DNA of 64,000 nucleotides from Sphingobacterium sp. (GTDB lineage: Bacteria; Bacteroidota; Bacteroidia; Sphingobacteriales; Sphingobacteriaceae): NCBI GenBank assembly GCA_040392845.1, contig JBEBVG010000002.1:1141-65140 (forward strand), read 5' to 3'. Positions 1 to 64,000 of the stretch are shown piece by piece. The notes under the pieces were generated by a model. It was given only the letters and a program-made list of their open reading frames with translations. It searched no databases and had not been told where the DNA came from. The position numbers were made by a program, and so were the translations under genes. Each line of letters starts with the position of its first letter. The stretch's first letter is position 1.

Positions 1-2
1 GC

Positions 3-701
3 ATATGTCCGGGGAATAGAGAAGGATCTGTCACCGAACAAGCTGCAGATGCGGTAAGCTTATTGATAAAAGAAGCTGATTACCTCATTGATATGCATAC
101 GGGTGGTTTGCTGTATGATATCTATCCGATGGTGGGCTATATGTTGCATAGCAACCCGGAAATTCTGGAGAAACAACAGCAAATGGCCATCGCCAGTGGT
201 TTTCCCTTGATCTGGGGGACAGATAGCCGCCCCGATGGGCGCACGTTATCCGTGGCAAGAGATCATGGTATACCAGCCATATATTTTGAATATGGGGGAG
301 GAACAGGCTTTCGGGAACAGGTAGTAGAGACTTACAAGGAGGCTTGTATACGGGTACTGGCTGATTTAGGGCTCTTTGAGGGACTACCTCCTATTCAAAA
401 CAGATATAATTATTGGTTGGAAGATGAACGGCCGAATAGCGGTCACCTACAGGTAAAAATGCCTGCTCCGGCGGAAGGAATCTATACGGCTTCGGTAAGA
501 ATAGGTGATCATATCCGAAAAGGGCAGTTATTTGGCGAGATAGCAGACCCTTTATCCAAAGAGATCCACCCCATATTTGCCAATGAGGACGGATTGGTCT
601 TTCTGTTGCGGACGGGCGTATATGTCAAAATAGGAGAAGCTCTGGGAGGTGTATTAGCAGTCGAATTGTTTAACAAAAAAAGAATAAAAGAAAATGAGTG
701 A
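3..701 (+). CDS. Succinylglutamate desuccinylase/aspartoacylase (AstE/AspA, M14-like) deacylase, 5'-truncated by the window
   Basis: Frame is open from position 3 (ICPGNREGSVTEQ...). It has LIDMHTGG and FEYGGG motifs plus a C-terminal barrel-sandwich-hybrid segment (PAPAEG...G..V..GE.LG). Confidence 0.8.
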   Translation: MCPGNREGSVTEQAADAVSLLIKEADYLIDMHTGGLLYDIYPMVGYMLHSNPEILEKQQQMAIASGFPLIWGTDSRPDGRTLSVARDHGIPAIYFEYGGGTGFREQVVETYKEACIRVLADLGLFEGLPPIQNRYNYWLEDERPNSGHLQVKMPAPAEGIYTASVRIGDHIRKGQLFGEIADPLSKEIHPIFANEDGLVFLLRTGVYVKIGEALGGVLAVELFNKKRIKENE

Positions 702-1518
702 TAGGGCATCACGTAAGGTGGCTATTGTTACTGGAGCGACACGAGGAATCGGTCGTAGCACAGCTATCAAGCTTGCCGAAATGGGCTATCATATAGCTTT
801 AGTAGGCCGAAATTGTGAGGAACTAATTGTGGTCAAACAGATCGTTGAGCGGCTTGCTGATACTCATGCTATCGTTTGTGCCGGAGATTTGGCCGATATC
901 TGTTTTTGGGATGAGATCATTGAAAAATCGATAAATACATGGGGACGTATTGATCTTTTGATCAATAACGCAGCTTGGAGAAGTATCGAACCAATGTCTG
1001 AGATAGATGTGAACACTTGGGAAAGGACGATTCGCATATGTTTGACCGCTCCCGCATTTTTGGCGAAGAAAGCTGCCAAGATAATGTTGGAAAAGGCTCA
1101 GGGAGGAGTGATTGTCAATGTATCCAGTGTGATGTCGCAGCGTACAGGAGGCTATAGTCCGGCATATGCCGTATGCAAAGGAGGAATGGAAAGCTTGAGC
1201 TATGAATTGGCGACATTATATGGCCCCTCTAATATTCGTGTACTATGTCTCAATCCAGGCAATGTGCAGACCGATATGAGTGGAGATTATCAAGATAGCC
1301 AAGGTAATGATGTAAGCCATACAATAGGAGCAGATATGATTGATCATACGCCACTCAAAAGAGCAGCGACTCCTGACGAGATTGCGAACACCATAGCTTG
1401 GCTTTCTTCTCAAGAAGCTTCATATATGACCGGTACAACAGTTGTGGTAGACGGAGGTTTTACGCACAACTTTAACAGCTATTCCATAAAGAAATTACAA
1501 TTCCCGCATCTGTTTTGA
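694..1518 (+). CDS. Short-chain dehydrogenase/reductase (classical SDR)
   Basis: TGATRGIG, NNAA, YAVCK (YxxxK), PG, VDGG motifs; overlaps the upstream gene by 8 nt. Confidence 0.9.
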   Translation: MSDRASRKVAIVTGATRGIGRSTAIKLAEMGYHIALVGRNCEELIVVKQIVERLADTHAIVCAGDLADICFWDEIIEKSINTWGRIDLLINNAAWRSIEPMSEIDVNTWERTIRICLTAPAFLAKKAAKIMLEKAQGGVIVNVSSVMSQRTGGYSPAYAVCKGGMESLSYELATLYGPSNIRVLCLNPGNVQTDMSGDYQDSQGNDVSHTIGADMIDHTPLKRAATPDEIANTIAWLSSQEASYMTGTTVVVDGGFTHNFNSYSIKKLQFPHLF

Positions 1519-2618
1519 AAAGTATATGGAAATATGAACAATTGCTGCCGAAGGTCGGTAGCGCACATCAACTCTCAATAGGAGAGGGTGGTACGCCTTT
1601 GGCCAGATCCAAAAATATTGGACCGTCTTTAGGACTTAAAAACCTATACTTTAAATTGGAAAATCTGAACCCCTCCGGATCCTATAAAGATAGGTTTGCG
1701 GCCTTGGCCCTGTCACAGATACAGGAGCAGGGAGTAGGGTTTTGCCTGGCGACTTCCAGTGGTAATACGGGTGCTGCCTTAGCGGCCTACAGTGCCGTAG
1801 CTCACATACCCTGCTTCTTGGCTATTGTGGATGGTGCCCCCGAAGGGAAGCTCACGCAGATGCGGGCCTATGGAGCGGAGACACTGATGGTAAGGGATTT
1901 TGGAAAAGATGCCGAAGTTACGCAGGACACGATGACATTGTTGGAACAAATTGCTCTGTCGTACGATAGCGTGGTACAGGTCAGTGCTTTTCGGTACAGT
2001 CCTTCTGCCATGCAAGGTGTACAAACCATAGCCTATGAAATTGCCGAGCAGTTGGGACAAGAAAAAGTACAGGTATTTGTGCCTGCAGGAGGAGGAGGTC
2101 TGACATTGGCCATTTGCAAAGGGATTGACAGATGGGCACAGGAGTACCAGGGGTATGTAAAGCCGACTATACATTGTGTGCAGCCTGAGGGTAACGATAC
2201 CATAGCAACAGCTATCCGGAATCAGCTACAACAGGCAACTGCTATCGCTACGAGTACAACTGCCGTTAGCGGTTTGCAGGTTCCTGGTGTGCTGGACGGA
2301 GACGAAGTACTAAAATACTGTATGAATAATGCAGGGATGGGGCATACTGTAAAGGATGAAGAAGTATTTGCCTGGCAACAACGGTTGGCACTGGAAGAGG
2401 GAATTTTCTGTGAACCCGCGGGGGCTGTTGCTTTGGCTGGGTTGGCAAATGCCTTAAAGAATAAAGAAATCGATACAGCAGCTGCGGCAGTTTGCATCGT
2501 GACAGGACACGGATTTAAGGATCCTGTCTCTGTACAACGTATGGCTTCCGCATCAGATCTGCTGTATATGGGCAATATCGCAGAGATGAAAGAATATATA
2601 ACGAGAAGAATTAAATAA
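1515..2618 (+). CDS. Threonine-synthase-like fold-type II PLP enzyme (probable beta-eliminating ammonia-lyase)
   Basis: KLENLNPSGSYKDR (PLP lysine), SSGNTG, PAGGGG, EPAGA, VTGHGFKDP. The TTG start overlaps the upstream TGA. Confidence 0.85.
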   Translation: MKSIWKYEQLLPKVGSAHQLSIGEGGTPLARSKNIGPSLGLKNLYFKLENLNPSGSYKDRFAALALSQIQEQGVGFCLATSSGNTGAALAAYSAVAHIPCFLAIVDGAPEGKLTQMRAYGAETLMVRDFGKDAEVTQDTMTLLEQIALSYDSVVQVSAFRYSPSAMQGVQTIAYEIAEQLGQEKVQVFVPAGGGGLTLAICKGIDRWAQEYQGYVKPTIHCVQPEGNDTIATAIRNQLQQATAIATSTTAVSGLQVPGVLDGDEVLKYCMNNAGMGHTVKDEEVFAWQQRLALEEGIFCEPAGAVALAGLANALKNKEIDTAAAAVCIVTGHGFKDPVSVQRMASASDLLYMGNIAEMKEYITRRIK

Positions 2619-2635
2619 GAAATAAACAGTGGAAT

Positions 2636-3538
2636 ATGGAAAATAAATTTAAAGGGGTCTGGCCGGCAATGTTCACTCCAGTGGATGCTGAAGGTAATAT
2701 TGCGGTCACCGAGTTGAGAAAGCTGGTGGAGTTATTGATATCCCAGGACATGGATGGTTTGTATATCCTGGGATCGACAGGGCAAGGCGTTCTGTTTACG
2801 GAAGAGCAGCGAAAGAATGTCTTGGAACAAGTTATGGAAATCAATGCAGGACGACTACCCATTATGGTACAAGTGGGGGCAATGACGACGAACGAATCTG
2901 TAAGGTTGACAAAGCATGCCGCAACATTGGGGGTAGATGGTATATCATCTGTTGGACCGATTTATTTCTCAGGAAATCAAGATACGGCATTAGAGCATTA
3001 TCGTCAGATAGCTGCTGCATCTGATTTGCCCTTTTTTCCGTACCAGTTGGGTAACAATACCATGGGCAATATTACGGCGTTTGTAGATGAGTTATTAAAA
3101 ATACCTACCCTGAGGGGGATGAAATTGACCACAGGACAACTATTGGAAATAGCTATCATTAAGAACCATGTAGGAGACCGTCTACAACTATTTAGTGGTG
3201 CGGATGAATTGATGTGTCATGCAGCTTTGTGTGGAACATCGGGTGCTATAGGCACGTTCTATAATCTTTGGGGGCCAACATGTAAAGCTGCTTTGACCGC
3301 TTTTAAACAAGGTAACTATACATTTGCGAAAGAGTTTATGTTAGAGTTTCAAAAAGCAATCCTACATGTACTGCCCAATATATGGACGTTTTTGAGACAG
3401 GCTATGCAGCTTAGGCACGGTATTGATATCGGTCAGACAAAGGCACCCTTAGGTACAATGCAAAAAACGTGGGATAATAACGAAATTCAAGCCATTTCAG
3501 ATAAAATTGAATCGATGGTAGATATATCAGTAGCATAA
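2636..3538 (+). CDS. DHDPS/N-acetylneuraminate lyase-family aldolase, NanA-like
   Basis: GSTGQG, catalytic Tyr (FFPY), Schiff-base Lys (GMKLT), and NAL-type SGADE and GAIGTFYN motifs. Confidence 0.85.
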   Translation: MENKFKGVWPAMFTPVDAEGNIAVTELRKLVELLISQDMDGLYILGSTGQGVLFTEEQRKNVLEQVMEINAGRLPIMVQVGAMTTNESVRLTKHAATLGVDGISSVGPIYFSGNQDTALEHYRQIAAASDLPFFPYQLGNNTMGNITAFVDELLKIPTLRGMKLTTGQLLEIAIIKNHVGDRLQLFSGADELMCHAALCGTSGAIGTFYNLWGPTCKAALTAFKQGNYTFAKEFMLEFQKAILHVLPNIWTFLRQAMQLRHGIDIGQTKAPLGTMQKTWDNNEIQAISDKIESMVDISVA

Positions 3539-3539
3539 A

Positions 3540-3920
3540 ATGAAAGATAAAACAGTTATAACAGGAAGTGATGTGCCTACAAGTTCTCTGCCTTTTTCGC
3601 CAGCTGTACAATCTGGAGAATATGTGTTTGTATCAGGGCAAGCTTCAGTGGATAAAGAAGGAAATATCGTTATAGGAACATTTGAAGAAGAGTGTAGACG
3701 GTCATTTGAAAACTTAAACAGTATATTGCAAGCAGCAGGCTTGACCTTTGATGATATCATTCAAGTAAGGAATTATGTCGGCAGACAAGAAGATCTCCCC
3801 CTGTTCAATCAGATTTACAAAGATTACTTTAAGGCTCCGTATCCCGCACGAACCACATTGATCGGCTGTCTGGGAGATCTGTTGAAGTTTGAAGTGGACG
3901 TGATTGCAAAGGCAAAATAG
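3540..3920 (+). CDS. RidA/YjgF-family imine/enamine deaminase
   Basis: PFSPAV, FVSGQ, PART (catalytic Arg), KFEVDVIA. Confidence 0.9.
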   Translation: MKDKTVITGSDVPTSSLPFSPAVQSGEYVFVSGQASVDKEGNIVIGTFEEECRRSFENLNSILQAAGLTFDDIIQVRNYVGRQEDLPLFNQIYKDYFKAPYPARTTLIGCLGDLLKFEVDVIAKAK

Positions 3921-3927
3921 ATTCGGT

Positions 3928-6270
3928 ATGGCCTTTCGAGTAGCACTTTTGGGAATTTATCATGAATCGAATACTTTTATCGATACACCTACCACCGTAG
4001 TTGATTTTGAAAATAGTCATCTGTTAGTAGGAGAGGATATTTGTCGTGAATACCGAGTTGCACATCATGAAATAGGTGGTATGTTGGAAGTGATGGATTT
4101 GGAAGGTATAGCAGTGGTACCCATCTTGTTTGCCGAAGCTACTCCAGGAGGTGTGATTACCGGGGATACTTATGAGGCATTGACAAAAAGGATGTTCCAG
4201 GAGTTGGACAAGGCCGGTTCTATCGACGGTTGTCTGGTAGTTGTGCACGGGGCTGCCGTCAGCGAGTATGTGAAAGACATGGATGGTGATTGGTTGAGAC
4301 GGTTGCGAGAGAAAGTGGGACCACGGATTCCGGTAGTTGGCACATTGGATTTACATGCTAACGTGAGCCGACAAATGGTTGAGGTTACCAATGCTCTCGT
4401 GGCCTATAAGCAAAACCCTCATTTGGATCAACGTAATAGGGGAAAAGATGCAGCACACATATTAGTGCATATGCTAAAAGACCGGGTTGCGGTTGTTCAG
4501 CACCTGATTCAGGTACCAGTAGCTATCAGTATAGAGCAACAATTTACGCAAAATGGACCTTGCAAAGATCTATATGAGCAAGCAAGCCAATCGAGCAGTG
4601 AAAAGAATGTTTTAGCAGTGAGTATCGCTTTAGGCTTTCCTTATGCAGATGTAAGCGAAATGGGAACTTCCGTAATTGTAGTTGTGGAACAGCATAAAGC
4701 TTTAGCAGTACAAATAGCCCAAAAGCTTGAAGAATATATTTGGCAGAATAGACATCGATATGTCGGAGAAAAAACTAACGTAGAGCAGGCTATTGCAAAA
4801 TTGAATAATTTCGACAAGCCAGCGTTATTCCTCGACATGGGTGATAACATAGGAGGCGGGGCGCCAGGTAATGGACTTAGCCTGATACGAGCCTTAGAGA
4901 GCGAAGCGAAATACAATTATTTCAGTTATGTTTATGATCCCGACGCTGTTGCTTTGCTCGAAGATCAGAGAACAGATGGGTATTTCCCTCTAGTATTGAA
5001 AGGCTTTGATGAATCTGGGGATACACAGCTGACAGTAAACGCACATCTACTAAATCTGACGGATGGTGTATTTCAGGAAGACAGACCCCGTCACGGTGGG
5101 CAGGTGCAATACGATATGGGAAGGACAGCTATTGTAAAAACAGAACAAGGAGGTGTGTTGATGTTATCCACACTTCGCGTGCCCCCGTTTAGTTTAAAAC
5201 AGGTGACTTCTTTTGGTGTAGCCCCCGAAGATTTTGATGTTCTTATTGCTAAGGGAGTTAATGCGCCCATAGCGGCGTATTCACCGGTTTGTAAAAGTAT
5301 TGTTCAGGTGGATACTCCTGGCGTGACCCAAGCGGATATGACACGGTTTATGTACCACAACAGACGAAAACCCTTGTTTCCTTTTGAAGAAAATATAGAT
5401 ACAGCCTCTATCCATATACCAAAGGAATATATACAGACACAACCTTTCTACACCGAAGGACCTGTGGTCGATGACGCCGGAAATCTGTATTTCACGGATC
5501 TGAAAGGTCAGGCCATCTCCCGTATAGATGCACACAGCCAAATAGAGAAATGGGCATCTGCCCAATGCCCCAATGGGCAGGCAATAGATAGATACGGCAG
5601 TCATCTGGTCTGTGAAAGTGTGGAGGGAAAAATCATAAAATTTGATCATAATGGAAATTATAAAGCCACGATTGTATCCGGCTATTGCGCCGGCCGGCAG
5701 GTGCATGTACCCAATGATGTGATAGTTGGCAAAAAAGGAGGTATATTTTTCACAGATTCTATCCGTAATAAAGGAAAAGTCTTCCATATAGATGAAAGCG
5801 GAAACGAAACGGTATTGGCAGAAAAGCTTGATTATCCAAACGGACTGATATTGTCGTCATCGGAAGAGATGCTGTACATTGCCGAAAGTTATGAAAACAG
5901 AATACTTTGTTTCAAACGCAATCAATCTACCCAAGAATGGGAAAAAGAAGTTTTTGCAGATCTGCCTGCACATATTTCTGGAAAAGCGGAAGATAATCTG
6001 CCAGACGGTATCGCATTCGACAGTGAGGGACGATTGTGGGTGGCACACTATGGTATGGGAGCGCTACAGATCCTGAGCTCCAAAGGAGATTTGTTAGCCA
6101 CCGTGTACACAGGATTTCCTTTGGTCAGTAATGTTTGCTTCATACCGCAAGACAATAGTATGTTCGTGACTGGAGGATTTGGAGAACCCGGTCCCGGAGC
6201 TATATTACGTATCGAACTGAACAGGATAAATCAGAGAATACAAAATGAGGATCAAACGAGATATAATTAA
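3928..6270 (+). CDS. M81/MlrC-family metallo-deacylase fused to a C-terminal SMP-30/gluconolactonase beta-propeller
   Basis: N-terminal part has HESNTF, HGA, LDLHAN, PHLD and DMGDNIGGGAPG and ends at RKPLFPFE (~5388). C-terminal part has TEGP, PNG, PND and PDG motifs. ATG 3928 preferred over TTG 3904. Confidence 0.85.
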   Translation: MAFRVALLGIYHESNTFIDTPTTVVDFENSHLLVGEDICREYRVAHHEIGGMLEVMDLEGIAVVPILFAEATPGGVITGDTYEALTKRMFQELDKAGSIDGCLVVVHGAAVSEYVKDMDGDWLRRLREKVGPRIPVVGTLDLHANVSRQMVEVTNALVAYKQNPHLDQRNRGKDAAHILVHMLKDRVAVVQHLIQVPVAISIEQQFTQNGPCKDLYEQASQSSSEKNVLAVSIALGFPYADVSEMGTSVIVVVEQHKALAVQIAQKLEEYIWQNRHRYVGEKTNVEQAIAKLNNFDKPALFLDMGDNIGGGAPGNGLSLIRALESEAKYNYFSYVYDPDAVALLEDQRTDGYFPLVLKGFDESGDTQLTVNAHLLNLTDGVFQEDRPRHGGQVQYDMGRTAIVKTEQGGVLMLSTLRVPPFSLKQVTSFGVAPEDFDVLIAKGVNAPIAAYSPVCKSIVQVDTPGVTQADMTRFMYHNRRKPLFPFEENIDTASIHIPKEYIQTQPFYTEGPVVDDAGNLYFTDLKGQAISRIDAHSQIEKWASAQCPNGQAIDRYGSHLVCESVEGKIIKFDHNGNYKATIVSGYCAGRQVHVPNDVIVGKKGGIFFTDSIRNKGKVFHIDESGNETVLAEKLDYPNGLILSSSEEMLYIAESYENRILCFKRNQSTQEWEKEVFADLPAHISGKAEDNLPDGIAFDSEGRLWVAHYGMGALQILSSKGDLLATVYTGFPLVSNVCFIPQDNSMFVTGGFGEPGPGAILRIELNRINQRIQNEDQTRYN

Positions 6271-7330
6271 TATTTTACTTATGAGCATGGCTTTGAGCAG
6301 TAGCGCACTGTGTGTGTCGCAGGAAAGGGAAAGATCTGATTACGATTTGCCACCATTGCCCAGTGCACAGGGGAAAGCGGGTATGTTTGCAGGTGTGAGC
6401 CAAGGTAAACTCATCTGTATGGGTGGGGCAAATTTCCCCGAAGGATACCCTTGGGAAGGAGGAACGAAAAAATGGTACGATGATATATATGTGTATGACA
6501 GGGAGAAGGACTATTGGCAACATATGCGCGAAGATATGCCTTGTGCGGCAGGTTATGGCGTATCAGCAACTTACAAGGAGAAAATCTGGATTGTAGGCGG
6601 AAGCAATGAAGAGGGCCATCTATCGGCTATCCGGAGTGCGGAATACGATAACGGAAACATCAAATGGAAAAAATATCCCGATCTGCCACATGCGCTTGCC
6701 AATATGTCCGGTGCGCTTGTAGGCAGTCTCCTGATTGTTGTCGGAGGTATGGAAACACCTGTGTCATCGACTCTTCACGCTTGCTACGGCATGGACCTGG
6801 ACGCTCCGGATCAAGGCTGGTCTGTATTGCCCAGCTGGCCCGGACCAGAACGGATTCTTCCAGTGTGTGGAACATACAACGGTAAGCTGTATATGTTCAG
6901 TGGAGAGCATACGATTGAAAATTCCTTGGGAATGAAGCAAAGAAATATCCTGAAGGATGCCTACTCATTTCAACCGCGTAAAGACGGCAATCTTTGGACA
7001 GGGGATTGGATAAAACTGGGGGACATTCCTCGCGGCATGTCTGCTGGAGCCAGCCCGGCTCCTCTTATTCACGGGGAAAGATTTAGACTTTGGGGCGGAG
7101 TGGATAGGGTGACGGCTTTGCATACGGATCCGGTTACGCATCCGGGAATTCCGGCTACTGTGCTTTGGTATTATCCCGAGACAGATTCCTGGCAATATGA
7201 CATACAGCAATCCTCAGAAAAAGGTAGGGTGACGTTACCTACAGTTTTGTACCAGGGGCGTCACTATTATATCAGTGGAGAGATCAGACCGGGGGTGCGG
7301 ACGAATATGATTACGGGAGTAAATAATTAG
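6245..7330 (+). CDS. Secreted Kelch-repeat protein, NanM-like (sialic acid mutarotase/cyclically permuted mutarotase family)
   Basis: N-terminal signal peptide, GG-containing Kelch repeats, GGANFP, and terminal SGEIRPGVRT resembling NanM GE(I)KPGLRT. Confidence 0.75.
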   Translation: MRIKRDIINILLMSMALSSSALCVSQERERSDYDLPPLPSAQGKAGMFAGVSQGKLICMGGANFPEGYPWEGGTKKWYDDIYVYDREKDYWQHMREDMPCAAGYGVSATYKEKIWIVGGSNEEGHLSAIRSAEYDNGNIKWKKYPDLPHALANMSGALVGSLLIVVGGMETPVSSTLHACYGMDLDAPDQGWSVLPSWPGPERILPVCGTYNGKLYMFSGEHTIENSLGMKQRNILKDAYSFQPRKDGNLWTGDWIKLGDIPRGMSAGASPAPLIHGERFRLWGGVDRVTALHTDPVTHPGIPATVLWYYPETDSWQYDIQQSSEKGRVTLPTVLYQGRHYYISGEIRPGVRTNMITGVNN

Positions 7331-7349
7331 AATAGAGGTTATATTCCAA

Positions 7350-8282
7350 ATGATACGAGAAATAAAAAAAACCGTCACTCCTTTGACTTTAGGTACAGTA
7401 CAGATAGGTATGGCCTATGGTATAGCCAATGAAGAAGGAAAACCCGATATGGAGGTGGGCCATCAGATTCTAAGAAAAGCGGCAGACTTGGGGGTGACTA
7501 CCTGGGATACTTCCCGACATTACGGTGTCTCTGAAAAAGTGATTGGAAATTTTCTAAACAACAATGCGTCCTATAACCCATTTGTTATCAGTAAATTCAA
7601 ATGGAGTGATCCGGCATTGGAAAATGAAAAACTTGCAATGCAAGAGGCATTAGCACATTTGCGCACTAGTTTGCAGGTTTTGGGACAGGAACAGCTTCCG
7701 ATATTATTATATCATACAGATAAGAACCAGGACATCGTACGCGTGATAAATATTTTGCCGGGAGTATTCAGATTATTGAGAGAAGAAGGGTTGATCAAGG
7801 CAGGGGGAATATCTTTATATTATCCGAAGGATGCCACGGCTATTTTAGATGAGCCTGAGATTGCGGCGGTACAACTGCCCATGAATGTGTTTGACCAACG
7901 TTTATTGGCGAATAAGGCCATGGAGGAACTGGCCGATGCCGAAAAATTAGTTTTTGTCCGCAGTGTTTTTTTACAAGGCCTGTTTTTCTTAACGGAAGAT
8001 AAGCTCCCCCCCTCTTTGAAAGGAGCTACGTATTATATCGATGAGCTCAAAAAATTGGCTGATCGTGCAGAAATGACTGTTGCGCAATTTGCTTTTTCTT
8101 ATGTCCGGGATATCAAGGGAGTCAGTAGCATTGTGTTTGGAGCAGATAATGTCGAACAAGTGGAGCAAAACGTTCAATTATTGAACGGTAAATCTATCCC
8201 GGACGAAATTAGGGAAAGGGCCCATAAAATATTTGGCGATATCGATGAGCGAATCATTACGCCGGGATTATGGAAGTTATAA
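7350..8282 (+). CDS. Aldo/keto reductase
   Basis: LGTVQIG..YG, WDTSRHYG.SE (Asp/Tyr), ISK, LLYH, QLPMNVFDQR, RSVFLQG. Confidence 0.88.
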   Translation: MIREIKKTVTPLTLGTVQIGMAYGIANEEGKPDMEVGHQILRKAADLGVTTWDTSRHYGVSEKVIGNFLNNNASYNPFVISKFKWSDPALENEKLAMQEALAHLRTSLQVLGQEQLPILLYHTDKNQDIVRVINILPGVFRLLREEGLIKAGGISLYYPKDATAILDEPEIAAVQLPMNVFDQRLLANKAMEELADAEKLVFVRSVFLQGLFFLTEDKLPPSLKGATYYIDELKKLADRAEMTVAQFAFSYVRDIKGVSSIVFGADNVEQVEQNVQLLNGKSIPDEIRERAHKIFGDIDERIITPGLWKL

Positions 8283-8308
8283 CTAAACAATATTAATTAA
8301 TCGAATAG

Positions 8309-9109
8309 ATGGATAATGTATTTAAACGTTTTTCCCTGAAGGGAAAAGTTGTTGTCGTAACAGGGGGAGCAGGTTTGTATGGTCAACCCATTTGTACAGC
8401 TTTGGCCGAAGCCGGAGCATTGGTCGTCATAGCATCCCGGGATGAGAGGAAGTGTACAGAGTTTGCAAGATCCTTGTCTGAGAAAGGATATCAGGCTATA
8501 GGAAAAGCCCTAGATCTGGCAGATGAAAACAATATCCAAAATTTTGTAAAGGATATCGCCTCTACTTATGGAAGTATTGATGTATTGGTCAACAATGCGG
8601 TATCACGCGAGGGGTTTAAAAACCTTGATGATATGAGCAAATTGGAATGGGAAGCTTCTCAGCAGATCAACTCCACGGGAATGATGCTCATCACAAAAGA
8701 AGTACTGCAGCAGATGCGCGCGCAGCAATCGGGCAATATCATCAATATCGGTTCTATTCAGGGAGTGGTAGGCCCTAATTTTCCTGTTTATGGTGATACG
8801 GGGATGACAAGTCCAATAAATTATACCTATGATAAGTGGGCAATGATTGGCTTTACAAAATGGATAGCCAACTATTACGGCAAATTTAATATTCGGGCCA
8901 ATTGCATTAGCCCAGGTGGCTATGGCCCGGGTATAGCCGAAGCTATAGGCGAAAACGAATTTGTACACAATTATAAAAGACTAACACCCCTTGGCCGCTT
9001 TGCGGATGAAAACGACATACAGGGGCCAATATTGTTTTTGGCATCGGAGGCTTCGGCCTATGTGACCGGACACAATCTATTGGTAGACGGCGGTTGGACA
9101 AGTTGGTAA
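8309..9109 (+). CDS. Short-chain dehydrogenase/reductase (PtmA-like by motif)
   Basis: TGGAGLYG, NNA, SIQG, YTYDK, ISPGG, GHNLLVDGGW. Confidence 0.88.
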   Translation: MDNVFKRFSLKGKVVVVTGGAGLYGQPICTALAEAGALVVIASRDERKCTEFARSLSEKGYQAIGKALDLADENNIQNFVKDIASTYGSIDVLVNNAVSREGFKNLDDMSKLEWEASQQINSTGMMLITKEVLQQMRAQQSGNIINIGSIQGVVGPNFPVYGDTGMTSPINYTYDKWAMIGFTKWIANYYGKFNIRANCISPGGYGPGIAEAIGENEFVHNYKRLTPLGRFADENDIQGPILFLASEASAYVTGHNLLVDGGWTSW

Positions 9110-9147
9110 TATTCATTTAAGAGCGATAAAAACTGAAATAATAGATT

Positions 9148-10383
9148 ATGGCTTCAATAGAAAGTAAAACAACACCCCGGGCCTGGCTGGTCGTGGCTTT
9201 ATTGTGTGTGGTCGCCTTGCTCAACTACATAGACCGCACGATGATTACGACGATGCGAGGTTCGATTGTGGATGCCATTCCCATGACAGATGCACAGTTT
9301 GGCCTTTTGACGGCAGTGTTTCTTTGGATATATGGTTTTTTAAGTCCTGTGGCGGGCTACATGGCAGATCGCTTTAGTAAAAGCAAGGTCGTGCTAATTA
9401 GTCTTGGTATATGGTCTTTGGTGACATGGATGACCGCTTATGCCCAGACCTTTGAACAGCTTTTATTGACGCGGGCATTGATGGGTATCAGCGAAGCTTG
9501 TTATATACCGGCAGCTCTTGCATTGATTATGGATTATCATAGAGGCAATACACGTTCGCTTGCTACAGGTATACATATGGCAGGCATTATGGCAGGGCAG
9601 AGCTTAGGCTTTATTGGGGGATGGATGGCAGAGGCATATAAATGGAATACCGCATTTTGGTTTTTTGGGGCTTTTGGAATACTTTACTCTTTAGTGCTGG
9701 TTTTCCTCTTAAAAGATGCTCCAGCCAGAATAGAAAATGAAAAACCGTCCGAACAACAAAAGATAAATTTCGGTAAAGGTATGGCTTACCTGTTTCGACA
9801 ACGTTCTTTTATGCTGTTGCTTATATTTTTCGCTTTGGTCAGTATATTGACCTGGTTGATTGTCGGGTGGTTGCCCACCTATTTCAAAGAACAATTCGGT
9901 TTATCTCAAACGATGGCCGGCGTATATTCGACAGCATATATTTTTACATCAGCAATCGTTGGCGTGCTATTGGGAGGATTTCTTGCAGATAGGTTCAGCC
10001 GTCGAAATCCGAAAGGAAGAATCTGGGTTCCTGCTATAGGGTTATTGATTGCTGCTCCGGCAATTTTTTTAGCCAGTTATACGACAGTTTTACCTGTTGC
10101 TATTTTTTGCTTTATCACGTACACGATTACGAAATCTTTCAGTGATTCGAATACGATGCCTATACTCAGCATGATTGTCGATCCCCGGTATAGGGCCACA
10201 GGGTATGGTATTCTGAATTGTTGCGGTACCATCGTTGGCGGTATAGCACTTTACTATGGTGGATTTTTGAGGGATGCCGATATCAGTTTGAGCGCAATCT
10301 ATCAGTTTGCTGTTCTATTTATAATAGCAGCAGCGATTACATTATTATATATCCGTCCTCGAAAAGAGTTTATTGAAAATTAG
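9148..10383 (+). CDS. MFS sugar-acid transporter (ACS/Bacteroidota NanT-like)
   Basis: About 12 hydrophobic helices; LLNYIDR, GYMADRFSK, RALMGISEACYIPAALALIMDYH. Confidence 0.85.
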   Translation: MASIESKTTPRAWLVVALLCVVALLNYIDRTMITTMRGSIVDAIPMTDAQFGLLTAVFLWIYGFLSPVAGYMADRFSKSKVVLISLGIWSLVTWMTAYAQTFEQLLLTRALMGISEACYIPAALALIMDYHRGNTRSLATGIHMAGIMAGQSLGFIGGWMAEAYKWNTAFWFFGAFGILYSLVLVFLLKDAPARIENEKPSEQQKINFGKGMAYLFRQRSFMLLLIFFALVSILTWLIVGWLPTYFKEQFGLSQTMAGVYSTAYIFTSAIVGVLLGGFLADRFSRRNPKGRIWVPAIGLLIAAPAIFLASYTTVLPVAIFCFITYTITKSFSDSNTMPILSMIVDPRYRATGYGILNCCGTIVGGIALYYGGFLRDADISLSAIYQFAVLFIIAAAITLLYIRPRKEFIEN

Positions 10384-10398
10384 AGATATTAAGATATT

Positions 10399-11700
10399 AT
10401 GGAAATCAGTTACAGCAAATCGAATGAGATGCTCCAACGGGCGAAGAAAGTATTAGCTTCAGGAGTCTCGTCCGAGTTTAGAAAATACAACCATCCTCAT
10501 GCCATCTTTTATACACATGGTGTAGGAAGCAGGATATATGATGTGGACGGCAACGAGTACCTGGATTTCACATTGAGCCAGGGACCTTTGATCTTGGGAC
10601 ACTCCCATCCGGAGGTGTTGAAGGCTGTACATACATATACCGATTTGGGGCAAATATTTGCAGGGCAACATATCAAGGAGATAGAACTTGCAGAAAAACT
10701 TAATCAGATTATTCCATCGGCAGCATTGATACGTTTTTGTCTGGATGGTTCAGAGGCTGTGCATACGGCCTTTCGGATTGCCCGTGCGAAAACGGGAAGA
10801 CAAAAATTTTTGCGTTTTGAAGGACATTATCACGGTTGGTTAGATAATGTTTGTTGGGGGAATTCAGCTCCATCTGCAGAAGCATTGGGAAGTCGGGAGA
10901 ACCCGGCAGTATTTCCCTGGTCTGAAGGGTTGTCCCTTAACTCGAAAGATGACTCCATCGTGCTCCCTTGGAATGATCTGGATCTGGTAAAGAAAACATT
11001 GGCAGAAAAACACAAAGATATAGCGGCGATCATCACCGAACCAATCATGTGCAACAATGGTTGTATACCACCTAAAGAAGGGTTTTTGCAAGGGCTTAGA
11101 GATCTGGCTGATCAGTACGGTATTGCATTGATCTTTGATGAGGTTATTACTGGCTTTCGTTTAGGGCTTGGTGGTGCACAGTCTCATTTTGGCGTGACAC
11201 CGGATCTGTCCATCTTTGCCAAAGCTATGGGCTCGGGATATCCCATTAGTGCGATAGTGGGAAAACGGGAATGGATGGAAGGTGTAGAACAGGGAAAGGT
11301 AATCCACGCCGGGACGATGAATTCGTGCAACCCTACCGTAGCTGCGGCTCTGGCTACGATACAAGTATTGGAAAGAGAAAAGCCTTATGAACGTATGTTT
11401 TATCTCGGCAAGAAGCTTATGGATGGTATTCGGCAGGTGGCGGAAAAATATAACCAGAATCTTTTGGTTCAGGGATTGGGGCCGATGTTCAATGTGAGTT
11501 TTACCGATCTGGATTCAATTGAAGATTTCAGAGATACTTTTCAGACAGATAAGGCTAAATTGGGTAGGTTTGTTGCTGCTCTGCATAATCGCAAAATCCG
11601 TGTGATCGGACGAGGTTTGTGGTATATCAGCACCGCACATAAGGAGGAAGATGTAGACTACGCCATTGGCAAGGTGGAGGAGGTTTTAGGAGATTTCTAA
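10399..11700 (+). CDS. Class III aminotransferase (glutamate-1-semialdehyde aminomutase-like fold)
   Basis: DVDGNEYLD, GSEA, FEGHYHG, IFDEVITGFR, FAKAMGSG (PLP Lys), HAGT. Context suggests it is not the housekeeping hemL. Confidence 0.85.
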   Translation: MEISYSKSNEMLQRAKKVLASGVSSEFRKYNHPHAIFYTHGVGSRIYDVDGNEYLDFTLSQGPLILGHSHPEVLKAVHTYTDLGQIFAGQHIKEIELAEKLNQIIPSAALIRFCLDGSEAVHTAFRIARAKTGRQKFLRFEGHYHGWLDNVCWGNSAPSAEALGSRENPAVFPWSEGLSLNSKDDSIVLPWNDLDLVKKTLAEKHKDIAAIITEPIMCNNGCIPPKEGFLQGLRDLADQYGIALIFDEVITGFRLGLGGAQSHFGVTPDLSIFAKAMGSGYPISAIVGKREWMEGVEQGKVIHAGTMNSCNPTVAAALATIQVLEREKPYERMFYLGKKLMDGIRQVAEKYNQNLLVQGLGPMFNVSFTDLDSIEDFRDTFQTDKAKLGRFVAALHNRKIRVIGRGLWYISTAHKEEDVDYAIGKVEEVLGDF

Positions 11701-11720
11701 GGCATTCTAAATATTTCTAC

Positions 11721-11743
11721 AACGTTTATAAGCCTTTCTTGTT
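11721..11743 (+). promoter_or_regulatory. AAC-N17-GTT motif (candidate ECF-sigma promoter) upstream of mscS
   Basis: AACgtttataagcctttcttGTT, ending 11 nt before the ATG. Same motif occurs at 14095, 16374, 16488 and 21566. Confidence 0.5.
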
Positions 11744-11754
11744 CATTAGTATAG

Positions 11755-13956
11755 ATGAATAATAAGGGTACAAAATCTTACTTTAGATCAATTTGGATCA
11801 TATGCTTATGCGTTGCAACTGTATGTTTTGTAAAAAAAGCCGATGGACAGCAACAAGACTCGATTGCCCAACAGGATAAAGGTTCGAATGTTGCAGATGG
11901 AAATCCAGTACAACACTGGCAAGCTGTTGTTGATCAATGGTCCAGTGAGCTCGATAGCGTCAAACGGCGGTTGTCATGGGAACGCAACCCAACGGATACT
12001 ATCCGGGTTGATAGTGTACTAACATTTCTAAAAACAAAAAAAGAAGAAATAACAACGCTGGAAAAATCTATGCAAACAGCAAAAGTAAACCTGATAGCTT
12101 ATTCAAAAAAACCTTCACCTCTTGATACAACAGGTATTCTGGACGTATCGATCAATGATTCAACGCGGCTACAGTTTGGCAAAATACAGGATACAATTGA
12201 ACGCATCGAAAGCAGCTTAAAGCTATTGATGGATGATATTGTATATCTTGAATCGTCGACATTACGACAACGTGAAGAATTGATTGCATTGCAAGATACC
12301 AGTATATTGGGATTTACTGATCCTGTGCGTTTAGGTAAAACGGTGCGAAAAAATCTGGTCAAAGATGGGTCTACAGTGGCTTATTTTGACTACCCATCGT
12401 GGAATGGGCGTATTTTTTTGATTTTGTGTAGTCTCCTTTATTTCTATTGGATGTACAGATTGGGACGGAAATCTCGTTATGAAGAAGAGGACCTCCGTTT
12501 GCACAAGAATGAACCACTGTGGATTCCTGCGCTGAAATGTGGTATTTTTTTTCTGGTTCTCTTACCTTTTACCTCTCTCTCTGTACCTGTCTGGGTATTG
12601 GAAGCCAGCTATTTTTTTATCTTTATTTTCCTTTATATCATTCTATATCCTGAATTATCCCCTTTAAAGCGCAAAGCGCTCGGCCTTATTTTTATCTACT
12701 ATGTCGCGTTAGTACTTGCAAATCTTCTATTGTCAGAAATAGTATGGAGCCGGGCTGCTGCAATAGTCGTTAATGTAGCAGGTGTGGTATTATTGTGGAT
12801 CATGGGAAGGAAGACAGATGTGGAAAATCCTGTGGGTTATATACCACGTTATGCCCGTTGGGCGCTCATTATAAGTAATATTTTGTCCATCGTATTAAAT
12901 AGCATGGGATTTCTCGCTATGGCCCGGATATGGAATCTGGTCGGGGGTATTGGTTTGTTGCAGGCGATGTCGTTGCGTGCTTTCCGTGATATGTTATTAC
13001 ATGATATTGAAAATCAATACCAGCGTGCCAGAGAAGGCTCTTCGATTAAACGGTTTGATCTTAAACGTCTCCTGAATAGTTTTGACCGTCTGATTTATAT
13101 ATGCTGTGCAATTTTGATTGCCGTGGTACTATTGAATAATCTTCATCTGATGAGGGAGGCCAAGACAATAATGGATCGTATTTTGACTACTGCGCATAAG
13201 ATTGGCGGTGTAACATTTACTTACGGTAATTTGCTATTGGCCGTGGCCATTATCTGGCTGGCAAATTGGTTGCAAACAAACTTGAAAAACCTGTTAGCAA
13301 CTCCTTCTAATAACGAGTTGCAGGCACAGAAGACGACGCTTTTTCCTTTATTCCGGGTGATTATTTTTGTGATCGGCTTTCTAGTTGCTATCAGCATATT
13401 GGGACTGGGAATGGATAAACTTACAGTAATCGTAGGTGCACTCAGTGTGGGAATTGGTCTGGGGCTACAGAATATCATTAGTAATTTTGTGTCAGGTGTT
13501 ATACTTGTCTTTGAGAATCCATTCAAGATCGGTGACTATGTAGAACTTGCCGATAAGAAAGGACAGGTAATGCAGATAGGTATCCGCTCCAGTACGTTGC
13601 TGACAGATCAGGGAGCACGTGTTATCATCCCAAATGGAGATCTTTTATCGGGAAGATTAGTAAACTGGACTTTCTCTGATGCAGATATCAGGCTGAACAT
13701 GCAATTGACTGTCGATAATCTAACCACAATTGACGAGTTTAAGAAATGGGTAAAAAGAAAGCTTTCTTCTTATGAAGAAGTGGATCGGGCTATCCCACTT
13801 AAGGTGTGGACAAAGGATATTACCGCAGAAGCGTACCAGATTTCCATTCAGGTGGGAATACGTCATGTACAATATATTGAACGCTTCCGAAGTCGGTTTT
13901 TGGAAGAGATCAAGGGTGAGTGGCAGGAGAAACAGGTTAAGATAACATCCAGTTAA
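11755..13956 (+). CDS. Large MscS-family mechanosensitive channel with periplasmic coiled-coil N-terminus
   Basis: Signal peptide, many TM helices, GALSVGIGLGLQNIISNFVSG...ENPFKIGD...IGIRS...IIPN MscS core. Confidence 0.9.
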   Translation: MNNKGTKSYFRSIWIICLCVATVCFVKKADGQQQDSIAQQDKGSNVADGNPVQHWQAVVDQWSSELDSVKRRLSWERNPTDTIRVDSVLTFLKTKKEEITTLEKSMQTAKVNLIAYSKKPSPLDTTGILDVSINDSTRLQFGKIQDTIERIESSLKLLMDDIVYLESSTLRQREELIALQDTSILGFTDPVRLGKTVRKNLVKDGSTVAYFDYPSWNGRIFLILCSLLYFYWMYRLGRKSRYEEEDLRLHKNEPLWIPALKCGIFFLVLLPFTSLSVPVWVLEASYFFIFIFLYIILYPELSPLKRKALGLIFIYYVALVLANLLLSEIVWSRAAAIVVNVAGVVLLWIMGRKTDVENPVGYIPRYARWALIISNILSIVLNSMGFLAMARIWNLVGGIGLLQAMSLRAFRDMLLHDIENQYQRAREGSSIKRFDLKRLLNSFDRLIYICCAILIAVVLLNNLHLMREAKTIMDRILTTAHKIGGVTFTYGNLLLAVAIIWLANWLQTNLKNLLATPSNNELQAQKTTLFPLFRVIIFVIGFLVAISILGLGMDKLTVIVGALSVGIGLGLQNIISNFVSGVILVFENPFKIGDYVELADKKGQVMQIGIRSSTLLTDQGARVIIPNGDLLSGRLVNWTFSDADIRLNMQLTVDNLTTIDEFKKWVKRKLSSYEEVDRAIPLKVWTKDITAEAYQISIQVGIRHVQYIERFRSRFLEEIKGEWQEKQVKITSS

Positions 13957-14094
13957 ATCGCTGGATGCAATTATTTAGTTTCTCCTCTTTTTCTAAATCT
14001 GTTGATTAAATAGATGACGACGATGATAAATAAAAAACCGAATAAGATGGATAAAAACATAACAATATTTTAAAGTGAATAAGTACAGATAATG

Positions 14095-14117
14095 AACATA
14101 GGGCACACAAAAAAGTT
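14095..14117 (+). promoter_or_regulatory. AAC-N17-GTT motif upstream of the FAD/Rieske gene
   Basis: AACatagggcacacaaaaaaGTT, ~49 nt before ATG 14167. Confidence 0.45.
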
Positions 14118-14166
14118 CACTTCAGACTAGATTCAATGTACATCTTTGAAATAAAATGTAAATAAT

Positions 14167-15684
14167 ATGAAGAGAGATGGTCAAAAAATAAGTGTTTGGC
14201 AAGACACCGTCCAAGCTATCCCTTATCCAAAAGGTCAAGGTTTATATTATGATGTGATAATAATAGGCTGTGGTATCACTGGACTGTCAGCAGCATTACG
14301 GTTACAAAAAAAGGGAAAACGCTGTTTAATCTTAGATGCACATACTGTTGGTTTTGGAACCACAGGGGGAACTTCGGCGCATTTGAATGCAGTCCTGGAC
14401 ACACCTTATTCCGAAATTATAAATAAACATGGTCGGGAAAAGGCAATGCTTGTTGCGCAGTCTACAAGAGAGGCTATTGCCGAAATTGTAAGGAATATTC
14501 ACGATTATCAAATCTCTTGCGATTATATGCCATATGATGGATTCATGTACGCCCAGACGGAGGAGGAAGGTGAAGAACTAGATAAGATTAAAGACGCCAT
14601 TATTGCTGTCGGTCTTCATGCTTCGGATGTTACTTCTATTCCGGTTCCATTTGATATAGCAAAGGCAATCACATTTGGAGGACAAGCAAGTTTCCACCCG
14701 ACAAAGTACATCATGGGATTACTGCAAGCTTATGTAAATTTAGGAGGACATATCCAGGAGTATGCCTTGGTGCAGGATGTGACCGAAACTCAAGAGGATA
14801 AGTTAGAGGTCAAAACGGCAGAAGGGCAAATGTGGGTTGCGCAAACGGTCGTTTATGCTACGCATACTCCTCCGGGTATCCAGTTGATGAATTTCCGGTT
14901 AGCACCTTATCGTAGCTACATTCAGGTTTTTGAATTGGAAAATGAAAGCCATTGTCCCGATGGGCTTGTCTACGACATGCAAGACCCATTTCACTATTTT
15001 AGAACTGTATTTATCGCGGACAAGCCTTATTTGATGGTAGGTGGCCAGGACCACAAGACTGCTCATCATGAAAATGAAAAATTCAATTTCCTTGAGCTCG
15101 AAGCTTTTGTGAATAAGCATTACGCGGTTAAGCAAAAGGGATATGAATGGTCTTCTCAATATTATGAGAGTCAGGATAGTCTTCCTTTTATAGGTGTGTA
15201 TCCGGGGAAAAGACACCAGCGCGAGTTTATAGCAACAGGGTTTGGAGGAAACGGGATGATATTTGGGACCTTGTCCTCTATCATTCTTGCAGATCTTATT
15301 ATAGAGGGTGAAAATCAATATAAAGAACTTTACTCGCCAGGAAGGTTTGGGCCATTATCTGCTATAGGGGATCTATTGGTAGAAAATATTGACGTAGTCA
15401 AACACTTTATTAAGGATCGTTTTGGCTTGGAAAAAATAGAAAGTATAGCTGAAATAGGAAACGATGAGGGAAGAATATTGGAGTATCAAGGTGACACGAT
15501 AGGAATTTATAAAGATCCCGTCGGAAAGTTGTTTTTAATAGACCCAGTGTGTCGACATGCGGGGTGCATAGTAAAATGGAATAATGCAGAACATAGCTGG
15601 GACTGTCCTTGTCACGGTGCCCGCTATGCCGCCAATGGTGATCTTCTTAACGGTCCTGCGGTTGCTGCACTTAGAAAATGGTGA
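14167..15684 (+). CDS. FAD-dependent oxidoreductase (DAO family) with C-terminal Rieske [2Fe-2S] domain, YhfW-like
   Basis: IIGCGITG FAD motif, GTTGGTSAH, ATGFGGNG, CRHAGC and WDCPCHG Rieske motifs. Confidence 0.9.
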   Translation: MKRDGQKISVWQDTVQAIPYPKGQGLYYDVIIIGCGITGLSAALRLQKKGKRCLILDAHTVGFGTTGGTSAHLNAVLDTPYSEIINKHGREKAMLVAQSTREAIAEIVRNIHDYQISCDYMPYDGFMYAQTEEEGEELDKIKDAIIAVGLHASDVTSIPVPFDIAKAITFGGQASFHPTKYIMGLLQAYVNLGGHIQEYALVQDVTETQEDKLEVKTAEGQMWVAQTVVYATHTPPGIQLMNFRLAPYRSYIQVFELENESHCPDGLVYDMQDPFHYFRTVFIADKPYLMVGGQDHKTAHHENEKFNFLELEAFVNKHYAVKQKGYEWSSQYYESQDSLPFIGVYPGKRHQREFIATGFGGNGMIFGTLSSIILADLIIEGENQYKELYSPGRFGPLSAIGDLLVENIDVVKHFIKDRFGLEKIESIAEIGNDEGRILEYQGDTIGIYKDPVGKLFLIDPVCRHAGCIVKWNNAEHSWDCPCHGARYAANGDLLNGPAVAALRKW

Positions 15685-15687
15685 TTA

Positions 15688-16344
15688 TTATTTACCAGTT
15701 TCCATATGCGGACTGTCTACGGGTTTTGATTCAGGAGATCCTTTTTGTCTGAGGAAGATTGTCAGTATAACAATGGATGCTACAGATAAAAATTCACTCT
15801 GCCAATTTTGGAATGTTTCAAACCAAAACTGAGGCTCTGCCAAAAATTTTCCCACGCCAATAGGAGCCTTACCTTTTAGCAGATTCTCCTCGGAGAAACT
15901 TCTATAGCTTCCGTATAAATGTCCAATCCACGATAAAATAAAAAGAATAGCAAAAGCAATCGAGAGAGAATTTTGATAGAGACGTAAACGCCAGCCCCCC
16001 TTCTTTACACAAATAGGTGCATCTCGGTGGGGCACCGGAGTGCGATCTACTTCTTCTGCTTTATCTAAACTTTTTGATTCGGCAGATCCAATTTGACGCA
16101 GGGATATAGTAAGGACGACATATAATGCCATTTGTAAAAACTCACTTTGAAAGTTTTCAAAGGTGGCTGCGATAAAATGTCCGCTTTTTAGATAAGCTGT
16201 CAAAGAAATATACTTGCCTGTTTCTTCTTGATATTCGTCTAATCTCTCTTGCCAGCCAAAATATATCTGGGCGGCTAATGCTAATACAAAAAGTGTTAAG
16301 AACACTATCGATAGACTGTTTCTGAAAAAGAAGCTCTTCTTCAT
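15688..16344 (-). CDS. DUF6766-like membrane protein with internal duplication
   Basis: Two repeats of NSLSI...F(E/Q)N(F/W)QSEFL...LRQ.GS.ESK. Confidence 0.7.
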   Translation of the reverse strand: MKKSFFFRNSLSIVFLTLFVLALAAQIYFGWQERLDEYQEETGKYISLTAYLKSGHFIAATFENFQSEFLQMALYVVLTISLRQIGSAESKSLDKAEEVDRTPVPHRDAPICVKKGGWRLRLYQNSLSIAFAILFILSWIGHLYGSYRSFSEENLLKGKAPIGVGKFLAEPQFWFETFQNWQSEFLSVASIVILTIFLRQKGSPESKPVDSPHMETGK

Positions 16345-16373
16345 ATTTTCTTTATATATATGTGTTGATTAAG

Positions 16374-16396
16374 AACCCTCGTTGAAAGCCAAAGTT
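16374..16396 (-). promoter_or_regulatory. AAC-N17-GTT motif upstream of the DUF6766 gene
   Basis: Minus strand AACtttggctttcaacgaggGTT, ~29 nt before the ATG. Confidence 0.45.
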
Positions 16397-16487
16397 TTTA
16401 TTGATAAGATTTTCAGTATTAAATAAAGTAGTTATTCCATAAGAGATGGATTATATGAGTATAAATACGGATATTTTTAAACGCTTC

Positions 16488-16511
16488 AACTAATCAAGTC
16501 CGCTCCTTGTT
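16488..16511 (+). promoter_or_regulatory. AAC-N18-GTT motif upstream of DUF4142-ligD
   Basis: AACtaatcaagtccgctccttGTT, ~46 nt before ATG 16558. Confidence 0.45.
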
Positions 16512-16557
16512 TTACCAGAATATACGAATGAGGTTAATTTATTTATAATGATATAAT

Positions 16558-17133
16558 ATGAAAACGTATTTGAAAGTGTGTGTCGTAATTCTAGGAATTA
16601 TCACACTGCAGTCTTTTATCCAACAGACTGCGGAACAGGATTTTATAACCAAATCGGTGGTGTCTAACCGTTTTGAAATAGCTATGGCTGAGCAAGCAAT
16701 TGAAAAATCAGATAATGTGGCAACGAAAGCTTACGCGCGGGATCTGGTTGCTGACCATCAGAAAATCCTTGCAGAATTGGAGGCCTATGCGCAATCAAAA
16801 GGGCTGAATGTTCCTCAAGAGATAGATAGGGAACACCAAAGTAAACTAGAATCATTAGCAGTGCTTGACAAAGGCAGGTATGATCAGCTTTTCCAGGAAA
16901 CAGCAATAGCTTCACATGAAAAATCTATCGCTCTTTATGAGCGTGCAGGTACAGATAATATGACCGAAGACGATGATTTCCGAACATGGATAACCGATAG
17001 ATTGCCTTCTTTAAGATCACATTTAGCTAAAGCTAAAGCTTTATTAAATACTAATGGGAATAATAAAGAAACGATGCCCAAGATAATGCCCAAGGGAAAG
17101 GATACCATGATTAATAATTCAGAAACTTTGTAA
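16558..17133 (+). CDS. DUF4142 ferritin-like exported protein
   Basis: Signal peptide; EIAMAEQA, YARDLVADH, HEKSIALY, LPSLRSHL pattern. Confidence 0.75.
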   Translation: MKTYLKVCVVILGIITLQSFIQQTAEQDFITKSVVSNRFEIAMAEQAIEKSDNVATKAYARDLVADHQKILAELEAYAQSKGLNVPQEIDREHQSKLESLAVLDKGRYDQLFQETAIASHEKSIALYERAGTDNMTEDDDFRTWITDRLPSLRSHLAKAKALLNTNGNNKETMPKIMPKGKDTMINNSETL

Positions 17134-17162
17134 ACTGTAAGATGTTACCTTAATAAAGGAAC

Positions 17163-19601
17163 ATGGGAAAACTTGTAGATTATAAAAAGAAAAGGGCTTT
17201 TGACAAAACGCCGGAGCCTTCAGGGAAGATTCCGGCGAAAAAATCTCAAAAATTGCGATTTGTTGTTCAAAGACACCACGCAAGTCGTCTTCATTATGAC
17301 TTTCGGTTGGAATTGAACGGTGTCCTAAAAAGCTGGGCTGTTCCGAAGGGTCCGTCTTTATATCCGAAAGATAAAAGATTGGCGATGCAGGTCGAGGATC
17401 ACCCTATAGACTATGCCGGCTTTGAAGGAACCATTCCTAAGGGTAACTATGGAGCTGGTGTAGTAACGATTTTCGATTCGGGGTACTACGATTTTGTGGA
17501 TTGCAAAGATACTACCGAGTTTGCTAGAAACCTGAATAAGGGTTCGCTCAAATTTAAACTTCATGGTCACATATTAAAAGGAGAATTTGCCTTGGTACGT
17601 ATGAAGGGTGATGATGAAAAGTCTTGGTTACTTATCAAACACAACGATCGGTATGCTACAGATGTACCCTTCGATAGCGAAACTAAAGTCAATACCGATA
17701 TTAAACAAGCGGGGATAGATTTCAAACAAGCCAAGAAAGAAAAGAATCCCTTACCTAAAATACCTAAACCAATGTTGACAAAACTCGTGGATAATCTCCC
17801 TCAGGGAGATGATTGGATTTATGAGAAGAAGTATGACGGTTTCAGGATTATAGCTGTCGGTGATGAGGAAGGTATTCATCTATATTCCCGTAATGGGAAA
17901 ACTATGAATAGCTTATTCCCGTCGGTGGTTGGAGAACTAAGTTCATTGGATAGAACGATGGTATTGGATGGTGAAGTCGTGATCGAAGATGAAAAAGAAA
18001 AGGCTTATTTTCAGCTTCTGGCAAGTGGTGAACCTCTTCCAGGTTCTCTACGTCTACGTTATTATGTGTTTGATCTTTTGCAGCTACAAGGAGAAGATCT
18101 TACAACATATACTTTTAAAGAACGAAGAGAATTGCTTACCCTCTTCCTGAAGAAGATAAAGAAAAAGGAGATTATTCATATAAGCCAACAGCTCAGCGGC
18201 TCTCTTGAGACAATTCAAAAAAAAGCAGAAACACATCGATGGGAAGGAATAATTGCAAAATCAAAGGAAAGTATCTACCAGGAGGGTAAAAGAAGCAGCT
18301 TGTGGATGAAGTTCAAACTACGGCAAAGCCAGGAGGCCATTATTTGTGGCTATACTAAACCTCAAGGTGGTCGTTCTTATTTTGGTGCATTAGTCTTAGG
18401 TTTTTATAGTGACAATGTGCTACGTTATATCGGAAATTGCGGCACTGGTTTCAACGAACAAATTTTAGCAGATCTCTATCAACGGATGGAAAAGTTGAAA
18501 ACATCGGTAAAGCCGTTTGATAAACATACAGTTATAGCTAAGGAAAAAGATGTTATCTGGATAGAGCCTGATCTTGTGTGTGAGGTGTATTTTTTGGAGT
18601 GGACAAAAGATAATCACTTGCGTCATCCTGTTTTTAAAGGAATACGAGATGACAAGGAGCCACAGGAGATTGAAAAGGAAAATGTTATGAAAGAAGAGAA
18701 GAATGAAGATACGATAACCTTGGGCCGTAAAGAGGTGCAGCTTACTAACTTAAATAAGATATACTGGCCGGAGGAAGGTTATGTAAAGGGGCAGATGATC
18801 GCTTATTATGAGCATATGGAGTCGTATATTCTCCCTTATTTGAAAAACAAGCCTATTTCTTTACACCGGTTTCCAAATGGTATTGATAAGGAAGGTTTCT
18901 TTCAAAAAGATGTGGATACAGACAAGATACCATCCTGGATCAAAACCAAAGCAATTTACTCGGAAAGCACGGACAAAGATGTCGATTATATTATTTGTAA
19001 TGATAAAGCGACACTTCTATATATTGCTAACCTGGGTTCTATTGAGATCAATCCTTGGCTTTCTACTTATCAAAAACCAGAACATCCAGAATTCGCTGTC
19101 TTGGATCTCGATCCAAATGGAGCCGACTTTCAGGAAGTCATCGAAGTGGCCCAAACGGCACATACCATCTTTGAACAAGCGGACATCAAATCGTTTCTCA
19201 AAACATCTGGATCCACCGGGTTACACATTTATGTGTATGTAAAGCAAAAATATACATTCGACACGGTAAGAGACTTTGTACAATGGGTCGCGCAGCTGGT
19301 ACATGAAAGTCATCCTGAAACCACTAGTTTGATACGTGATCCTAAAAAAAGGAAAGGACTGATTTATTTAGACTTTCTTCAGAACCGTCGGGGTCAGACC
19401 GTCGTTGCACCCTATTCCCTACGTCCGAAAGCTAAGGCTACAGCAAGTACACCATTATTTTGGGAGGAACTCACACCCAAGCTTCGTTTAGAGGATTATA
19501 CCATTAAAACCATATTTCAACGTGTAGAAAAGAAAGAAGATCCTTGGAGCGAGATCTGGAATAGCCCTACCGACATTAAAGCCGCACTTGCTAAATTTTA
19601 A
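17163..19601 (+). CDS. ligD: DNA ligase D (phosphoesterase-ligase-polymerase), NHEJ
   Basis: PE domain: FVVQRHHASRLHYDFRLE. Ligase: EKKYDGFR, EGIIAK, LRHPVF. POL: LTNLNKIYWP, DLDP, KTSGSTGLH, DFLQN, APYSLR. Confidence 0.97.
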   Translation: MGKLVDYKKKRAFDKTPEPSGKIPAKKSQKLRFVVQRHHASRLHYDFRLELNGVLKSWAVPKGPSLYPKDKRLAMQVEDHPIDYAGFEGTIPKGNYGAGVVTIFDSGYYDFVDCKDTTEFARNLNKGSLKFKLHGHILKGEFALVRMKGDDEKSWLLIKHNDRYATDVPFDSETKVNTDIKQAGIDFKQAKKEKNPLPKIPKPMLTKLVDNLPQGDDWIYEKKYDGFRIIAVGDEEGIHLYSRNGKTMNSLFPSVVGELSSLDRTMVLDGEVVIEDEKEKAYFQLLASGEPLPGSLRLRYYVFDLLQLQGEDLTTYTFKERRELLTLFLKKIKKKEIIHISQQLSGSLETIQKKAETHRWEGIIAKSKESIYQEGKRSSLWMKFKLRQSQEAIICGYTKPQGGRSYFGALVLGFYSDNVLRYIGNCGTGFNEQILADLYQRMEKLKTSVKPFDKHTVIAKEKDVIWIEPDLVCEVYFLEWTKDNHLRHPVFKGIRDDKEPQEIEKENVMKEEKNEDTITLGRKEVQLTNLNKIYWPEEGYVKGQMIAYYEHMESYILPYLKNKPISLHRFPNGIDKEGFFQKDVDTDKIPSWIKTKAIYSESTDKDVDYIICNDKATLLYIANLGSIEINPWLSTYQKPEHPEFAVLDLDPNGADFQEVIEVAQTAHTIFEQADIKSFLKTSGSTGLHIYVYVKQKYTFDTVRDFVQWVAQLVHESHPETTSLIRDPKKRKGLIYLDFLQNRRGQTVVAPYSLRPKAKATASTPLFWEELTPKLRLEDYTIKTIFQRVEKKEDPWSEIWNSPTDIKAALAKF

Positions 19602-19608
19602 ATAAGGC

Positions 19609-20364
19609 TTATGCCAGACTAGCTTTTAGTTTTTCTAATAGATCGGTGGATTTCGTGTGCTCGACATTGATCTTACGTATAGAAGCCCTTTTCCCTTTCG
19701 CTTTCTGCTTAATGATTTTCAGCAGCTCTTTGGTATACTCATTTCTATATTGAGATATGTCAAAATGTTTATTATGCTGCTTGATAAGCTGCAAAGCCAT
19801 GTCCATCTCCTCTTTTTTAAGACGTACACTGTCTGGCAGCTTTAGATCATCTGTGGACCGGATCTCCTCCTCAAACCGAAGCTTATTCAGCACCAAAAGG
19901 TTGTTATAAGATTTAACAACAGCTAGATTTTCTATATTACGCATGACAAATGATCCCAGTCCAGCAGTTTTACTTTTTTCCAATGCCTTAAGAAGGAGTT
20001 GATATGCTTTTTCACCCCCCTTCTGAGGCTCCAGATAATAGGGTGTATCGAAGTAAATACTGTCAATCTCTTCAATTTTCACAAAAGAATGAAGATTTAT
20101 CATTTTGTTTTTTTCGGGGCTTGCTTCTTCAAAATCTGATTCTTCCAAAACGATATACCGATCCTGCAGAAGGTACCCTTTGACAATATTATCCCAGCTG
20201 ACTTCCTTTCCCGTATTTTCGTTCACTCTTTTATACTTGATATTTGCCTTATCTTTTCGGTCTAACATATCCAAATCGAGTGAGCTGCTTTGTATTGCGC
20301 TATAAATTTTGATGGGAATGTTAACCAATCCAAATCCGATCGACCCTGTCCAGATTGCTCGCAT
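19609..20364 (-). CDS. ku: Ku protein (NHEJ end-binding)
   Basis: MRAIWTGSIGFGLVNIPIKIY, YFDTPYYLEP, DLLEKLKASL; convergent with ligD. Confidence 0.97.
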   Translation of the reverse strand: MRAIWTGSIGFGLVNIPIKIYSAIQSSSLDLDMLDRKDKANIKYKRVNENTGKEVSWDNIVKGYLLQDRYIVLEESDFEEASPEKNKMINLHSFVKIEEIDSIYFDTPYYLEPQKGGEKAYQLLLKALEKSKTAGLGSFVMRNIENLAVVKSYNNLLVLNKLRFEEEIRSTDDLKLPDSVRLKKEEMDMALQLIKQHNKHFDISQYRNEYTKELLKIIKQKAKGKRASIRKINVEHTKSTDLLEKLKASLA

Positions 20365-20410
20365 AATATGTCGATTTTATGATTTATAAATGAATAAGTT
20401 TCATGCGTAG

Positions 20411-21532
20411 TTAATAACGGTTGATCGTAAAAGCGCCAGTGTCTGTAGGCATTTCATCACGTTCCAGGACCACGACATGTCCCCCTTGTTCGAAGACCAG
20501 GCAACTGAGTTCATTGATCACGTCTGTATGAAAGGGTTGCCTTTGCCCTACGGTTCTATTTTCGGTATCGATAGTACCGCTGATAGTTCTATCATTTTCA
20601 ATGACGAGGACGTCAATCTTACCATCCAATGCATCTTGAACGACACCCTGTAGCTCTGTGCTGCTTAAGTTTTCCCCGACGGCTAACTGATATCTCTCCA
20701 AAAGTGATTTTTTCTCTCTTTCAGCATTCTGCTCCATATTATCCTGAACTTTTTTCAGTAATTCTTCTTTACTTAATGCGTGTGGATTTATTCGAATAGG
20801 TAGAGGTGCTAAATTGGTGATTTTGCTAATTCTTAAAAAGTGGGGCTGATGCTCAGGAAGTGTCGCAAGTAGAAGAGGCTTTGTCTTTGTTACATTGAAA
20901 TTGTCCTGCACGGCGCGATCTACTTTTCGGAAGAACCTATCCATGTCGATATCTTCCTCCTGACTTTTTTCCATATACCCATGGAGACCTACGCCTTGAA
21001 CAGCTGAGCCGTGTAGATGGTTTTCAGTGAGTTCAGATCCCAGCGCTTCTGTCATGTTTCTCGGAATTTTTTCTGTTATATCAATTTCGTCCATGTGGTA
21101 TTTGTTTCCTTCGTAAAACCGGACATTGTCTAACCCCAGTGCTAACAAGTAATAGGGTTGATTTTCGTTGTAAAAGTTGAATAGAGGTTTTACACAAAAC
21201 GAATAGGCTACACAAGAAATTTCCCCGACCTCTTTAGGAAGTCGAAGAATCTTTGTTCCATGAGATGAACAGAAAATAGCGAGTCCACAGTCGTTATTAT
21301 CCCAAAATGCTTTGTCATCGATCAAGCGTTCTAAAGGAAGCAATAGGGGTGCATGATCTGTGAATTGATGTTCTTGGATATAGTTTAGTGTCTTCTTGTA
21401 CAGTTTTTTAAAGGTAATAGGGTCTACAGCGTTTTCAGGGTGGCGACGATGTGTTTTCATATAGAGCGAGATACATGGTTCTTCTTTAATCGCTGTTAGC
21501 TCTTTTAATAAATTCAAGTCTATACTTTGCAT
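20411..21532 (-). CDS. Bacterial archaeo-eukaryotic release-factor-like protein (baeRF3/7-type), probable Balon-like ribosome hibernation factor
   Basis: PCISLYMKTHRRHPEN, GLAIF, YYLLALG...RFYEG, FFRKVDRAV, PLLLATLPEH, C-terminal L7Ae-like GKIDVLVIE...GGHVVVL...RY; no GGQ. Confidence 0.75.
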   Translation of the reverse strand: MQSIDLNLLKELTAIKEEPCISLYMKTHRRHPENAVDPITFKKLYKKTLNYIQEHQFTDHAPLLLPLERLIDDKAFWDNNDCGLAIFCSSHGTKILRLPKEVGEISCVAYSFCVKPLFNFYNENQPYYLLALGLDNVRFYEGNKYHMDEIDITEKIPRNMTEALGSELTENHLHGSAVQGVGLHGYMEKSQEEDIDMDRFFRKVDRAVQDNFNVTKTKPLLLATLPEHQPHFLRISKITNLAPLPIRINPHALSKEELLKKVQDNMEQNAEREKKSLLERYQLAVGENLSSTELQGVVQDALDGKIDVLVIENDRTISGTIDTENRTVGQRQPFHTDVINELSCLVFEQGGHVVVLERDEMPTDTGAFTINRY

Positions 21533-21565
21533 GACATTATATATTGGTGAAACACTTTAAGGTAT

Positions 21566-21589
21566 AACATCTTGAGGATATAAGATGTT
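21566..21589 (-). promoter_or_regulatory. AAC-N18-GTT motif / 8-bp inverted repeat upstream of baeRF-ku
   Basis: AACATCTT-gaggatat-AAGATGTT, ~33 nt before the ATG on the minus strand. Confidence 0.5.
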
Positions 21590-21718
21590 CATGCGAGAAG
21601 AGACAATACGTATTTAACGCAAAAGATGGGAAGCTGCTGAAGTATAAAGCCGGATATTTGCTTTTCATAAAAACTTTAGTTATCATCAACACTTCATGGA
21701 TTAGTAAAAAAGAAAGAT

Positions 21719-22633
21719 ATGATGTTTAAAAAACTCGTTGCCGTAGAACCATTGAATTTGATTCCATCGGCTGAGAAGGCGTTATTCGATTATGCTGAAG
21801 AGGTAGTGATGTATGACAATATGCCTTCTACAGTAGAAGAAATGGCTTCACGTATCGGTGATGCTGACGCGGTATTGATCAGTTATACTTCTACTTTGGG
21901 TAAAGATGCATTAGAACACTGTCCTCATGTGAGGTACATCGGCATGTGCTGTTCATTGTATACGCCCGAGAGTGCAAATGTGGATATTTTGTACGCACAG
22001 TCCAGGGGCATGACGGTGTTAGGCGTCAGAGATTATGGTGATGAAGGTGTTGTGGAATATGTGGTGAGCGAACTCGTACGTTGTTTACATGGTTTTGGTG
22101 TAAAAAAAGATGGCAGCCCAAAGGAACCCTGGGATGGCGTTCCCCGGGAAATAACGGGGATTAAAGCCGGGATTGTCGGATTGGGTAAGTCCGGAGGAAT
22201 GGTTGCAGATGCCTTGAAATTCTTTGGTGCAGATATTTCTTATTTTGCCCGCTCGGAAAAGCAAGAAGCTAAACAGAAAGGCTACCGGTTTTTACCGCTA
22301 AGGCAGCTATTAAAAGAAAGTGAGGTGATTGTCACCTGCCTGAATAAAAATACGGTGTTGCTACATACAGAAGAATTTGTCGCAATGGGTGATAAAAAAA
22401 TATTATTCAATACCGGGCTCTCCCCGGCTTGGGACGAAGAACCGTTTGCGAAATGGATAGATAAGGACAATATCTGTTATTGCGATACATTGATTGCTCT
22501 CGGTAATACGAAGTTTTTAACACACCCCCATGTGAACTGTATGGGGGTGTCGGTTGGCCGCACACGTCAGGCATTTGATCGCCTGAGCGAAAAGGTACTG
22601 GCAAATATCGAGACGTTTCTCAAAAGACGATAG
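21719..22633 (+). CDS. D-isomer-specific 2-hydroxyacid dehydrogenase-like NAD(P)-binding protein
   Basis: GIVGLGKSG Rossmann motif, DADAVLI, NVDI, LRQLLKESEVIVTCL. The canonical NxARG is replaced by NTGLS. Confidence 0.75.
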   Translation: MMFKKLVAVEPLNLIPSAEKALFDYAEEVVMYDNMPSTVEEMASRIGDADAVLISYTSTLGKDALEHCPHVRYIGMCCSLYTPESANVDILYAQSRGMTVLGVRDYGDEGVVEYVVSELVRCLHGFGVKKDGSPKEPWDGVPREITGIKAGIVGLGKSGGMVADALKFFGADISYFARSEKQEAKQKGYRFLPLRQLLKESEVIVTCLNKNTVLLHTEEFVAMGDKKILFNTGLSPAWDEEPFAKWIDKDNICYCDTLIALGNTKFLTHPHVNCMGVSVGRTRQAFDRLSEKVLANIETFLKRR

Positions 22634-23420
22634 GAGACACAATATTTCTTAACGTGTTGACGATACTCCAGCCTGCAATTTCAGCTGTAGAACTATAGAC
22701 ATCGATCACCGCATGGACTTGGTCATTTTTGATTTCTATGCGGTGATCGTCTCCTACAAACCCGGGAGTAGACGTCATGGATACTTTCATGTTTTCTGGG
22801 CCTACAGAAGCAATAGACGCCGCGACGGAAACATTGACCTTCGTAGGAAATAGGGCAATAGCGTCGATAGCGTTTCCTTCAAAGACTTTCCTTTGTTCTG
22901 TTTGCAGCGATTCATCGTATACCGCGGTATTTTTTAGGGAGTTCGGTCCTTTCTCCGTATGGAAAGTTGCTGTACATTCGCCCATAAGCGTTGTCGTACG
23001 TAACACGTCTAGTCCACCGATGGCTCCGGACGCAATATGCACTCTGCTATTGTGCTGTTTTGCCGTAAGGGTGACTTTCTCGTAAAAAAACGAGTCAGCA
23101 AACGCGCCGATAGATAGTGTCACAATAGAAGACCCGTTCGCCAGGGCGGCTACGGCGAACTCTTTCAATGAATCGGGAGAAGCTGTCTCGACAATATAAT
23201 CAGGTTTCGTGGCCAGTAGTTCTTCCAAAGTATTACATACATTACAAGTAACTTCAGGTGAGACTGCCTTGACCTTATCAGCAATCTGCTGTGCTTTAGC
23301 TCTCGTTCTGGAATAAGTGGCAATAAGCTGGTATTCCGTTAATAAATTAGCATTCAATGCATCAATAACTATTGCGGCCAGTTTTCCGCAACCTACAATG
23401 GCCAATGTCTTTTTTTCCAT
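22620..23420 (-). CDS. nadX: L-aspartate dehydrogenase family (NadX/DUF108)
   Basis: AIVGCGK, VETAS, LSIGAFAD, SGAIGGLD, FEGNAIDAIALFPTKVNVS, SSTAEIAGWS. Confidence 0.75.
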   Translation of the reverse strand: MEKKTLAIVGCGKLAAIVIDALNANLLTEYQLIATYSRTRAKAQQIADKVKAVSPEVTCNVCNTLEELLATKPDYIVETASPDSLKEFAVAALANGSSIVTLSIGAFADSFFYEKVTLTAKQHNSRVHIASGAIGGLDVLRTTTLMGECTATFHTEKGPNSLKNTAVYDESLQTEQRKVFEGNAIDAIALFPTKVNVSVAASIASVGPENMKVSMTSTPGFVGDDHRIEIKNDQVHAVIDVYSSTAEIAGWSIVNTLRNIVSPIVF

Positions 23421-23483
23421 AGCGCCGAACATAGGACTTTTTTTTAATAATAAAAACTTATTGGTAAATAATCTAAATTTATC

Positions 23484-23491
23484 TAAGTTTG
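23484..23491 (+). promoter_or_regulatory. Bacteroidota housekeeping -7 element (TAnnTTTG)
   Basis: TAAGTTTG upstream of the rhodanese gene. Similar elements precede 25364, 28511, 35493, 37696 and 60571 (+) and gcvT, apaG, pdhB, metK and GDPD (-). Confidence 0.6.
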
Positions 23492-23508
23492 GCTAAAAAT
23501 AGATTCTT

Positions 23509-23823
23509 ATGAAAGAAATAACTGTTGACGAGCTGCAATCGATGATAGATGGAAATGCAGAATTTCAGTTGATCGATGTGCGGGAGCCTTTTGAATATGA
23601 GGTGTCTAACTTGAATGGTCTAAATATTCCTTTGGCAGGGATCAGTATCGAATCGGATAAAGTAGCAAAAGATATTCCTGTGGTTGTGCATTGTCGTTCG
23701 GGAAAGCGGAGTGCACAGGCGATTATGTTATTAGAACAACAGGGATTTACGAATCTATCTAATCTGAAAGGAGGCATTTTGGCCTGGAAGGAGGAAATCG
23801 ATCCGGAAATGGACGTTTATTAG
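23509..23823 (+). CDS. Rhodanese-like single-domain sulfurtransferase
   Basis: LIDVREPFEY, HCRSGKRS, LKGGILAW. Confidence 0.92.
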   Translation: MKEITVDELQSMIDGNAEFQLIDVREPFEYEVSNLNGLNIPLAGISIESDKVAKDIPVVVHCRSGKRSAQAIMLLEQQGFTNLSNLKGGILAWKEEIDPEMDVY

Positions 23824-23844
23824 GTAGAATAACAAAAAATTAAC

Positions 23845-23882
23845 AACGGGACAAAGTTAACTTTTTGTCCCGTTTTTTTTTA
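23845..23882 (+). terminator. Rho-independent terminator
   Basis: AACGGGACAAA...TTTGTCCCGTT stem followed by a T-run. Confidence 0.75.
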
Positions 23883-23910
23883 AAATTAAATATGTATCAA
23901 ATTAGAACTA

Positions 23911-25326
23911 ATGTCAGAGAATCACTACAGTTTTTTTAAAGGTGTAGAGCGCAATTTTGATAAAGCTGCGAAGTTTACACGTTTTTCTAAGGGAATCTTA
24001 GAACAGATTAAAGCATGTAATTCTATTTTACGGGTAAAGTTTCCCGTTAGGATAGGAGATCACGTGGAAGTAATTGAGGCCTACCGCGTGCAACATTCAC
24101 ATCACAAAACTCCCTGCAAGGGAGGTATCCGTTTTAGTATGGAAGTAAATCAAGATGAGGTGATGGCGTTAGCTGCATTAATGACGTATAAATGTGCAGT
24201 AGTCAATGTTCCTTTTGGAGGCGCAAAGGGAGGAGTTAAAATTGATTCACATAAATACAGCATAGCAGATCTCGAGCGAATTACGAGAAGATATACTGCT
24301 GAGTTATGTAAGAAGAACTTTATAGGTCCAGGTATTGATGTGCCTGCTCCCGATTATGGTACAAGTAGCCGGGAAATGAGCTGGATCGTGGATACTTACA
24401 TTTCGTTGAATCCGAATGATGTCAATGCGAGAGGTTGTGTGACTGGAAAGCCCGTTTCGCAGGGAGGAGTCCGCGGGCGGACAGAGGCTACCGGTTTAGG
24501 GGTATTCTTCGGTATCCGCGAAGCTTGTGCTATACAAGAAGATATGGAGAAGCTGGGGCTGGAAGTCGGTATTAAAGGTAAACGTGTCATTGTGCAAGGA
24601 CTGGGAAATGTAGGTTATCATGCCGCTAAATATTGTCAGGAAGCAGGAGCTATAATCGTGGGGCTCATCGAGTACAATGGTGCCATCTATAATAAAGACG
24701 GTATCGATGTGGAGGCCGCTCAGGCACATCGCGCAACTCATGGTTCTTTATTGAATTTTCCTGGAGCAACAAATATTATTGAACCTGCTGAGGGTTTAGA
24801 GCAAGATTGTGATATTCTGATCCCGGCAGCATTAGAGTCCGTTATACATAAAGATAATGCTGATCAGATTAAGGCCAAAATTGTTGGAGAGGCAGCAAAC
24901 GGTCCGTTAACACCGGATGCGGATGAGATTTTAAATAAGAAAGGTGTACTTATTATTCCCGATATGTATCTTAATGCGGGAGGGGTAACTGTTTCTTATT
25001 TTGAATGGTTGAAAAATTTAAGCCATGTACGCTATGGCCGTCTGGAAAAACGGTTTAGTGAAAACCGTTATACGGATATTGTTAATTCTATTGAAGAACT
25101 AACACACAAAAAACTATCCGAATCAGAACGTAAAATGATAATGAAAGGTCCTGATGAGATTGATTTGGTACACTCTGGTTTAGAAGATACGATGATAAGT
25201 TCTTATAGAGAGATACGAGAAACTTATGTGAACACTCAAGGGGTGGAAGATATGCGTACCGCAGCATTTATCTGTGCAATTAACAAGATAGGGGTAGCTT
25301 ATGAAGAATTAGGGATATTCCCGTAA
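23911..25326 (+). CDS. gdhA: Glutamate dehydrogenase (Glu/Leu/Phe/Val family)
   Basis: PCKGGIRF, MTYKCA, GGAKGG, DVPAPD, QGLGNVG, EAANGP, NAGGVTVSYFEW. Confidence 0.93.
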   Translation: MSENHYSFFKGVERNFDKAAKFTRFSKGILEQIKACNSILRVKFPVRIGDHVEVIEAYRVQHSHHKTPCKGGIRFSMEVNQDEVMALAALMTYKCAVVNVPFGGAKGGVKIDSHKYSIADLERITRRYTAELCKKNFIGPGIDVPAPDYGTSSREMSWIVDTYISLNPNDVNARGCVTGKPVSQGGVRGRTEATGLGVFFGIREACAIQEDMEKLGLEVGIKGKRVIVQGLGNVGYHAAKYCQEAGAIIVGLIEYNGAIYNKDGIDVEAAQAHRATHGSLLNFPGATNIIEPAEGLEQDCDILIPAALESVIHKDNADQIKAKIVGEAANGPLTPDADEILNKKGVLIIPDMYLNAGGVTVSYFEWLKNLSHVRYGRLEKRFSENRYTDIVNSIEELTHKKLSESERKMIMKGPDEIDLVHSGLEDTMISSYREIRETYVNTQGVEDMRTAAFICAINKIGVAYEELGIFP

Positions 25327-25363
25327 GAATCAGTATGTAAGAAGATTTTTATACTTTTGCAGG

Positions 25364-25603
25364 ATGAAGAAACATTTCATCCTGAACTTATTACTGAACT
25401 TGGGGATTATCTTTCTCATCATGAGTGGTGTGGCCGCGTATCGAAGCGGCAACATGTTGATCTTGGGGCTGTCAATTGCTATAGCGATAGTGCTCATCTA
25501 CCTTAAGGTAGTATTGTTGAAGCATGTTAAGAATGAGATTGTAAAGAAGCAGATGGAGAGGACCAGGCCGGTAAAAATGAAAAAAGGGCATTCTAAAAGG
25601 TAA
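25364..25603 (+). CDS. Small two-TM membrane protein (DUF6358-like)
   Basis: Two hydrophobic helices and a basic tail; TACTTTTG -7 element just upstream. Confidence 0.65.
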   Translation: MKKHFILNLLLNLGIIFLIMSGVAAYRSGNMLILGLSIAIAIVLIYLKVVLLKHVKNEIVKKQMERTRPVKMKKGHSKR

Positions 25604-25620
25604 AGCCTTTTAGAGTGCCC
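25586..25620. terminator. Hairpin between convergent genes
   Basis: GGGCATTCTAAAAGG-taaag-CCTTTTAGAGTGCCC. Confidence 0.6.
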
Positions 25621-25638
25621 CTATCAGGTACAGATAAG

Positions 25639-26718
25639 TTATTTTACAAAAGGAGGTTTTTTTACCTGAGCTTTGACGGCCTTATCGCGGATGCTGATAA
25701 AGATCTCAGTACCTTCTTTAGCAAAAGCAACATCCACATAACCTAGGCCAATGGATTTTTTCAGTGTGGGTGATTGTGTGCCCGATGTTACCCGGCCAAT
25801 GACTTCTCCTGTACTGTCTACAATAGGATAACCGTGACGAGGGATTCCTCTGTCGATCATATCGAAGCCAATTAATTTTTGTGCAAGTCCCTGTTCTTTT
25901 TCAGCTTTCAGGTTTTCGGCATTGACAAAATCTTTCGTAAACTTAGTCACCCAACTTAGTCCGGCAGCGAAAGGAGAGGTCGTATCATCAATGTCATTTC
26001 CGTAAAGGCAAAAGCCCATTTCCAGACGAAGTGTATCACGGGCACCGAGGCCTACCGGTTTGATACCGTAAGATGCGCCGGCCTCGAATATGGCATCCCA
26101 TATTTTTCTGGCATCTTCGTTTGCAACATAAATTTCGAAACCTCCGGCGCCAGTGTATCCTGTAGCAGAGACTATTACATTGTTTATCCCTGCGAATGTG
26201 CCTTTGGTAAAGGTATAGTATTCCATAGAAGCTAATTCAATCTCCGTGAGACTTTGAAGAGCCTCCGCAGCTTTGGGGCCCTGAACAGCAAAAAGGGATG
26301 TTCTATCGGAGATGTTTTTCATCTCCACACCATAGGTATTATATTTGCTGATCCAATTCCAGTCTTTTTCAATATTGGAAGCATTGACAACAAGCAGATA
26401 AGTCTGTGCATCAATTTTGTATGTTAAAAAGTCGTCCACTATGCCTCCTTCTTCATTCGGTATATAGGCATACTGGACCTTACCATCATATAACTTAGAA
26501 GCATCGTTTGATGATATCTTTTGAATAAGGTCTAATGCTTTTTCCCCTTTCAATATAAATTCACCCATATGGCTAACATCAAATACACCTACGGTCCTAC
26601 GTACTGTTTCGTGCTCATCATTAATGCCAGAATATTGTACGGGCATATTGAAGCCTGCGAAAGGTACCATCTTGGCGCCCAAGGAAACGTGTAAGTCTGT
26701 TAATGTTGTGTTTTTCAT
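25639..26718 (-). CDS. gcvT: Glycine cleavage system aminomethyltransferase T
   Basis: [44 protein letters not shown]. The start is ATG 26718; the ORF-track extension runs through the promoter. Confidence 0.97.
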
Positions 26719-26784
26719 TATATAATTAATTATACCTCTCTTTGCAAAAATAACAGTAAAAAAGATATTTACCTCATCCACTTA

Positions 26785-26976
26785 GAGCCTGTTTAAATTT
26801 TATTGCTAAATATTTTTATAGCTATTTTGAGAAGGATTTTTTGCTTCGTGTTTGCAGATTTAGCGGGCTAAATCCAAAATAGGAAGTGAAAAATAGACAC
26901 AAAAGAGCATCAAAATATAGCAAAGACAAATTCAAGATAGGCATAATAAAATTTCGTTAAAATTTTAAACAGGCTC
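26785..26976. mobile_element. 192-bp non-autonomous MITE with 13-bp terminal inverted repeats and TTA target duplication
   Basis: TTA|GAGCCTGTTTAAA ... TTTAAACAGGCTC|TTA; internal hairpin GATTTAGC-gg-GCTAAATC (26857-26874); no transposase. Confidence 0.8.
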
Positions 26977-27660
26977 TTATATATCGAGCGATAAAATGCG
27001 TAGAGCCCGTTTAAATTCAGGTTGAGGGTGGGCAGTGATTTGGACCAATTGTTGGGAGGAGGGATGCGTAAAGGCGAGCGTCTGCGCGTGCAATAGCATG
27101 GTGTCCAAATCAAACCTTTCTTTCCATAATTTATTTTGCTTATTGCAACCATGGGGGCGATCTCCGATAATCGGATGGAAGATATGAGCGAAATGCCTGC
27201 GTATTTGGTGCATACGTCCCGTTTGAGGCTCAGCTTTAACAAAAGAGTAACGTGAGGTAGCAAATTGACCATAGGGTAAGTCGATTTCGGATCTGGCCAA
27301 GGTGTGATAGTGCGTGATGGCTTCTTGTGAATTTCCATTCTCTTTAAGGAGCGGATAATCTATTATCCCCCTATCGTCCGTATACCCCCGCACAATGGCC
27401 CAATATGTTTTTTGTACATGTCCTTTCATAAACAAGGTCTGAATGAAGGAATCTGTTTCTTTATCCAGTGAAAATAATAATACACCGCTTGTCTTCCGGT
27501 CCAAACGGTGTGCGGGATATACTGTTTGTCCTATTTGATCGCGTAAGAGCTGTAAGGCGAATGTCGAAGCGTCTGCAGCGATATTAGAGCGATGTACAAG
27601 AAGGCCATGTGGTTTATTAATCGCAACCAGATAGTCGTCTTGATAGAGAATGTCAAGCAT
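26977..27660 (-). CDS. truC: RluA-family pseudouridine synthase, TruC-like
   Basis: INKPHGLLVH, HRLDRKTSG, TGRMHQIRRH, HPIIGD. Confidence 0.85.
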   Translation of the reverse strand: MLDILYQDDYLVAINKPHGLLVHRSNIAADASTFALQLLRDQIGQTVYPAHRLDRKTSGVLLFSLDKETDSFIQTLFMKGHVQKTYWAIVRGYTDDRGIIDYPLLKENGNSQEAITHYHTLARSEIDLPYGQFATSRYSFVKAEPQTGRMHQIRRHFAHIFHPIIGDRPHGCNKQNKLWKERFDLDTMLLHAQTLAFTHPSSQQLVQITAHPQPEFKRALRILSLDI

Positions 27661-27665
27661 GAAGT

Positions 27666-28034
27666 CTATAGGCTTTTTAAGGTGTTGATGATTTCGTCCA
27701 CCTTTTCGTCAATTTTGGGTGAGAGCCATATGTGCTTGAATGCACCTCCACCAATAGGTGTTTCTTCGCCTTGCCATTTTATCTGAACTAAGGAAAATAG
27801 ATAATAATTTTTTATCACAATATTGTTGTCTACAAAACTGTGGACAAGTTTATCTCCAAATAACGCCATCCCTAATTGTACCGCATCATCATGTTGATAT
27901 TCAAGTTGTTTTTTAAGAATTTCCTTTGCTTTTGTCGTTAATACAACCTCGAACTCTTGTCTGCTTGGGTTGGTCAAAATAGCAGCCAGTATAATACCGA
28001 TGGAGAGTAGTGCAAATATCCTTGTTTTTGACAT
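27666..28034 (-). CDS. DUF4359-like protein
   Basis: N-terminal TM ending LTNPS; NYYLFS...IGGG pattern. Confidence 0.6.
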   Translation of the reverse strand: MSKTRIFALLSIGIILAAILTNPSRQEFEVVLTTKAKEILKKQLEYQHDDAVQLGMALFGDKLVHSFVDNNIVIKNYYLFSLVQIKWQGEETPIGGGAFKHIWLSPKIDEKVDEIINTLKSL

Positions 28035-28420
28035 TAATTTAATTTATAGTGAGCAATTAAGTTGAAACGTGGGATTTCTACCTGGAACAGTTCTCCATCA
28101 AACTGCCGTTCCATTGTATAGTAACCTTCCATATACCCCATTTCGCTTTTGAGATTACAGCCTGAGGTATACTGGTGTGATTCGCCGGGTGCCAGAGTCG
28201 GCTGTTCACCTACTACTCCTTCACCATCTACTTGTTTGTGCTCTCCTGCCGAATCGAATATTTCCCAGTGCCTGCGAATGAGTTTGGCGGTATAATCGCT
28301 GTTATTTTCAATAGTAATACGATAAGCAAACATATAATGCATATTATCCGGGTTAGAATATTCTTGTTGATAATAACATTCTACCGAAATTAAGATGCCG
28401 TTAGTGGATTGCGTAATCAT
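28034..28420 (-). CDS. apaG: ApaG protein
   Basis: FAYRITIEN, RRHWEI, GEGVVGEQP, YTSGC. Confidence 0.95.
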   Translation of the reverse strand: MITQSTNGILISVECYYQQEYSNPDNMHYMFAYRITIENNSDYTAKLIRRHWEIFDSAGEHKQVDGEGVVGEQPTLAPGESHQYTSGCNLKSEMGYMEGYYTMERQFDGELFQVEIPRFNLIAHYKLN

Positions 28421-28510
28421 CTCCCAAAAGTATAAATCATTGTTTATATTTCACCTGTTTATTTTATTTTTTATCGGTCAAATGGAGGGATATTTATTTA
28501 GGTTTGTAAT

Positions 28511-29224
28511 ATGAGAAAAGGGAAGCTCTATTTAATACCGGTTCCGTTAGCAGAAGGAGCGGAGCAATCATCGTATACATCTACGCATTCAATGATAATC
28601 AACCGTATCGATGAATATATTGTAGAAAATGAAAAGACTGCACGGAAATTTTTAAAAGCGGCGGGTTTAAGTATACCACAGAGTCAACTTATCCTGCATG
28701 ACTATGGCAAACATGCACGTGAAAAAATTGACTTTCATGAAATTTTTACCAAAATAGAGCACGGTAAGGATATTGGTCTGATGTCGGAGGCTGGATGTCC
28801 GGGAGTAGCCGACCCTGGCGCCGACGTTGTGCGCGAAGCACATCACCGAAATATTCAGGTTATTCCACTTGTGGGACCTAACTCTATACTTCTGGCATTG
28901 ATGGCATCAGGTTTCAATGGCCAGAAATTTATGTTTCATGGTTACCTCCCAATAGATAAGAACGATAGAATCCAAAAGATAAAAGAGTTGGAAGTGCAAA
29001 GCAAACGTGAAAATATGACCCAAATTTTCATGGAAACACCTTTCCGCAATAATGCGTTGTTTGCGGAACTACTTCGTGTTTGTAAGCCTACCACGATGCT
29101 ATGTGTAGCGGCTAACATAACTTCCGATGACGAAGTAATCGTTACGCGGACTATTACACAATGGAAACAGACAAAACCAGTCGATTTACATAAGATTCCC
29201 GCTATATTTTTATTATTTGCTTAA
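28511..29224 (+). CDS. Tetrapyrrole-methylase-family SAM methyltransferase (RsmI paralog)
   Basis: GKLYLIP, SEAGCPGVADPG, GPNSILLALMASG, FMETPFRN. Confidence 0.85.
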   Translation: MRKGKLYLIPVPLAEGAEQSSYTSTHSMIINRIDEYIVENEKTARKFLKAAGLSIPQSQLILHDYGKHAREKIDFHEIFTKIEHGKDIGLMSEAGCPGVADPGADVVREAHHRNIQVIPLVGPNSILLALMASGFNGQKFMFHGYLPIDKNDRIQKIKELEVQSKRENMTQIFMETPFRNNALFAELLRVCKPTTMLCVAANITSDDEVIVTRTITQWKQTKPVDLHKIPAIFLLFA

Positions 29225-29297
29225 GCTTTTGTATTTTTAGCTTTCTCATCACACACATACGTAAATTGGACAATAATAGACATCTGTTAAAATCATA

Positions 29298-29762
29298 ATG
29301 ATGGAGAGTATGAATGAAATGCTACAGGGTATAAGTAAAGAATACCTTGTACTGTTATTAGTTATAGCTGTTTTATTTCAGGTTATTTCGTTGATTCTTG
29401 CCTATCAGATACGTGCTACCCTACGGCTCGTCCGGGAGGAAAATCGGTGCTTAGTACCTGGTCAGGCTTGGGCGATAGCTATACCTTTAATAAATATTTT
29501 TTACAATTTTATAATTGTCAGGAGGTTGACAGATTCATTAAATAATGAGTTCTATGATCGTCAGATGGCAGTTGATGAGAATCCCACTCTTAAACAAGGC
29601 TATTTTATGGCATATTCTTTTTTGGCATTAAACTTTCCTTTACCGGCATTTATTGGCTATTTGATCGTTATCGCTTGTCTTATTTGTTATGTTAACTATT
29701 GGATAAAGGTTAATGAGCACAGAAAGCTGCTTAGGCTGGATTTACCAATGAATGAAGATTAG
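29298..29762 (+). CDS. Hypothetical membrane protein
   Basis: 154-aa ORF with 3-4 TM helices (PGQAW...IPLINI), co-oriented in the operon. Confidence 0.7.
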   Translation: MMESMNEMLQGISKEYLVLLLVIAVLFQVISLILAYQIRATLRLVREENRCLVPGQAWAIAIPLINIFYNFIIVRRLTDSLNNEFYDRQMAVDENPTLKQGYFMAYSFLALNFPLPAFIGYLIVIACLICYVNYWIKVNEHRKLLRLDLPMNED

Positions 29763-29786
29763 AGTTATTTATAAATATATGCTGGC

Positions 29787-30881
29787 ATGAAAATAAGAGA
29801 TCTCACACAATATCTGGAAACAGTCGCTCCATTATCCTATCAGGAATCGTACGATAATTCCGGTTTGATTGTCGGGCACGAAGATGATGAAATTTCAAAA
29901 GCCTTGATTTCATTAGATTGCACGGAGGAGGTTGTGCAGGAGGCGATTGATAAAGGCTGTGATATCATTGTTTCGCACCACCCGATTATTTTTAAGGGAT
30001 TAAAAAAGCTGAATGGACATACCTATGTAGAACGTACGGTAATTAAAGCAATTCGGAACGGTATAGCTATCTACGCTATTCACACTAATTTGGACAATGT
30101 ACTAGGGGGTGTAAGCTCGAAAATTGCGGAGCGTCTGGGATTAGAAAATCAAGCTGTTTTAAGTCCCAAGGCTGGATTGCTCAAAAAACTGATAGTCTAT
30201 GTTCCCCGGACACATGTAGATGTAGTACGTCAAAGTTTATTTGACGCAGGCGCTGGATATATCGGCGGTTACGATCAATGTAGTTATAATAGTGCGGGCT
30301 ATGGAACATTCAGACCATTAGAAGGGGCCAATCCGACTATCGGGAAGGTAGGAGAACAAGAGCGTGTAGAAGAGACTAAGATAGAAGTTATCTACCCCGC
30401 TCATATCGAACGGGGAATAATTGTCGCTATGTTAGCTACACATCCTTATGAGGAGGTTGCGCATCACATCTATACGCTTGACAACAAATTACAAGCTGTA
30501 GGATCGGGAGTGATTGGTAATCTTCCAGTTCCACAGGGCGGTCCTGCTTTTTTGGCATTTCTCAAAGAGCGGCTGAACCTACAGGTTATTCGTCATACAC
30601 CTCTGGTAGATAAACCTATAATACGTGTAGCCGTTTGTGGAGGTGCCGGAGGGTTCCTGTTGCGGGATGCTATACGTTCGGGAGCTGATATTTTTGTTAG
30701 TGCAGACCATAAGTATCACGACTTTTTTGAGGCGGATGGTCGGATTGTCATTGCGGATATCGGGCATTACGAAAGTGAACAATTTACGCAAGATTTATTG
30801 TTGGAGATTATTCAGAAAAAATTTGCTAACTTTGCTGTCTTATTAACGGAAACAGACACAAATCCCATAAAGTACTTTTAA
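29787..30881 (+). CDS. Nif3-like dinuclear metal-centre hexameric protein
   Basis: QESYDNSGL, HHPIIF, HTNLD, HPYEE, HYESE. Confidence 0.93.
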   Translation: MKIRDLTQYLETVAPLSYQESYDNSGLIVGHEDDEISKALISLDCTEEVVQEAIDKGCDIIVSHHPIIFKGLKKLNGHTYVERTVIKAIRNGIAIYAIHTNLDNVLGGVSSKIAERLGLENQAVLSPKAGLLKKLIVYVPRTHVDVVRQSLFDAGAGYIGGYDQCSYNSAGYGTFRPLEGANPTIGKVGEQERVEETKIEVIYPAHIERGIIVAMLATHPYEEVAHHIYTLDNKLQAVGSGVIGNLPVPQGGPAFLAFLKERLNLQVIRHTPLVDKPIIRVAVCGGAGGFLLRDAIRSGADIFVSADHKYHDFFEADGRIVIADIGHYESEQFTQDLLLEIIQKKFANFAVLLTETDTNPIKYF

Positions 30882-31618
30882 TGGAACAGACTGTAGAACA
30901 AAAATTAGAATCATTGTGGGCCTTACAGGTAATCCACACCAAAATAGATAAGATTCGTCAGGTACGTGGCGAGCTTCCTATAGAAGTGGCTGACTTAGAA
31001 GACGAAATTGCAGGCCTTGAAACTCGTTTGGAGAAAATTCGTATCGAATTAGACGATTTGGAAGATTCGATCGTCAAGCGAAAAAATATGATTAAAGAGG
31101 CGGAGGCTGCAATTAAAAAGTACGAGGGCCAGCTTAACGAGGTTAAGAACAACCGGGAATACGATGCTATAACAAAAGAGATCGAAATCCAGGGATTGGA
31201 AATTCAAGTATGTGAAAAACGTATCAAAGAAGCGGAGTTTGAAATAAAAAATAAAACAGAAGCTTATGAGAAGACGCAAGGTAACATGGAGTTCAGCAGA
31301 GGCGAGTTAGACGTCAAAAAGCAAGAACTAAATACTATTACTTCAGAAACTCAAATTGATGAAGAAGCTTTGTTAAATAAAGCTGAATCTGCTTCGAAGG
31401 GGATTGAAGATCGTCTTTTGAAAGTATATAATAAGCTTCGTAGATCTTTTCGCAATGGATTGGCAGTTGTATCTATCGAAAGAGATAGTTGTTCGGGGTG
31501 TCATAACAAGATACCACCACAATTGCAGTCTGAAATTCGCCAACGTAAGAAGATCATTATCTGTGAACACTGTGGACGTGTTCTCGTGGATGAAATGATC
31601 GCATCAGAAGAAGCATAA
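30881..31618 (+). CDS. Coiled-coil C4 zinc-ribbon protein (DUF164/CT398-like)
   Basis: Long coiled coil plus CSGC...CEHCGRVL; conserved partner of Nif3. Confidence 0.9.
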   Translation: MEQTVEQKLESLWALQVIHTKIDKIRQVRGELPIEVADLEDEIAGLETRLEKIRIELDDLEDSIVKRKNMIKEAEAAIKKYEGQLNEVKNNREYDAITKEIEIQGLEIQVCEKRIKEAEFEIKNKTEAYEKTQGNMEFSRGELDVKKQELNTITSETQIDEEALLNKAESASKGIEDRLLKVYNKLRRSFRNGLAVVSIERDSCSGCHNKIPPQLQSEIRQRKKIIICEHCGRVLVDEMIASEEA

Positions 31619-31621
31619 AAA

Positions 31622-31654
31622 ATAAAAAAACCGGACATTGTTCGGTTTTTTTAT
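31622..31654 (+). terminator. Rho-independent terminator
   Basis: AAAAAAACCGGAC-att-GTTCGGTTTTTTT. Confidence 0.75.
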
Positions 31655-31705
31655 AACCTATAGTCTTTTAATCGATATGCGATAACAGTATTATCTTTAT
31701 TGGAT

Positions 31706-32563
31706 ATGAATGAATACGCTAGAACGATGAATGCCTCTTGGCTATCCCTTTTCATCTTATTAGGACTAACATTGGTTTTCAGTATAGCCGTGCAGTTTGC
31801 AGTAATAAGTATAGGCTCTCTATCTATCTATATATTGCTGGTAGCTGGAACCTTGGGTGCATTCCTCTTCCCATCTCTTGGTTTACAGCATCTTGAAAAA
31901 TATTTTGTTTATTTTCCACAGCAGCGGCAAAGCAAAGCGATATATCTTGTAGCCGGTCTTTTTTTATTTGTGTGCGGTCCTCTGATGCAACTTTTGGCAA
32001 AGTGGAATGCAGATCTATCGCTACCTTCATCTTTGCAGGCTTTGGAAAGATGGATGAAAGCGCAGGAGGAAAGCATGGCATTGTTGACCGAACAAGTTGT
32101 AATGGTCGATGATTTATCGTTTTTGTTTCTTAATCTTGTTGTCATGGCCGTATTGCCTGCTATCGCCGAGGAGTTTTATTTTAGAGGCTCCCTTATGCAT
32201 ATTGTGCAGCGTATGGTGCAGAACAACCATTTAACAGTCTGGATTACGGCAATTGTGTTCAGCGCTATCCATCTACAGTTTTATGGTTTTTTCCCCAGAT
32301 TGATGTTGGGGGTATTCTTTGGCTATATGCTAGTATGGACTCAAAATATATGGATTCCGGTATTAGGACATTTTATTAATAATGCATCAGTGACAATTAT
32401 GGCTTATTATTATGCGAGACAAGGTAAAACTTACCAAGACTTACAACATTATGAGACCTATCCTATAATTGTGTATATTGGTAGCTTTATTCTGACAGGT
32501 TTACTTGGATATTGGTTATGGAGAAAGACTGGATTAAGATACAGGCATATGAAAACGCTATAA
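31706..32563 (+). CDS. CPBP (Abi/CAAX) intramembrane glutamic endopeptidase
   Basis: EEFYFRG, FSAIH, HFINN motifs. Confidence 0.9.
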   Translation: MNEYARTMNASWLSLFILLGLTLVFSIAVQFAVISIGSLSIYILLVAGTLGAFLFPSLGLQHLEKYFVYFPQQRQSKAIYLVAGLFLFVCGPLMQLLAKWNADLSLPSSLQALERWMKAQEESMALLTEQVVMVDDLSFLFLNLVVMAVLPAIAEEFYFRGSLMHIVQRMVQNNHLTVWITAIVFSAIHLQFYGFFPRLMLGVFFGYMLVWTQNIWIPVLGHFINNASVTIMAYYYARQGKTYQDLQHYETYPIIVYIGSFILTGLLGYWLWRKTGLRYRHMKTL

Positions 32564-32736
32564 AGGCTGAAATGGACAAACAATTGCTCGAAGAGCATGG
32601 GATTCCTGCAATCATTTTAAATAAGCAAGATTCTTCATTGAAATTTGGTGGAATAGAATTGTATGTCAATAAAGCAATGAATCAAGAAGCGTTAGCATTA
32701 TTGGTGGAGTTTGATCAGCAAGGAGAGGAAGGATAA
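32518..32736 (+). CDS. DUF2007-like putative signal-transducing small protein
   Basis: W...KAEMDKQLLEEHGIPAIILNKQDSS..FG.IELYV pattern. Confidence 0.75.
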   Translation: MEKDWIKIQAYENAIKAEMDKQLLEEHGIPAIILNKQDSSLKFGGIELYVNKAMNQEALALLVEFDQQGEEG

Positions 32737-32737
32737 T

Positions 32738-33538
32738 ATGTTACAACGCACTATAACAGGTTTCTTTTTCGTTGTGGTATTAATCGGTGCAACCTTACTT
32801 GGCCCCGAAGTGTTTCTTGCTTTCTTCTCTTTGATCGGTATAGGATGTCTCTATGAATTCTATAGTATGGTAGCCAAAGAAAATATTAGACCCCAGATAT
32901 TTTGGGGTTTATTGACAGCTTCCGTATTAGGTTTATTAATAGGATTACACTGTATCGATACAATACCTTTTGTGAAGGTTTGGCTGATCATTCCTATGTT
33001 TCCAGCCTTGTGTATTATTGCGTTATTCCAAAATCGGGAGAGACCGTTTCATGATATTGCCTATACGAGTCTGGGAATAGGTTACGCTTTTTTGCCATTT
33101 TTGTTTTTTGTGGCATTGGGCTTTGTCCAGGGCTCCTTTAATCCATATATTCCCCTTGGTTTTTTGATTATTTTGTGGTCCAATGATACGGGAGCCTATC
33201 TGGCGGGAAGAAGTTTCGGTAGACATAAATTGTTTGAAAGAATATCCCCCAATAAGACTTGGGAAGGTTTTATTGGGGGGCTAACCCTTGCTTTGCTGAT
33301 TGCTATTAATCTGGCGCAGTATTTTGAAGGTTTGACGCAAGGGCAATGGGCTTGTATGGCGATAATTATAGGAGTATTCGGTACGTTAGGCGATTTGGTT
33401 GAATCTATGTTTAAGCGGAGCTTGGACCTAAAAGATTCAGGACATATTCTTCCCGGACATGGCGGCCTGATGGATCGGTTTGATGGACTCCTCCTGGCAG
33501 CCCCTTTAGTGTTTTTATTTTTACTATTTCTTCAATGA
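32738..33538 (+). CDS. cdsA: Phosphatidate cytidylyltransferase
   Basis: WSNDTGAY, ISPNKTWEG, GDLVESMFKR...KDSG.ILPGHGGLMDRFD. Confidence 0.95.
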   Translation: MLQRTITGFFFVVVLIGATLLGPEVFLAFFSLIGIGCLYEFYSMVAKENIRPQIFWGLLTASVLGLLIGLHCIDTIPFVKVWLIIPMFPALCIIALFQNRERPFHDIAYTSLGIGYAFLPFLFFVALGFVQGSFNPYIPLGFLIILWSNDTGAYLAGRSFGRHKLFERISPNKTWEGFIGGLTLALLIAINLAQYFEGLTQGQWACMAIIIGVFGTLGDLVESMFKRSLDLKDSGHILPGHGGLMDRFDGLLLAAPLVFLFLLFLQ

Positions 33539-33539
33539 T

Positions 33540-34202
33540 ATGAATATACAGCGGGCTACCTTTGATTTTCTGGCAAATCTCAAAGAGAACAACAATCGGG
33601 AGTGGTTTCAGGAAAATAGACAAAATTATCTTCTGGCGCAGGAAAACGTTAAACTCTTTATCACGGAGATGATTACGGGCTTGACGACGTTTGATCCAAA
33701 CATTAATACGGACATCAATGCGGCTAAATGTATGTTCAGAATTTATAGAGATGTGCGTTTTGCTAAGGATAAATCTCCCTATAAAAGCTGGTTAGCTGCT
33801 GGAATTTCCATAGATGGACGGAAACTGGAAGGACCGGAATATTATATACACATAGAACCGGAGGCCTCCTTTATCGCCTGTGGCTACTGGCGTCCGAAAA
33901 AAGAGCATCTGGATGCTATACGCCAGGAAATAGACTATAATACAGAGGGATTGACAAAGGCTTTGGCAGCAGGACAGTGGACAGTAGAAGACTTATCAGA
34001 AGAAGATAAATTATCGAGACCTCCTGCAGGCTATACCGCTGACGATCCCAACATTGAGTTGCTTAAGCTGAAAAGTTTTATTATTCACAGACCTTTATCG
34101 AACAAGTTGTTGATCGACCACAATGCATTACAGGAAGTTCTTACTACCTGCCAAAGAATATATCCTTTTAAAAAATATTTGCATGAAGCGATAGCGATCT
34201 AA
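33540..34202 (+). CDS. DUF2461 (TIGR02453) protein
   Basis: NNNREWF, FRIYRDVRFAKDKSPYK. Confidence 0.88.
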   Translation: MNIQRATFDFLANLKENNNREWFQENRQNYLLAQENVKLFITEMITGLTTFDPNINTDINAAKCMFRIYRDVRFAKDKSPYKSWLAAGISIDGRKLEGPEYYIHIEPEASFIACGYWRPKKEHLDAIRQEIDYNTEGLTKALAAGQWTVEDLSEEDKLSRPPAGYTADDPNIELLKLKSFIIHRPLSNKLLIDHNALQEVLTTCQRIYPFKKYLHEAIAI

Positions 34203-35389
34203 TAAGGAAAGCTAATTTTTCCCATACATACTGCAGGTGAATCCTTGATATGTCGAACGTTTTCAGGACTTCCTGTAACGGTTTCATTCGCTAATAAAGC
34301 AAAAAGACATGCCTCTTTAGCATCAGGATTCATGTTCAAAGCAGACACATCCGTAAGATTGATTTCTTTTGCTAATCCATTTCGGATATGATTCATGAGT
34401 GTGACGTTATAGACACCTCCTCCACTGCAATAGACACTTGTTGGTGTAAGTTCTGTCGCGATCTGTTGAATCCCCCGACAGATACATTGTGCTGAGAAAG
34501 CATTTAACGTTGCTAAGATATCGGCGTGCGGGAGGTGCAAGCTTCCCATTTTTTTATGGAGATAATCTAAGTTGAATAACTCAACACCAGTTGTTTTCGG
34601 GAAATCCAGTTGGAAGAAAGGGTCATCAAGTAAATTCTGCAGCAGATGCCTGTTAATTACTCCTCTAGCTGCTAAAGCACCGTTCTTATCCATGTCTTTA
34701 CCATAATATTCGACCATATATTGATTCATTATTGTATTTCCAGGGCCGAGGTCCGTAGCAAAGGCGGAGGAATTGTCATTCTTGCGTGGAAGAAACGTAA
34801 GGTTAGCAATACCACCAATATTCAGTAGAATTCTATTTTCGATACTATCTGTATACAGCAGATAATCTCCGTATGCTGCCAGCGGAGCCCCTTCACCTCC
34901 GGCAGCAATATGTTTCTGTCGGAAATCGGAAATTGTAATGATCCCAGTCCGGACAGCTAAATGGTCGCCATCGCCGATTTGTAATGTACTGTTCGGTAAG
35001 GTATTATCATTAGTCCAAGCCTGTGGAGCATGAAAGACTGTTTGTCCGTGACTGGCAATTAAATCAACGTCGTTAGGATTGATCTGCCATGTGGATAAAG
35101 TTTCACAGACAAACTGCGCATGTATACGTCCGATATAGGCATGTAGTCCACATAACTTTTGTTGATCTATTGTTTTTTTCGCAAAGATCTCACGAATTTT
35201 TATGCGGAAGTCTGCGGTATAGGGTTTTGTTGCAAAATGTAATAGCTCAAGTTTCGTACTCATACCGCTTCCGTGAATACGGCACAAAGCAATATCCAGC
35301 CCGTCCAGTGATGTTCCGGACATAAGTCCGAGGATTAATCGACTGCCCTTTTTGCTTATGTGGTAGAGTTTCGATATCTGCGTATTCAT
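34199..35389 (-). CDS. anmK: Anhydro-N-acetylmuramic acid kinase
   Basis: GLMSGTSLDGLD, SHGQT, DFR..HIAAGGEGAPL, NIGGIAN, GPGN, KEA. Confidence 0.95.
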   Translation of the reverse strand: MNTQISKLYHISKKGSRLILGLMSGTSLDGLDIALCRIHGSGMSTKLELLHFATKPYTADFRIKIREIFAKKTIDQQKLCGLHAYIGRIHAQFVCETLSTWQINPNDVDLIASHGQTVFHAPQAWTNDNTLPNSTLQIGDGDHLAVRTGIITISDFRQKHIAAGGEGAPLAAYGDYLLYTDSIENRILLNIGGIANLTFLPRKNDNSSAFATDLGPGNTIMNQYMVEYYGKDMDKNGALAARGVINRHLLQNLLDDPFFQLDFPKTTGVELFNLDYLHKKMGSLHLPHADILATLNAFSAQCICRGIQQIATELTPTSVYCSGGGVYNVTLMNHIRNGLAKEINLTDVSALNMNPDAKEACLFALLANETVTGSPENVRHIKDSPAVCMGKISFPY

Positions 35390-35492
35390 TTCATCTATTT
35401 ATATTTTGTTCTCCTGTCAGGTTTATAAAATTAAGGATATTCCCTTTTGGAATATCAAGGGATAATCATATTTTTGAGAAAAAAAGAAGAAA

Positions 35493-35873
35493 ATGAATTT
35501 CCCAGTAGAATTAAAATACACAAAAGACCACGAATGGGTGCGTATAGAGGGCGATGAGGCCATCATTGGTATCACAGACTTTGCCCAGCGTGAATTGGGT
35601 GATATCGTATTTGTAGACATCAATACTGTAGGGGAGGATGTGGCTGCTAATGAAGTTTTTGGAACGATTGAAGCTGTTAAAACGGTATCTGATTTATTTA
35701 TGCCTGTATCGGCAACAGTATTAGGAATAAATGATGCTATTGATTCTTCTCCCGAGCTAGTGAATTCCGACCCATACGGTGAAGGTTGGATTATTCGCGT
35801 TAAGTTGTCGGCACCTGAAGATGTTGATAAACTATTGTCCGCAGATCAGTACAAGGCAGAGATTAATGTGTAA
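35493..35873 (+). CDS. gcvH: Glycine cleavage system H protein
   Basis: YTKDHEW, GITDFAQ.ELGD, IEAVK (lipoyl Lys), NSDPYGEGW. Confidence 0.97.
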
Positions 35874-35882
35874 TTATATTCG

Positions 35883-35940
35883 TTTTATCATAAAATAAAA
35901 ACAGCTTCTCATCGGAAGCTGTTTTTATTTTATGATAAAA
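35883..35940. terminator. Bidirectional terminator with 26-bp perfect inverted repeat
   Basis: TTTTATCATAAAATAAAAACAGCTTC-tcatcg-GAAGCTGTTTTTATTTTATGATAAAA between convergent gcvH and pdhB. Confidence 0.8.
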
Positions 35941-35953
35941 AAGACTAATTGTC

Positions 35954-36940
35954 TTACTTCTTCATATAAGATACCTCTTTTACCGCTTTCACGATTTTTT
36001 CGACATTAGGTAATGTTGCCTCAACCAAAGTAGGAGCATAAGCAAGAGGTACATCTGCAGAAGTTACTCTCGTCACAGGTGCATCTAAATAATCAAAAGC
36101 ATGTTTTTGAACATGGAAGCTTATTTCGGAAGAGATAGAGGCTAGAGGCCATGCTTCCTCAACGATAACCAAACGATTGGTTTTCTTTACGGAAGAGATT
36201 ATAGCTGCAAAATCGATAGGGCGTACCGAACGTAGGTCAATTAATTCCACACTCACACCTTCTTTCGTTAATTCTTCAACTGCTGGAATGACTACCCGGG
36301 GCACCATTTTACCAAATGATACAACCGTGACATCAGTGCCTTGTTGAATAGTATGTGCTTTGCCTATAGGTAGGTAATATTCTTCTTCAGGAACAGCGCC
36401 CTTGTCACCATACATAACTTCAGACTCCATAAAGATGACAGGGTCTGGATCAATGATGGCGGATTTTAACAAACCTTTTGCATCGTATGGATTTGATGGT
36501 ATAACTACCTTTAGTCCCGGAGTATTCGCATACCAATTCTCAAAGTTTTGTGAGTGTTGTGCTGCCAGTTGTCCCGCATTACCAGTAGGTCCACGAAAAA
36601 CAATAGGACACGAAAACTGTCCTCCGGACATCTGACGTATTTTTGCAGCTGAGTTGATAACTTGATCGATCGCAACTAATGAGAAGTTGAATGTCATAAA
36701 CTCTACAATAGGCCTTAGACCATTCATTGCAGCACCAATTGCGATACCGGCGAAACCAAGCTCAGCAATGGGGGTGTCAATTACGCGTTTGGCTCCAAAT
36801 TCGTCCAACATGCCCTGACTTACTTTATAAGCGCCGTTATACTCAGCCACTTCTTCACCCATTAAAAATATATTTTCATCTTTACGCATTTCTTCGTTCA
36901 ATGCTTCGCGAAGTGCTTCTCTGAATTGTATTTCTCTCAT
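35954..36940 (-). CDS. pdhB: Pyruvate dehydrogenase E1 beta subunit
   Basis: GEEVAEYNGAYKVS, DTPIAE, EFMTFNF, AQHSQ. Confidence 0.96.
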   Translation of the reverse strand: MREIQFREALREALNEEMRKDENIFLMGEEVAEYNGAYKVSQGMLDEFGAKRVIDTPIAELGFAGIAIGAAMNGLRPIVEFMTFNFSLVAIDQVINSAAKIRQMSGGQFSCPIVFRGPTGNAGQLAAQHSQNFENWYANTPGLKVVIPSNPYDAKGLLKSAIIDPDPVIFMESEVMYGDKGAVPEEEYYLPIGKAHTIQQGTDVTVVSFGKMVPRVVIPAVEELTKEGVSVELIDLRSVRPIDFAAIISSVKKTNRLVIVEEAWPLASISSEISFHVQKHAFDYLDAPVTRVTSADVPLAYAPTLVEATLPNVEKIVKAVKEVSYMKK

Positions 36941-37008
36941 CAGTTTTAAAATAGTTCTTTTTAAGAATACGCAAAACTACTATTTTAAAATGATATTTTG
37001 AAAAAGAA

Positions 37009-37641
37009 TCACCGTAGAAATGATGTAGGATAAGATATTAAGAAATTGGCGAGCCATTGGTTTAAGTTTTGGACAGCTAATGGAATGTCCCAGGCAGATT
37101 TGTCACGTATTTCCACATAGTTCGAGATCGATCGGACTTGCATACAGGGAACATTTTCTTTATGACAGACATAAAATATAGCTGCACCCTCCATGCTTTC
37201 AACTTGTACTTCCGGTAGCCGCCGTCGAATGCTTTCGATGGACAAAATGTTACCGTGTACCTTGTTTACGGTAATCGCATCCACTTGTGCCAGATTGGTT
37301 CGGATCCCATCTTTAGACTGGTTTGGCCAGGAAGATATCCCGAAACCTAGTTCATCAATGGTAATAAAACCATTTTCATCCTCTGCCCCTAGCTCGGAAA
37401 AGGTATCCTGAACCACTTCAATGACCGAACCGATAGCCAGGTGGCGCGAAAAACTGCCAGCAATACCTATGTTTAATACGTATGATGGAGTACAGCTATA
37501 TAATGCCTTTGTCAATGCGTGGGTAGTAGCCAACATGCCTACTCCCGTAATGATGTAGGGGATTTTATGCTCCATTAAGAAGGGAATGCTTGGCGCAATC
37601 TCTGACTCTGTTGCTACGACGATCAGGGGTTTTGGATACAT
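37009..37641 (-). CDS. mqnB: Futalosine hydrolase (PNP/MTA nucleosidase fold)
   Basis: VVATESEI, TGVG, NIGIAG, TVNKVHG, ESMEGAA, RSISNYVE.RD...W.I.LA. Confidence 0.85.
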   Translation of the reverse strand: MYPKPLIVVATESEIAPSIPFLMEHKIPYIITGVGMLATTHALTKALYSCTPSYVLNIGIAGSFSRHLAIGSVIEVVQDTFSELGAEDENGFITIDELGFGISSWPNQSKDGIRTNLAQVDAITVNKVHGNILSIESIRRRLPEVQVESMEGAAIFYVCHKENVPCMQVRSISNYVEIRDKSAWDIPLAVQNLNQWLANFLISYPTSFLR

Positions 37642-37695
37642 ACCTTTTGTTTTGGATTACTAAAATATAGATTTTTAGGATTATCTTTGTATATC

Positions 37696-38109
37696 ATGAT
37701 ATATATTACACGACGAGAAAGATTCTGTGCGGCGCATAAATTGCACCGCGAAGATTGGACTCCGGAACAAAACGAATCCGTATTCGGTTATTGCGCCAAT
37801 CCAAACTGGCATGGGCATAATTACGAACTGTTTGTTACAGTTAAGGGAGATATTAATCCTGACACTGGCTTTTTGATCGATTTAAAGACGATGAAAACTA
37901 TTATCCGCGAGAATATTGTCAAAAAATTAGATCATAAAAACGTCAACTTAGATGTTGATTTTATGAAAGGAAAGATGGCGTCAACAGAAGTAATCGCAAT
38001 GGAAATTTTCAACGTATTAAAACCTCTTTTTGACAAGGAGCAGGTAGTCTTGCACAGCATTCGGTTGACAGAGACAGAAAACAATTCAGTAGAGTATTTT
38101 GGTGATTAG
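37696..38109 (+). CDS. queD: 6-carboxytetrahydropterin/6-pyruvoyltetrahydropterin synthase
   Basis: FCAAH, CANPNWHGHNY, LDHKN, ETE. Confidence 0.88.
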   Translation: MIYITRRERFCAAHKLHREDWTPEQNESVFGYCANPNWHGHNYELFVTVKGDINPDTGFLIDLKTMKTIIRENIVKKLDHKNVNLDVDFMKGKMASTEVIAMEIFNVLKPLFDKEQVVLHSIRLTETENNSVEYFGD

Positions 38110-38117
38110 GATAAGTT

Positions 38118-38765
38118 ATGAATAACAAGAAAATAGGTAATCTTACAGATTTCCATGAAGAAGAAATCGATGGTTACGTAAAAATAGATCAATACAATAC
38201 AGACTATGTGGACCGAATAGCTCGTCATTACGTGGATATTTTAGATGCTTTGGGAGAAAACCCACACAGAGAGGGGCTTGTCAAAACACCCGAACGTGTG
38301 GCAAAAGCTTTACAATATCTGACACATGGTTATGATGTTGATGCCTCCGAAGTATTACGTAGTGCGATGTTTGAAGAAGAATATAGTCAAATGGTCGTGG
38401 TTAAGGATATTGAAGTTTATTCGATGTGTGAACATCACATGTTACCATTTTTTGGTAAGGCCCATGTCGCTTATATTCCAGATGGGCATATTGTGGGCTT
38501 AAGTAAAATACCACGTGTGGTAGACGTATTTGCACGAAGATTACAGGTACAGGAGCGATTGACGAATGAAATCCGGGATTGTATACAGGAAACTTTGAAA
38601 CCAGCAGGTGTTGCTGTAGTCATCGAATGTAAACATATGTGTATGGCAATGCGTGGCGTGCAAAAACAAAATTCGGTAACCACAACATCAGCTTTTACCG
38701 GTGCCTTCCAGAATGATGTTACACGCTCTGAATTTTTACGATTGATTACGGCCTCTTTGGATTAA
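38118..38765 (+). CDS. folE: GTP cyclohydrolase I
   Basis: [35 protein letters not shown]. Confidence 0.97.
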
Positions 38766-38782
38766 AAAAGTAAAGAAATTCT

Positions 38783-39418
38783 ATGATTTCAGGTGGAGAT
38801 GATATAAATGCATATTTAGAGGAAACTTGCGATCAAGAAAGTGCCTTGTTGAAAAAGATAAATAGGGAAACTTATTTAAAAGAAACAATGCCGCATATGC
38901 TGTCAGGGCATTATCAAGGGCGTGTACTAGCACTGCTTAGTAAGATGGTTTCACCTAATGTGATCCTGGAGATAGGAACTTTTACCGGATATGCGACATT
39001 ATGTCTGGCGGAAGGATTGCGGGAGGGGGGCAGGATTCATACCATCGACATCAACGAGGAACTAGAAGAGCGGGTGTCAGCCTATTTTGACGAATCTTCT
39101 TTTGGTTCACAGATATGCTATCATATAGGCGACGCTATAAATGTCGTACCGACGATTCCGGGTACATTTGATCTGGTATTTATTGATGCAGATAAGAAAC
39201 GTAACCTCATTTATTACGACTTGGTCATAGATCGAGTTCTGTCAGGAGGATTGATACTAATAGATAACGTGCTGTGGAAAGGTAAAATTCTGGACAAAAA
39301 GCCGGATAATCAAACAAAACAGATATTGGAATTAAATAGCGTATTGGCGAAAGATCAACGGATAGAGAAGCTGATACTGCCGGTACGTGACGGGCTTTTT
39401 GTGTTACGCAAAAAGTAA
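38783..39418 (+). CDS. O-methyltransferase (caffeoyl-CoA OMT/TrmR family)
   Basis: LEIGTFTGY, FIDADK, DNVLWKG, PVRDG. Confidence 0.9.
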   Translation: MISGGDDINAYLEETCDQESALLKKINRETYLKETMPHMLSGHYQGRVLALLSKMVSPNVILEIGTFTGYATLCLAEGLREGGRIHTIDINEELEERVSAYFDESSFGSQICYHIGDAINVVPTIPGTFDLVFIDADKKRNLIYYDLVIDRVLSGGLILIDNVLWKGKILDKKPDNQTKQILELNSVLAKDQRIEKLILPVRDGLFVLRKK

Positions 39419-39442
39419 TTGTTGGACTAAAAATAGAAATAT

Positions 39443-39949
39443 ATGCAACAATTTGTATGCAACAAATGGCTGTGGATGACGCTTCTGTATTTGTCGTGCA
39501 TATCCATTAGCTTTGGTCAGCAGCGATTTACACCGGCAACCTATATTGACGAATATAAGAATGTTGCACAACAATTAATGCTGGAGACAGGAGTGCCGGC
39601 ATCTGTAATCCTGGCAATAGCTATGCATGAAAGTGCCAACGGTAATAGCCGTATTGCAAGATACCTCAATAATCACTTTGGTATCAAAGGCAAAAACAAC
39701 AGCAAAGCTATAAAATCGGCTTATAAAGGATATGAGTCTACTTTGGCTTCTTATTGGGATTTTATCAACCTGTTGAAAAGAAGAAAGTCTGTCCAGTCCT
39801 TGTTTGAAGGGAATTCCGTTACGGATTATAAACCTTGGATCTTGGCGATAGCTAGGTCCGGATACTCTGCTACCAAAGACTGGAGACATAAAGTACTGGC
39901 CACTATAAGCAGGTACAATCTAAATGAATACGATCAAGGGGTCAATTAA
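39443..39949 (+). CDS. GH73 glucosaminidase-domain protein
   Basis: Signal peptide; PASVILAIAMHES, NNHFGIK, GYS. Confidence 0.85.
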   Translation: MQQFVCNKWLWMTLLYLSCISISFGQQRFTPATYIDEYKNVAQQLMLETGVPASVILAIAMHESANGNSRIARYLNNHFGIKGKNNSKAIKSAYKGYESTLASYWDFINLLKRRKSVQSLFEGNSVTDYKPWILAIARSGYSATKDWRHKVLATISRYNLNEYDQGVN

Positions 39950-39958
39950 TACATATTT

Positions 39959-40780
39959 ATGATAAGATTATTATTTCCACTTTTCATAGTACTTGCACTA
40001 CTTTCCTCTTGTGCAGCCAAAAGAGGAAGAGTATTATCAAATCCGCAATCAAAGACATCTCCTATCTCAAAACCTTCCACAAATACTTCCCTTTCTGGGC
40101 AAACTTATATCAACCAATACAAGGATATAGCCGTTCGGGAAATGAACCAATATGGTATACCTGCAAGCATTAAGTTGGCTCAAGCCTTGCTTGAGTCAGG
40201 CAATGGAAACAGTTATCTGGCAAGAGAAGCAAATAATCATTTTGGGATAAAGTGTGGAGGTGTATGGAGCGGCAAGAGTATCACTCGTTCTGATGATAAT
40301 CCCAATGATTGTTTTAGAGTGTATAATAATCCTGAAGAGTCGTTTAAGGACCATTCGCAATTCTTGCTTAGAAAGCGGTATGAACAACTCTTTACATTGG
40401 ATAAAAACGATTATAAAGGTTGGGCTAGGGGGTTAAAGCAGGCTGGCTACGCTACCAATCCGCGTTATCCGGAGTTACTGATCGACCTTATAGAAAGATA
40501 TGAGCTATATAGATATGACCGAACAGAATCTTTTATAGAAAAGGAAATAAGAGAAGAGAAGGTAGAATCTATAATTGAAAAGAAAGCAAATATCGAGACT
40601 GTAGATAAAACAGCACAAATAAAAACACCAGTTAAAATGGTCATATATGAGGTGAAAGTCTCAGATACATTGTATGCTATCAGTCGTAAATATAATGTTA
40701 CAGTAGAACAGATCATGGAGCTTAACGGGCTGACGAGCGACAGTTTATCGGTTGGACAGCTATTGGTCATTACGAAGTAG
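39959..40780 (+). CDS. GH73 glucosaminidase-LysM lipoprotein
   Basis: Lipobox LSSC; AQALLESG, NNHFGIKC, GYATNP; C-terminal LysM (DTLYAISRKY). Confidence 0.92.
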   Translation: MIRLLFPLFIVLALLSSCAAKRGRVLSNPQSKTSPISKPSTNTSLSGQTYINQYKDIAVREMNQYGIPASIKLAQALLESGNGNSYLAREANNHFGIKCGGVWSGKSITRSDDNPNDCFRVYNNPEESFKDHSQFLLRKRYEQLFTLDKNDYKGWARGLKQAGYATNPRYPELLIDLIERYELYRYDRTESFIEKEIREEKVESIIEKKANIETVDKTAQIKTPVKMVIYEVKVSDTLYAISRKYNVTVEQIMELNGLTSDSLSVGQLLVITK

Positions 40781-41561
40781 CTTTAAAAGTTGTAGTTTTA
40801 CGGTGGTGAAAACAGTTGTCGGCTTTTTATGCACATTATTTTTATTTTTGCTCAGCCCTGTAGGGTATGGGCAGAAGAAAGTGGCTGGCATTGTTTTGGA
40901 TAGAAATACCAAGCAACGGGTAGCTCGGGTATTATTAATAAATACGGCGTCCGGAGCAAATGTTTTCAACAATGTGAAGGGTGAGTTTTCTATCGAAATG
41001 CAAAAAGGAGATACACTTATCGCCAGAAAGGATGAATATAAAAGCGATACTTTGATCTATGTGGGACAAGAAGTCGTGGTAATCAATTTGCAGAAAACTT
41101 CAATCTATATAGAGCCTGTCACGGTAGTTGCAAAAAAGAGCCCGGAAGAAATTTTAGCCCAACGACAGATCGATTATGCGAAGGCCTATCGTTTAGCGGA
41201 TGCTGGAGAATATTTTTCGGTAGGGCCAAATGGAGCAGGGTTGAGTATTAATACGATTTATAATTTTTTGAGCAAAGAAGGAAAGAACGCACGAAAACTC
41301 ACAACCTACTTTCAACATGAGTATGAAGAAAATGTAGTGGATTGGAAGTTTTCGAGAACGTTAGTGAAGAGCGTCACGGGCTTGGATGGAGAGTTTTTAG
41401 ATAACTTTATGATAAGATATCGGCCGTCTTATAATTTTGTACAGCTGGCAAACACATATCAATTGACAGCATATATACTATCAAAATATGAACAGTTCAA
41501 GATAAACCCGTATTTTAAGCCTTTACCGGATTTAACTAACATACAGACTGATGAAAAATAA
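40752..41561 (+). CDS. Exported hypothetical protein with CarboxypepD_reg-like N-terminal domain
   Basis: G.VLD..T...V...GEFSI pattern, EPVTV. The start is uncertain (TTG 40752 or GTG near 40803-40806). Confidence 0.6.
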   Translation: MDSYWSLRSSFKSCSFTVVKTVVGFLCTLFLFLLSPVGYGQKKVAGIVLDRNTKQRVARVLLINTASGANVFNNVKGEFSIEMQKGDTLIARKDEYKSDTLIYVGQEVVVINLQKTSIYIEPVTVVAKKSPEEILAQRQIDYAKAYRLADAGEYFSVGPNGAGLSINTIYNFLSKEGKNARKLTTYFQHEYEENVVDWKFSRTLVKSVTGLDGEFLDNFMIRYRPSYNFVQLANTYQLTAYILSKYEQFKINPYFKPLPDLTNIQTDEK

Positions 41562-42627
41562 TATTGACATAATGAATTATAGAAACCTATTGGGTATCAT
41601 TTTGGGTATATGTATGACAACACTGGCGCAGGGCCAGGAAAACTTAAAAGAGCTACGTGATAATCCGGAAGCCAAATTGACTAAAAAGGATACAGTTGAG
41701 AAAGTACAGGTTAATCCTATTCAGGTTCCGATACCGAAGCTTGGGCTAGAAGTCAATTATTGGAAGCATTGGACAAAATTTGGGATAAATACAAATCAGG
41801 CGTCTTTTAGTGATAACTGGAGCGCAGGTGGAGTGAATTCTGTGTCAATAGGTGGATTAGCCTGGCATAAATCAGATTATACAAGAGATAATTTCAATTT
41901 TGTAACCGAGCTGGATCTGAAATATGGTAAAATTAAAAATAAAGACCAACTGGCAAAGAAAAACAATGACCGTATTTTTTGGGATAATAAACTTTCTTAC
42001 AAGTTCACAAAAGACTGGGCTGTCTATTTCTCTGTCACTTTCGAATCCCAATTTGATCTAGGATATAGCTATATAACAGATAAAGAGACAAAAGAAGAGC
42101 GTGTGAAGGACGTACAGACGGCATTTTTGGGTCCCGGATATTTTACCGAATCGTTCGGTTTGGAATACAAACCAGACAATACCTTTTCTCTTCGCTTAGG
42201 TACGGGTACGGCACGTCAGACCTTAATGATAAATGAAAGATCTAAGCCTTTGACTGTCGCTGAATATGCAGAACGTTATCCGGAAAATGATCCACTGAAA
42301 GAAGACCAAAAGAAGTTTGGATTGACTCCCGGTTACACGGTAAGAAATGATCTGGCTTTTCAGATTACGGCCAATCTGGACCGTAATCTAACGAACAACC
42401 TGAACCTAAAATCACGTTATAACCTATTTGCCGATTACAGGGAGTTAAAAAAACCCGATCACCGCTTAGATGTGACACTGTCTGCGAAGGTGGGCCGCTT
42501 AGTTAATGTTACTTTGACAGGTATAATGTTGTATGATAATGACTGGATTATGGAAGAAGATACAAAGGCTAAAATTCAATTTAGCCAGGCACTAGCTCTG
42601 GGGATGGTCTTTTCTCTACCTAGATAA
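41551..42627 (+). CDS. DUF3078 outer-membrane beta-barrel-like protein
   Basis: NQASFSDNWSAGG, F.SQF..GY, F..PGY. The true start may be ATG 41572. Confidence 0.8.
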   Translation: MKNNIDIMNYRNLLGIILGICMTTLAQGQENLKELRDNPEAKLTKKDTVEKVQVNPIQVPIPKLGLEVNYWKHWTKFGINTNQASFSDNWSAGGVNSVSIGGLAWHKSDYTRDNFNFVTELDLKYGKIKNKDQLAKKNNDRIFWDNKLSYKFTKDWAVYFSVTFESQFDLGYSYITDKETKEERVKDVQTAFLGPGYFTESFGLEYKPDNTFSLRLGTGTARQTLMINERSKPLTVAEYAERYPENDPLKEDQKKFGLTPGYTVRNDLAFQITANLDRNLTNNLNLKSRYNLFADYRELKKPDHRLDVTLSAKVGRLVNVTLTGIMLYDNDWIMEEDTKAKIQFSQALALGMVFSLPR

Positions 42628-42637
42628 GGTATTCTTC

Positions 42638-43561
42638 ATGAAGATTTTTCCGACTATTGTGGTTGTTGGCTTCCTGACATTGATTGTAAGCTGTATGTCG
42701 AAGAAAAAAAGCCGGCAATCATTAGGAAGTGAGCTTGTATCTCAGATAGTTTTAGATACGGCCAAGTTGCATCTTGCCCTATCTCCGGAAGATATGCGAG
42801 ACACTTTGAAAAAAGATACTTTTGTAGTGGATGGACAGGTTGTCGTCGATACAATACTGACGCCTGAGGAAAAGATTACACTTCAAAAAAGGAGGGGTAT
42901 ATACAAGCAAGCTGACTGGGCAGGGGCGATTCACTATGACCTTCGTAAACCCAATTTTGTTATTATCCATCATACATCACAGCATAGTGTGGCCCAAACT
43001 ATACGTACCTTTCAGTTGGAACATACTCAGGTTAGTGCACATTATGTAATTGGGAAAGATGGGCGAGTCATCCAGATGTTGAACGATTATGAACGAGCCT
43101 GGCATGCGGGCCGTTCCAAATGGGGGCCGATTACGGATCTTAATTCCGTATCTATCGGTGTTGAGCTGGATAATAATGGAGAAGAACCATTTCCACAAGA
43201 ACAGATCAACTCATTATTGATTTTATTGGATACTTTAAAAGTACGATATACTATTCCTCAACTGAATTTTATAGGTCATGGAGATGTAGCCCCTACGCGA
43301 AAAAACGATCCGAATGTGTTTTTCCCTTGGAAAAGGTTGGCAGAAAGAGGATTTGGTATCTGGTATAACGAAGACTATCTCCTGGATCCCCCTGCTGATT
43401 TCAACCCTATTGATGCGCTCAAAATAATGGGCTATGACACTAGTAATCTGGAAGCTACCATACAAGCTTTTAAAAGGAAATATATTGTAAAGGAAGTGAA
43501 CAATACATTAACTTCCTACGATAGGGCTGTATTGTACGATCTTTACCGTAAATATTATTAA
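42638..43561 (+). CDS. N-acetylmuramoyl-L-alanine amidase (Amidase_2, AmiD-like lipoprotein)
   Basis: Lipobox IVSC; IIHHT, SAHY, RAWHAG, SIGVEL, GHGD..P.RK.DP. Confidence 0.92.
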   Translation: MKIFPTIVVVGFLTLIVSCMSKKKSRQSLGSELVSQIVLDTAKLHLALSPEDMRDTLKKDTFVVDGQVVVDTILTPEEKITLQKRRGIYKQADWAGAIHYDLRKPNFVIIHHTSQHSVAQTIRTFQLEHTQVSAHYVIGKDGRVIQMLNDYERAWHAGRSKWGPITDLNSVSIGVELDNNGEEPFPQEQINSLLILLDTLKVRYTIPQLNFIGHGDVAPTRKNDPNVFFPWKRLAERGFGIWYNEDYLLDPPADFNPIDALKIMGYDTSNLEATIQAFKRKYIVKEVNNTLTSYDRAVLYDLYRKYY

Positions 43562-43585
43562 ATAAATAGTATACTTCTTCTCGTA

Positions 43586-44839
43586 TTATTTTCCAAAAGC
43601 TTCTCTGACTCGAGCTACATAATCCAGTTTTTCCCAGGTAAATAATTCTACCTCAAGTTGTTTTTGTTCACCGATAGAGCTTTCGAATGTCTTGGTTACT
43701 ACTTGATGAGTACGTCCCATATGCCCGTAAGCAGCAGTCTCAAAGTACATGGGTTGACGGAGTTTTAGTCGCGTTTCTATACCGTAAGGAGTCATATCAA
43801 AGAGTTCTTCAATTTTAGAAGCAATCTCGCTGTCTGAATAATTAACCTTTGCAGTACCATATGTATTGACATATATTCCCATAGGGTCTTTTACCCCAAT
43901 CGCATAAGAAATCTGTACAAGAATCTCATCAGCTATACCTGCTGCTACCAGGTTCTTAGCAATATGACGCGTAGCGTATGCGGCAGAACGATCTACTTTT
44001 GAAGGATCCTTCCCGGAGAAAGCCCCTCCCCCGTGTGCACCTTTTCCACCGTAAGTATCTACGATAATTTTACGGCCGGTAAGACCAGTATCACCGTGGG
44101 GACCACCGATGACAAATTTCCCCGTAGGGTTGATATGGTATTTGATCTGATCATTAAACAGAGTCTGTAGCTCAGGTTTTAACTGAGCTTTTACCCGTGG
44201 TATCAGAATATTTTTAATATCCTCTGTGATCTTATGCTGCATGAGTTCCTCGCTATCGAAATCATCATGTTGTGTAGAAATAACGATAGTATCAATACGC
44301 ACAGGCTTATGATCGTCACTGTATTCCAGGGTTACCTGCGATTTTGCATCAGGTCGCAGATAGGTGATTTCACTGTTTTCACGACGTATAGCGGCCAATT
44401 CGTAGAGTAAACGGTGAGATAGATCAAGTGCTAATGGCATATAATTATCCGTTTCATTATTGGCATAACCAAACATGATTCCCTGGTCACCGGCACCCTG
44501 TTCTTGCCTTGTTTTACGATCTACGCCTTGGTTTATGTCCGCAGATTGTTCGTGAATAGCGGAAAGAACACCACAGGAGTTTGCTTCGAACATGTATTCA
44601 GACTTTGTATAGCCGATTCTCTCAATGACGGAGCGTGCAATTTTTTGGACGTCAAGATAAATATTGGATTTTACTTCACCAGCAAGAACAACTTGCCCTG
44701 TAGTGACTAAAGTCTCTATAGCGACACGAGCATCTTCGTCCCAAGCTAAAAAATTGTCTATTAATGCATCTGATATTTGGTCAGCGATTTTATCCGGATG
44801 TCCCTCGGATACTGATTCAGATGTGAATAAATATGCCAT
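43586..44839 (-). CDS. metK: S-adenosylmethionine synthetase
   Basis: [28 protein letters not shown]. Confidence 0.98.
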
Positions 44840-44914
44840 AGTATTTTCAATAATGTTTAACAGACAAAAGCAGAGTGTGTGTACTTAGGTGAGAAGCAAA
44901 ACAGATGTAAGCAA

Positions 44915-44990
44915 CGGTTTTAGCACTTTTTTTTCGTGGTTGCAATCTCCCTTTTTACTTTTCTATCGTAAAATGCAAATCAATCCACTT
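44915..44990 (-). ncRNA. SAM-II (long-loop) riboswitch upstream of metK
   Basis: Minus strand GTGG-ATTGATTTGC...(long loop)...TTGCAACCAC-gaaaaaaaa-GTGCTAAAA matches the SAM-II pattern (TGATTT...TTGCA...GCTAAA, GTGG/CCAC stem). A TAGTTTTG -7 element lies at 45000-45007. Confidence 0.8.
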
Positions 44991-45108
44991 TTGTTGGCAC
45001 AAAACTACGACTCTTTTATAATTAATAAAAGTTAATTTGTACATATTATCTTTATGCCATGATTCACGACGAGGTATTAGTATATTTACGGTTTGTTAGC
45101 AATAATTC

Positions 45109-45987
45109 ATGCAAGCTCAACGAAGAATATTATTTGTAATTAATCCCATTTCCGGAGGAAAGAAAAAGACTGCGTTTAACAAAACAGTGCTGGAAGTATT
45201 GGATCTGGAAAAATTTCACCCTACATTTCAACAAACCGCAGGGCCTGACCACGCTTATGAAATAGGGCGCCAGGCTATTGCGGACAAGTATGATGCGGTG
45301 GTGGCGGTAGGGGGAGACGGGACTATTAACGAGCTTGGCTCTGCTTTAGTTGGAAGTGATATTCCGTTGGGAATTATTCCTGAAGGATCGGGTAATGGCC
45401 TAGCATTATATTTGGGTATTCCATTAAATGAAACTGCGGCACTCCGGCGTATTAATAGATTTGATATACAGGAAGTAGATTCGGGCGTCATCAATGGACA
45501 TCCTTTCTTCAATATAGCTGGTCTTGGCTTTGATGCATCGGTGAGTGATAAATTTGCGAATGAGCAATTAAGAGGGCCTGTCGGATATTTGAGAACAATA
45601 ATTAATGTACTGGGGAATTATAAGCCTTGTAAATATCAGCTTACCATTGATGGCAGTGAATACGAAAGAGAAGCATTTATGATCAGCGTGGCTAATTCCC
45701 CTCAATATGGTAATAATGCTTATATCGCGCCAAACGCATCTGTAAATGATGGAGTGCTGGATGTTTGTATTGTTAAGAAATTTCCTCTTTACATTCTTCC
45801 GATGATGGTGTATCATTTGTTTAACCGTTCGGTAGATCAATCAGAGTATGTGGAAATTATTCCCGGGCGAGAAATTAAGATCGAACGTGTAGATACTGGC
45901 CCCGTCCATGTAGATGGAGAACCATTGAACATCCAAGGTAGTTTGTATATAAATGTTAAACCTAATTCTTTAAAAATTATTTGTTAA
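45109..45987 (+). CDS. Diacylglycerol/lipid kinase family (YegS/BmrU)
   Basis: INPISG, GGDGT, GSGNGLA, G.GFDA, HVDGE. Confidence 0.92.
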   Translation: MQAQRRILFVINPISGGKKKTAFNKTVLEVLDLEKFHPTFQQTAGPDHAYEIGRQAIADKYDAVVAVGGDGTINELGSALVGSDIPLGIIPEGSGNGLALYLGIPLNETAALRRINRFDIQEVDSGVINGHPFFNIAGLGFDASVSDKFANEQLRGPVGYLRTIINVLGNYKPCKYQLTIDGSEYEREAFMISVANSPQYGNNAYIAPNASVNDGVLDVCIVKKFPLYILPMMVYHLFNRSVDQSEYVEIIPGREIKIERVDTGPVHVDGEPLNIQGSLYINVKPNSLKIIC

Positions 45988-46053
45988 ATCGCTTTCGGCA
46001 ATAGCAGTAAGCAATAGGCTAAGCTTAGAGCCTAAAGCCAATTACTAAAAAAT

Positions 46054-46398
46054 ATGGCAAAAAATAAAAAACAACGATTTGAAGGCATAGTGTATTCTAC
46101 CGATACAAACTTTTCGTATCAATTGACAGATGATAACGAAGAAGCCGCTACACTATCTAAGGATAAGCAAAAGTTGAAGGTCCTGTTGGATAAGAAAGCA
46201 CGTAAAGGCAAGATAGTGACGTTGGTAGAAGGATTTGTTGGTTCAGATAAAGACTTGCAGGAGCTGGCAAAAATCCTAAAACAAAAGTGTGGAGTTGGAG
46301 GCAGTGCTAAAGATGGAGAAATTATAATTCAGGGAGATTTTAAGCAAAAGATATTTGAACATTTAAAAGCGAGCGGTTACGGAGCGAAACTTGTATAA
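46054..46398 (+). CDS. yciH: SUI1/YciH translation-initiation-factor family protein
   Basis: RKGKIVT, LKQKCGVGGS, IIIQGD. Confidence 0.9.
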   Translation: MAKNKKQRFEGIVYSTDTNFSYQLTDDNEEAATLSKDKQKLKVLLDKKARKGKIVTLVEGFVGSDKDLQELAKILKQKCGVGGSAKDGEIIIQGDFKQKIFEHLKASGYGAKLV

Positions 46399-46795
46399 TA
46401 ATTTTTTATACTAAACCAGCTATTCCGAACGTTGTAGGATGTGAAATTAGTTTGTCTGAAGAAAATAAAAGATAATTATATAAGTGAACACTTACTTATT
46501 TTTAACATTTAGCTGTTTATTAATTTGCATATCAAAAAAAAAATGGTTTTTATTGCATAATATTTGTAGACAGCAGGATGTAGTCGCAAAGACACTCGTA
46601 GAGGGTATGGATGCCGCTGATGCTCATCCTCTGCATAAAACAATGAATGCTTTTAAATTAATTGCAAAAAAATTTGACTTTTATTCCAAAATGGTATATT
46701 TGTTATGGAAACGTCAGTTTTTAAGTAATAGTTTTTGCATATAAATAGGATAAACATAAATAATTAAACAAAGTAAAAATCTAAAAATTAGTAAA

Positions 46796-47626
46796 ATGGC
46801 AAACGCACCAAAAACTAACAGCCCAGCAAAAAAAGAAAGTGGCAATTCAGGTAATTTATTTGCGAGTTTAGCAATCGTTATTTGTTTTATAGTGGGTTAT
46901 CTCGTGTGGCAATATGTAATGGGTAATCCTAATAACTTCCAAGGTGGGGATCCTGAAAATCAACCTGTACCCGGTAACTATGCAGGTATGATATACCATG
47001 CAGGAGTAATTGTTCCTATCCTATTGGGACTATTCATGATGGTATGGGTATTTACCATCGAGCGTTTTATTGTAATAGGAAAAGCTTCTGGTACAGGAAA
47101 TGTTGGAAATTTTGTAAGAAAAGTACAATCATTATTGAAAACAGGAAGTATCGATACAGCTATCGCTGAATGTGACAAACAAAAAGGTTCTGTAGCGAAT
47201 GTTATCAAAGCGGGTCTATTAAAATATAAAGATGTAGAAGCTAACCCAGGCTTAGACGCAGAAAAATCAGCTTTAGCTATTCAAAAAGAAATCGAAGAAA
47301 CAACAGCATTGGAAATGCCTATGTTAGAGAAAAATCTGAATGTATTGGCTACGTTGGTTTCTATCGGTACATTGACAGGTCTATTAGGTACGGTAACAGG
47401 TATGATTAAAGCGTTCTCCGCTTTGGCAACAGGTGGAGCTCCTGATTCAGCTAAATTGGCGAATGGTATTTCTGAAGCCTTGATTAATACTGCTACGGGT
47501 ATTGCGACATCAACTTTTGCGATTGTTTTCTACAATATCCTGACAGCTAAGATTGATAAATTAACATACTCTATTGACGAAGCTGGTTTCTCTATCGTAC
47601 AGACGTACGCAGCAAATCACAAATAG
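46796..47626 (+). CDS. exbB: MotA/TolQ/ExbB proton channel
   Basis: GLLGTVTGMI.AF, GISEALINTATG. Confidence 0.92.
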   Translation: MANAPKTNSPAKKESGNSGNLFASLAIVICFIVGYLVWQYVMGNPNNFQGGDPENQPVPGNYAGMIYHAGVIVPILLGLFMMVWVFTIERFIVIGKASGTGNVGNFVRKVQSLLKTGSIDTAIAECDKQKGSVANVIKAGLLKYKDVEANPGLDAEKSALAIQKEIEETTALEMPMLEKNLNVLATLVSIGTLTGLLGTVTGMIKAFSALATGGAPDSAKLANGISEALINTATGIATSTFAIVFYNILTAKIDKLTYSIDEAGFSIVQTYAANHK

Positions 47627-47730
47627 GTAAAGTTGCTTACCGAAAATATTTTTCATTTTTTTATGGAAAGTACTTTTGGAAAGCATCATGAAAGAAAACA
47701 GAGTTGTTTATTTTTAAAGATTAAAAAGAA

Positions 47731-48390
47731 ATGGGAAAAGCAAAAGTAAAAAGAGCCAGTACATCGATCGATATGACGGCGATGTGTGACGTATCTTTCT
47801 TGCTTCTTACGTTCTTCGTTCTTACAGCGACAGCGAGACAACCAGAAACATTGACTGTCGATACAGCGCCTTCCTATTCTCAGGCAAAACTTCCCGATGG
47901 TAATCTTGCAATTATTACAGTAGGTGATGAGGGCAAAGTTTTCTTCAGCATGAGTGATCAGAATGTTCGTGTAGAGGCATTGAAGAGTGTGGGAAACTTG
48001 TACGGTATTGAGTTTACTCCGGAGGAACAGGCACAGTTTCAGGGGATGGAAGATTTTGGAGTTTCTATCCGTAACATGAAAGAATTGTTAGCTATGGATC
48101 CGGGAGCGAGAGCCGCTGTGCAGAGAGGTATTCCGGTGGATTCGACGACGAATTTGTCTAATGAATTGTCATCATGGGTAAAGCAAGCAAGATTAGCATC
48201 GGCTAAGATATTGCAGAACAGAGCGATAGCTGATGGAAAGGATCCGGATGATATCGAACTATTAACGGTAGCCATTAAAGCAGATGCTGATGAGAAGTTT
48301 CCTAGTTTGAACCTGATCATTGAAACGTTACGTAACCAGAAGCAGAATAAGTTTAGTTTTGTTACCGGTCTTAAATCGACTGAACAATAA
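47731..48390 (+). CDS. exbD: ExbD/TolR family protein
   Basis: IDMTAMCDVSFLLLTFFVLT, IKAD. Confidence 0.9.
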   Translation: MGKAKVKRASTSIDMTAMCDVSFLLLTFFVLTATARQPETLTVDTAPSYSQAKLPDGNLAIITVGDEGKVFFSMSDQNVRVEALKSVGNLYGIEFTPEEQAQFQGMEDFGVSIRNMKELLAMDPGARAAVQRGIPVDSTTNLSNELSSWVKQARLASAKILQNRAIADGKDPDDIELLTVAIKADADEKFPSLNLIIETLRNQKQNKFSFVTGLKSTEQ

Positions 48391-48402
48391 TATTAAAAGC
48401 AA

Positions 48403-48960
48403 ATGGCAGAATTAAATCAAGACGCCGGTAAGCAGGCCAAAGGCGGGAAAGTAAGAGCAAAGAAAAATGGCGGTAAGGTCGATCTTACAGCAATGGTAGA
48501 CTTAGCATTCTTATTGATTACGTTCTTTATGCTGACTACATCTCTGAATAAACCACAGGCGATGGATGTGGCCATGCCGGACAAGAATGTGGAGACGGAC
48601 AAAAAGGATGAGGTAGATATCGATGAACACCGTAGCGTAACGTTGGTGTTAGGCTCTAATGATAAATTAATATGGTATCAGGGTGCTGTCGGTAATCCAC
48701 TTCAAGGTCCTACAGTAATAGATTATAGTAAAGATGGCTTACGAGCGGTTTTGTTGAGCGTAAAAGAATTGGTGCCTAGACAGACAGGTGGTAAAGATGT
48801 AATTGTCGTTATTCGTCCGAGTGATAAATCTGTCACAAGGAATATCATTGATGCGCTAGACGAAATGAAAATTGCGGACATCAAACGCTATATGATCTCT
48901 AACCGTATCATGAAGGAAGAAATTGAGCTATTGGAAAAGGAGAATATATATAACGATTAG
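48403..48960 (+). CDS. exbD: ExbD/TolR family protein (second copy)
   Basis: VDLTAMVDLAFLLITFFMLT, IIDALDEM. Confidence 0.9.
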   Translation: MAELNQDAGKQAKGGKVRAKKNGGKVDLTAMVDLAFLLITFFMLTTSLNKPQAMDVAMPDKNVETDKKDEVDIDEHRSVTLVLGSNDKLIWYQGAVGNPLQGPTVIDYSKDGLRAVLLSVKELVPRQTGGKDVIVVIRPSDKSVTRNIIDALDEMKIADIKRYMISNRIMKEEIELLEKENIYND

Positions 48961-48996
48961 TAGAGGTTATATGTATTGTTATAAAACAAAAATAAT

Positions 48997-49872
48997 ATGT
49001 TTGAAAAATTAAATATATTTAAGAGTGAGTGGCTTGATGTAGTCTTCGAAAACAGGAATAAGGCTTATGGAGCTTATGAACTGCGCAGATTGGGGCCAAG
49101 AGCGACGAACACGGCGTTGTTAATCGTTTTGGCAGCTGTAGCGTTGTTCGCTATACCTCAGGCTTTCAATCTCAAGTTGTTCAACAGTTCAGCACCTAAG
49201 GAAGAAATCGCTTTCACGGAAGAATTAACTCTGGAGAATTTGCCAGAACTTCCTGAAGAAGAAGAGAAACCTCCTGTTCAGGAGGAGGCTCCGAAGATTG
49301 CGGAATCAAAACCAGCATTAGATGTTGTAGCTTTACCTGAGATCAAGCCTGTACCTAAGGAAAAGGCTGTCGAAACAGAAGTTGCTACTGTTGAAGAAGC
49401 AACAGATAAGAAGAAACTTATCGGTCCCGTGGCAATGAAGGGTATGAAAGGCGGAAGTATCACTACTGAAGGTAAATGGGGAACGAAAGATGTAGCAGGA
49501 TCAGCAACAGGTAGTACCAAAGGTGTTGAAGATGGTACTGGAGAAGGAGATCGTATCTTCGAATCCGTTGAAATCAATCCTTCGCCTAAAGATGGTATGG
49601 ATGCGTTTAGAAAATGGATTGCAGACAACTATCAATATCCGGCAGGTGCGATTGATGCAGGAGTGAAAGGTACTGTAACCGTTTCGTTTGTCGTAGAGCG
49701 TAACGGAGAGCTGACAGATATAAAGGTTCTCAAGGATTTGTCTTACGGTACAGGACAGGCTGCGATTAGCTTATTAAAGCGAGCGAAAAAATGGAACCCG
49801 GGAATACAAAACGGGCGTCCGGTTCGTGTGGCCTATACGCTTCCGATTCGTTTGGACTTAACACAAATGTAA
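48997..49872 (+). CDS. tonB: Energy transducer TonB
   Basis: FENRNKAYGAYELR, TM anchor, Pro/Glu linker, YP...G.V.V.FVV...W.PG.QNG.PVRV.Y.LPI C-domain. Confidence 0.9.
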   Translation: MFEKLNIFKSEWLDVVFENRNKAYGAYELRRLGPRATNTALLIVLAAVALFAIPQAFNLKLFNSSAPKEEIAFTEELTLENLPELPEEEEKPPVQEEAPKIAESKPALDVVALPEIKPVPKEKAVETEVATVEEATDKKKLIGPVAMKGMKGGSITTEGKWGTKDVAGSATGSTKGVEDGTGEGDRIFESVEINPSPKDGMDAFRKWIADNYQYPAGAIDAGVKGTVTVSFVVERNGELTDIKVLKDLSYGTGQAAISLLKRAKKWNPGIQNGRPVRVAYTLPIRLDLTQM

Positions 49873-50114
49873 TGAGTTTTAGTACTAACTCAAGAAATAG
49901 TAAATTTAGACAGAAATCGCCGACACAGCGATTTTTGTCCATTTTGGGACTATGTATGTTCTTGTTTTATTTCACTCTAGGACTTTTGATTATCTTTTGG
50001 AAAAATTTTCCGTTGGAGATTAACCCTACCTATAAGAATATGTTCGGTATATTATTGATTGTATATTCTTTTATGCGTTTTGCAAGGTTGTGGCAAAACA
50101 ATTTTATGCGTTAA
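49872..50114 (+). CDS. Small two-TM membrane protein
   Basis: ATG 49872 overlaps the tonB stop; two TM helices (FGILLIVYSFMRFAR). Confidence 0.7.
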   Translation: MSFSTNSRNSKFRQKSPTQRFLSILGLCMFLFYFTLGLLIIFWKNFPLEINPTYKNMFGILLIVYSFMRFARLWQNNFMR

Positions 50115-50161
50115 AAATTGTTAAGACTTAATCTTTTTATTAAAATTTTATTCATATTGAC

Positions 50162-51070
50162 ATGAAAGCTGGATTATACATTGTTGTTCTCTTTATATCT
50201 TTCGTTGTATTGGCTGCTTGTTCATCCGGTAAAAAGAAAGAAAAAAAAGACGATATACTATCCGGAGAGCTCTCTGTCAGTGTTGACGAAACAATATTAC
50301 CGCTCTTTATAGAGCAAAAGGAGGTCTTTGAAAGTTCATACTATAATGCGAAAGTTCATGCTTTGGCAAAGCCTGAAGTACAAGCTGTCAATGCCGTGCT
50401 AAAAGGCGAAGCACATATTGGTTTTTTTGCCAGGGAATTTTCAGAAGAGGAAAGAGATAATTTTAAGAGCCAATCTATTGAAGGACGGGTCTACCCGGTA
50501 GCATATGATGGTATCGTACTTGTAACAAATGTATCAGGAGCAGATACAAGCATGAATGTTAAAGATATCATTGCATTGTTGAAAGGGGAAAAGGTGAAGA
50601 ATGTCAAATTGGTGTTTGATAATTTAAATTCCAGCGTCTTGCGTTATTTTATAAATCTAGGAAAGATTGATAAAGTCGCAAGTACAAATGTAGAGACATT
50701 GAATGGTAGCGATGAAGTATTGGAGGAGATCGTAAAAACTGCTGGTAAAATTGGTTTTATAAGTTATAATCAATATTTATCTTTGAAAAGTTCTTTTACA
50801 GAAATGGAGAAAATTCGTATCTTAAGCGTGCTAAATGAGGCGGGAGGGAGACGTCGATATGTTTTACCTTCTCAAGCAAGTCTTTCGACAGATGAATATC
50901 CGTTAAAAAGAACAATATATATGTTAAACTATCAACCTAATATGGGGTTGGGGGTTGGATTTTCCGCATTTATGACAGGAGATCGTGGGCAGCGGATAGT
51001 ATTGAAATCAGGGTTGTTACCGGTGATAATGCCGGGAAGAGAGATTATAATTAGAGATAGAATAAATTAG
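50162..51070 (+). CDS. PstS-like (PBP_like_2) substrate-binding lipoprotein
   Basis: Lipobox LAAC; SVDET, AYDGIV, YPLKR.IY, GQRIVLKSGL. Confidence 0.8.
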   Translation: MKAGLYIVVLFISFVVLAACSSGKKKEKKDDILSGELSVSVDETILPLFIEQKEVFESSYYNAKVHALAKPEVQAVNAVLKGEAHIGFFAREFSEEERDNFKSQSIEGRVYPVAYDGIVLVTNVSGADTSMNVKDIIALLKGEKVKNVKLVFDNLNSSVLRYFINLGKIDKVASTNVETLNGSDEVLEEIVKTAGKIGFISYNQYLSLKSSFTEMEKIRILSVLNEAGGRRRYVLPSQASLSTDEYPLKRTIYMLNYQPNMGLGVGFSAFMTGDRGQRIVLKSGLLPVIMPGREIIIRDRIN

Positions 51071-51093
51071 TAATAAAATAAGAATATAATACG

Positions 51094-52881
51094 ATGATGA
51101 CAAAAAGTAAATTATTTTTGAGTCTTTTAATGGCCGGGGCAGTGGTGGGTTCTGCGACTGCGCAAAGGTTAAAAGATGCAAAAGCAGCAATTGAGGCGGA
51201 GCAATACGATAAGGCGAAGGAGATGCTGCAGACGTTGGTTGATAAGAAACCTAAGGATGGTGAGAATTACTTTTATTTAGGTCAAATATATCTGATCAAC
51301 GAAAAGGTTGATTCCGCAGCTTTAATATTCAATCAAGGAGTAACGAATGCACCAAAAGAGCAGTTAAATCAAATAGGTTTAGGGATAGTGGATCTGGAAA
51401 AAGGTAACGAAACTGCTGCTGAGCAAAAGTTTACAGCGGCTACGTCTTCCTTAGGTAAAAAAGATTATCTTCCTTTATATTATATTGGACGAGCTTACAT
51501 TGATGCTCCGAAACCGGATTATGCAAAGGCGATTGATTATCTGACTCAAGCAAAAGCAAAGAATCTCAAAGATCCGGAAATTTTGGTTGGATTAGGTGAT
51601 GCTTATAGTGGCATAAAGGGAGAAGCTAGTAACGCTTACGTGAATTACAGGGATGCGTTAAACTTAGATCCTAATTTGGTACGGGCACACGTAGGACAAG
51701 CTATTATCCAACGTAGGGCGCAAGCTTATGATGTGGCATTGGAGAATTTAGCTGAGAAAGCCAAGGAATATCCTAGCTTTGGACCGATCTATCGTGAATT
51801 AGCAGAGACTCAACTGGAACTGGCAAAGACTTTACCCGATAATACGGATGAAGAAAAGGCAAAATACGAATCGGAAATCAAAAAGGCAGTAGATTACTAT
51901 AAACAGTATCTACAGGTCACAGGAGATAAGTCTGTAGAAGCTAATGTACGTTATGCCGATTTCTTGGTTTGGGGACAGCAGTATGAAGAACTTAAAAACG
52001 TAGCCCTTCAATTGGCAAATGCACCCGGTGTAGATGCGAAGGTATACCGTTACCTGGGTTTGATTGCGGTTAACCAGGATGGTGATTTTGAAAAAGGAGC
52101 TGAATATTTTGGTAAGCTCTTCGCTGAAGCTGATACGAGCCGTTTAATTGATATAGATTATCTATTTGCTGGCTTTGCTAATATTCAGACTGGGAATGCT
52201 GCTAAAGGTGTTCCATATTTAGCTAAAGCACTGGAGAAAAATCCAGAGATCATGCCTGAAATTGGGTCTGCAGGGATGTTGGCATTCCAACAGGGTAACT
52301 ATGATGTAGCATCGGCTATATTAAGTGTACCTGCAAAGCAAAAAGGTACGGATTATTATTATGAGGCCAATTATGTTTTAGGAAATGCGAGCTTCCGTTC
52401 AGGAGTAGCCAAAAAAGAAGCGGCGACAGCAGCAGCACAGGGTGGTGATTCGACGAATGTGACAGCGGTTGATACGGCGTCTTATATGCCGGATTTCCGA
52501 AATGCGTTGAAAGCTTTCGATATCATTATTAAATCGAACGATCAAAAGGTATATGATGAGTATTTGGCTGGTGCGCTTTATTTGACAGGGTACGTTAATA
52601 TCTCATTAGATAATGTCAATCCTGAAACACCTGAATTGTGTAAGGGTCTATTTGTACCTGCTTTTACACAGTTGACAAAATTATTAAAGGATAAGCAACT
52701 TCAAGGACAGGAATTGACTGATGCAGAGCGTGGATATTTGGTTGATGCATACAATTATATCGGCTACTTCCATGTTACTAAGGAAGATTATGCAAGTGCA
52801 TTAGCATCGTTTGAAGAGACCGTAAAGGTCGCACCAAACGACGAGTTTGCTAAAGCGTATATTGAATATCTAAAGAGTTAA
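51094..52881 (+). CDS. Exported tetratricopeptide-repeat protein
   Basis: Signal peptide and multiple TPR-like helices (YFYLGQIY, LVGLGDAY, AYNYIGYF). Confidence 0.88.
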   Translation: MMTKSKLFLSLLMAGAVVGSATAQRLKDAKAAIEAEQYDKAKEMLQTLVDKKPKDGENYFYLGQIYLINEKVDSAALIFNQGVTNAPKEQLNQIGLGIVDLEKGNETAAEQKFTAATSSLGKKDYLPLYYIGRAYIDAPKPDYAKAIDYLTQAKAKNLKDPEILVGLGDAYSGIKGEASNAYVNYRDALNLDPNLVRAHVGQAIIQRRAQAYDVALENLAEKAKEYPSFGPIYRELAETQLELAKTLPDNTDEEKAKYESEIKKAVDYYKQYLQVTGDKSVEANVRYADFLVWGQQYEELKNVALQLANAPGVDAKVYRYLGLIAVNQDGDFEKGAEYFGKLFAEADTSRLIDIDYLFAGFANIQTGNAAKGVPYLAKALEKNPEIMPEIGSAGMLAFQQGNYDVASAILSVPAKQKGTDYYYEANYVLGNASFRSGVAKKEAATAAAQGGDSTNVTAVDTASYMPDFRNALKAFDIIIKSNDQKVYDEYLAGALYLTGYVNISLDNVNPETPELCKGLFVPAFTQLTKLLKDKQLQGQELTDAERGYLVDAYNYIGYFHVTKEDYASALASFEETVKVAPNDEFAKAYIEYLKS

Positions 52882-52902
52882 TTCAAATAGTTGATACTTA
52901 AT

Positions 52903-52944
52903 GATAAAAAAGGGAACTTCCTAAAGAGGTTCCCTTTTTTTATC
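52903..52944. terminator. Bidirectional Rho-independent terminator
   Basis: GATAAAAAAGGGAACTTC-ctaaa-GAGGTTCCCTTTTTTTATC between convergent genes. Confidence 0.8.
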
Positions 52945-52969
52945 GCCTGATGTGCTTTATCTAATGAAC

Positions 52970-53839
52970 TTAGCTTCTAGCTGCAATAAGCATGGACTCC
53001 AGTTCCATTAGGTTTTGAGCGATGATGTCGGGAACTGTGTCCGATATCCCGACGATGTCCATTGTTGTCTCACCAGAAAGGACGAGTACTCCGATTGCTC
53101 CAGCATTTTGGGCCATTTTGACATCTGTATATATTCGATCTCCAACCATTAAAACTTCAGAAGGTTGTAGCTTATAACGTTCTAAAATCCCATCCAGCAT
53201 ACTAGGGTTTGGTTTTCCTACGACAATGTCCGGAAGTCTGCCCGTAGCATGTTCAATACATGTGTAAATTGCACCACAATCTACCAAAATAGTTTTCTTG
53301 TCTGTTGGACAAACACGGTCCGGATTCGTTGCTACATACGGAAGTTTTTGAGCTACCCACCAAGAAGCTCTGCACAGGCGATCGTAGCTAAGGGTCATAT
53401 CGAAGCCGACTACAACTGCATCGGGCGTATCGTCCTCATCATCAGCAGTGGAGATAAAGCCAGCTTGCTCAAACTCTTTAATCATGCTAGGAGTACCTAA
53501 TAAGAAGAGTCTTTTTGCTTTAGGTATGTTCGTTTTTATATAGGATATTGTAGCCTGAGCGGATGTATACATCTCTTCCCTCACGGCATTTATACCCATT
53601 TTAGATAAATGGACTAAATAATCAGACGTACTTTTTGATGGATTGTTGGTAAGAAAGGAATATCCGATACCCATTTCTTTTAATTTAGCTAGAAAAGGAA
53701 TCGTAAAAGGGAACAATGTTGTACCATTATATATGGTACCATCCATATCTAGCGCGATATGTTTGATATTTTTTAAATGGTCGTATAACCTTTCCGTGGT
53801 GTTTAGTCTGCTGCTATCAATATATTTATATTCGTTCAT
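52970..53839 (-). CDS. HAD-IIA phosphatase (NagD/AraL-like)
   Basis: LDMDGT, LTNN, ATNPD, GKPN, MVGDRIYTDV, VLSG. Confidence 0.92.
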   Translation of the reverse strand: MNEYKYIDSSRLNTTERLYDHLKNIKHIALDMDGTIYNGTTLFPFTIPFLAKLKEMGIGYSFLTNNPSKSTSDYLVHLSKMGINAVREEMYTSAQATISYIKTNIPKAKRLFLLGTPSMIKEFEQAGFISTADDEDDTPDAVVVGFDMTLSYDRLCRASWWVAQKLPYVATNPDRVCPTDKKTILVDCGAIYTCIEHATGRLPDIVVGKPNPSMLDGILERYKLQPSEVLMVGDRIYTDVKMAQNAGAIGVLVLSGETTMDIVGISDTVPDIIAQNLMELESMLIAARS

Positions 53840-53853
53840 TCGATTTTCAGTAA

Positions 53854-55302
53854 TTATTCAGATTCATAACCGTGTGCTTTAGCTTTCCACATAAGGGCAA
53901 AGATGAATACGCAGAGTACAGCCATACCTATCATCATCATAAAGACGTAGTCCCAGGCTTTCCCAGGGCTGACCTTATTTATAGTATCCACCATAAAACC
54001 AATTCCAAAACCAGATACCAGACCACTAGCATAGCCAAATAAGCCAGTCAGGCCGTTGGCAGTGGCTGCAGCCCTGTTGGTCGCTTGATTCGCAGCGGCA
54101 ATACCAATAAGGGCTTGGGGACCGTAAATAAAAAAACCGGACATAGCCAAAGCCAGTATCATGCCCCAGGATGGGGTACTGTCTGGCAAGTATAAAAATA
54201 TAGTCATGAATATGGCAACACCTATCATGCAATATAAAGAGGTGCGATGTGCTTTTCCTTCAAGATACCTGTCGGTGACCCAGCCGGCGGCAAGCATGCC
54301 GATGATACCAAAAATTTCAAAAACAGCGACTGTCCATCCGGCATTAGTCAACGTCATACCGTGCGCTTCTTTTAAAAATGTCGGTCCCCAGTCCAATACA
54401 GCAAAACGAACGACATAGACGAAGAAATTGGCTATTCCAAGTATCCATATCCATTTATTGCGATAAACTGCTTTACGGACGAAAGCCTTAAATTCAGCAG
54501 AGGAATCCTTTCCCCTTTTATGTGTTTTATGTAATTCGGGCAAGCCCACTGATGATGGTGTGTCACGCAAGCCAAGGAACAACCCTATAGCCCCTGCCAG
54601 AGCGATGGCGGCCGGTATCCAAAAACACCACTTCCATGCCCCATAATGAGAGGCGGATTCGAGAACACTTTTCATTTTTTCGGTATCCGAAGGATCTACC
54701 TTCAAATTTGCCGCAATCGAGGCAATTACTTCGGGATTATCACTCATATTAGTACCCAGCGAGCCCATGATATAGCCAGCAAGAATGGCTACCAGTGCGG
54801 CCCCGATGGAGTGCGAGGTATTCCAAACCGACATTTTTGTCGCCAATTCATTTTGGGGTATCCAGTGAGTTAACAGCCGGGCAACGGGGGGAAAACCACT
54901 TCCTTGGAGAAGATTATTTAAAATCAGGATCACTCCGAATATCAGCACCATGGTATTTGTGAACATCGGGCCGCCCGTTTGTCCAGTAAAGACAACACTA
55001 AGATCGGCTCCCCAGCCGAAAGCGAAATTAGCTAGTGCGCATAAGAATAATCCGATGGACATGTGGTAACGGGCATTCATCCTGTCAGCTATCAGACCAT
55101 TGAGAAAACGTGACACACCGTAAACGATGGTAACCAATGTCATGATAATCCCAAAACTTGTTTTTGTAATCCCATATTCAGCTGTTAAGCCAGGAATGGC
55201 AAAGGAAAAGTTTTTACGTACAAAATAGAAAACCGCATAACCTATCATTGTCGTGATAATCGTACGTGTCTGCCAATACTTGAATACTTTTTCTTCTTTC
55301 AT
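53854..55302 (-). CDS. Organophosphate:Pi antiporter-family MFS (GlpT/UhpC-like)
   Basis: GYAVFYFVRKNF, QGSGFPP, WNTSHSIG, RDTPSSVGLP, YVVR, GWVTDR, YGPQ. Confidence 0.9.
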   Translation of the reverse strand: MKEEKVFKYWQTRTIITTMIGYAVFYFVRKNFSFAIPGLTAEYGITKTSFGIIMTLVTIVYGVSRFLNGLIADRMNARYHMSIGLFLCALANFAFGWGADLSVVFTGQTGGPMFTNTMVLIFGVILILNNLLQGSGFPPVARLLTHWIPQNELATKMSVWNTSHSIGAALVAILAGYIMGSLGTNMSDNPEVIASIAANLKVDPSDTEKMKSVLESASHYGAWKWCFWIPAAIALAGAIGLFLGLRDTPSSVGLPELHKTHKRGKDSSAEFKAFVRKAVYRNKWIWILGIANFFVYVVRFAVLDWGPTFLKEAHGMTLTNAGWTVAVFEIFGIIGMLAAGWVTDRYLEGKAHRTSLYCMIGVAIFMTIFLYLPDSTPSWGMILALAMSGFFIYGPQALIGIAAANQATNRAAATANGLTGLFGYASGLVSGFGIGFMVDTINKVSPGKAWDYVFMMMIGMAVLCVFIFALMWKAKAHGYESE

Positions 55303-55345
55303 GTTTTTTGATTTAGGTCGCTGTTTTTCATTTTTGTATAGCAGG

Positions 55346-56692
55346 CTAATTTAAAGATTTTTCCCAAATTCCACCACTGCCAAAGAGTTTATCTAAAAAC
55401 AAATCTGTTGTATTGGTACGAACTAGTAAATCCAATATAGTAAAGCGGCGTCGAATGTATTGCGCCCTTTGGAATGTCTTTTTGAGATATATTCGCGAGA
55501 CACCGATCTGTTCCGGTCGATAAGGAGCCCCTACCATCCTCAAGCGGTTTTTGGCTTCTTCAAAAGGAACTAACTGTTTATGGAGCCGTTCTCTGATTTG
55601 TGGCCAATTGTCTTTTAATATTTGTAGTTGTTTTGCAAGATCTTCTTTTCCAATATATTTTGCTTTTGTTTCCTGTACCCCGATTTCGGGGAAATCAGTG
55701 TCCTTAAATAAAGATCGGGCATCCTCTTCGAGTTCTTCTGCTGACGGCCAGGCTGCGCAACATTTTTCAATGTTCAGTTGGTCAAAAGGATATTTTAAAA
55801 CCTCTTCATATAATGCCGTGATTGCCAGTGTACCGATAGCCACCTGGAAGCCATGGGAGATAGATTTACCATCGTTGGTATGGTGTTCCATATTCCACAA
55901 GTGACTGAATTGATGTTCAGCACCTGAGGCGGGTCGGGAAGATTTAGACCATTGCATAGCAAACCCTCCAAGCATCAGTCCGCTGGTCAGTTCAAAGATT
56001 GCCTTTTCATCGCCTTTATATACACCAGTCGGATCGGATAAGGCATTATGTAGCCCATCTTGGACAATAGACCAAGCCTGAGGGTCGATCGGTTCTACTT
56101 GTAGACTGTCGGCTAGTATCCAATCCGCTCCTGCTGTTATTTTGGCAAATAGATCGGCATAACCTGAAGCAGTCATCTCACGCGGAGCTTTTCGAATAAT
56201 TGCGATGTCTGCTACACACACTGCTGGTGCGGGGCAATTAAAGGTTTGTTTAGCACCACCTGCTGTAATTGACGCACCAAATGCAGTATACCCGTCCATA
56301 GAAGCTGCAGTTGCGATGCACATATAGGATCTCTTTTTTTGATGTGCGGCTAACTTGGTGAGGTCATTAATCGTACCCGAACCTACTGCTAACGGAATGG
56401 CTTGATGCGTAGCTAGCGATGCAGACAGTTGATCGACATAACTGTATTCGGCATATAGTTCGGAATCATGGAATATGAATGGTGCCTCCTGCACGATTCC
56501 GCTTTTTTCCAACAGTTCGGAAATTTTTTTTCCTGCGAGAGTATAAGTCGTATTATCCGCTACGATTACAGCCCTTTTATCACCATAATATTTTTTGAAT
56601 AGTTCGGGTATCTTTTCAAGGACATTGCTACCCATTAATAGGTCTTTTGTTTCACTCGCTGCCTGTAGAGCAGCTTCTACGTTTGTCGACAT
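55346..56692 (-). CDS. sn-glycerol-1-phosphate dehydrogenase (AraM/EgsA family)
   Basis: AVGSGTINDLTK, TAASMDGY, SGYADLFAK, SRPASGAEHQFSH, HGFQV metal/NAD motifs. Likely start is ATG 56692. Confidence 0.88.
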   Translation of the reverse strand: MSTNVEAALQAASETKDLLMGSNVLEKIPELFKKYYGDKRAVIVADNTTYTLAGKKISELLEKSGIVQEAPFIFHDSELYAEYSYVDQLSASLATHQAIPLAVGSGTINDLTKLAAHQKKRSYMCIATAASMDGYTAFGASITAGGAKQTFNCPAPAVCVADIAIIRKAPREMTASGYADLFAKITAGADWILADSLQVEPIDPQAWSIVQDGLHNALSDPTGVYKGDEKAIFELTSGLMLGGFAMQWSKSSRPASGAEHQFSHLWNMEHHTNDGKSISHGFQVAIGTLAITALYEEVLKYPFDQLNIEKCCAAWPSAEELEEDARSLFKDTDFPEIGVQETKAKYIGKEDLAKQLQILKDNWPQIRERLHKQLVPFEEAKNRLRMVGAPYRPEQIGVSRIYLKKTFQRAQYIRRRFTILDLLVRTNTTDLFLDKLFGSGGIWEKSLN

Positions 56693-56697
56693 GGTAT

Positions 56698-57630
56698 TTA
56701 AAAATTTTTGCCGTTTAGTACATTCCAAACTTCTATAGGAAGATCCGATTCGATAATGTCGGGTCTTTTATTAATTTCTTCCAGATAACGCAGGTCCCGC
56801 TCTTCTGGATTTGTGATCTTATCGTGTGAAGGAGCTACAGAAATCATACATTTTACACCGTTTGCCCGCAGTTTTTCAACAATAGTTGTATTCTTTTCGT
56901 CGATAGTCCATCCCACATAGGCAATCGTGTTTTTCCAAGGCACGCCGGAGATTTCCATGTCGGCATATTCTTTTTCGTTTCTTGCGAAAGCGGACAGCAT
57001 AATATCTGGAAAACGGTCGTAATAATATCGGGCCTGGGCTCCCGTGTGGACGGTCAACATTACATGTTTTTGGGCCTTGTGTTTGCTAATCAGCTCGGCG
57101 ATCATATGAAGAGGCACATCTTTTTTATCTAGATTGATTACGGTTTTACCCCTACTCCATATGATGATATCTTCTAATTTAGGAATTTTATAAGGAGTGA
57201 TATTTCCCTTTGCATCTTTTAAACGGACTGATTTTAACTCTTCCCAGGTATAGTCTGAAAGTTTTCCGGTAGCTGTTGTAGTCCTATCTAATGTAGCGTC
57301 GTGCATCAATACGATAACGCTATCTTTCGTTAGGCGAGGATCGATTTCAAAAAATGCCGGCATTACCTCCAATACGCCTTGGAGACCCTCCAAGCTATTC
57401 TCCGGGAAATCTATCCCTCCTCGATGTCCACTTATAGTAATGCTCCCCTCATTTTTATACTTGAAAAAATTCTGTAGTTCTTCCACATTATGAAAATCGA
57501 GATAGTTGAATTTCTTTTCAGGCTTTTTTGACTGGGCATCGACTATGCTTGGGGGAAATAAAAAAGTCGTAGCCAATAACAAGTATGCGGCTTTAAGTCT
57601 GCTATTCAATAATTTTTTTAGTATTATCAT
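56698..57630 (-). CDS. Exported glycerophosphodiester phosphodiesterase (GDPD)
   Basis: Signal peptide; SGHRGG..PENS, EIDPRLTKD...LMHD.TLDRTT, IESD.P. Confidence 0.92.
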   Translation of the reverse strand: MIILKKLLNSRLKAAYLLLATTFLFPPSIVDAQSKKPEKKFNYLDFHNVEELQNFFKYKNEGSITISGHRGGIDFPENSLEGLQGVLEVMPAFFEIDPRLTKDSVIVLMHDATLDRTTTATGKLSDYTWEELKSVRLKDAKGNITPYKIPKLEDIIIWSRGKTVINLDKKDVPLHMIAELISKHKAQKHVMLTVHTGAQARYYYDRFPDIMLSAFARNEKEYADMEISGVPWKNTIAYVGWTIDEKNTTIVEKLRANGVKCMISVAPSHDKITNPEERDLRYLEEINKRPDIIESDLPIEVWNVLNGKNF

Positions 57631-57688
57631 ACATTTCGGTTTATTTCCTTTTTATAAAAAATGTTTACAAAACACAAATTTAGAAAAC

Positions 57689-57715
57689 AAAACGAAAAAT
57701 AAAAAGAAAACGAAA
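57689..57715. promoter_or_regulatory. Candidate DeoR/AgaR-type operator (direct repeats)
   Basis: AAAACGAAA at 57689 and 57707 (TTTCGTTTT on the minus strand), just upstream of the GDPD -7 element (57675-57682) in the divergent region. Confidence 0.45.
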
Positions 57716-57798
57716 CTTATTTGTTTCATAGTGTTACTAGGTATTGTTTTGATTTCATGAATTATTTTCTTTATTTTACGTAGAAAGGATAGCGTATC

Positions 57799-58569
57799 AT
57801 GGTTTTAAGTATAGCCGAAAGACACAAGTATATATTGAGTGTTCTTCAGAAAGAGGGATTTGTAAAGGTAGTGGATATAGCTAAAAAATTGGACGTCACG
57901 ACAGTTACTGTTCGTAAAGATTTTAAAGCTTTAGAAAAAAAAGGCCTTCTTTATCGTACGCATGGAAGTGCCAGCCCCATTAATCCTCATATTGCTGACA
58001 AAAATGTAAAAGAGAAAGAAAAGATAAGAATAAAGGAGAAACAGCTAATCGGTATTTTCGCATCCCGGTTAATAGAGGTGGATGACTCGATTATTATCAA
58101 TTCGGGCTCTACAATATGTGCTTTTGCCGAACAGATTGAGCCAAGAGGTCAGTTGACGGTGGTGACCTCATCCATTAAGGCTACGTCTATATTGGGCGAA
58201 GTGGAAGGTGTGCAGGTGTCGCAACTTGGAGGTAGGCTTCGTCGCAGTTCTATGTCCGTTATCGGAAGCTATACCTTAAGCTTTTTGGAAAATATTACTT
58301 GTTCCAAGGTGTTTTTAGGTGTAGACGGTATAGATCCTGATTTTGGCGTAACGACTTCCAATATTGAGGAGGCCGAACTCAATAGAGCAATGATGGATGT
58401 CGCACTCAAGACTATTGTACTCTGTGACTCTTCGAAATTTGGAAGAAAAGGTTTTGGCAAAATATGCAGTGTGGATAAGATTGATATCGTCGTGACGGAT
58501 GATGGGATCTCTTCATCGATGCGGCAATTACTTGAGGACTATGGTGTCGAAGTGATTGTTGCCGGGTAA
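57799..58569 (+). CDS. DeoR/GlpR/AgaR-family transcriptional regulator
   Basis: ERHKYIL, VTTVTVRKDF..LE, RTHGSA, SGST, FLGVDG, DSSKFG. Confidence 0.93.
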   Translation: MVLSIAERHKYILSVLQKEGFVKVVDIAKKLDVTTVTVRKDFKALEKKGLLYRTHGSASPINPHIADKNVKEKEKIRIKEKQLIGIFASRLIEVDDSIIINSGSTICAFAEQIEPRGQLTVVTSSIKATSILGEVEGVQVSQLGGRLRRSSMSVIGSYTLSFLENITCSKVFLGVDGIDPDFGVTTSNIEEAELNRAMMDVALKTIVLCDSSKFGRKGFGKICSVDKIDIVVTDDGISSSMRQLLEDYGVEVIVAG

Positions 58570-58647
58570 AGCGATTCGACTCTAATTGAAGAAGATATCT
58601 TTATATTCGACAGAAAAATAACGAATTATCATAACTGATTAAAAACA

Positions 58648-60213
58648 ATGAAAAACAAATTATGTGGACTCAAGTATGCACTCTATATTGGAATAGGGTT
58701 GGGAATAGCATCTTTTGCCAGCTGTAATTCGGCAAAGAAAGCCGGTAGTAAAGCAAATTTGCCGAATATTATAATCATAAATATGGACGATCTGGGCTAT
58801 GGAGATATAGGAGCTTACGGAGCCAAGGGTATTTCCACACCGAATATGGACAGGCTTGCCAATGAGGGTATCCGCTTTACCAATGGCTATGCCACTTCCT
58901 CGACTTGTACACCGAGCCGTTTCGGAATGCTGACGGGCGTATATCCCTGGCACAACAGCGATGCAAAGATACTGCCGGGTACGGCTCCCTTGCTGATCGA
59001 CACGGCCCAGCAGACCCTGCCCAAGATGCTGCGGCAGGCTGGATACCGGACCGGTGTTGTGGGGAAATGGCACCTGGGTCTGGGTAGCGGCCATGTGGAC
59101 TGGAACGGTCACATCAGCCCAGGGCCGAATGAAGTGGGCTTCGACGAATCCTTTATTATGGCGGCTACACAGGATCGTGTACCTACCGTGTATATAGAGG
59201 ACGGACGTGTAGCCGGCTTAGATGCTGACGACCCTATCGAAGTAAGCTACGAAAAGAATTTCGAAGGAGAGCCTACAGGCTTGGAAAACACCGAATTGTT
59301 GAAGATGAAGTGGCACCACGGGCACAACCAGAGCGTCGTGAACGGTATTCCGCGTATCGGATATATGAAAGGCGGTGAAAAGGCGAAATGGGTAGATGAG
59401 GATATGGCCGATATGTTTCTATCCAAGGCACAATCTTTTGTAAGGAAACATAAATCGGGACCTTTTTTCCTTTACTATGCCATGCAGCAGCCGCATGTGC
59501 CCCGCACGCCACACCCACGTTTTGTCGGATCTACGGCTATGGGTCCGAGAGGGGATGTTATTGTGGAGGCCGACCACAGCGTGGGAGCCTTCTTAAAGAC
59601 GCTGGAAGAAGAAGGTCTGCTGGAGAACACGCTGATTATCTTTACGAGTGACAACGGCCCGGTGCTGAATGACGGCTATTATGACGATGCGGTGGAGAAA
59701 GCAGGATCACATCGTCCTAACGGGGCACTACGTGGCGGGAAATACAGTCTTTATGAGGCAGGTCCTCGTGTACCGTTCATGGTGTATTGGAAAGGGACGA
59801 CCAAACCTCAAGTGTCGGATGCCATAGTATGCCAACTTGATTTTCTGGCGTCATTTGCAGAGCTGGCGGGTCAGACGATCCAGGGTACCGATAGCCGGAA
59901 CTATCTGGACGCGCTGCTGGGCAGATCAAAACGGGGCCGTGACGCTCTGGTGTTGGAGGCCAGTTCCAAGACGTTTCTTCGGCAGGGAGACTGGATGATG
60001 ATACCTCCGTACCGGGGAGCAGTGTTGAACAAGCAGGTGAACATTGAGCTTGGAAATTCAGATACATATCAGCTGTACAATGTCAAAGAAGACGTTGGTC
60101 AACAGAACAACCTGGCGGAGCAGGAGCCGAATAAGCTAAAGGAAATGAAGAAGTTGTATGGAGAGTTGAGGGGACCTGCCAATACAGCCATTCAGGAATT
60201 GGAATTACATTGA
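58648..60213 (+). CDS. S1 sulfatase (Cys-type) lipoprotein
   Basis: Lipobox FASC; DDLGYGD, CTPSRFGMLTG, GKWHLG, FTSDNG, GGKYS.YEAG.RVP. Confidence 0.92.
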   Translation: MKNKLCGLKYALYIGIGLGIASFASCNSAKKAGSKANLPNIIIINMDDLGYGDIGAYGAKGISTPNMDRLANEGIRFTNGYATSSTCTPSRFGMLTGVYPWHNSDAKILPGTAPLLIDTAQQTLPKMLRQAGYRTGVVGKWHLGLGSGHVDWNGHISPGPNEVGFDESFIMAATQDRVPTVYIEDGRVAGLDADDPIEVSYEKNFEGEPTGLENTELLKMKWHHGHNQSVVNGIPRIGYMKGGEKAKWVDEDMADMFLSKAQSFVRKHKSGPFFLYYAMQQPHVPRTPHPRFVGSTAMGPRGDVIVEADHSVGAFLKTLEEEGLLENTLIIFTSDNGPVLNDGYYDDAVEKAGSHRPNGALRGGKYSLYEAGPRVPFMVYWKGTTKPQVSDAIVCQLDFLASFAELAGQTIQGTDSRNYLDALLGRSKRGRDALVLEASSKTFLRQGDWMMIPPYRGAVLNKQVNIELGNSDTYQLYNVKEDVGQQNNLAEQEPNKLKEMKKLYGELRGPANTAIQELELH

Positions 60214-60269
60214 TCCGGATGCCACAGTTTGCGTTAAGGTAGTACCCATGAAGTGTGTAAACTACCTTG

Positions 60270-60443
60270 ATCCCGGCCAAAAACCGATACCATCCCAAAC
60301 ACAATTGCTTGTGTTCCGGACACAGTATAGTTCGCGCCAGACACAACACACTTTGTTTCAAAGTGTATTGTATTTGTGTCATTCCCTGTTGTGTTTGTGT
60401 CATTCCCCGTTGCGTTCAAACCGAATAATGGCCCGGCCGGGAT
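60270..60443. repeat. Degenerate 21-bp tandem array bounded by 9-bp inverted repeats
   Basis: ATCCCGGCC (60270) ... GGCCGGGAT (60435). Units include TGTATTGTATTTGTGTCATTC and CCTGTTGTGTTTGTGTCATTC; ACACA recurs at 60299, 60320 and 60341. Confidence 0.6.
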
Positions 60444-60570
60444 ATTACCATTTGTGCCAATTATCTGTGCTGAGCTGATTGAATTTATTGATGGCGGATT
60501 GCTTTTAGCATCTTTTTTTGTCGGATAAATTTTTTATTTTTGTACATAAAACAGGTGCTATAAACTCATT

Positions 60571-60951
60571 ATGGAGAATTTAAACGGGCAAAATTTGCCT
60601 ATAGACTACGTCCCTATTCTTATTCAACTGGCAGTAGCTGCGGGGTTTGGTGTGACAACGATTATCGGAACCCATTTACTGGGACCTAAAGTGAGAACAA
60701 AAAATAAACTGACCGCATTTGAGTCTGGAATTGAAGTCGTTGGAAATGCAAGACAGCCTTTCTCAATCAAGTACTTTCTCGTAGCGATCCTATTTGTGAT
60801 TTTTGATATCGAGGTCATATTTATGTACCCTTGGGCTGTGAATTTTAGAGAGTTCGGGGTAGAGGGACTGATCGAAATGTTCATTTTCATGGGTCTTCTT
60901 CTTCTCGGGTTTATATATGTCGTTAAGAAAAGAGCCTTGGATTGGGATTAG
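60571..60951 (+). CDS. nuoA: NADH-quinone oxidoreductase subunit A
   Basis: FESGIE, YFLVAILFVIFDIEVIFMYPWA, ALDW. Confidence 0.96.
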   Translation: MENLNGQNLPIDYVPILIQLAVAAGFGVTTIIGTHLLGPKVRTKNKLTAFESGIEVVGNARQPFSIKYFLVAILFVIFDIEVIFMYPWAVNFREFGVEGLIEMFIFMGLLLLGFIYVVKKRALDWD

Positions 60952-60964
60952 ATTGATTCTAAAT
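60946..60964. promoter_or_regulatory. Fur-box-like palindrome between nuoA and nuoB
   Basis: GATTAGATTGATTCTAAAT; 15/19 match to ATTTAGAATTATTCTAAAT. Confidence 0.4.
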
Positions 60965-61042
60965 ATAATCGCGAGGTTCGATGCGACAGAATAAAATATT
61001 ATATTGGCCCGTTACAGGCTTGGAAATGAAGAGATATGAACT

Positions 61043-61597
61043 ATGAGTAAGGTTACGTTAGCTGAAGCCCCCCCGGGAGTAGAAGGAGCTGGATTTTTTG
61101 CGACTTCTTTAGATAAAGTTATAGGTTTGGCGAGAGCAAATTCCCTATGGCCGCTACCTTTTGCCACGTCATGTTGTGGCATTGAATTTATGGCGACGAT
61201 GGGGTCTACATATGATTTGGCCCGTTTTGGTGCTGAACGGCCGAGCTTTTCTCCGCGTCAGGCGGACATGTTGCTTGTGATGGGTACAATTGCGAAGAAG
61301 ATGGCTCCGGTGTTAAAACAAGTCTATATACAGATGGCCGAACCAAGATGGGTGATTGCCGTGGGCGCATGTGCCTCCAGCGGAGGTATATTTGATACCT
61401 ATTCTGTACTCCAGGGAATAGATGAAATTATTCCTGTGGACGTATATGTTCCCGGATGCCCTCCGCGGCCCGAAGCTATTTTAGATGGTGTACTGAAATT
61501 GCAGGAAATCGTCAAAAACGAATCCCTAAACAGACGAAATACACCTGAATATAAAGCATTGTTGGAAAAATACGGAATACAAACAGATAATGGATAA
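61043..61597 (+). CDS. nuoB: NADH-quinone oxidoreductase subunit B
   Basis: [29 protein letters not shown]. Confidence 0.97.
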
Positions 61598-62093
61598 GTT
61601 AGACAATCAAGGCATCTGGAGGTCTCTTCAAGAGCAGTTCGCCGAACAAGTCAGTCTTGTGGGTGAACCTCATGGGCTGCTAACGGTAGCTACAACAAAG
61701 GAGAGTATCCTTGCACTTCTTTCTTTCTTGAAGAATGACGAAAGACTTCGGTTTACTTATCTGACGGATATTACTGCTGTGCATTATCCGCGACAAGAGA
61801 AGCCATTTGCTGTCGTATATCATGTACACAACCTGTTTCAGAATGTACGGGTACGTATCAAAGTGTTTATAGGCGGTGACCAACCGACTATCCCGACTGC
61901 AACCACCATTTGGGAGGGTGCGAATTGGATGGAAAGGGAAACGTACGATTTTTTTGGTATTGTATTCGAAGGCCATCCCGATTTGCGGCGTATATTGAAT
62001 ATGGATGAGTTGGACGTCTTCCCGATGCGTAGAGAATATCCACTGGAAGATCCAAACCGGGTGGATAAAAAGGATTTTTATTTTGGACGATAA
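61590..62093 (+). CDS. nuoC: NADH-quinone oxidoreductase subunit C
   Basis: [25 protein letters not shown]. Confidence 0.96.
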
Positions 62094-62104
62094 ATACGGA
62101 GAAG

Positions 62105-63340
62105 ATGAGCAATTCCATAACAAAAATAACGCCTAATAACCCCGTCTTTTTTGATAATGATCCCCAAGAGGAATTGACGACGCTCAATATCGGGCCCACG
62201 CATCCTGCGACACATGGTGTGTTTCAGAACGTATGTCAGATGGATGGCGAACGTATCGTCAGTGCTGTATCCACCATTGGATATATTCATAGGGCATTTG
62301 AAAAAATCGCTGAACACCGTCCTTTCTACCAGATTACACCGTTGACGGACAGGCTTAACTATTGTTCGTCGCCCATCAACAATATGGGCTATCACATGAC
62401 CGTGGAAAAGCTACTGAATATTGAAATACCTAAGCGGGTACAATATATGCGGGTGATCGTTATGGAGTTGGCTCGGATTGCAGACCATATCATCTGTAAT
62501 GGTATCCTGGGTGTTGACACGGGTGCTTTCTCCGGCTTCTTGTATGTGATGCAGGAGCGTGAGTTTATCTACGAAATATTTGAAGAAATCTGCGGAGCGC
62601 GTCTGACGACAAATATTGGGAGGATTGGAGGCTTTGAGCGCGATTTCAACGACGTCGCCTTCCGCAAAATCAGGGAATTCCTGGATCGTTATCCGCCAGT
62701 ATTGAAAGAATTTGAAGAGCTTTTCGTCCGCAATAGAATATTTATCGAACGTACCGCTGGCGTCGCCGCGGTGACACCCGAACAGGCATTAAGCTACAGC
62801 TGGTCAGGGCCGATATTAAGGGCAACAGGTGTAGATTATGATGTGCGGGCAGTAGCGCCTTATTGTTCCTATGAAGAATTTGATTTTGAAGTACCTGTCG
62901 GCACTAATGGCGATGTTTACGATCGTTTTATGGTACGTAATGCAGAGATGTGGCAATCCATGCGCATTATAGAGCAGGCTTTAGAAAAAATAGCGAAAGA
63001 ACCTGCAGGTATTTTCCATGCCGATGTTCCGGAATTTTATTTGCCACCGAAGGAACAGGTTTACAATAATATGGAGGCTCTTATTTATCATTTCAAAATT
63101 GTGATGGGGGAGTGGGAAACACCGATATCTGAAGTGTATCATGCCGTAGAAGGAGCAAATGGAGAGTTGGGGTTTTATCTGATTCACGACGGTGGACGTA
63201 CACCTTATCGTCTGCATTTCAGAAGACCCTCTTTTGTAAATTATCAGATGTTTGCACCGATGAGCAGCGGTATGTTACTATCCGATGCTATTATCAATAT
63301 GAGTAGTTTAAATGTTATTGCAGGAGAGTTAGATGCTTAG
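62105..63340 (+). CDS. nuoD: NADH-quinone oxidoreductase subunit D
   Basis: NIGPTHPATHG, GYIHRAFEK, DRLNY, ELARIADH. Confidence 0.97.
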   Translation: MSNSITKITPNNPVFFDNDPQEELTTLNIGPTHPATHGVFQNVCQMDGERIVSAVSTIGYIHRAFEKIAEHRPFYQITPLTDRLNYCSSPINNMGYHMTVEKLLNIEIPKRVQYMRVIVMELARIADHIICNGILGVDTGAFSGFLYVMQEREFIYEIFEEICGARLTTNIGRIGGFERDFNDVAFRKIREFLDRYPPVLKEFEELFVRNRIFIERTAGVAAVTPEQALSYSWSGPILRATGVDYDVRAVAPYCSYEEFDFEVPVGTNGDVYDRFMVRNAEMWQSMRIIEQALEKIAKEPAGIFHADVPEFYLPPKEQVYNNMEALIYHFKIVMGEWETPISEVYHAVEGANGELGFYLIHDGGRTPYRLHFRRPSFVNYQMFAPMSSGMLLSDAIINMSSLNVIAGELDA

Positions 63341-63860
63341 TATAAAAGAAAACCAACCCGTTGTATTCTCCGCCGAACTGTTAGCTAAGTTTGGAGAAAT
63401 CGTAAGCCGGTATCCCGAAGGGAGACAAAAGTCAGCCCTACTGCCTGTCTTGCATCTCGTGCAGGCCGAATATGGATGGGTGAGTACCGAAGCCATGGAT
63501 GCGGTAGCGGCATATCTGAATATTAGGCCAATAGAAGTATATGAAGTGGCCACATTCTATACGATGTACTTTTTAGAACCTCGTGGAAAATATACATTAG
63601 AGGTCTGCCGTACAGGCCCTTGTTGTTTAGTCGGGGCAGAACGTATCATGAAACATATCGAACAGCGCTTGGGTGTCCGGGAGAATGAGGTGACTACGGA
63701 TGGATTATTTTCCTGGCGTGGTGTAGAATGTCTGGCAGCATGCGGTTATGGTCCGGTATTACAAATTGGCCCGGAGTATACATTTTATGAAAACCTAACG
63801 GAGGAAAGTGTCGACCAGCTGATCGATACTTTACGAAATAAAGCACAACACGAAGCTTAA
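63333..63860 (+). CDS. nuoE: NADH-quinone oxidoreductase subunit E
   Basis: VATFYTMY, VCRTGPC, VECLAAC [2Fe-2S] ligands. Confidence 0.96.
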   Translation: MLSIKENQPVVFSAELLAKFGEIVSRYPEGRQKSALLPVLHLVQAEYGWVSTEAMDAVAAYLNIRPIEVYEVATFYTMYFLEPRGKYTLEVCRTGPCCLVGAERIMKHIEQRLGVRENEVTTDGLFSWRGVECLAACGYGPVLQIGPEYTFYENLTEESVDQLIDTLRNKAQHEA

Positions 63861-63865
63861 ACACT

Positions 63866-64000
63866 ATGGGTCGCAAGTTATTATTAGAACATATCAACGT
63901 ACCGGACATACATACTTTGGCGGTTTACCGTCAACAGGGAGGATACCGGGCCGTAGAAAAGGCGTTGAAGTCAATGTCGCCCGAAGATGTGCTGGAGGAG
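63866..64000 (+). CDS. nuoF: NADH-quinone oxidoreductase subunit F, 5' part (truncated by the window)
   Basis: MGRKLLLEHINVPDIHTLAVYRQQGGYRAVEKALKSMSPEDVLEE..., directly after nuoE. Confidence 0.85.
   Translation, partial: MGRKLLLEHINVPDIHTLAVYRQQGGYRAVEKALKSMSPEDVLEE

Follow-up and report, generated by a model that had tools for sequence, protein, structure and literature searches.

The locus discussed here spans positions 52970 to 58569 of the window (the whole stretch of Sphingobacterium sp. DNA that was analysed, 64,000 nucleotides long) and comprises five genes, four on the minus strand and a divergent one on the plus strand, all found where the original prediction had put them. The first of the four (56698..57630, minus strand) encodes a GDPD of 310 aa (PF03009, E 2e-18). 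The ATG of the second (55346..56692, minus strand), which encodes a 448-aa AraM/EgsA-like metal- and NAD-dependent polyol-phosphate dehydrogenase (PF13685, E 1e-31), lies 5 nt past the GDPD stop codon. It is followed by genes for an MFS transporter of the organophosphate:Pi antiporter family (53854..55302, minus strand; 482 aa), of a subfamily distinct from GlpT, and for a HAD-IIA (NagD/AraL-like) phosphatase (52970..53839, minus strand; 289 aa). The divergent gene (57799..58569, plus strand) encodes a 256-aa DeoR-family regulator (PF00455 and PF08220). The operon of exported GDPD, AraM-type dehydrogenase, GlpT-like antiporter and HAD-IIA phosphatase that had been proposed thus holds for gene content, gene order and the divergent DeoR, the word 'exported' resting on an N-terminus that resembles a signal peptide when judged by eye, which makes a periplasmic GDPD likely. 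Neither glpD, glpK nor a GGGP synthase (GGGPS) gene was seen among the open reading frames of the region, again as predicted.

The short intergenic gaps (5, 43 and 14 nt between the GDPD, dehydrogenase, antiporter and HAD genes) and a hairpin at 52903..52944 with a predicted fold of -18.6 kcal/mol are consistent with a predicted single operon. The hairpin, bordered by A and T runs, lies in the interval where the HAD and TPR genes converge and is likely a bidirectional terminator; it is absent from the output of a consensus terminator scan, and scanning for sigma-70 promoters and terminators gave no signal exceeding shuffled sequence. In the 168-bp divergent region lies a candidate operator (57684..57715, minus strand) made of two direct copies of TTTCGTTTT(G/C)TTTT with a spacing of 18 nt, which has two exact matches in the 3.2-Mb genome, both of them here. 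Comparable repeats are found upstream of the cassette in six other loci (L014, L031, L088, L162, L164 and L165). The region is also matched by DNA contigs from four runs in four studies, one run possibly being the window's own source, with contig spans that include 56071-58034 and 52726-54643; a search for RNA runs carrying it listed none.

Proteins encoded by the cassette

By sequence, the best PDB match of the dehydrogenase is Bacillus subtilis AraM (9h4x, E 3e-40), which is also the best Foldseek match (TM 0.74/0.83, E 1.5e-22) of a structure model with a pLDDT of 89.7, Methanocaldococcus jannaschii G1P dehydrogenase (G1PDH) ranking near the top. The Asp/His/His triad and the DG..S and SRPASGxEHxxSH motifs are present on alignment to AraM and EgsA. 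Outside the triad, D133, R253 and S256 are kept in 81/81 sequences and H264 in 78/81. The metal triad (D180/H260/H280), assigned according to the available text of PMC6737245, is likewise kept in all 81. The assayed activity of AraM is that of an sn-glycerol-1-phosphate (G1P) dehydrogenase, as cited in PMC4244643, which favours G1P as the substrate here too. Two features count against it: the identity to AraM is only about 25%, and the score against the curated G1PDH family NF002022 (187.6 bits) is below the cut-off of 413. A candidate specificity signature dividing glycerol from pentitol contexts was rejected: only copies from Apibacter differ, and the kinase-linked copies at loci L019 and L085 are not separated, no active-site difference from the window protein having been found in segments that are nearly identical.

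The GDPD, with 3mz2 as best PDB match (E 5e-85), is by its sequence a member of a non-GlpQ subfamily. It keeps the catalytic His/Arg/His of GlpQ and the Ca2+ ligands Glu70 and Asp72 (as H69, R70, E95, D97 and H110), while the third ligand, Glu152, is not kept, Asp168 standing there (GlpQ residues as given in the available part of PMC7086022). Opposite Gln188 and Phe190, the stereo-selecting face of GlpQ, MAFFT tentatively places T193 and H195; an HHalign comparison of the GDPD subfamily with the glp GDPD ended at residue 159, short of these positions. The T-V-H motif was dropped as a cassette-specific G1P signature because GDPDs of unrelated kinase clusters also have it.

The antiporter has Escherichia coli GlpT (1pw4, E 3e-62) as best PDB match. 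It is not GlpT proper, scoring 271 bits against a TIGR00712 cut-off of 632.55, and five GlpTs group in a clade of their own (support 1.0), apart from the cassette antiporters. On alignment to 1pw4, the phosphate-site residues of GlpT are kept (R45 in 57/57, R269 in 56/57 and H165 in 55/57), and W138F, N166S, V365Q and M366A are found in at least 56 of the 57 antiporters. The HAD protein exceeds the TIGR01460 cut-off (142.7 versus 100.15 bits), has a DMDGT (DxD) motif and matches PDB entries among which are NagD proteins of the Thermotoga type and phosphatases acting on glycerol-3-phosphate. The regulator, once labelled DeoR/GlpR, does belong to the DeoR family, but it is under the GlpR cut-off (96.6 < 331) and nearer to AgaR, whose cut-off it also misses (222.7 < 260); it is 52% identical to the DeoR adjoining the genome's own glp cluster.

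The cassette in its genome and in other bacteria

That glp cluster, on contig C31 of the same genome (G000) and apart from the window operon, has the canonical DeoR/glpD-glpK-glpF-GDPD-glpT content; its GlpT passes the family cut-off and its GDPD retains E152, Q188 and F190 of GlpQ. Since G000 already holds it, the window operon is not the ordinary sn-glycerol-3-phosphate (G3P) system, and one would not expect the glp genes of C31 to act on G1P. An involvement in ether-lipid synthesis was rejected, because PcrB/GGGPS has no match in G000 (82% complete) and none above the cut-off in 52 other cassette genomes.

The cassette was found across Bacteroidota and Verrucomicrobiota, where 80 loci were compared: the same antiporter subfamily occurs in 52, the HAD in 53 and a GDPD in 31. 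The dehydrogenase clade is patchy (4/150 genomes of the family, 0/400 of the phylum), and the antiporter subfamily is present in exactly the 5/151 family-sample genomes that have it. The GDPD subfamily, in contrast, occurs in 53/150 family genomes. A GDPD is missing from 49/80 loci, although the flanks are short in 27 of the 80; the closely related L162 and L014, in which the cassette occupies the same place in the chromosome, are among those that lack it. Judging from these comparisons, the GDPD is a dispensable part and its subfamily is not cassette-specific.

A FAD-type G3P dehydrogenase homologue lies within 4 kb in 25/80 loci (seven Bacteroidota GlpD, 13 verrucomicrobial GlpD-like proteins and five GlpABC). 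Those from Bacteroidota share 52-55% identity with the G000 GlpD and fall among glpK-linked GlpDs, with which they have motif segments in common, whereas the 13 verrucomicrobial proteins group apart in a clade whose motifs differ, an observation that counts against the G1P reading. Fusions are also found: GDPD-dehydrogenase fusions form four 50%-clusters and GlpD-dehydrogenase fusions two, on separate branches (P0271, which is 64% identical to the window dehydrogenase and belongs to a cluster of 23 members, and P0272). Counts from a metagenome scan seeded with P0271, a redundant and GlpD-biased set, were left out of the support; in the two of its loci checked for a fused frame (L176 and L198), GlpD is separate. 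The N-terminal domain of P0138 is NadD-like rather than a glycerol-phosphate cytidylyltransferase and was dropped as evidence.

The cassette is thus linked to GlpD or GlpABC in 25/80 loci, but pentitol/tetritol markers (AraB, AraD, RpiB, a DeoC-like aldolase or an RbtT/DalT-family permease) are present in 14/80. The dehydrogenases of these 14 loci, three of which also carry GlpD, are nested within the clade of the window protein, which likewise counts against G1P as the substrate.

Possible roles of the cassette

Type I lipoteichoic acid (LTA) is built of G1P repeats, and G1P is also the head group of phosphatidylglycerol. The reading that we modestly favour, from sequence comparison, is that the operon scavenges G1P, which would end as DHAP or as glycerol and Pi. 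Where present, the probably periplasmic GDPD would cut small phosphodiesters, for example glycerophosphoglycerol or pieces of LTA, and so free glycerophosphate. G1P that other cells set free would also be usable, which would explain cassettes without GDPD. Naming LTA as the source is guesswork, given how many loci lack the GDPD and how much more widespread its subfamily is than the dehydrogenase clade. That intact LTA is not cleaved by GlpQ (PMC7086022) and that B. subtilis converts LTA to glycerol via ShfP and PhoA (PMC13440414) were counted in favour of the G1P reading. The antiporter would bring G1P in and Pi out, and the substrate would arrive phosphorylated, the operon being without a kinase. 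The dehydrogenase would then convert G1P to DHAP with NAD+, no extra dedicated enzyme being required, while the HAD would yield glycerol and Pi, the glycerol going to the genome's GlpK and GlpD. The HAD, previously proposed as an overflow valve, may instead be a main route, which would matter if the oxidation were thermodynamically blocked or if phosphorus alone were wanted. DeoR would repress via the direct repeat, with a phosphorylated intermediate relieving the repression. Many relatives have GlpD in the operon, which would make one unit oxidising both enantiomers.

The relevant potentials for G1P oxidation by NAD+ are -0.19 and -0.32 V, from which the reaction is computed to be about 25 kJ/mol uphill, so that forward oxidation requires a G1P/DHAP ratio above ~250-2500 at NAD+/NADH of 100-10. 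This counts against the G1P reading, as do the absence of GDPD from most loci and the competition that would arise between the HAD and the dehydrogenase acting on one substrate. Nevertheless, a catabolic role on glycerophosphate, as originally proposed, gains support from the separate glp cluster, from GGGPS being above the cut-off in 0/52 other genomes, from the GlpD/GlpABC links and from the GDPD and GlpD fusions. What is weakened is its restriction to G1P, by kinase, AraD, RpiB and permease links in 14/80 loci and by the nearly identical active-site segments of L019 and L085.

Those links could point to another substrate, D-ribitol-5-P (from wall teichoic acid or capsules) or D-erythritol-4-P, with G1P perhaps also accepted, a role to which we would give about one chance in five. 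On our reading of the Fischer convention, both compounds match G1P (D-glycerol-3-P) at the carbon beside the phosphate. Their oxidation would give L-ribulose-1-P or L-erythrulose-1-P, with the HAD pulling the reaction by removing phosphate and kinases elsewhere finishing it; the HAD would thus gain an in-line role and the thermodynamic problem would be eased. A ribulokinase above the cut-off adjoins the dehydrogenase in five loci (L019, L085, L074, L076 and L058), AraD is present in three Apibacter loci, the permease lies within 4 kb in 6/80, and RpiB occurs in 2/80 and is fused in P0124. Rubrobacter homologues (45%) adjoin FGGY kinases, a Dak-family kinase, HAD-IIA and RpiB, and the accessible text of PMC4437456 describes in Propionibacterium freudenreichii an araB-araB-araM-araL locus and an unexplained use of erythritol and adonitol. 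However, no such marker is inside the window, and G3P-dehydrogenase links outnumber markers across loci (25/80 versus 14/80). A C4 or C5 product is further disfavoured because the onward enzymes were often not found. AraD occurs in 21/53 cassette genomes and ribulokinase in 29/52; AraD was not found in the other 32, including G000 (82% complete), G070 (99%) and G121, a 99% complete genome of the same genus with the cassette at the same site, in which ribulokinase, class II aldolase and Dak1 also had no match and TIM was single. Dak1 was without a match, and TIM single, in 5/5 genomes. G000 itself has an RpiB match and one ribulokinase-like gene (45%) in a different cluster.

The same thermodynamics would suit a dehydrogenase running from DHAP to G1P, ~25 kJ/mol downhill, for overflow, heterochiral lipids or export, which we regard as unlikely. 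With the HAD, the overflow form would drain DHAP and NADH to glycerol while the cell feeds on glycerophosphate; co-location with GlpD fits too, and a GlpD fusion would turn G3P into G1P. G000 encodes PlsY, and PlsY and PlsC take G1P in vitro (PMC13400652, available part). Against this direction speak the lack of GGGPS matches and the nutrient-uptake look given by the patchy spread, the dedicated antiporter subfamily, a diesterase of secreted type, regulators of the DeoR or SorC kind in 38/80 loci and the occurrence of SusC/SusD neighbours. A second G3P system without stereochemical novelty, with diesterase and antiporter for other G3P diesters and a HAD that detoxifies G3P, would fit the GlpD/GlpABC neighbours, the regulator's resemblance to the glp DeoR and the G3P phosphatases among HAD-IIA homologues, but is most improbable because 35/53 genomes with the cassette have a further GlpT-like gene apart from it (E <= 1e-130; 19 above the cut-off), the antiporter and the diesterase do not match conserved residues of GlpT and GlpQ throughout, and the AraM-like enzyme would be left without a role.

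Scavenging of G1P was not found described in the literature searched. A bolder version, which we hold only tentatively and think rather doubtful as a whole, would make this the first dedicated G1P catabolic system, with a G1P-selective antiporter subfamily, a diesterase in which the stereo-selecting face of GlpQ is reversed (LTA being eaten from its free end) and an 'archaeal' dehydrogenase working backwards, fused with GlpD in relatives into a two-enantiomer glycerophosphate dehydrogenase. On that view, AraM homologues in bacteria would for the most part serve to break down polyol phosphates of the D series (G1P, erythritol-4-P and ribitol-5-P), which would also explain AraM-AraL next to AraB-AraD.

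If G1P scavenging is confirmed, it would represent a second, mirror-image glycerol-phosphate route, filling a gap in the recycling of LTA and lipid head groups. An importer of G1P together with a diesterase that releases it would close this gap for communities in gut, soil and manure that recycle the carbon and phosphorus of cell walls, and would provide reagents distinguishing LTA from WTA. Bacterial G1PDH genes would also be read differently in lipid-divide phylogenomics, where the available literature excerpts treat them as biosynthetic.

Comparison with known systems

The ery pathways of Brucella and Rhizobium (EryA, EryB, EryH and EryI) similarly oxidise a polyol phosphate beside the phosphate to a ketose-1-phosphate, but they rely on a kinase, on isomerases and on a FAD enzyme resembling GlpD, and the window has none of these. 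Unlike the ara-type AraB-AraD-AraL-AraM cluster, the window operon has neither ribulokinase nor AraD. Archaeal EgsA/G1PDH has the family and catalytic motifs in common with the window dehydrogenase, which differs in its score below NF002022, in having no GGGPS found with it and in its catabolic neighbourhood. B. subtilis AraM, a Ni2+ sn-G1P dehydrogenase, shares the fold, metal triad, SRPASG motif and, with AraL, the HAD-IIA pairing, whereas the window protein is of low identity, has a longer C-terminal part and is not linked to araA, araB or araD. AraM is discussed in print as feeding a PcrB ether lipid, but PcrB was not found with the window cassette. In B. subtilis, LTA is converted to glycerol via ShfP and PhoA (PMC13440414, available part), which resembles the proposed route in leading from a G1P polymer to glycerol and phosphate, and 9/80 cassette loci have calcineurin-like phosphoesterases. 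There, however, phosphate is stripped outside the cytoplasm by alkaline phosphatase, and the available part of that report mentions no G1P importer or dehydrogenase.

The classical glp system of E. coli and B. subtilis (GlpQ, GlpT, GlpD/GlpABC, GlpK and GlpR) differs in that an NAD-type AraM-like enzyme replaces the FAD enzyme in the window, a HAD is added and transporter and GDPD are of other subfamilies, the FAD G3P dehydrogenase and glycerol kinase being left to C31, with its own DeoR, GDPD and GlpT. Yet the two share an exported GDPD, a phosphate-ester antiporter, a dehydrogenase forming a ketose phosphate and a DeoR-type regulator, and in relatives GlpD or GlpABC is found inside the cassette locus itself.

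Genomic organization and conserved core

The five genes of the original prediction lie where it had placed them, their coordinates agreeing with the window sequence. Family scans identified, on the minus strand, a GDPD (57630-56698), an AraM-like dehydrogenase of 448 aa (56692-55346), an MFS transporter of the organophosphate antiporter type (55302-53854) and an HAD-IIA protein (53839-52970), separated by gaps of 5, 43 and 14 nt and ending in a hairpin found by folding (52903-52944), with a DeoR gene (57799-58569, plus strand) divergent from them. The 168-bp divergent region contains a direct repeat, a candidate operator that we take to resemble AgaR operators; the genome holds no exact match to the pattern beyond these 2, and a similar direct repeat lies upstream of several relatives' cassettes. 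DNA contigs from four studies cover the stretch piecewise. Homologues that carry names suggest a Sphingobacteriaceae-like member of Bacteroidota as the host. The operon is real, conserved and assembled from known families.

Read by eye, the flanks hold exbB-exbD-exbD-tonB, PstS-like and TPR genes (46796-52881) and the nuo operon (60571-63860), and the cassette sits between the same housekeeping blocks in two related loci, L014 and L162. At this chromosomal site a GDPD gene is present in a third close relative, L171, and absent from L162 and L014. A sulfatase-family gene directly after the DeoR gene (58648-60213, plus strand; GC 51% versus 40-45% in the operon) is missing from the site in L162, L171 and L014, and a contig from a different run leaves out 430 nt at its 3' end; it is probably outside the cassette.

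Of 150 family genomes sampled, 4 carry the dehydrogenase clade (65-70% identity), and one further match is more distant (27%); of 400 phylum genomes none carries the clade, the matches there being two distant ones. Among 151 genomes, the antiporter subfamily is confined to exactly the 4 clade-bearing genomes and the window's own, the remaining matches (38-43% identity) including known GlpT positions. A GTDB scan confirmed 582 relatives, the best 80 of which, mostly from Bacteroidota and Verrucomicrobiota, were used for counts of neighbours within 4 kb of the dehydrogenase; the 80 loci are related to one another, include two same-genome pairs and have short flanks in 27 cases. Within this set, the neighbourhood conservation that the original prediction had proposed to survey holds for a stable core of dehydrogenase, antiporter (52/80) and HAD (53/80), but less so for GDPD (31/80). 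Antiporter and HAD occur together in 42 of the 80, joined by GDPD in 16, and the regulator is of SorC type in 22 and DeoR in 16. Two Bacteroides genomes (L069 and L088; L031 and L097) carry one standard cassette and one fast-evolving copy; the latter is divergent from glpABC-glpT, its GDPD is of canonical type, HAD is missing and Asn replaces His264.

Diagnostic residues

B. subtilis AraM is the best solved relative of the dehydrogenase, by sequence and by fold, and in alignment the metal triad and the G1PDH motifs are retained. Asp46, present in 78 of 81 sequences, presumably points to NAD as cofactor. The antiporter retains the two arginines and the histidine of GlpT, while four positions differ from five GlpTs in at least 56 of 57 sequences. 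Its middle holds about 40 additional residues (window ~54790-54650, minus strand), which Pedobacter-type copies share and 430-aa copies lack. The GDPD keeps the catalytic residues, with Asp in place of GlpQ Glu152, and in a multiple alignment appears to have Thr-Val-His opposite GlpQ Gln188-Ser-Phe190, a face said in PMC7086022 to exclude the sn-1 isomer. As a stereo-selectivity signal this face is suggestive only; the motif also occurs in GDPDs from other clusters, and GDPDs related to the window's are found in 53 of 150 family genomes.

Genomic links to glycerophosphate

The host genome (82% complete) carries on contig C31 a DeoR gene divergent from glpD-glpK-glpF-GDPD-glpT, in which GlpT is above the family cut-off and the GDPD, aligned to B. 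subtilis GlpQ, retains E152, Q188 and F190. Because this cluster is canonical, the window operon is a second system, distinct from the ordinary G3P regulon. The lack of a GGGP synthase, noted in the original prediction for the window, extends to this 82% complete genome, where PcrB/GGGPS has no match, and 0 of 52 cassette genomes have GGGPS above cut-off. The genome has one TIM and two GpsA-type matches. GlpK is above cut-off in 34 of 53 cassette genomes, and 35 of 53 have a separate GlpT-like gene.

In 25 of the best 80 of 582 loci, an FAD-type homologue of G3P dehydrogenase is encoded within 4 kb (7 Bacteroidota GlpD, 13 verrucomicrobial GlpD-like and 5 GlpABC), and the commonest Bacteroidales form, DeoR divergent from glpD-GDPD-dehydrogenase-antiporter-HAD, is the window operon plus glpD. 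The cassette-linked Bacteroidota GlpDs share 52-55% identity with the GlpD of the host. They fall among glpK-linked GlpDs from 7 loci and have the same motif segments, although most make up their own subclade; the verrucomicrobial proteins are a separate clade. Two GlpD-dehydrogenase fusions fall on different branches: P0271 (1006 aa; 54% identical to the host GlpD and 64% to the window dehydrogenase), whose cluster has 23 members, 12 of the 15 listed being full length, and P0272, a single sequence. Four GDPD-dehydrogenase fusions, each a single sequence, emerged from 20 of 150 representatives scanned.

At L091:14463-18045, genes for GlpK, for an ethanolamine permease (EutH) and for a pyridine-nucleotide oxidoreductase are oriented towards the cassette, a hint that glycerophosphoethanolamine may be used there. 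In L022, L083, L085 and L089 the cassette lies within SusC/SusD loci alongside calcineurin-like and EEP phosphoesterases and a PF12831 oxidoreductase; such loci are candidates for the use of teichoic acids or of other polymers linked by phosphodiesters. A second phosphodiester cluster on host contig C63 (L010:4846-16880; also L105, L108-L110, L112-L116, L118 and L121) has DeoR divergent from an MFS transporter, a PF12831 FAD oxidoreductase, an EEP phosphoesterase, a 2-hydroxyacid dehydrogenase, two FGGY kinases, a histidine phosphatase, a GDPD sharing 45% identity with that of the window, and an IPT/TIG-NAGPA protein. Its FGGY-phosphatase-GDPD string is conserved across the family, and the PF12831 oxidoreductase also occurs in 10 of the best 80 of 582 dehydrogenase loci.

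Genomic links to other polyols

In the Fischer convention, G1P is D-glycerol-3-P, and D-erythritol-4-P and D-ribitol-5-P share its configuration beside the phosphate; a single kind of enzyme could therefore act on each of them, with chain length readable from partner genes. A longer D-series polyol phosphate as substrate is the strongest rival reading, if an unlikely one. Markers of other polyols occur in 14 of the best 80 of 582 loci (ribulokinase 5, AraD and transaldolase 3, RbtT/DalT-family permease 6, RpiB 2, DeoC-like aldolase 1), L058 having an additional ribulokinase on the opposite strand, and in the tree the marker-bearing dehydrogenases nest inside the window's clade; the L019 copy shares 68% identity with the window enzyme and has nearly the same active-site segments. 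Rubrobacter and Rhizobium homologues reside in polyol clusters. Against this reading, onward partners for C4/C5 products were not found for the window, which favours DHAP as the predicted product: AraD and ribulokinase occur in only 21/53 and 29/52 cassette genomes, AraD, class II aldolase and Dak1 have no match in the host genome (82% complete), and a same-genus genome with the cassette at the same site (G121, 99% complete) has one TIM and no match to AraD, ribulokinase, Dak1 or class II aldolase.

Among other members, three Apibacter loci (L074, L076 and L081) hold GlpF-transaldolase-AraM-HAD-AraD-ribulokinase strings, with no araA within the loci; a similar AraM-type string is described for Propionibacterium in PMC4437456. 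A route from ribitol-5-P through L-ribulose-1-P and L-ribulose to L-ribulose-5-P would explain AraM-AraL-AraB-AraD. Rhizobial plasmids (L100-L102) carry distant homologues (27-30% identity) in a conserved locus with an FGGY kinase, a SorC regulator, an HAD-IIB protein, a glpD-like gene, a sugar ABC transporter and an aldolase/SDR. A distant dehydrogenase homologue (27% identity) in L018 (G149 contig C154) is accompanied by an HAD and by an ORF similar, by eye, to a teichoic-acid-type polymerase, which may reflect biosynthetic use of the family.

Proposed role and alternatives

The reading to which we lean is that G1P, set free or already present outside the cell, would be imported by the antiporter in exchange for Pi. 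It would then take one of two routes, oxidation to DHAP by the dehydrogenase or hydrolysis that yields Pi and glycerol, the latter passing to the glp genes. LTA is in our judgement a possible but doubtful natural source, and glycerophosphoglycerol from phosphatidylglycerol is as plausible. With potentials of -0.19 and -0.32 V, NAD-linked G1P oxidation would cost about +25 kJ/mol, and much of the flux may therefore follow the HAD route. The same figure makes the reductive direction a live rival, albeit a still less likely one, and it gains from the acceptance of G1P by PlsY (PMC13400652), which is present in the host genome. A plain second G3P system seems highly improbable.

Comparison with known systems

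A full-text search, with subscription journals mostly outside it, found no description of the cassette, of a G1P importer or of catabolic G1PDH use, with the neighbouring literature covered as well (PMC7086022, PMC13400652, PMC13440414, PMC5059525, PMC10221552, PMC4244643, PMC6737245, PMC7852524, PMC4437456, PMC2996990). The supplements of phylogenomic papers may list clade members. The operon, predicted to be a mirror-image glp regulon, likely does act as a mirror-image glp system, and it stands outside the glp regulon proper, whose canonical cluster is on C31. Its antiporter and GDPD are likewise distinct from GlpT and GlpQ proper, and the operon is not part of the ether-lipid pathway.
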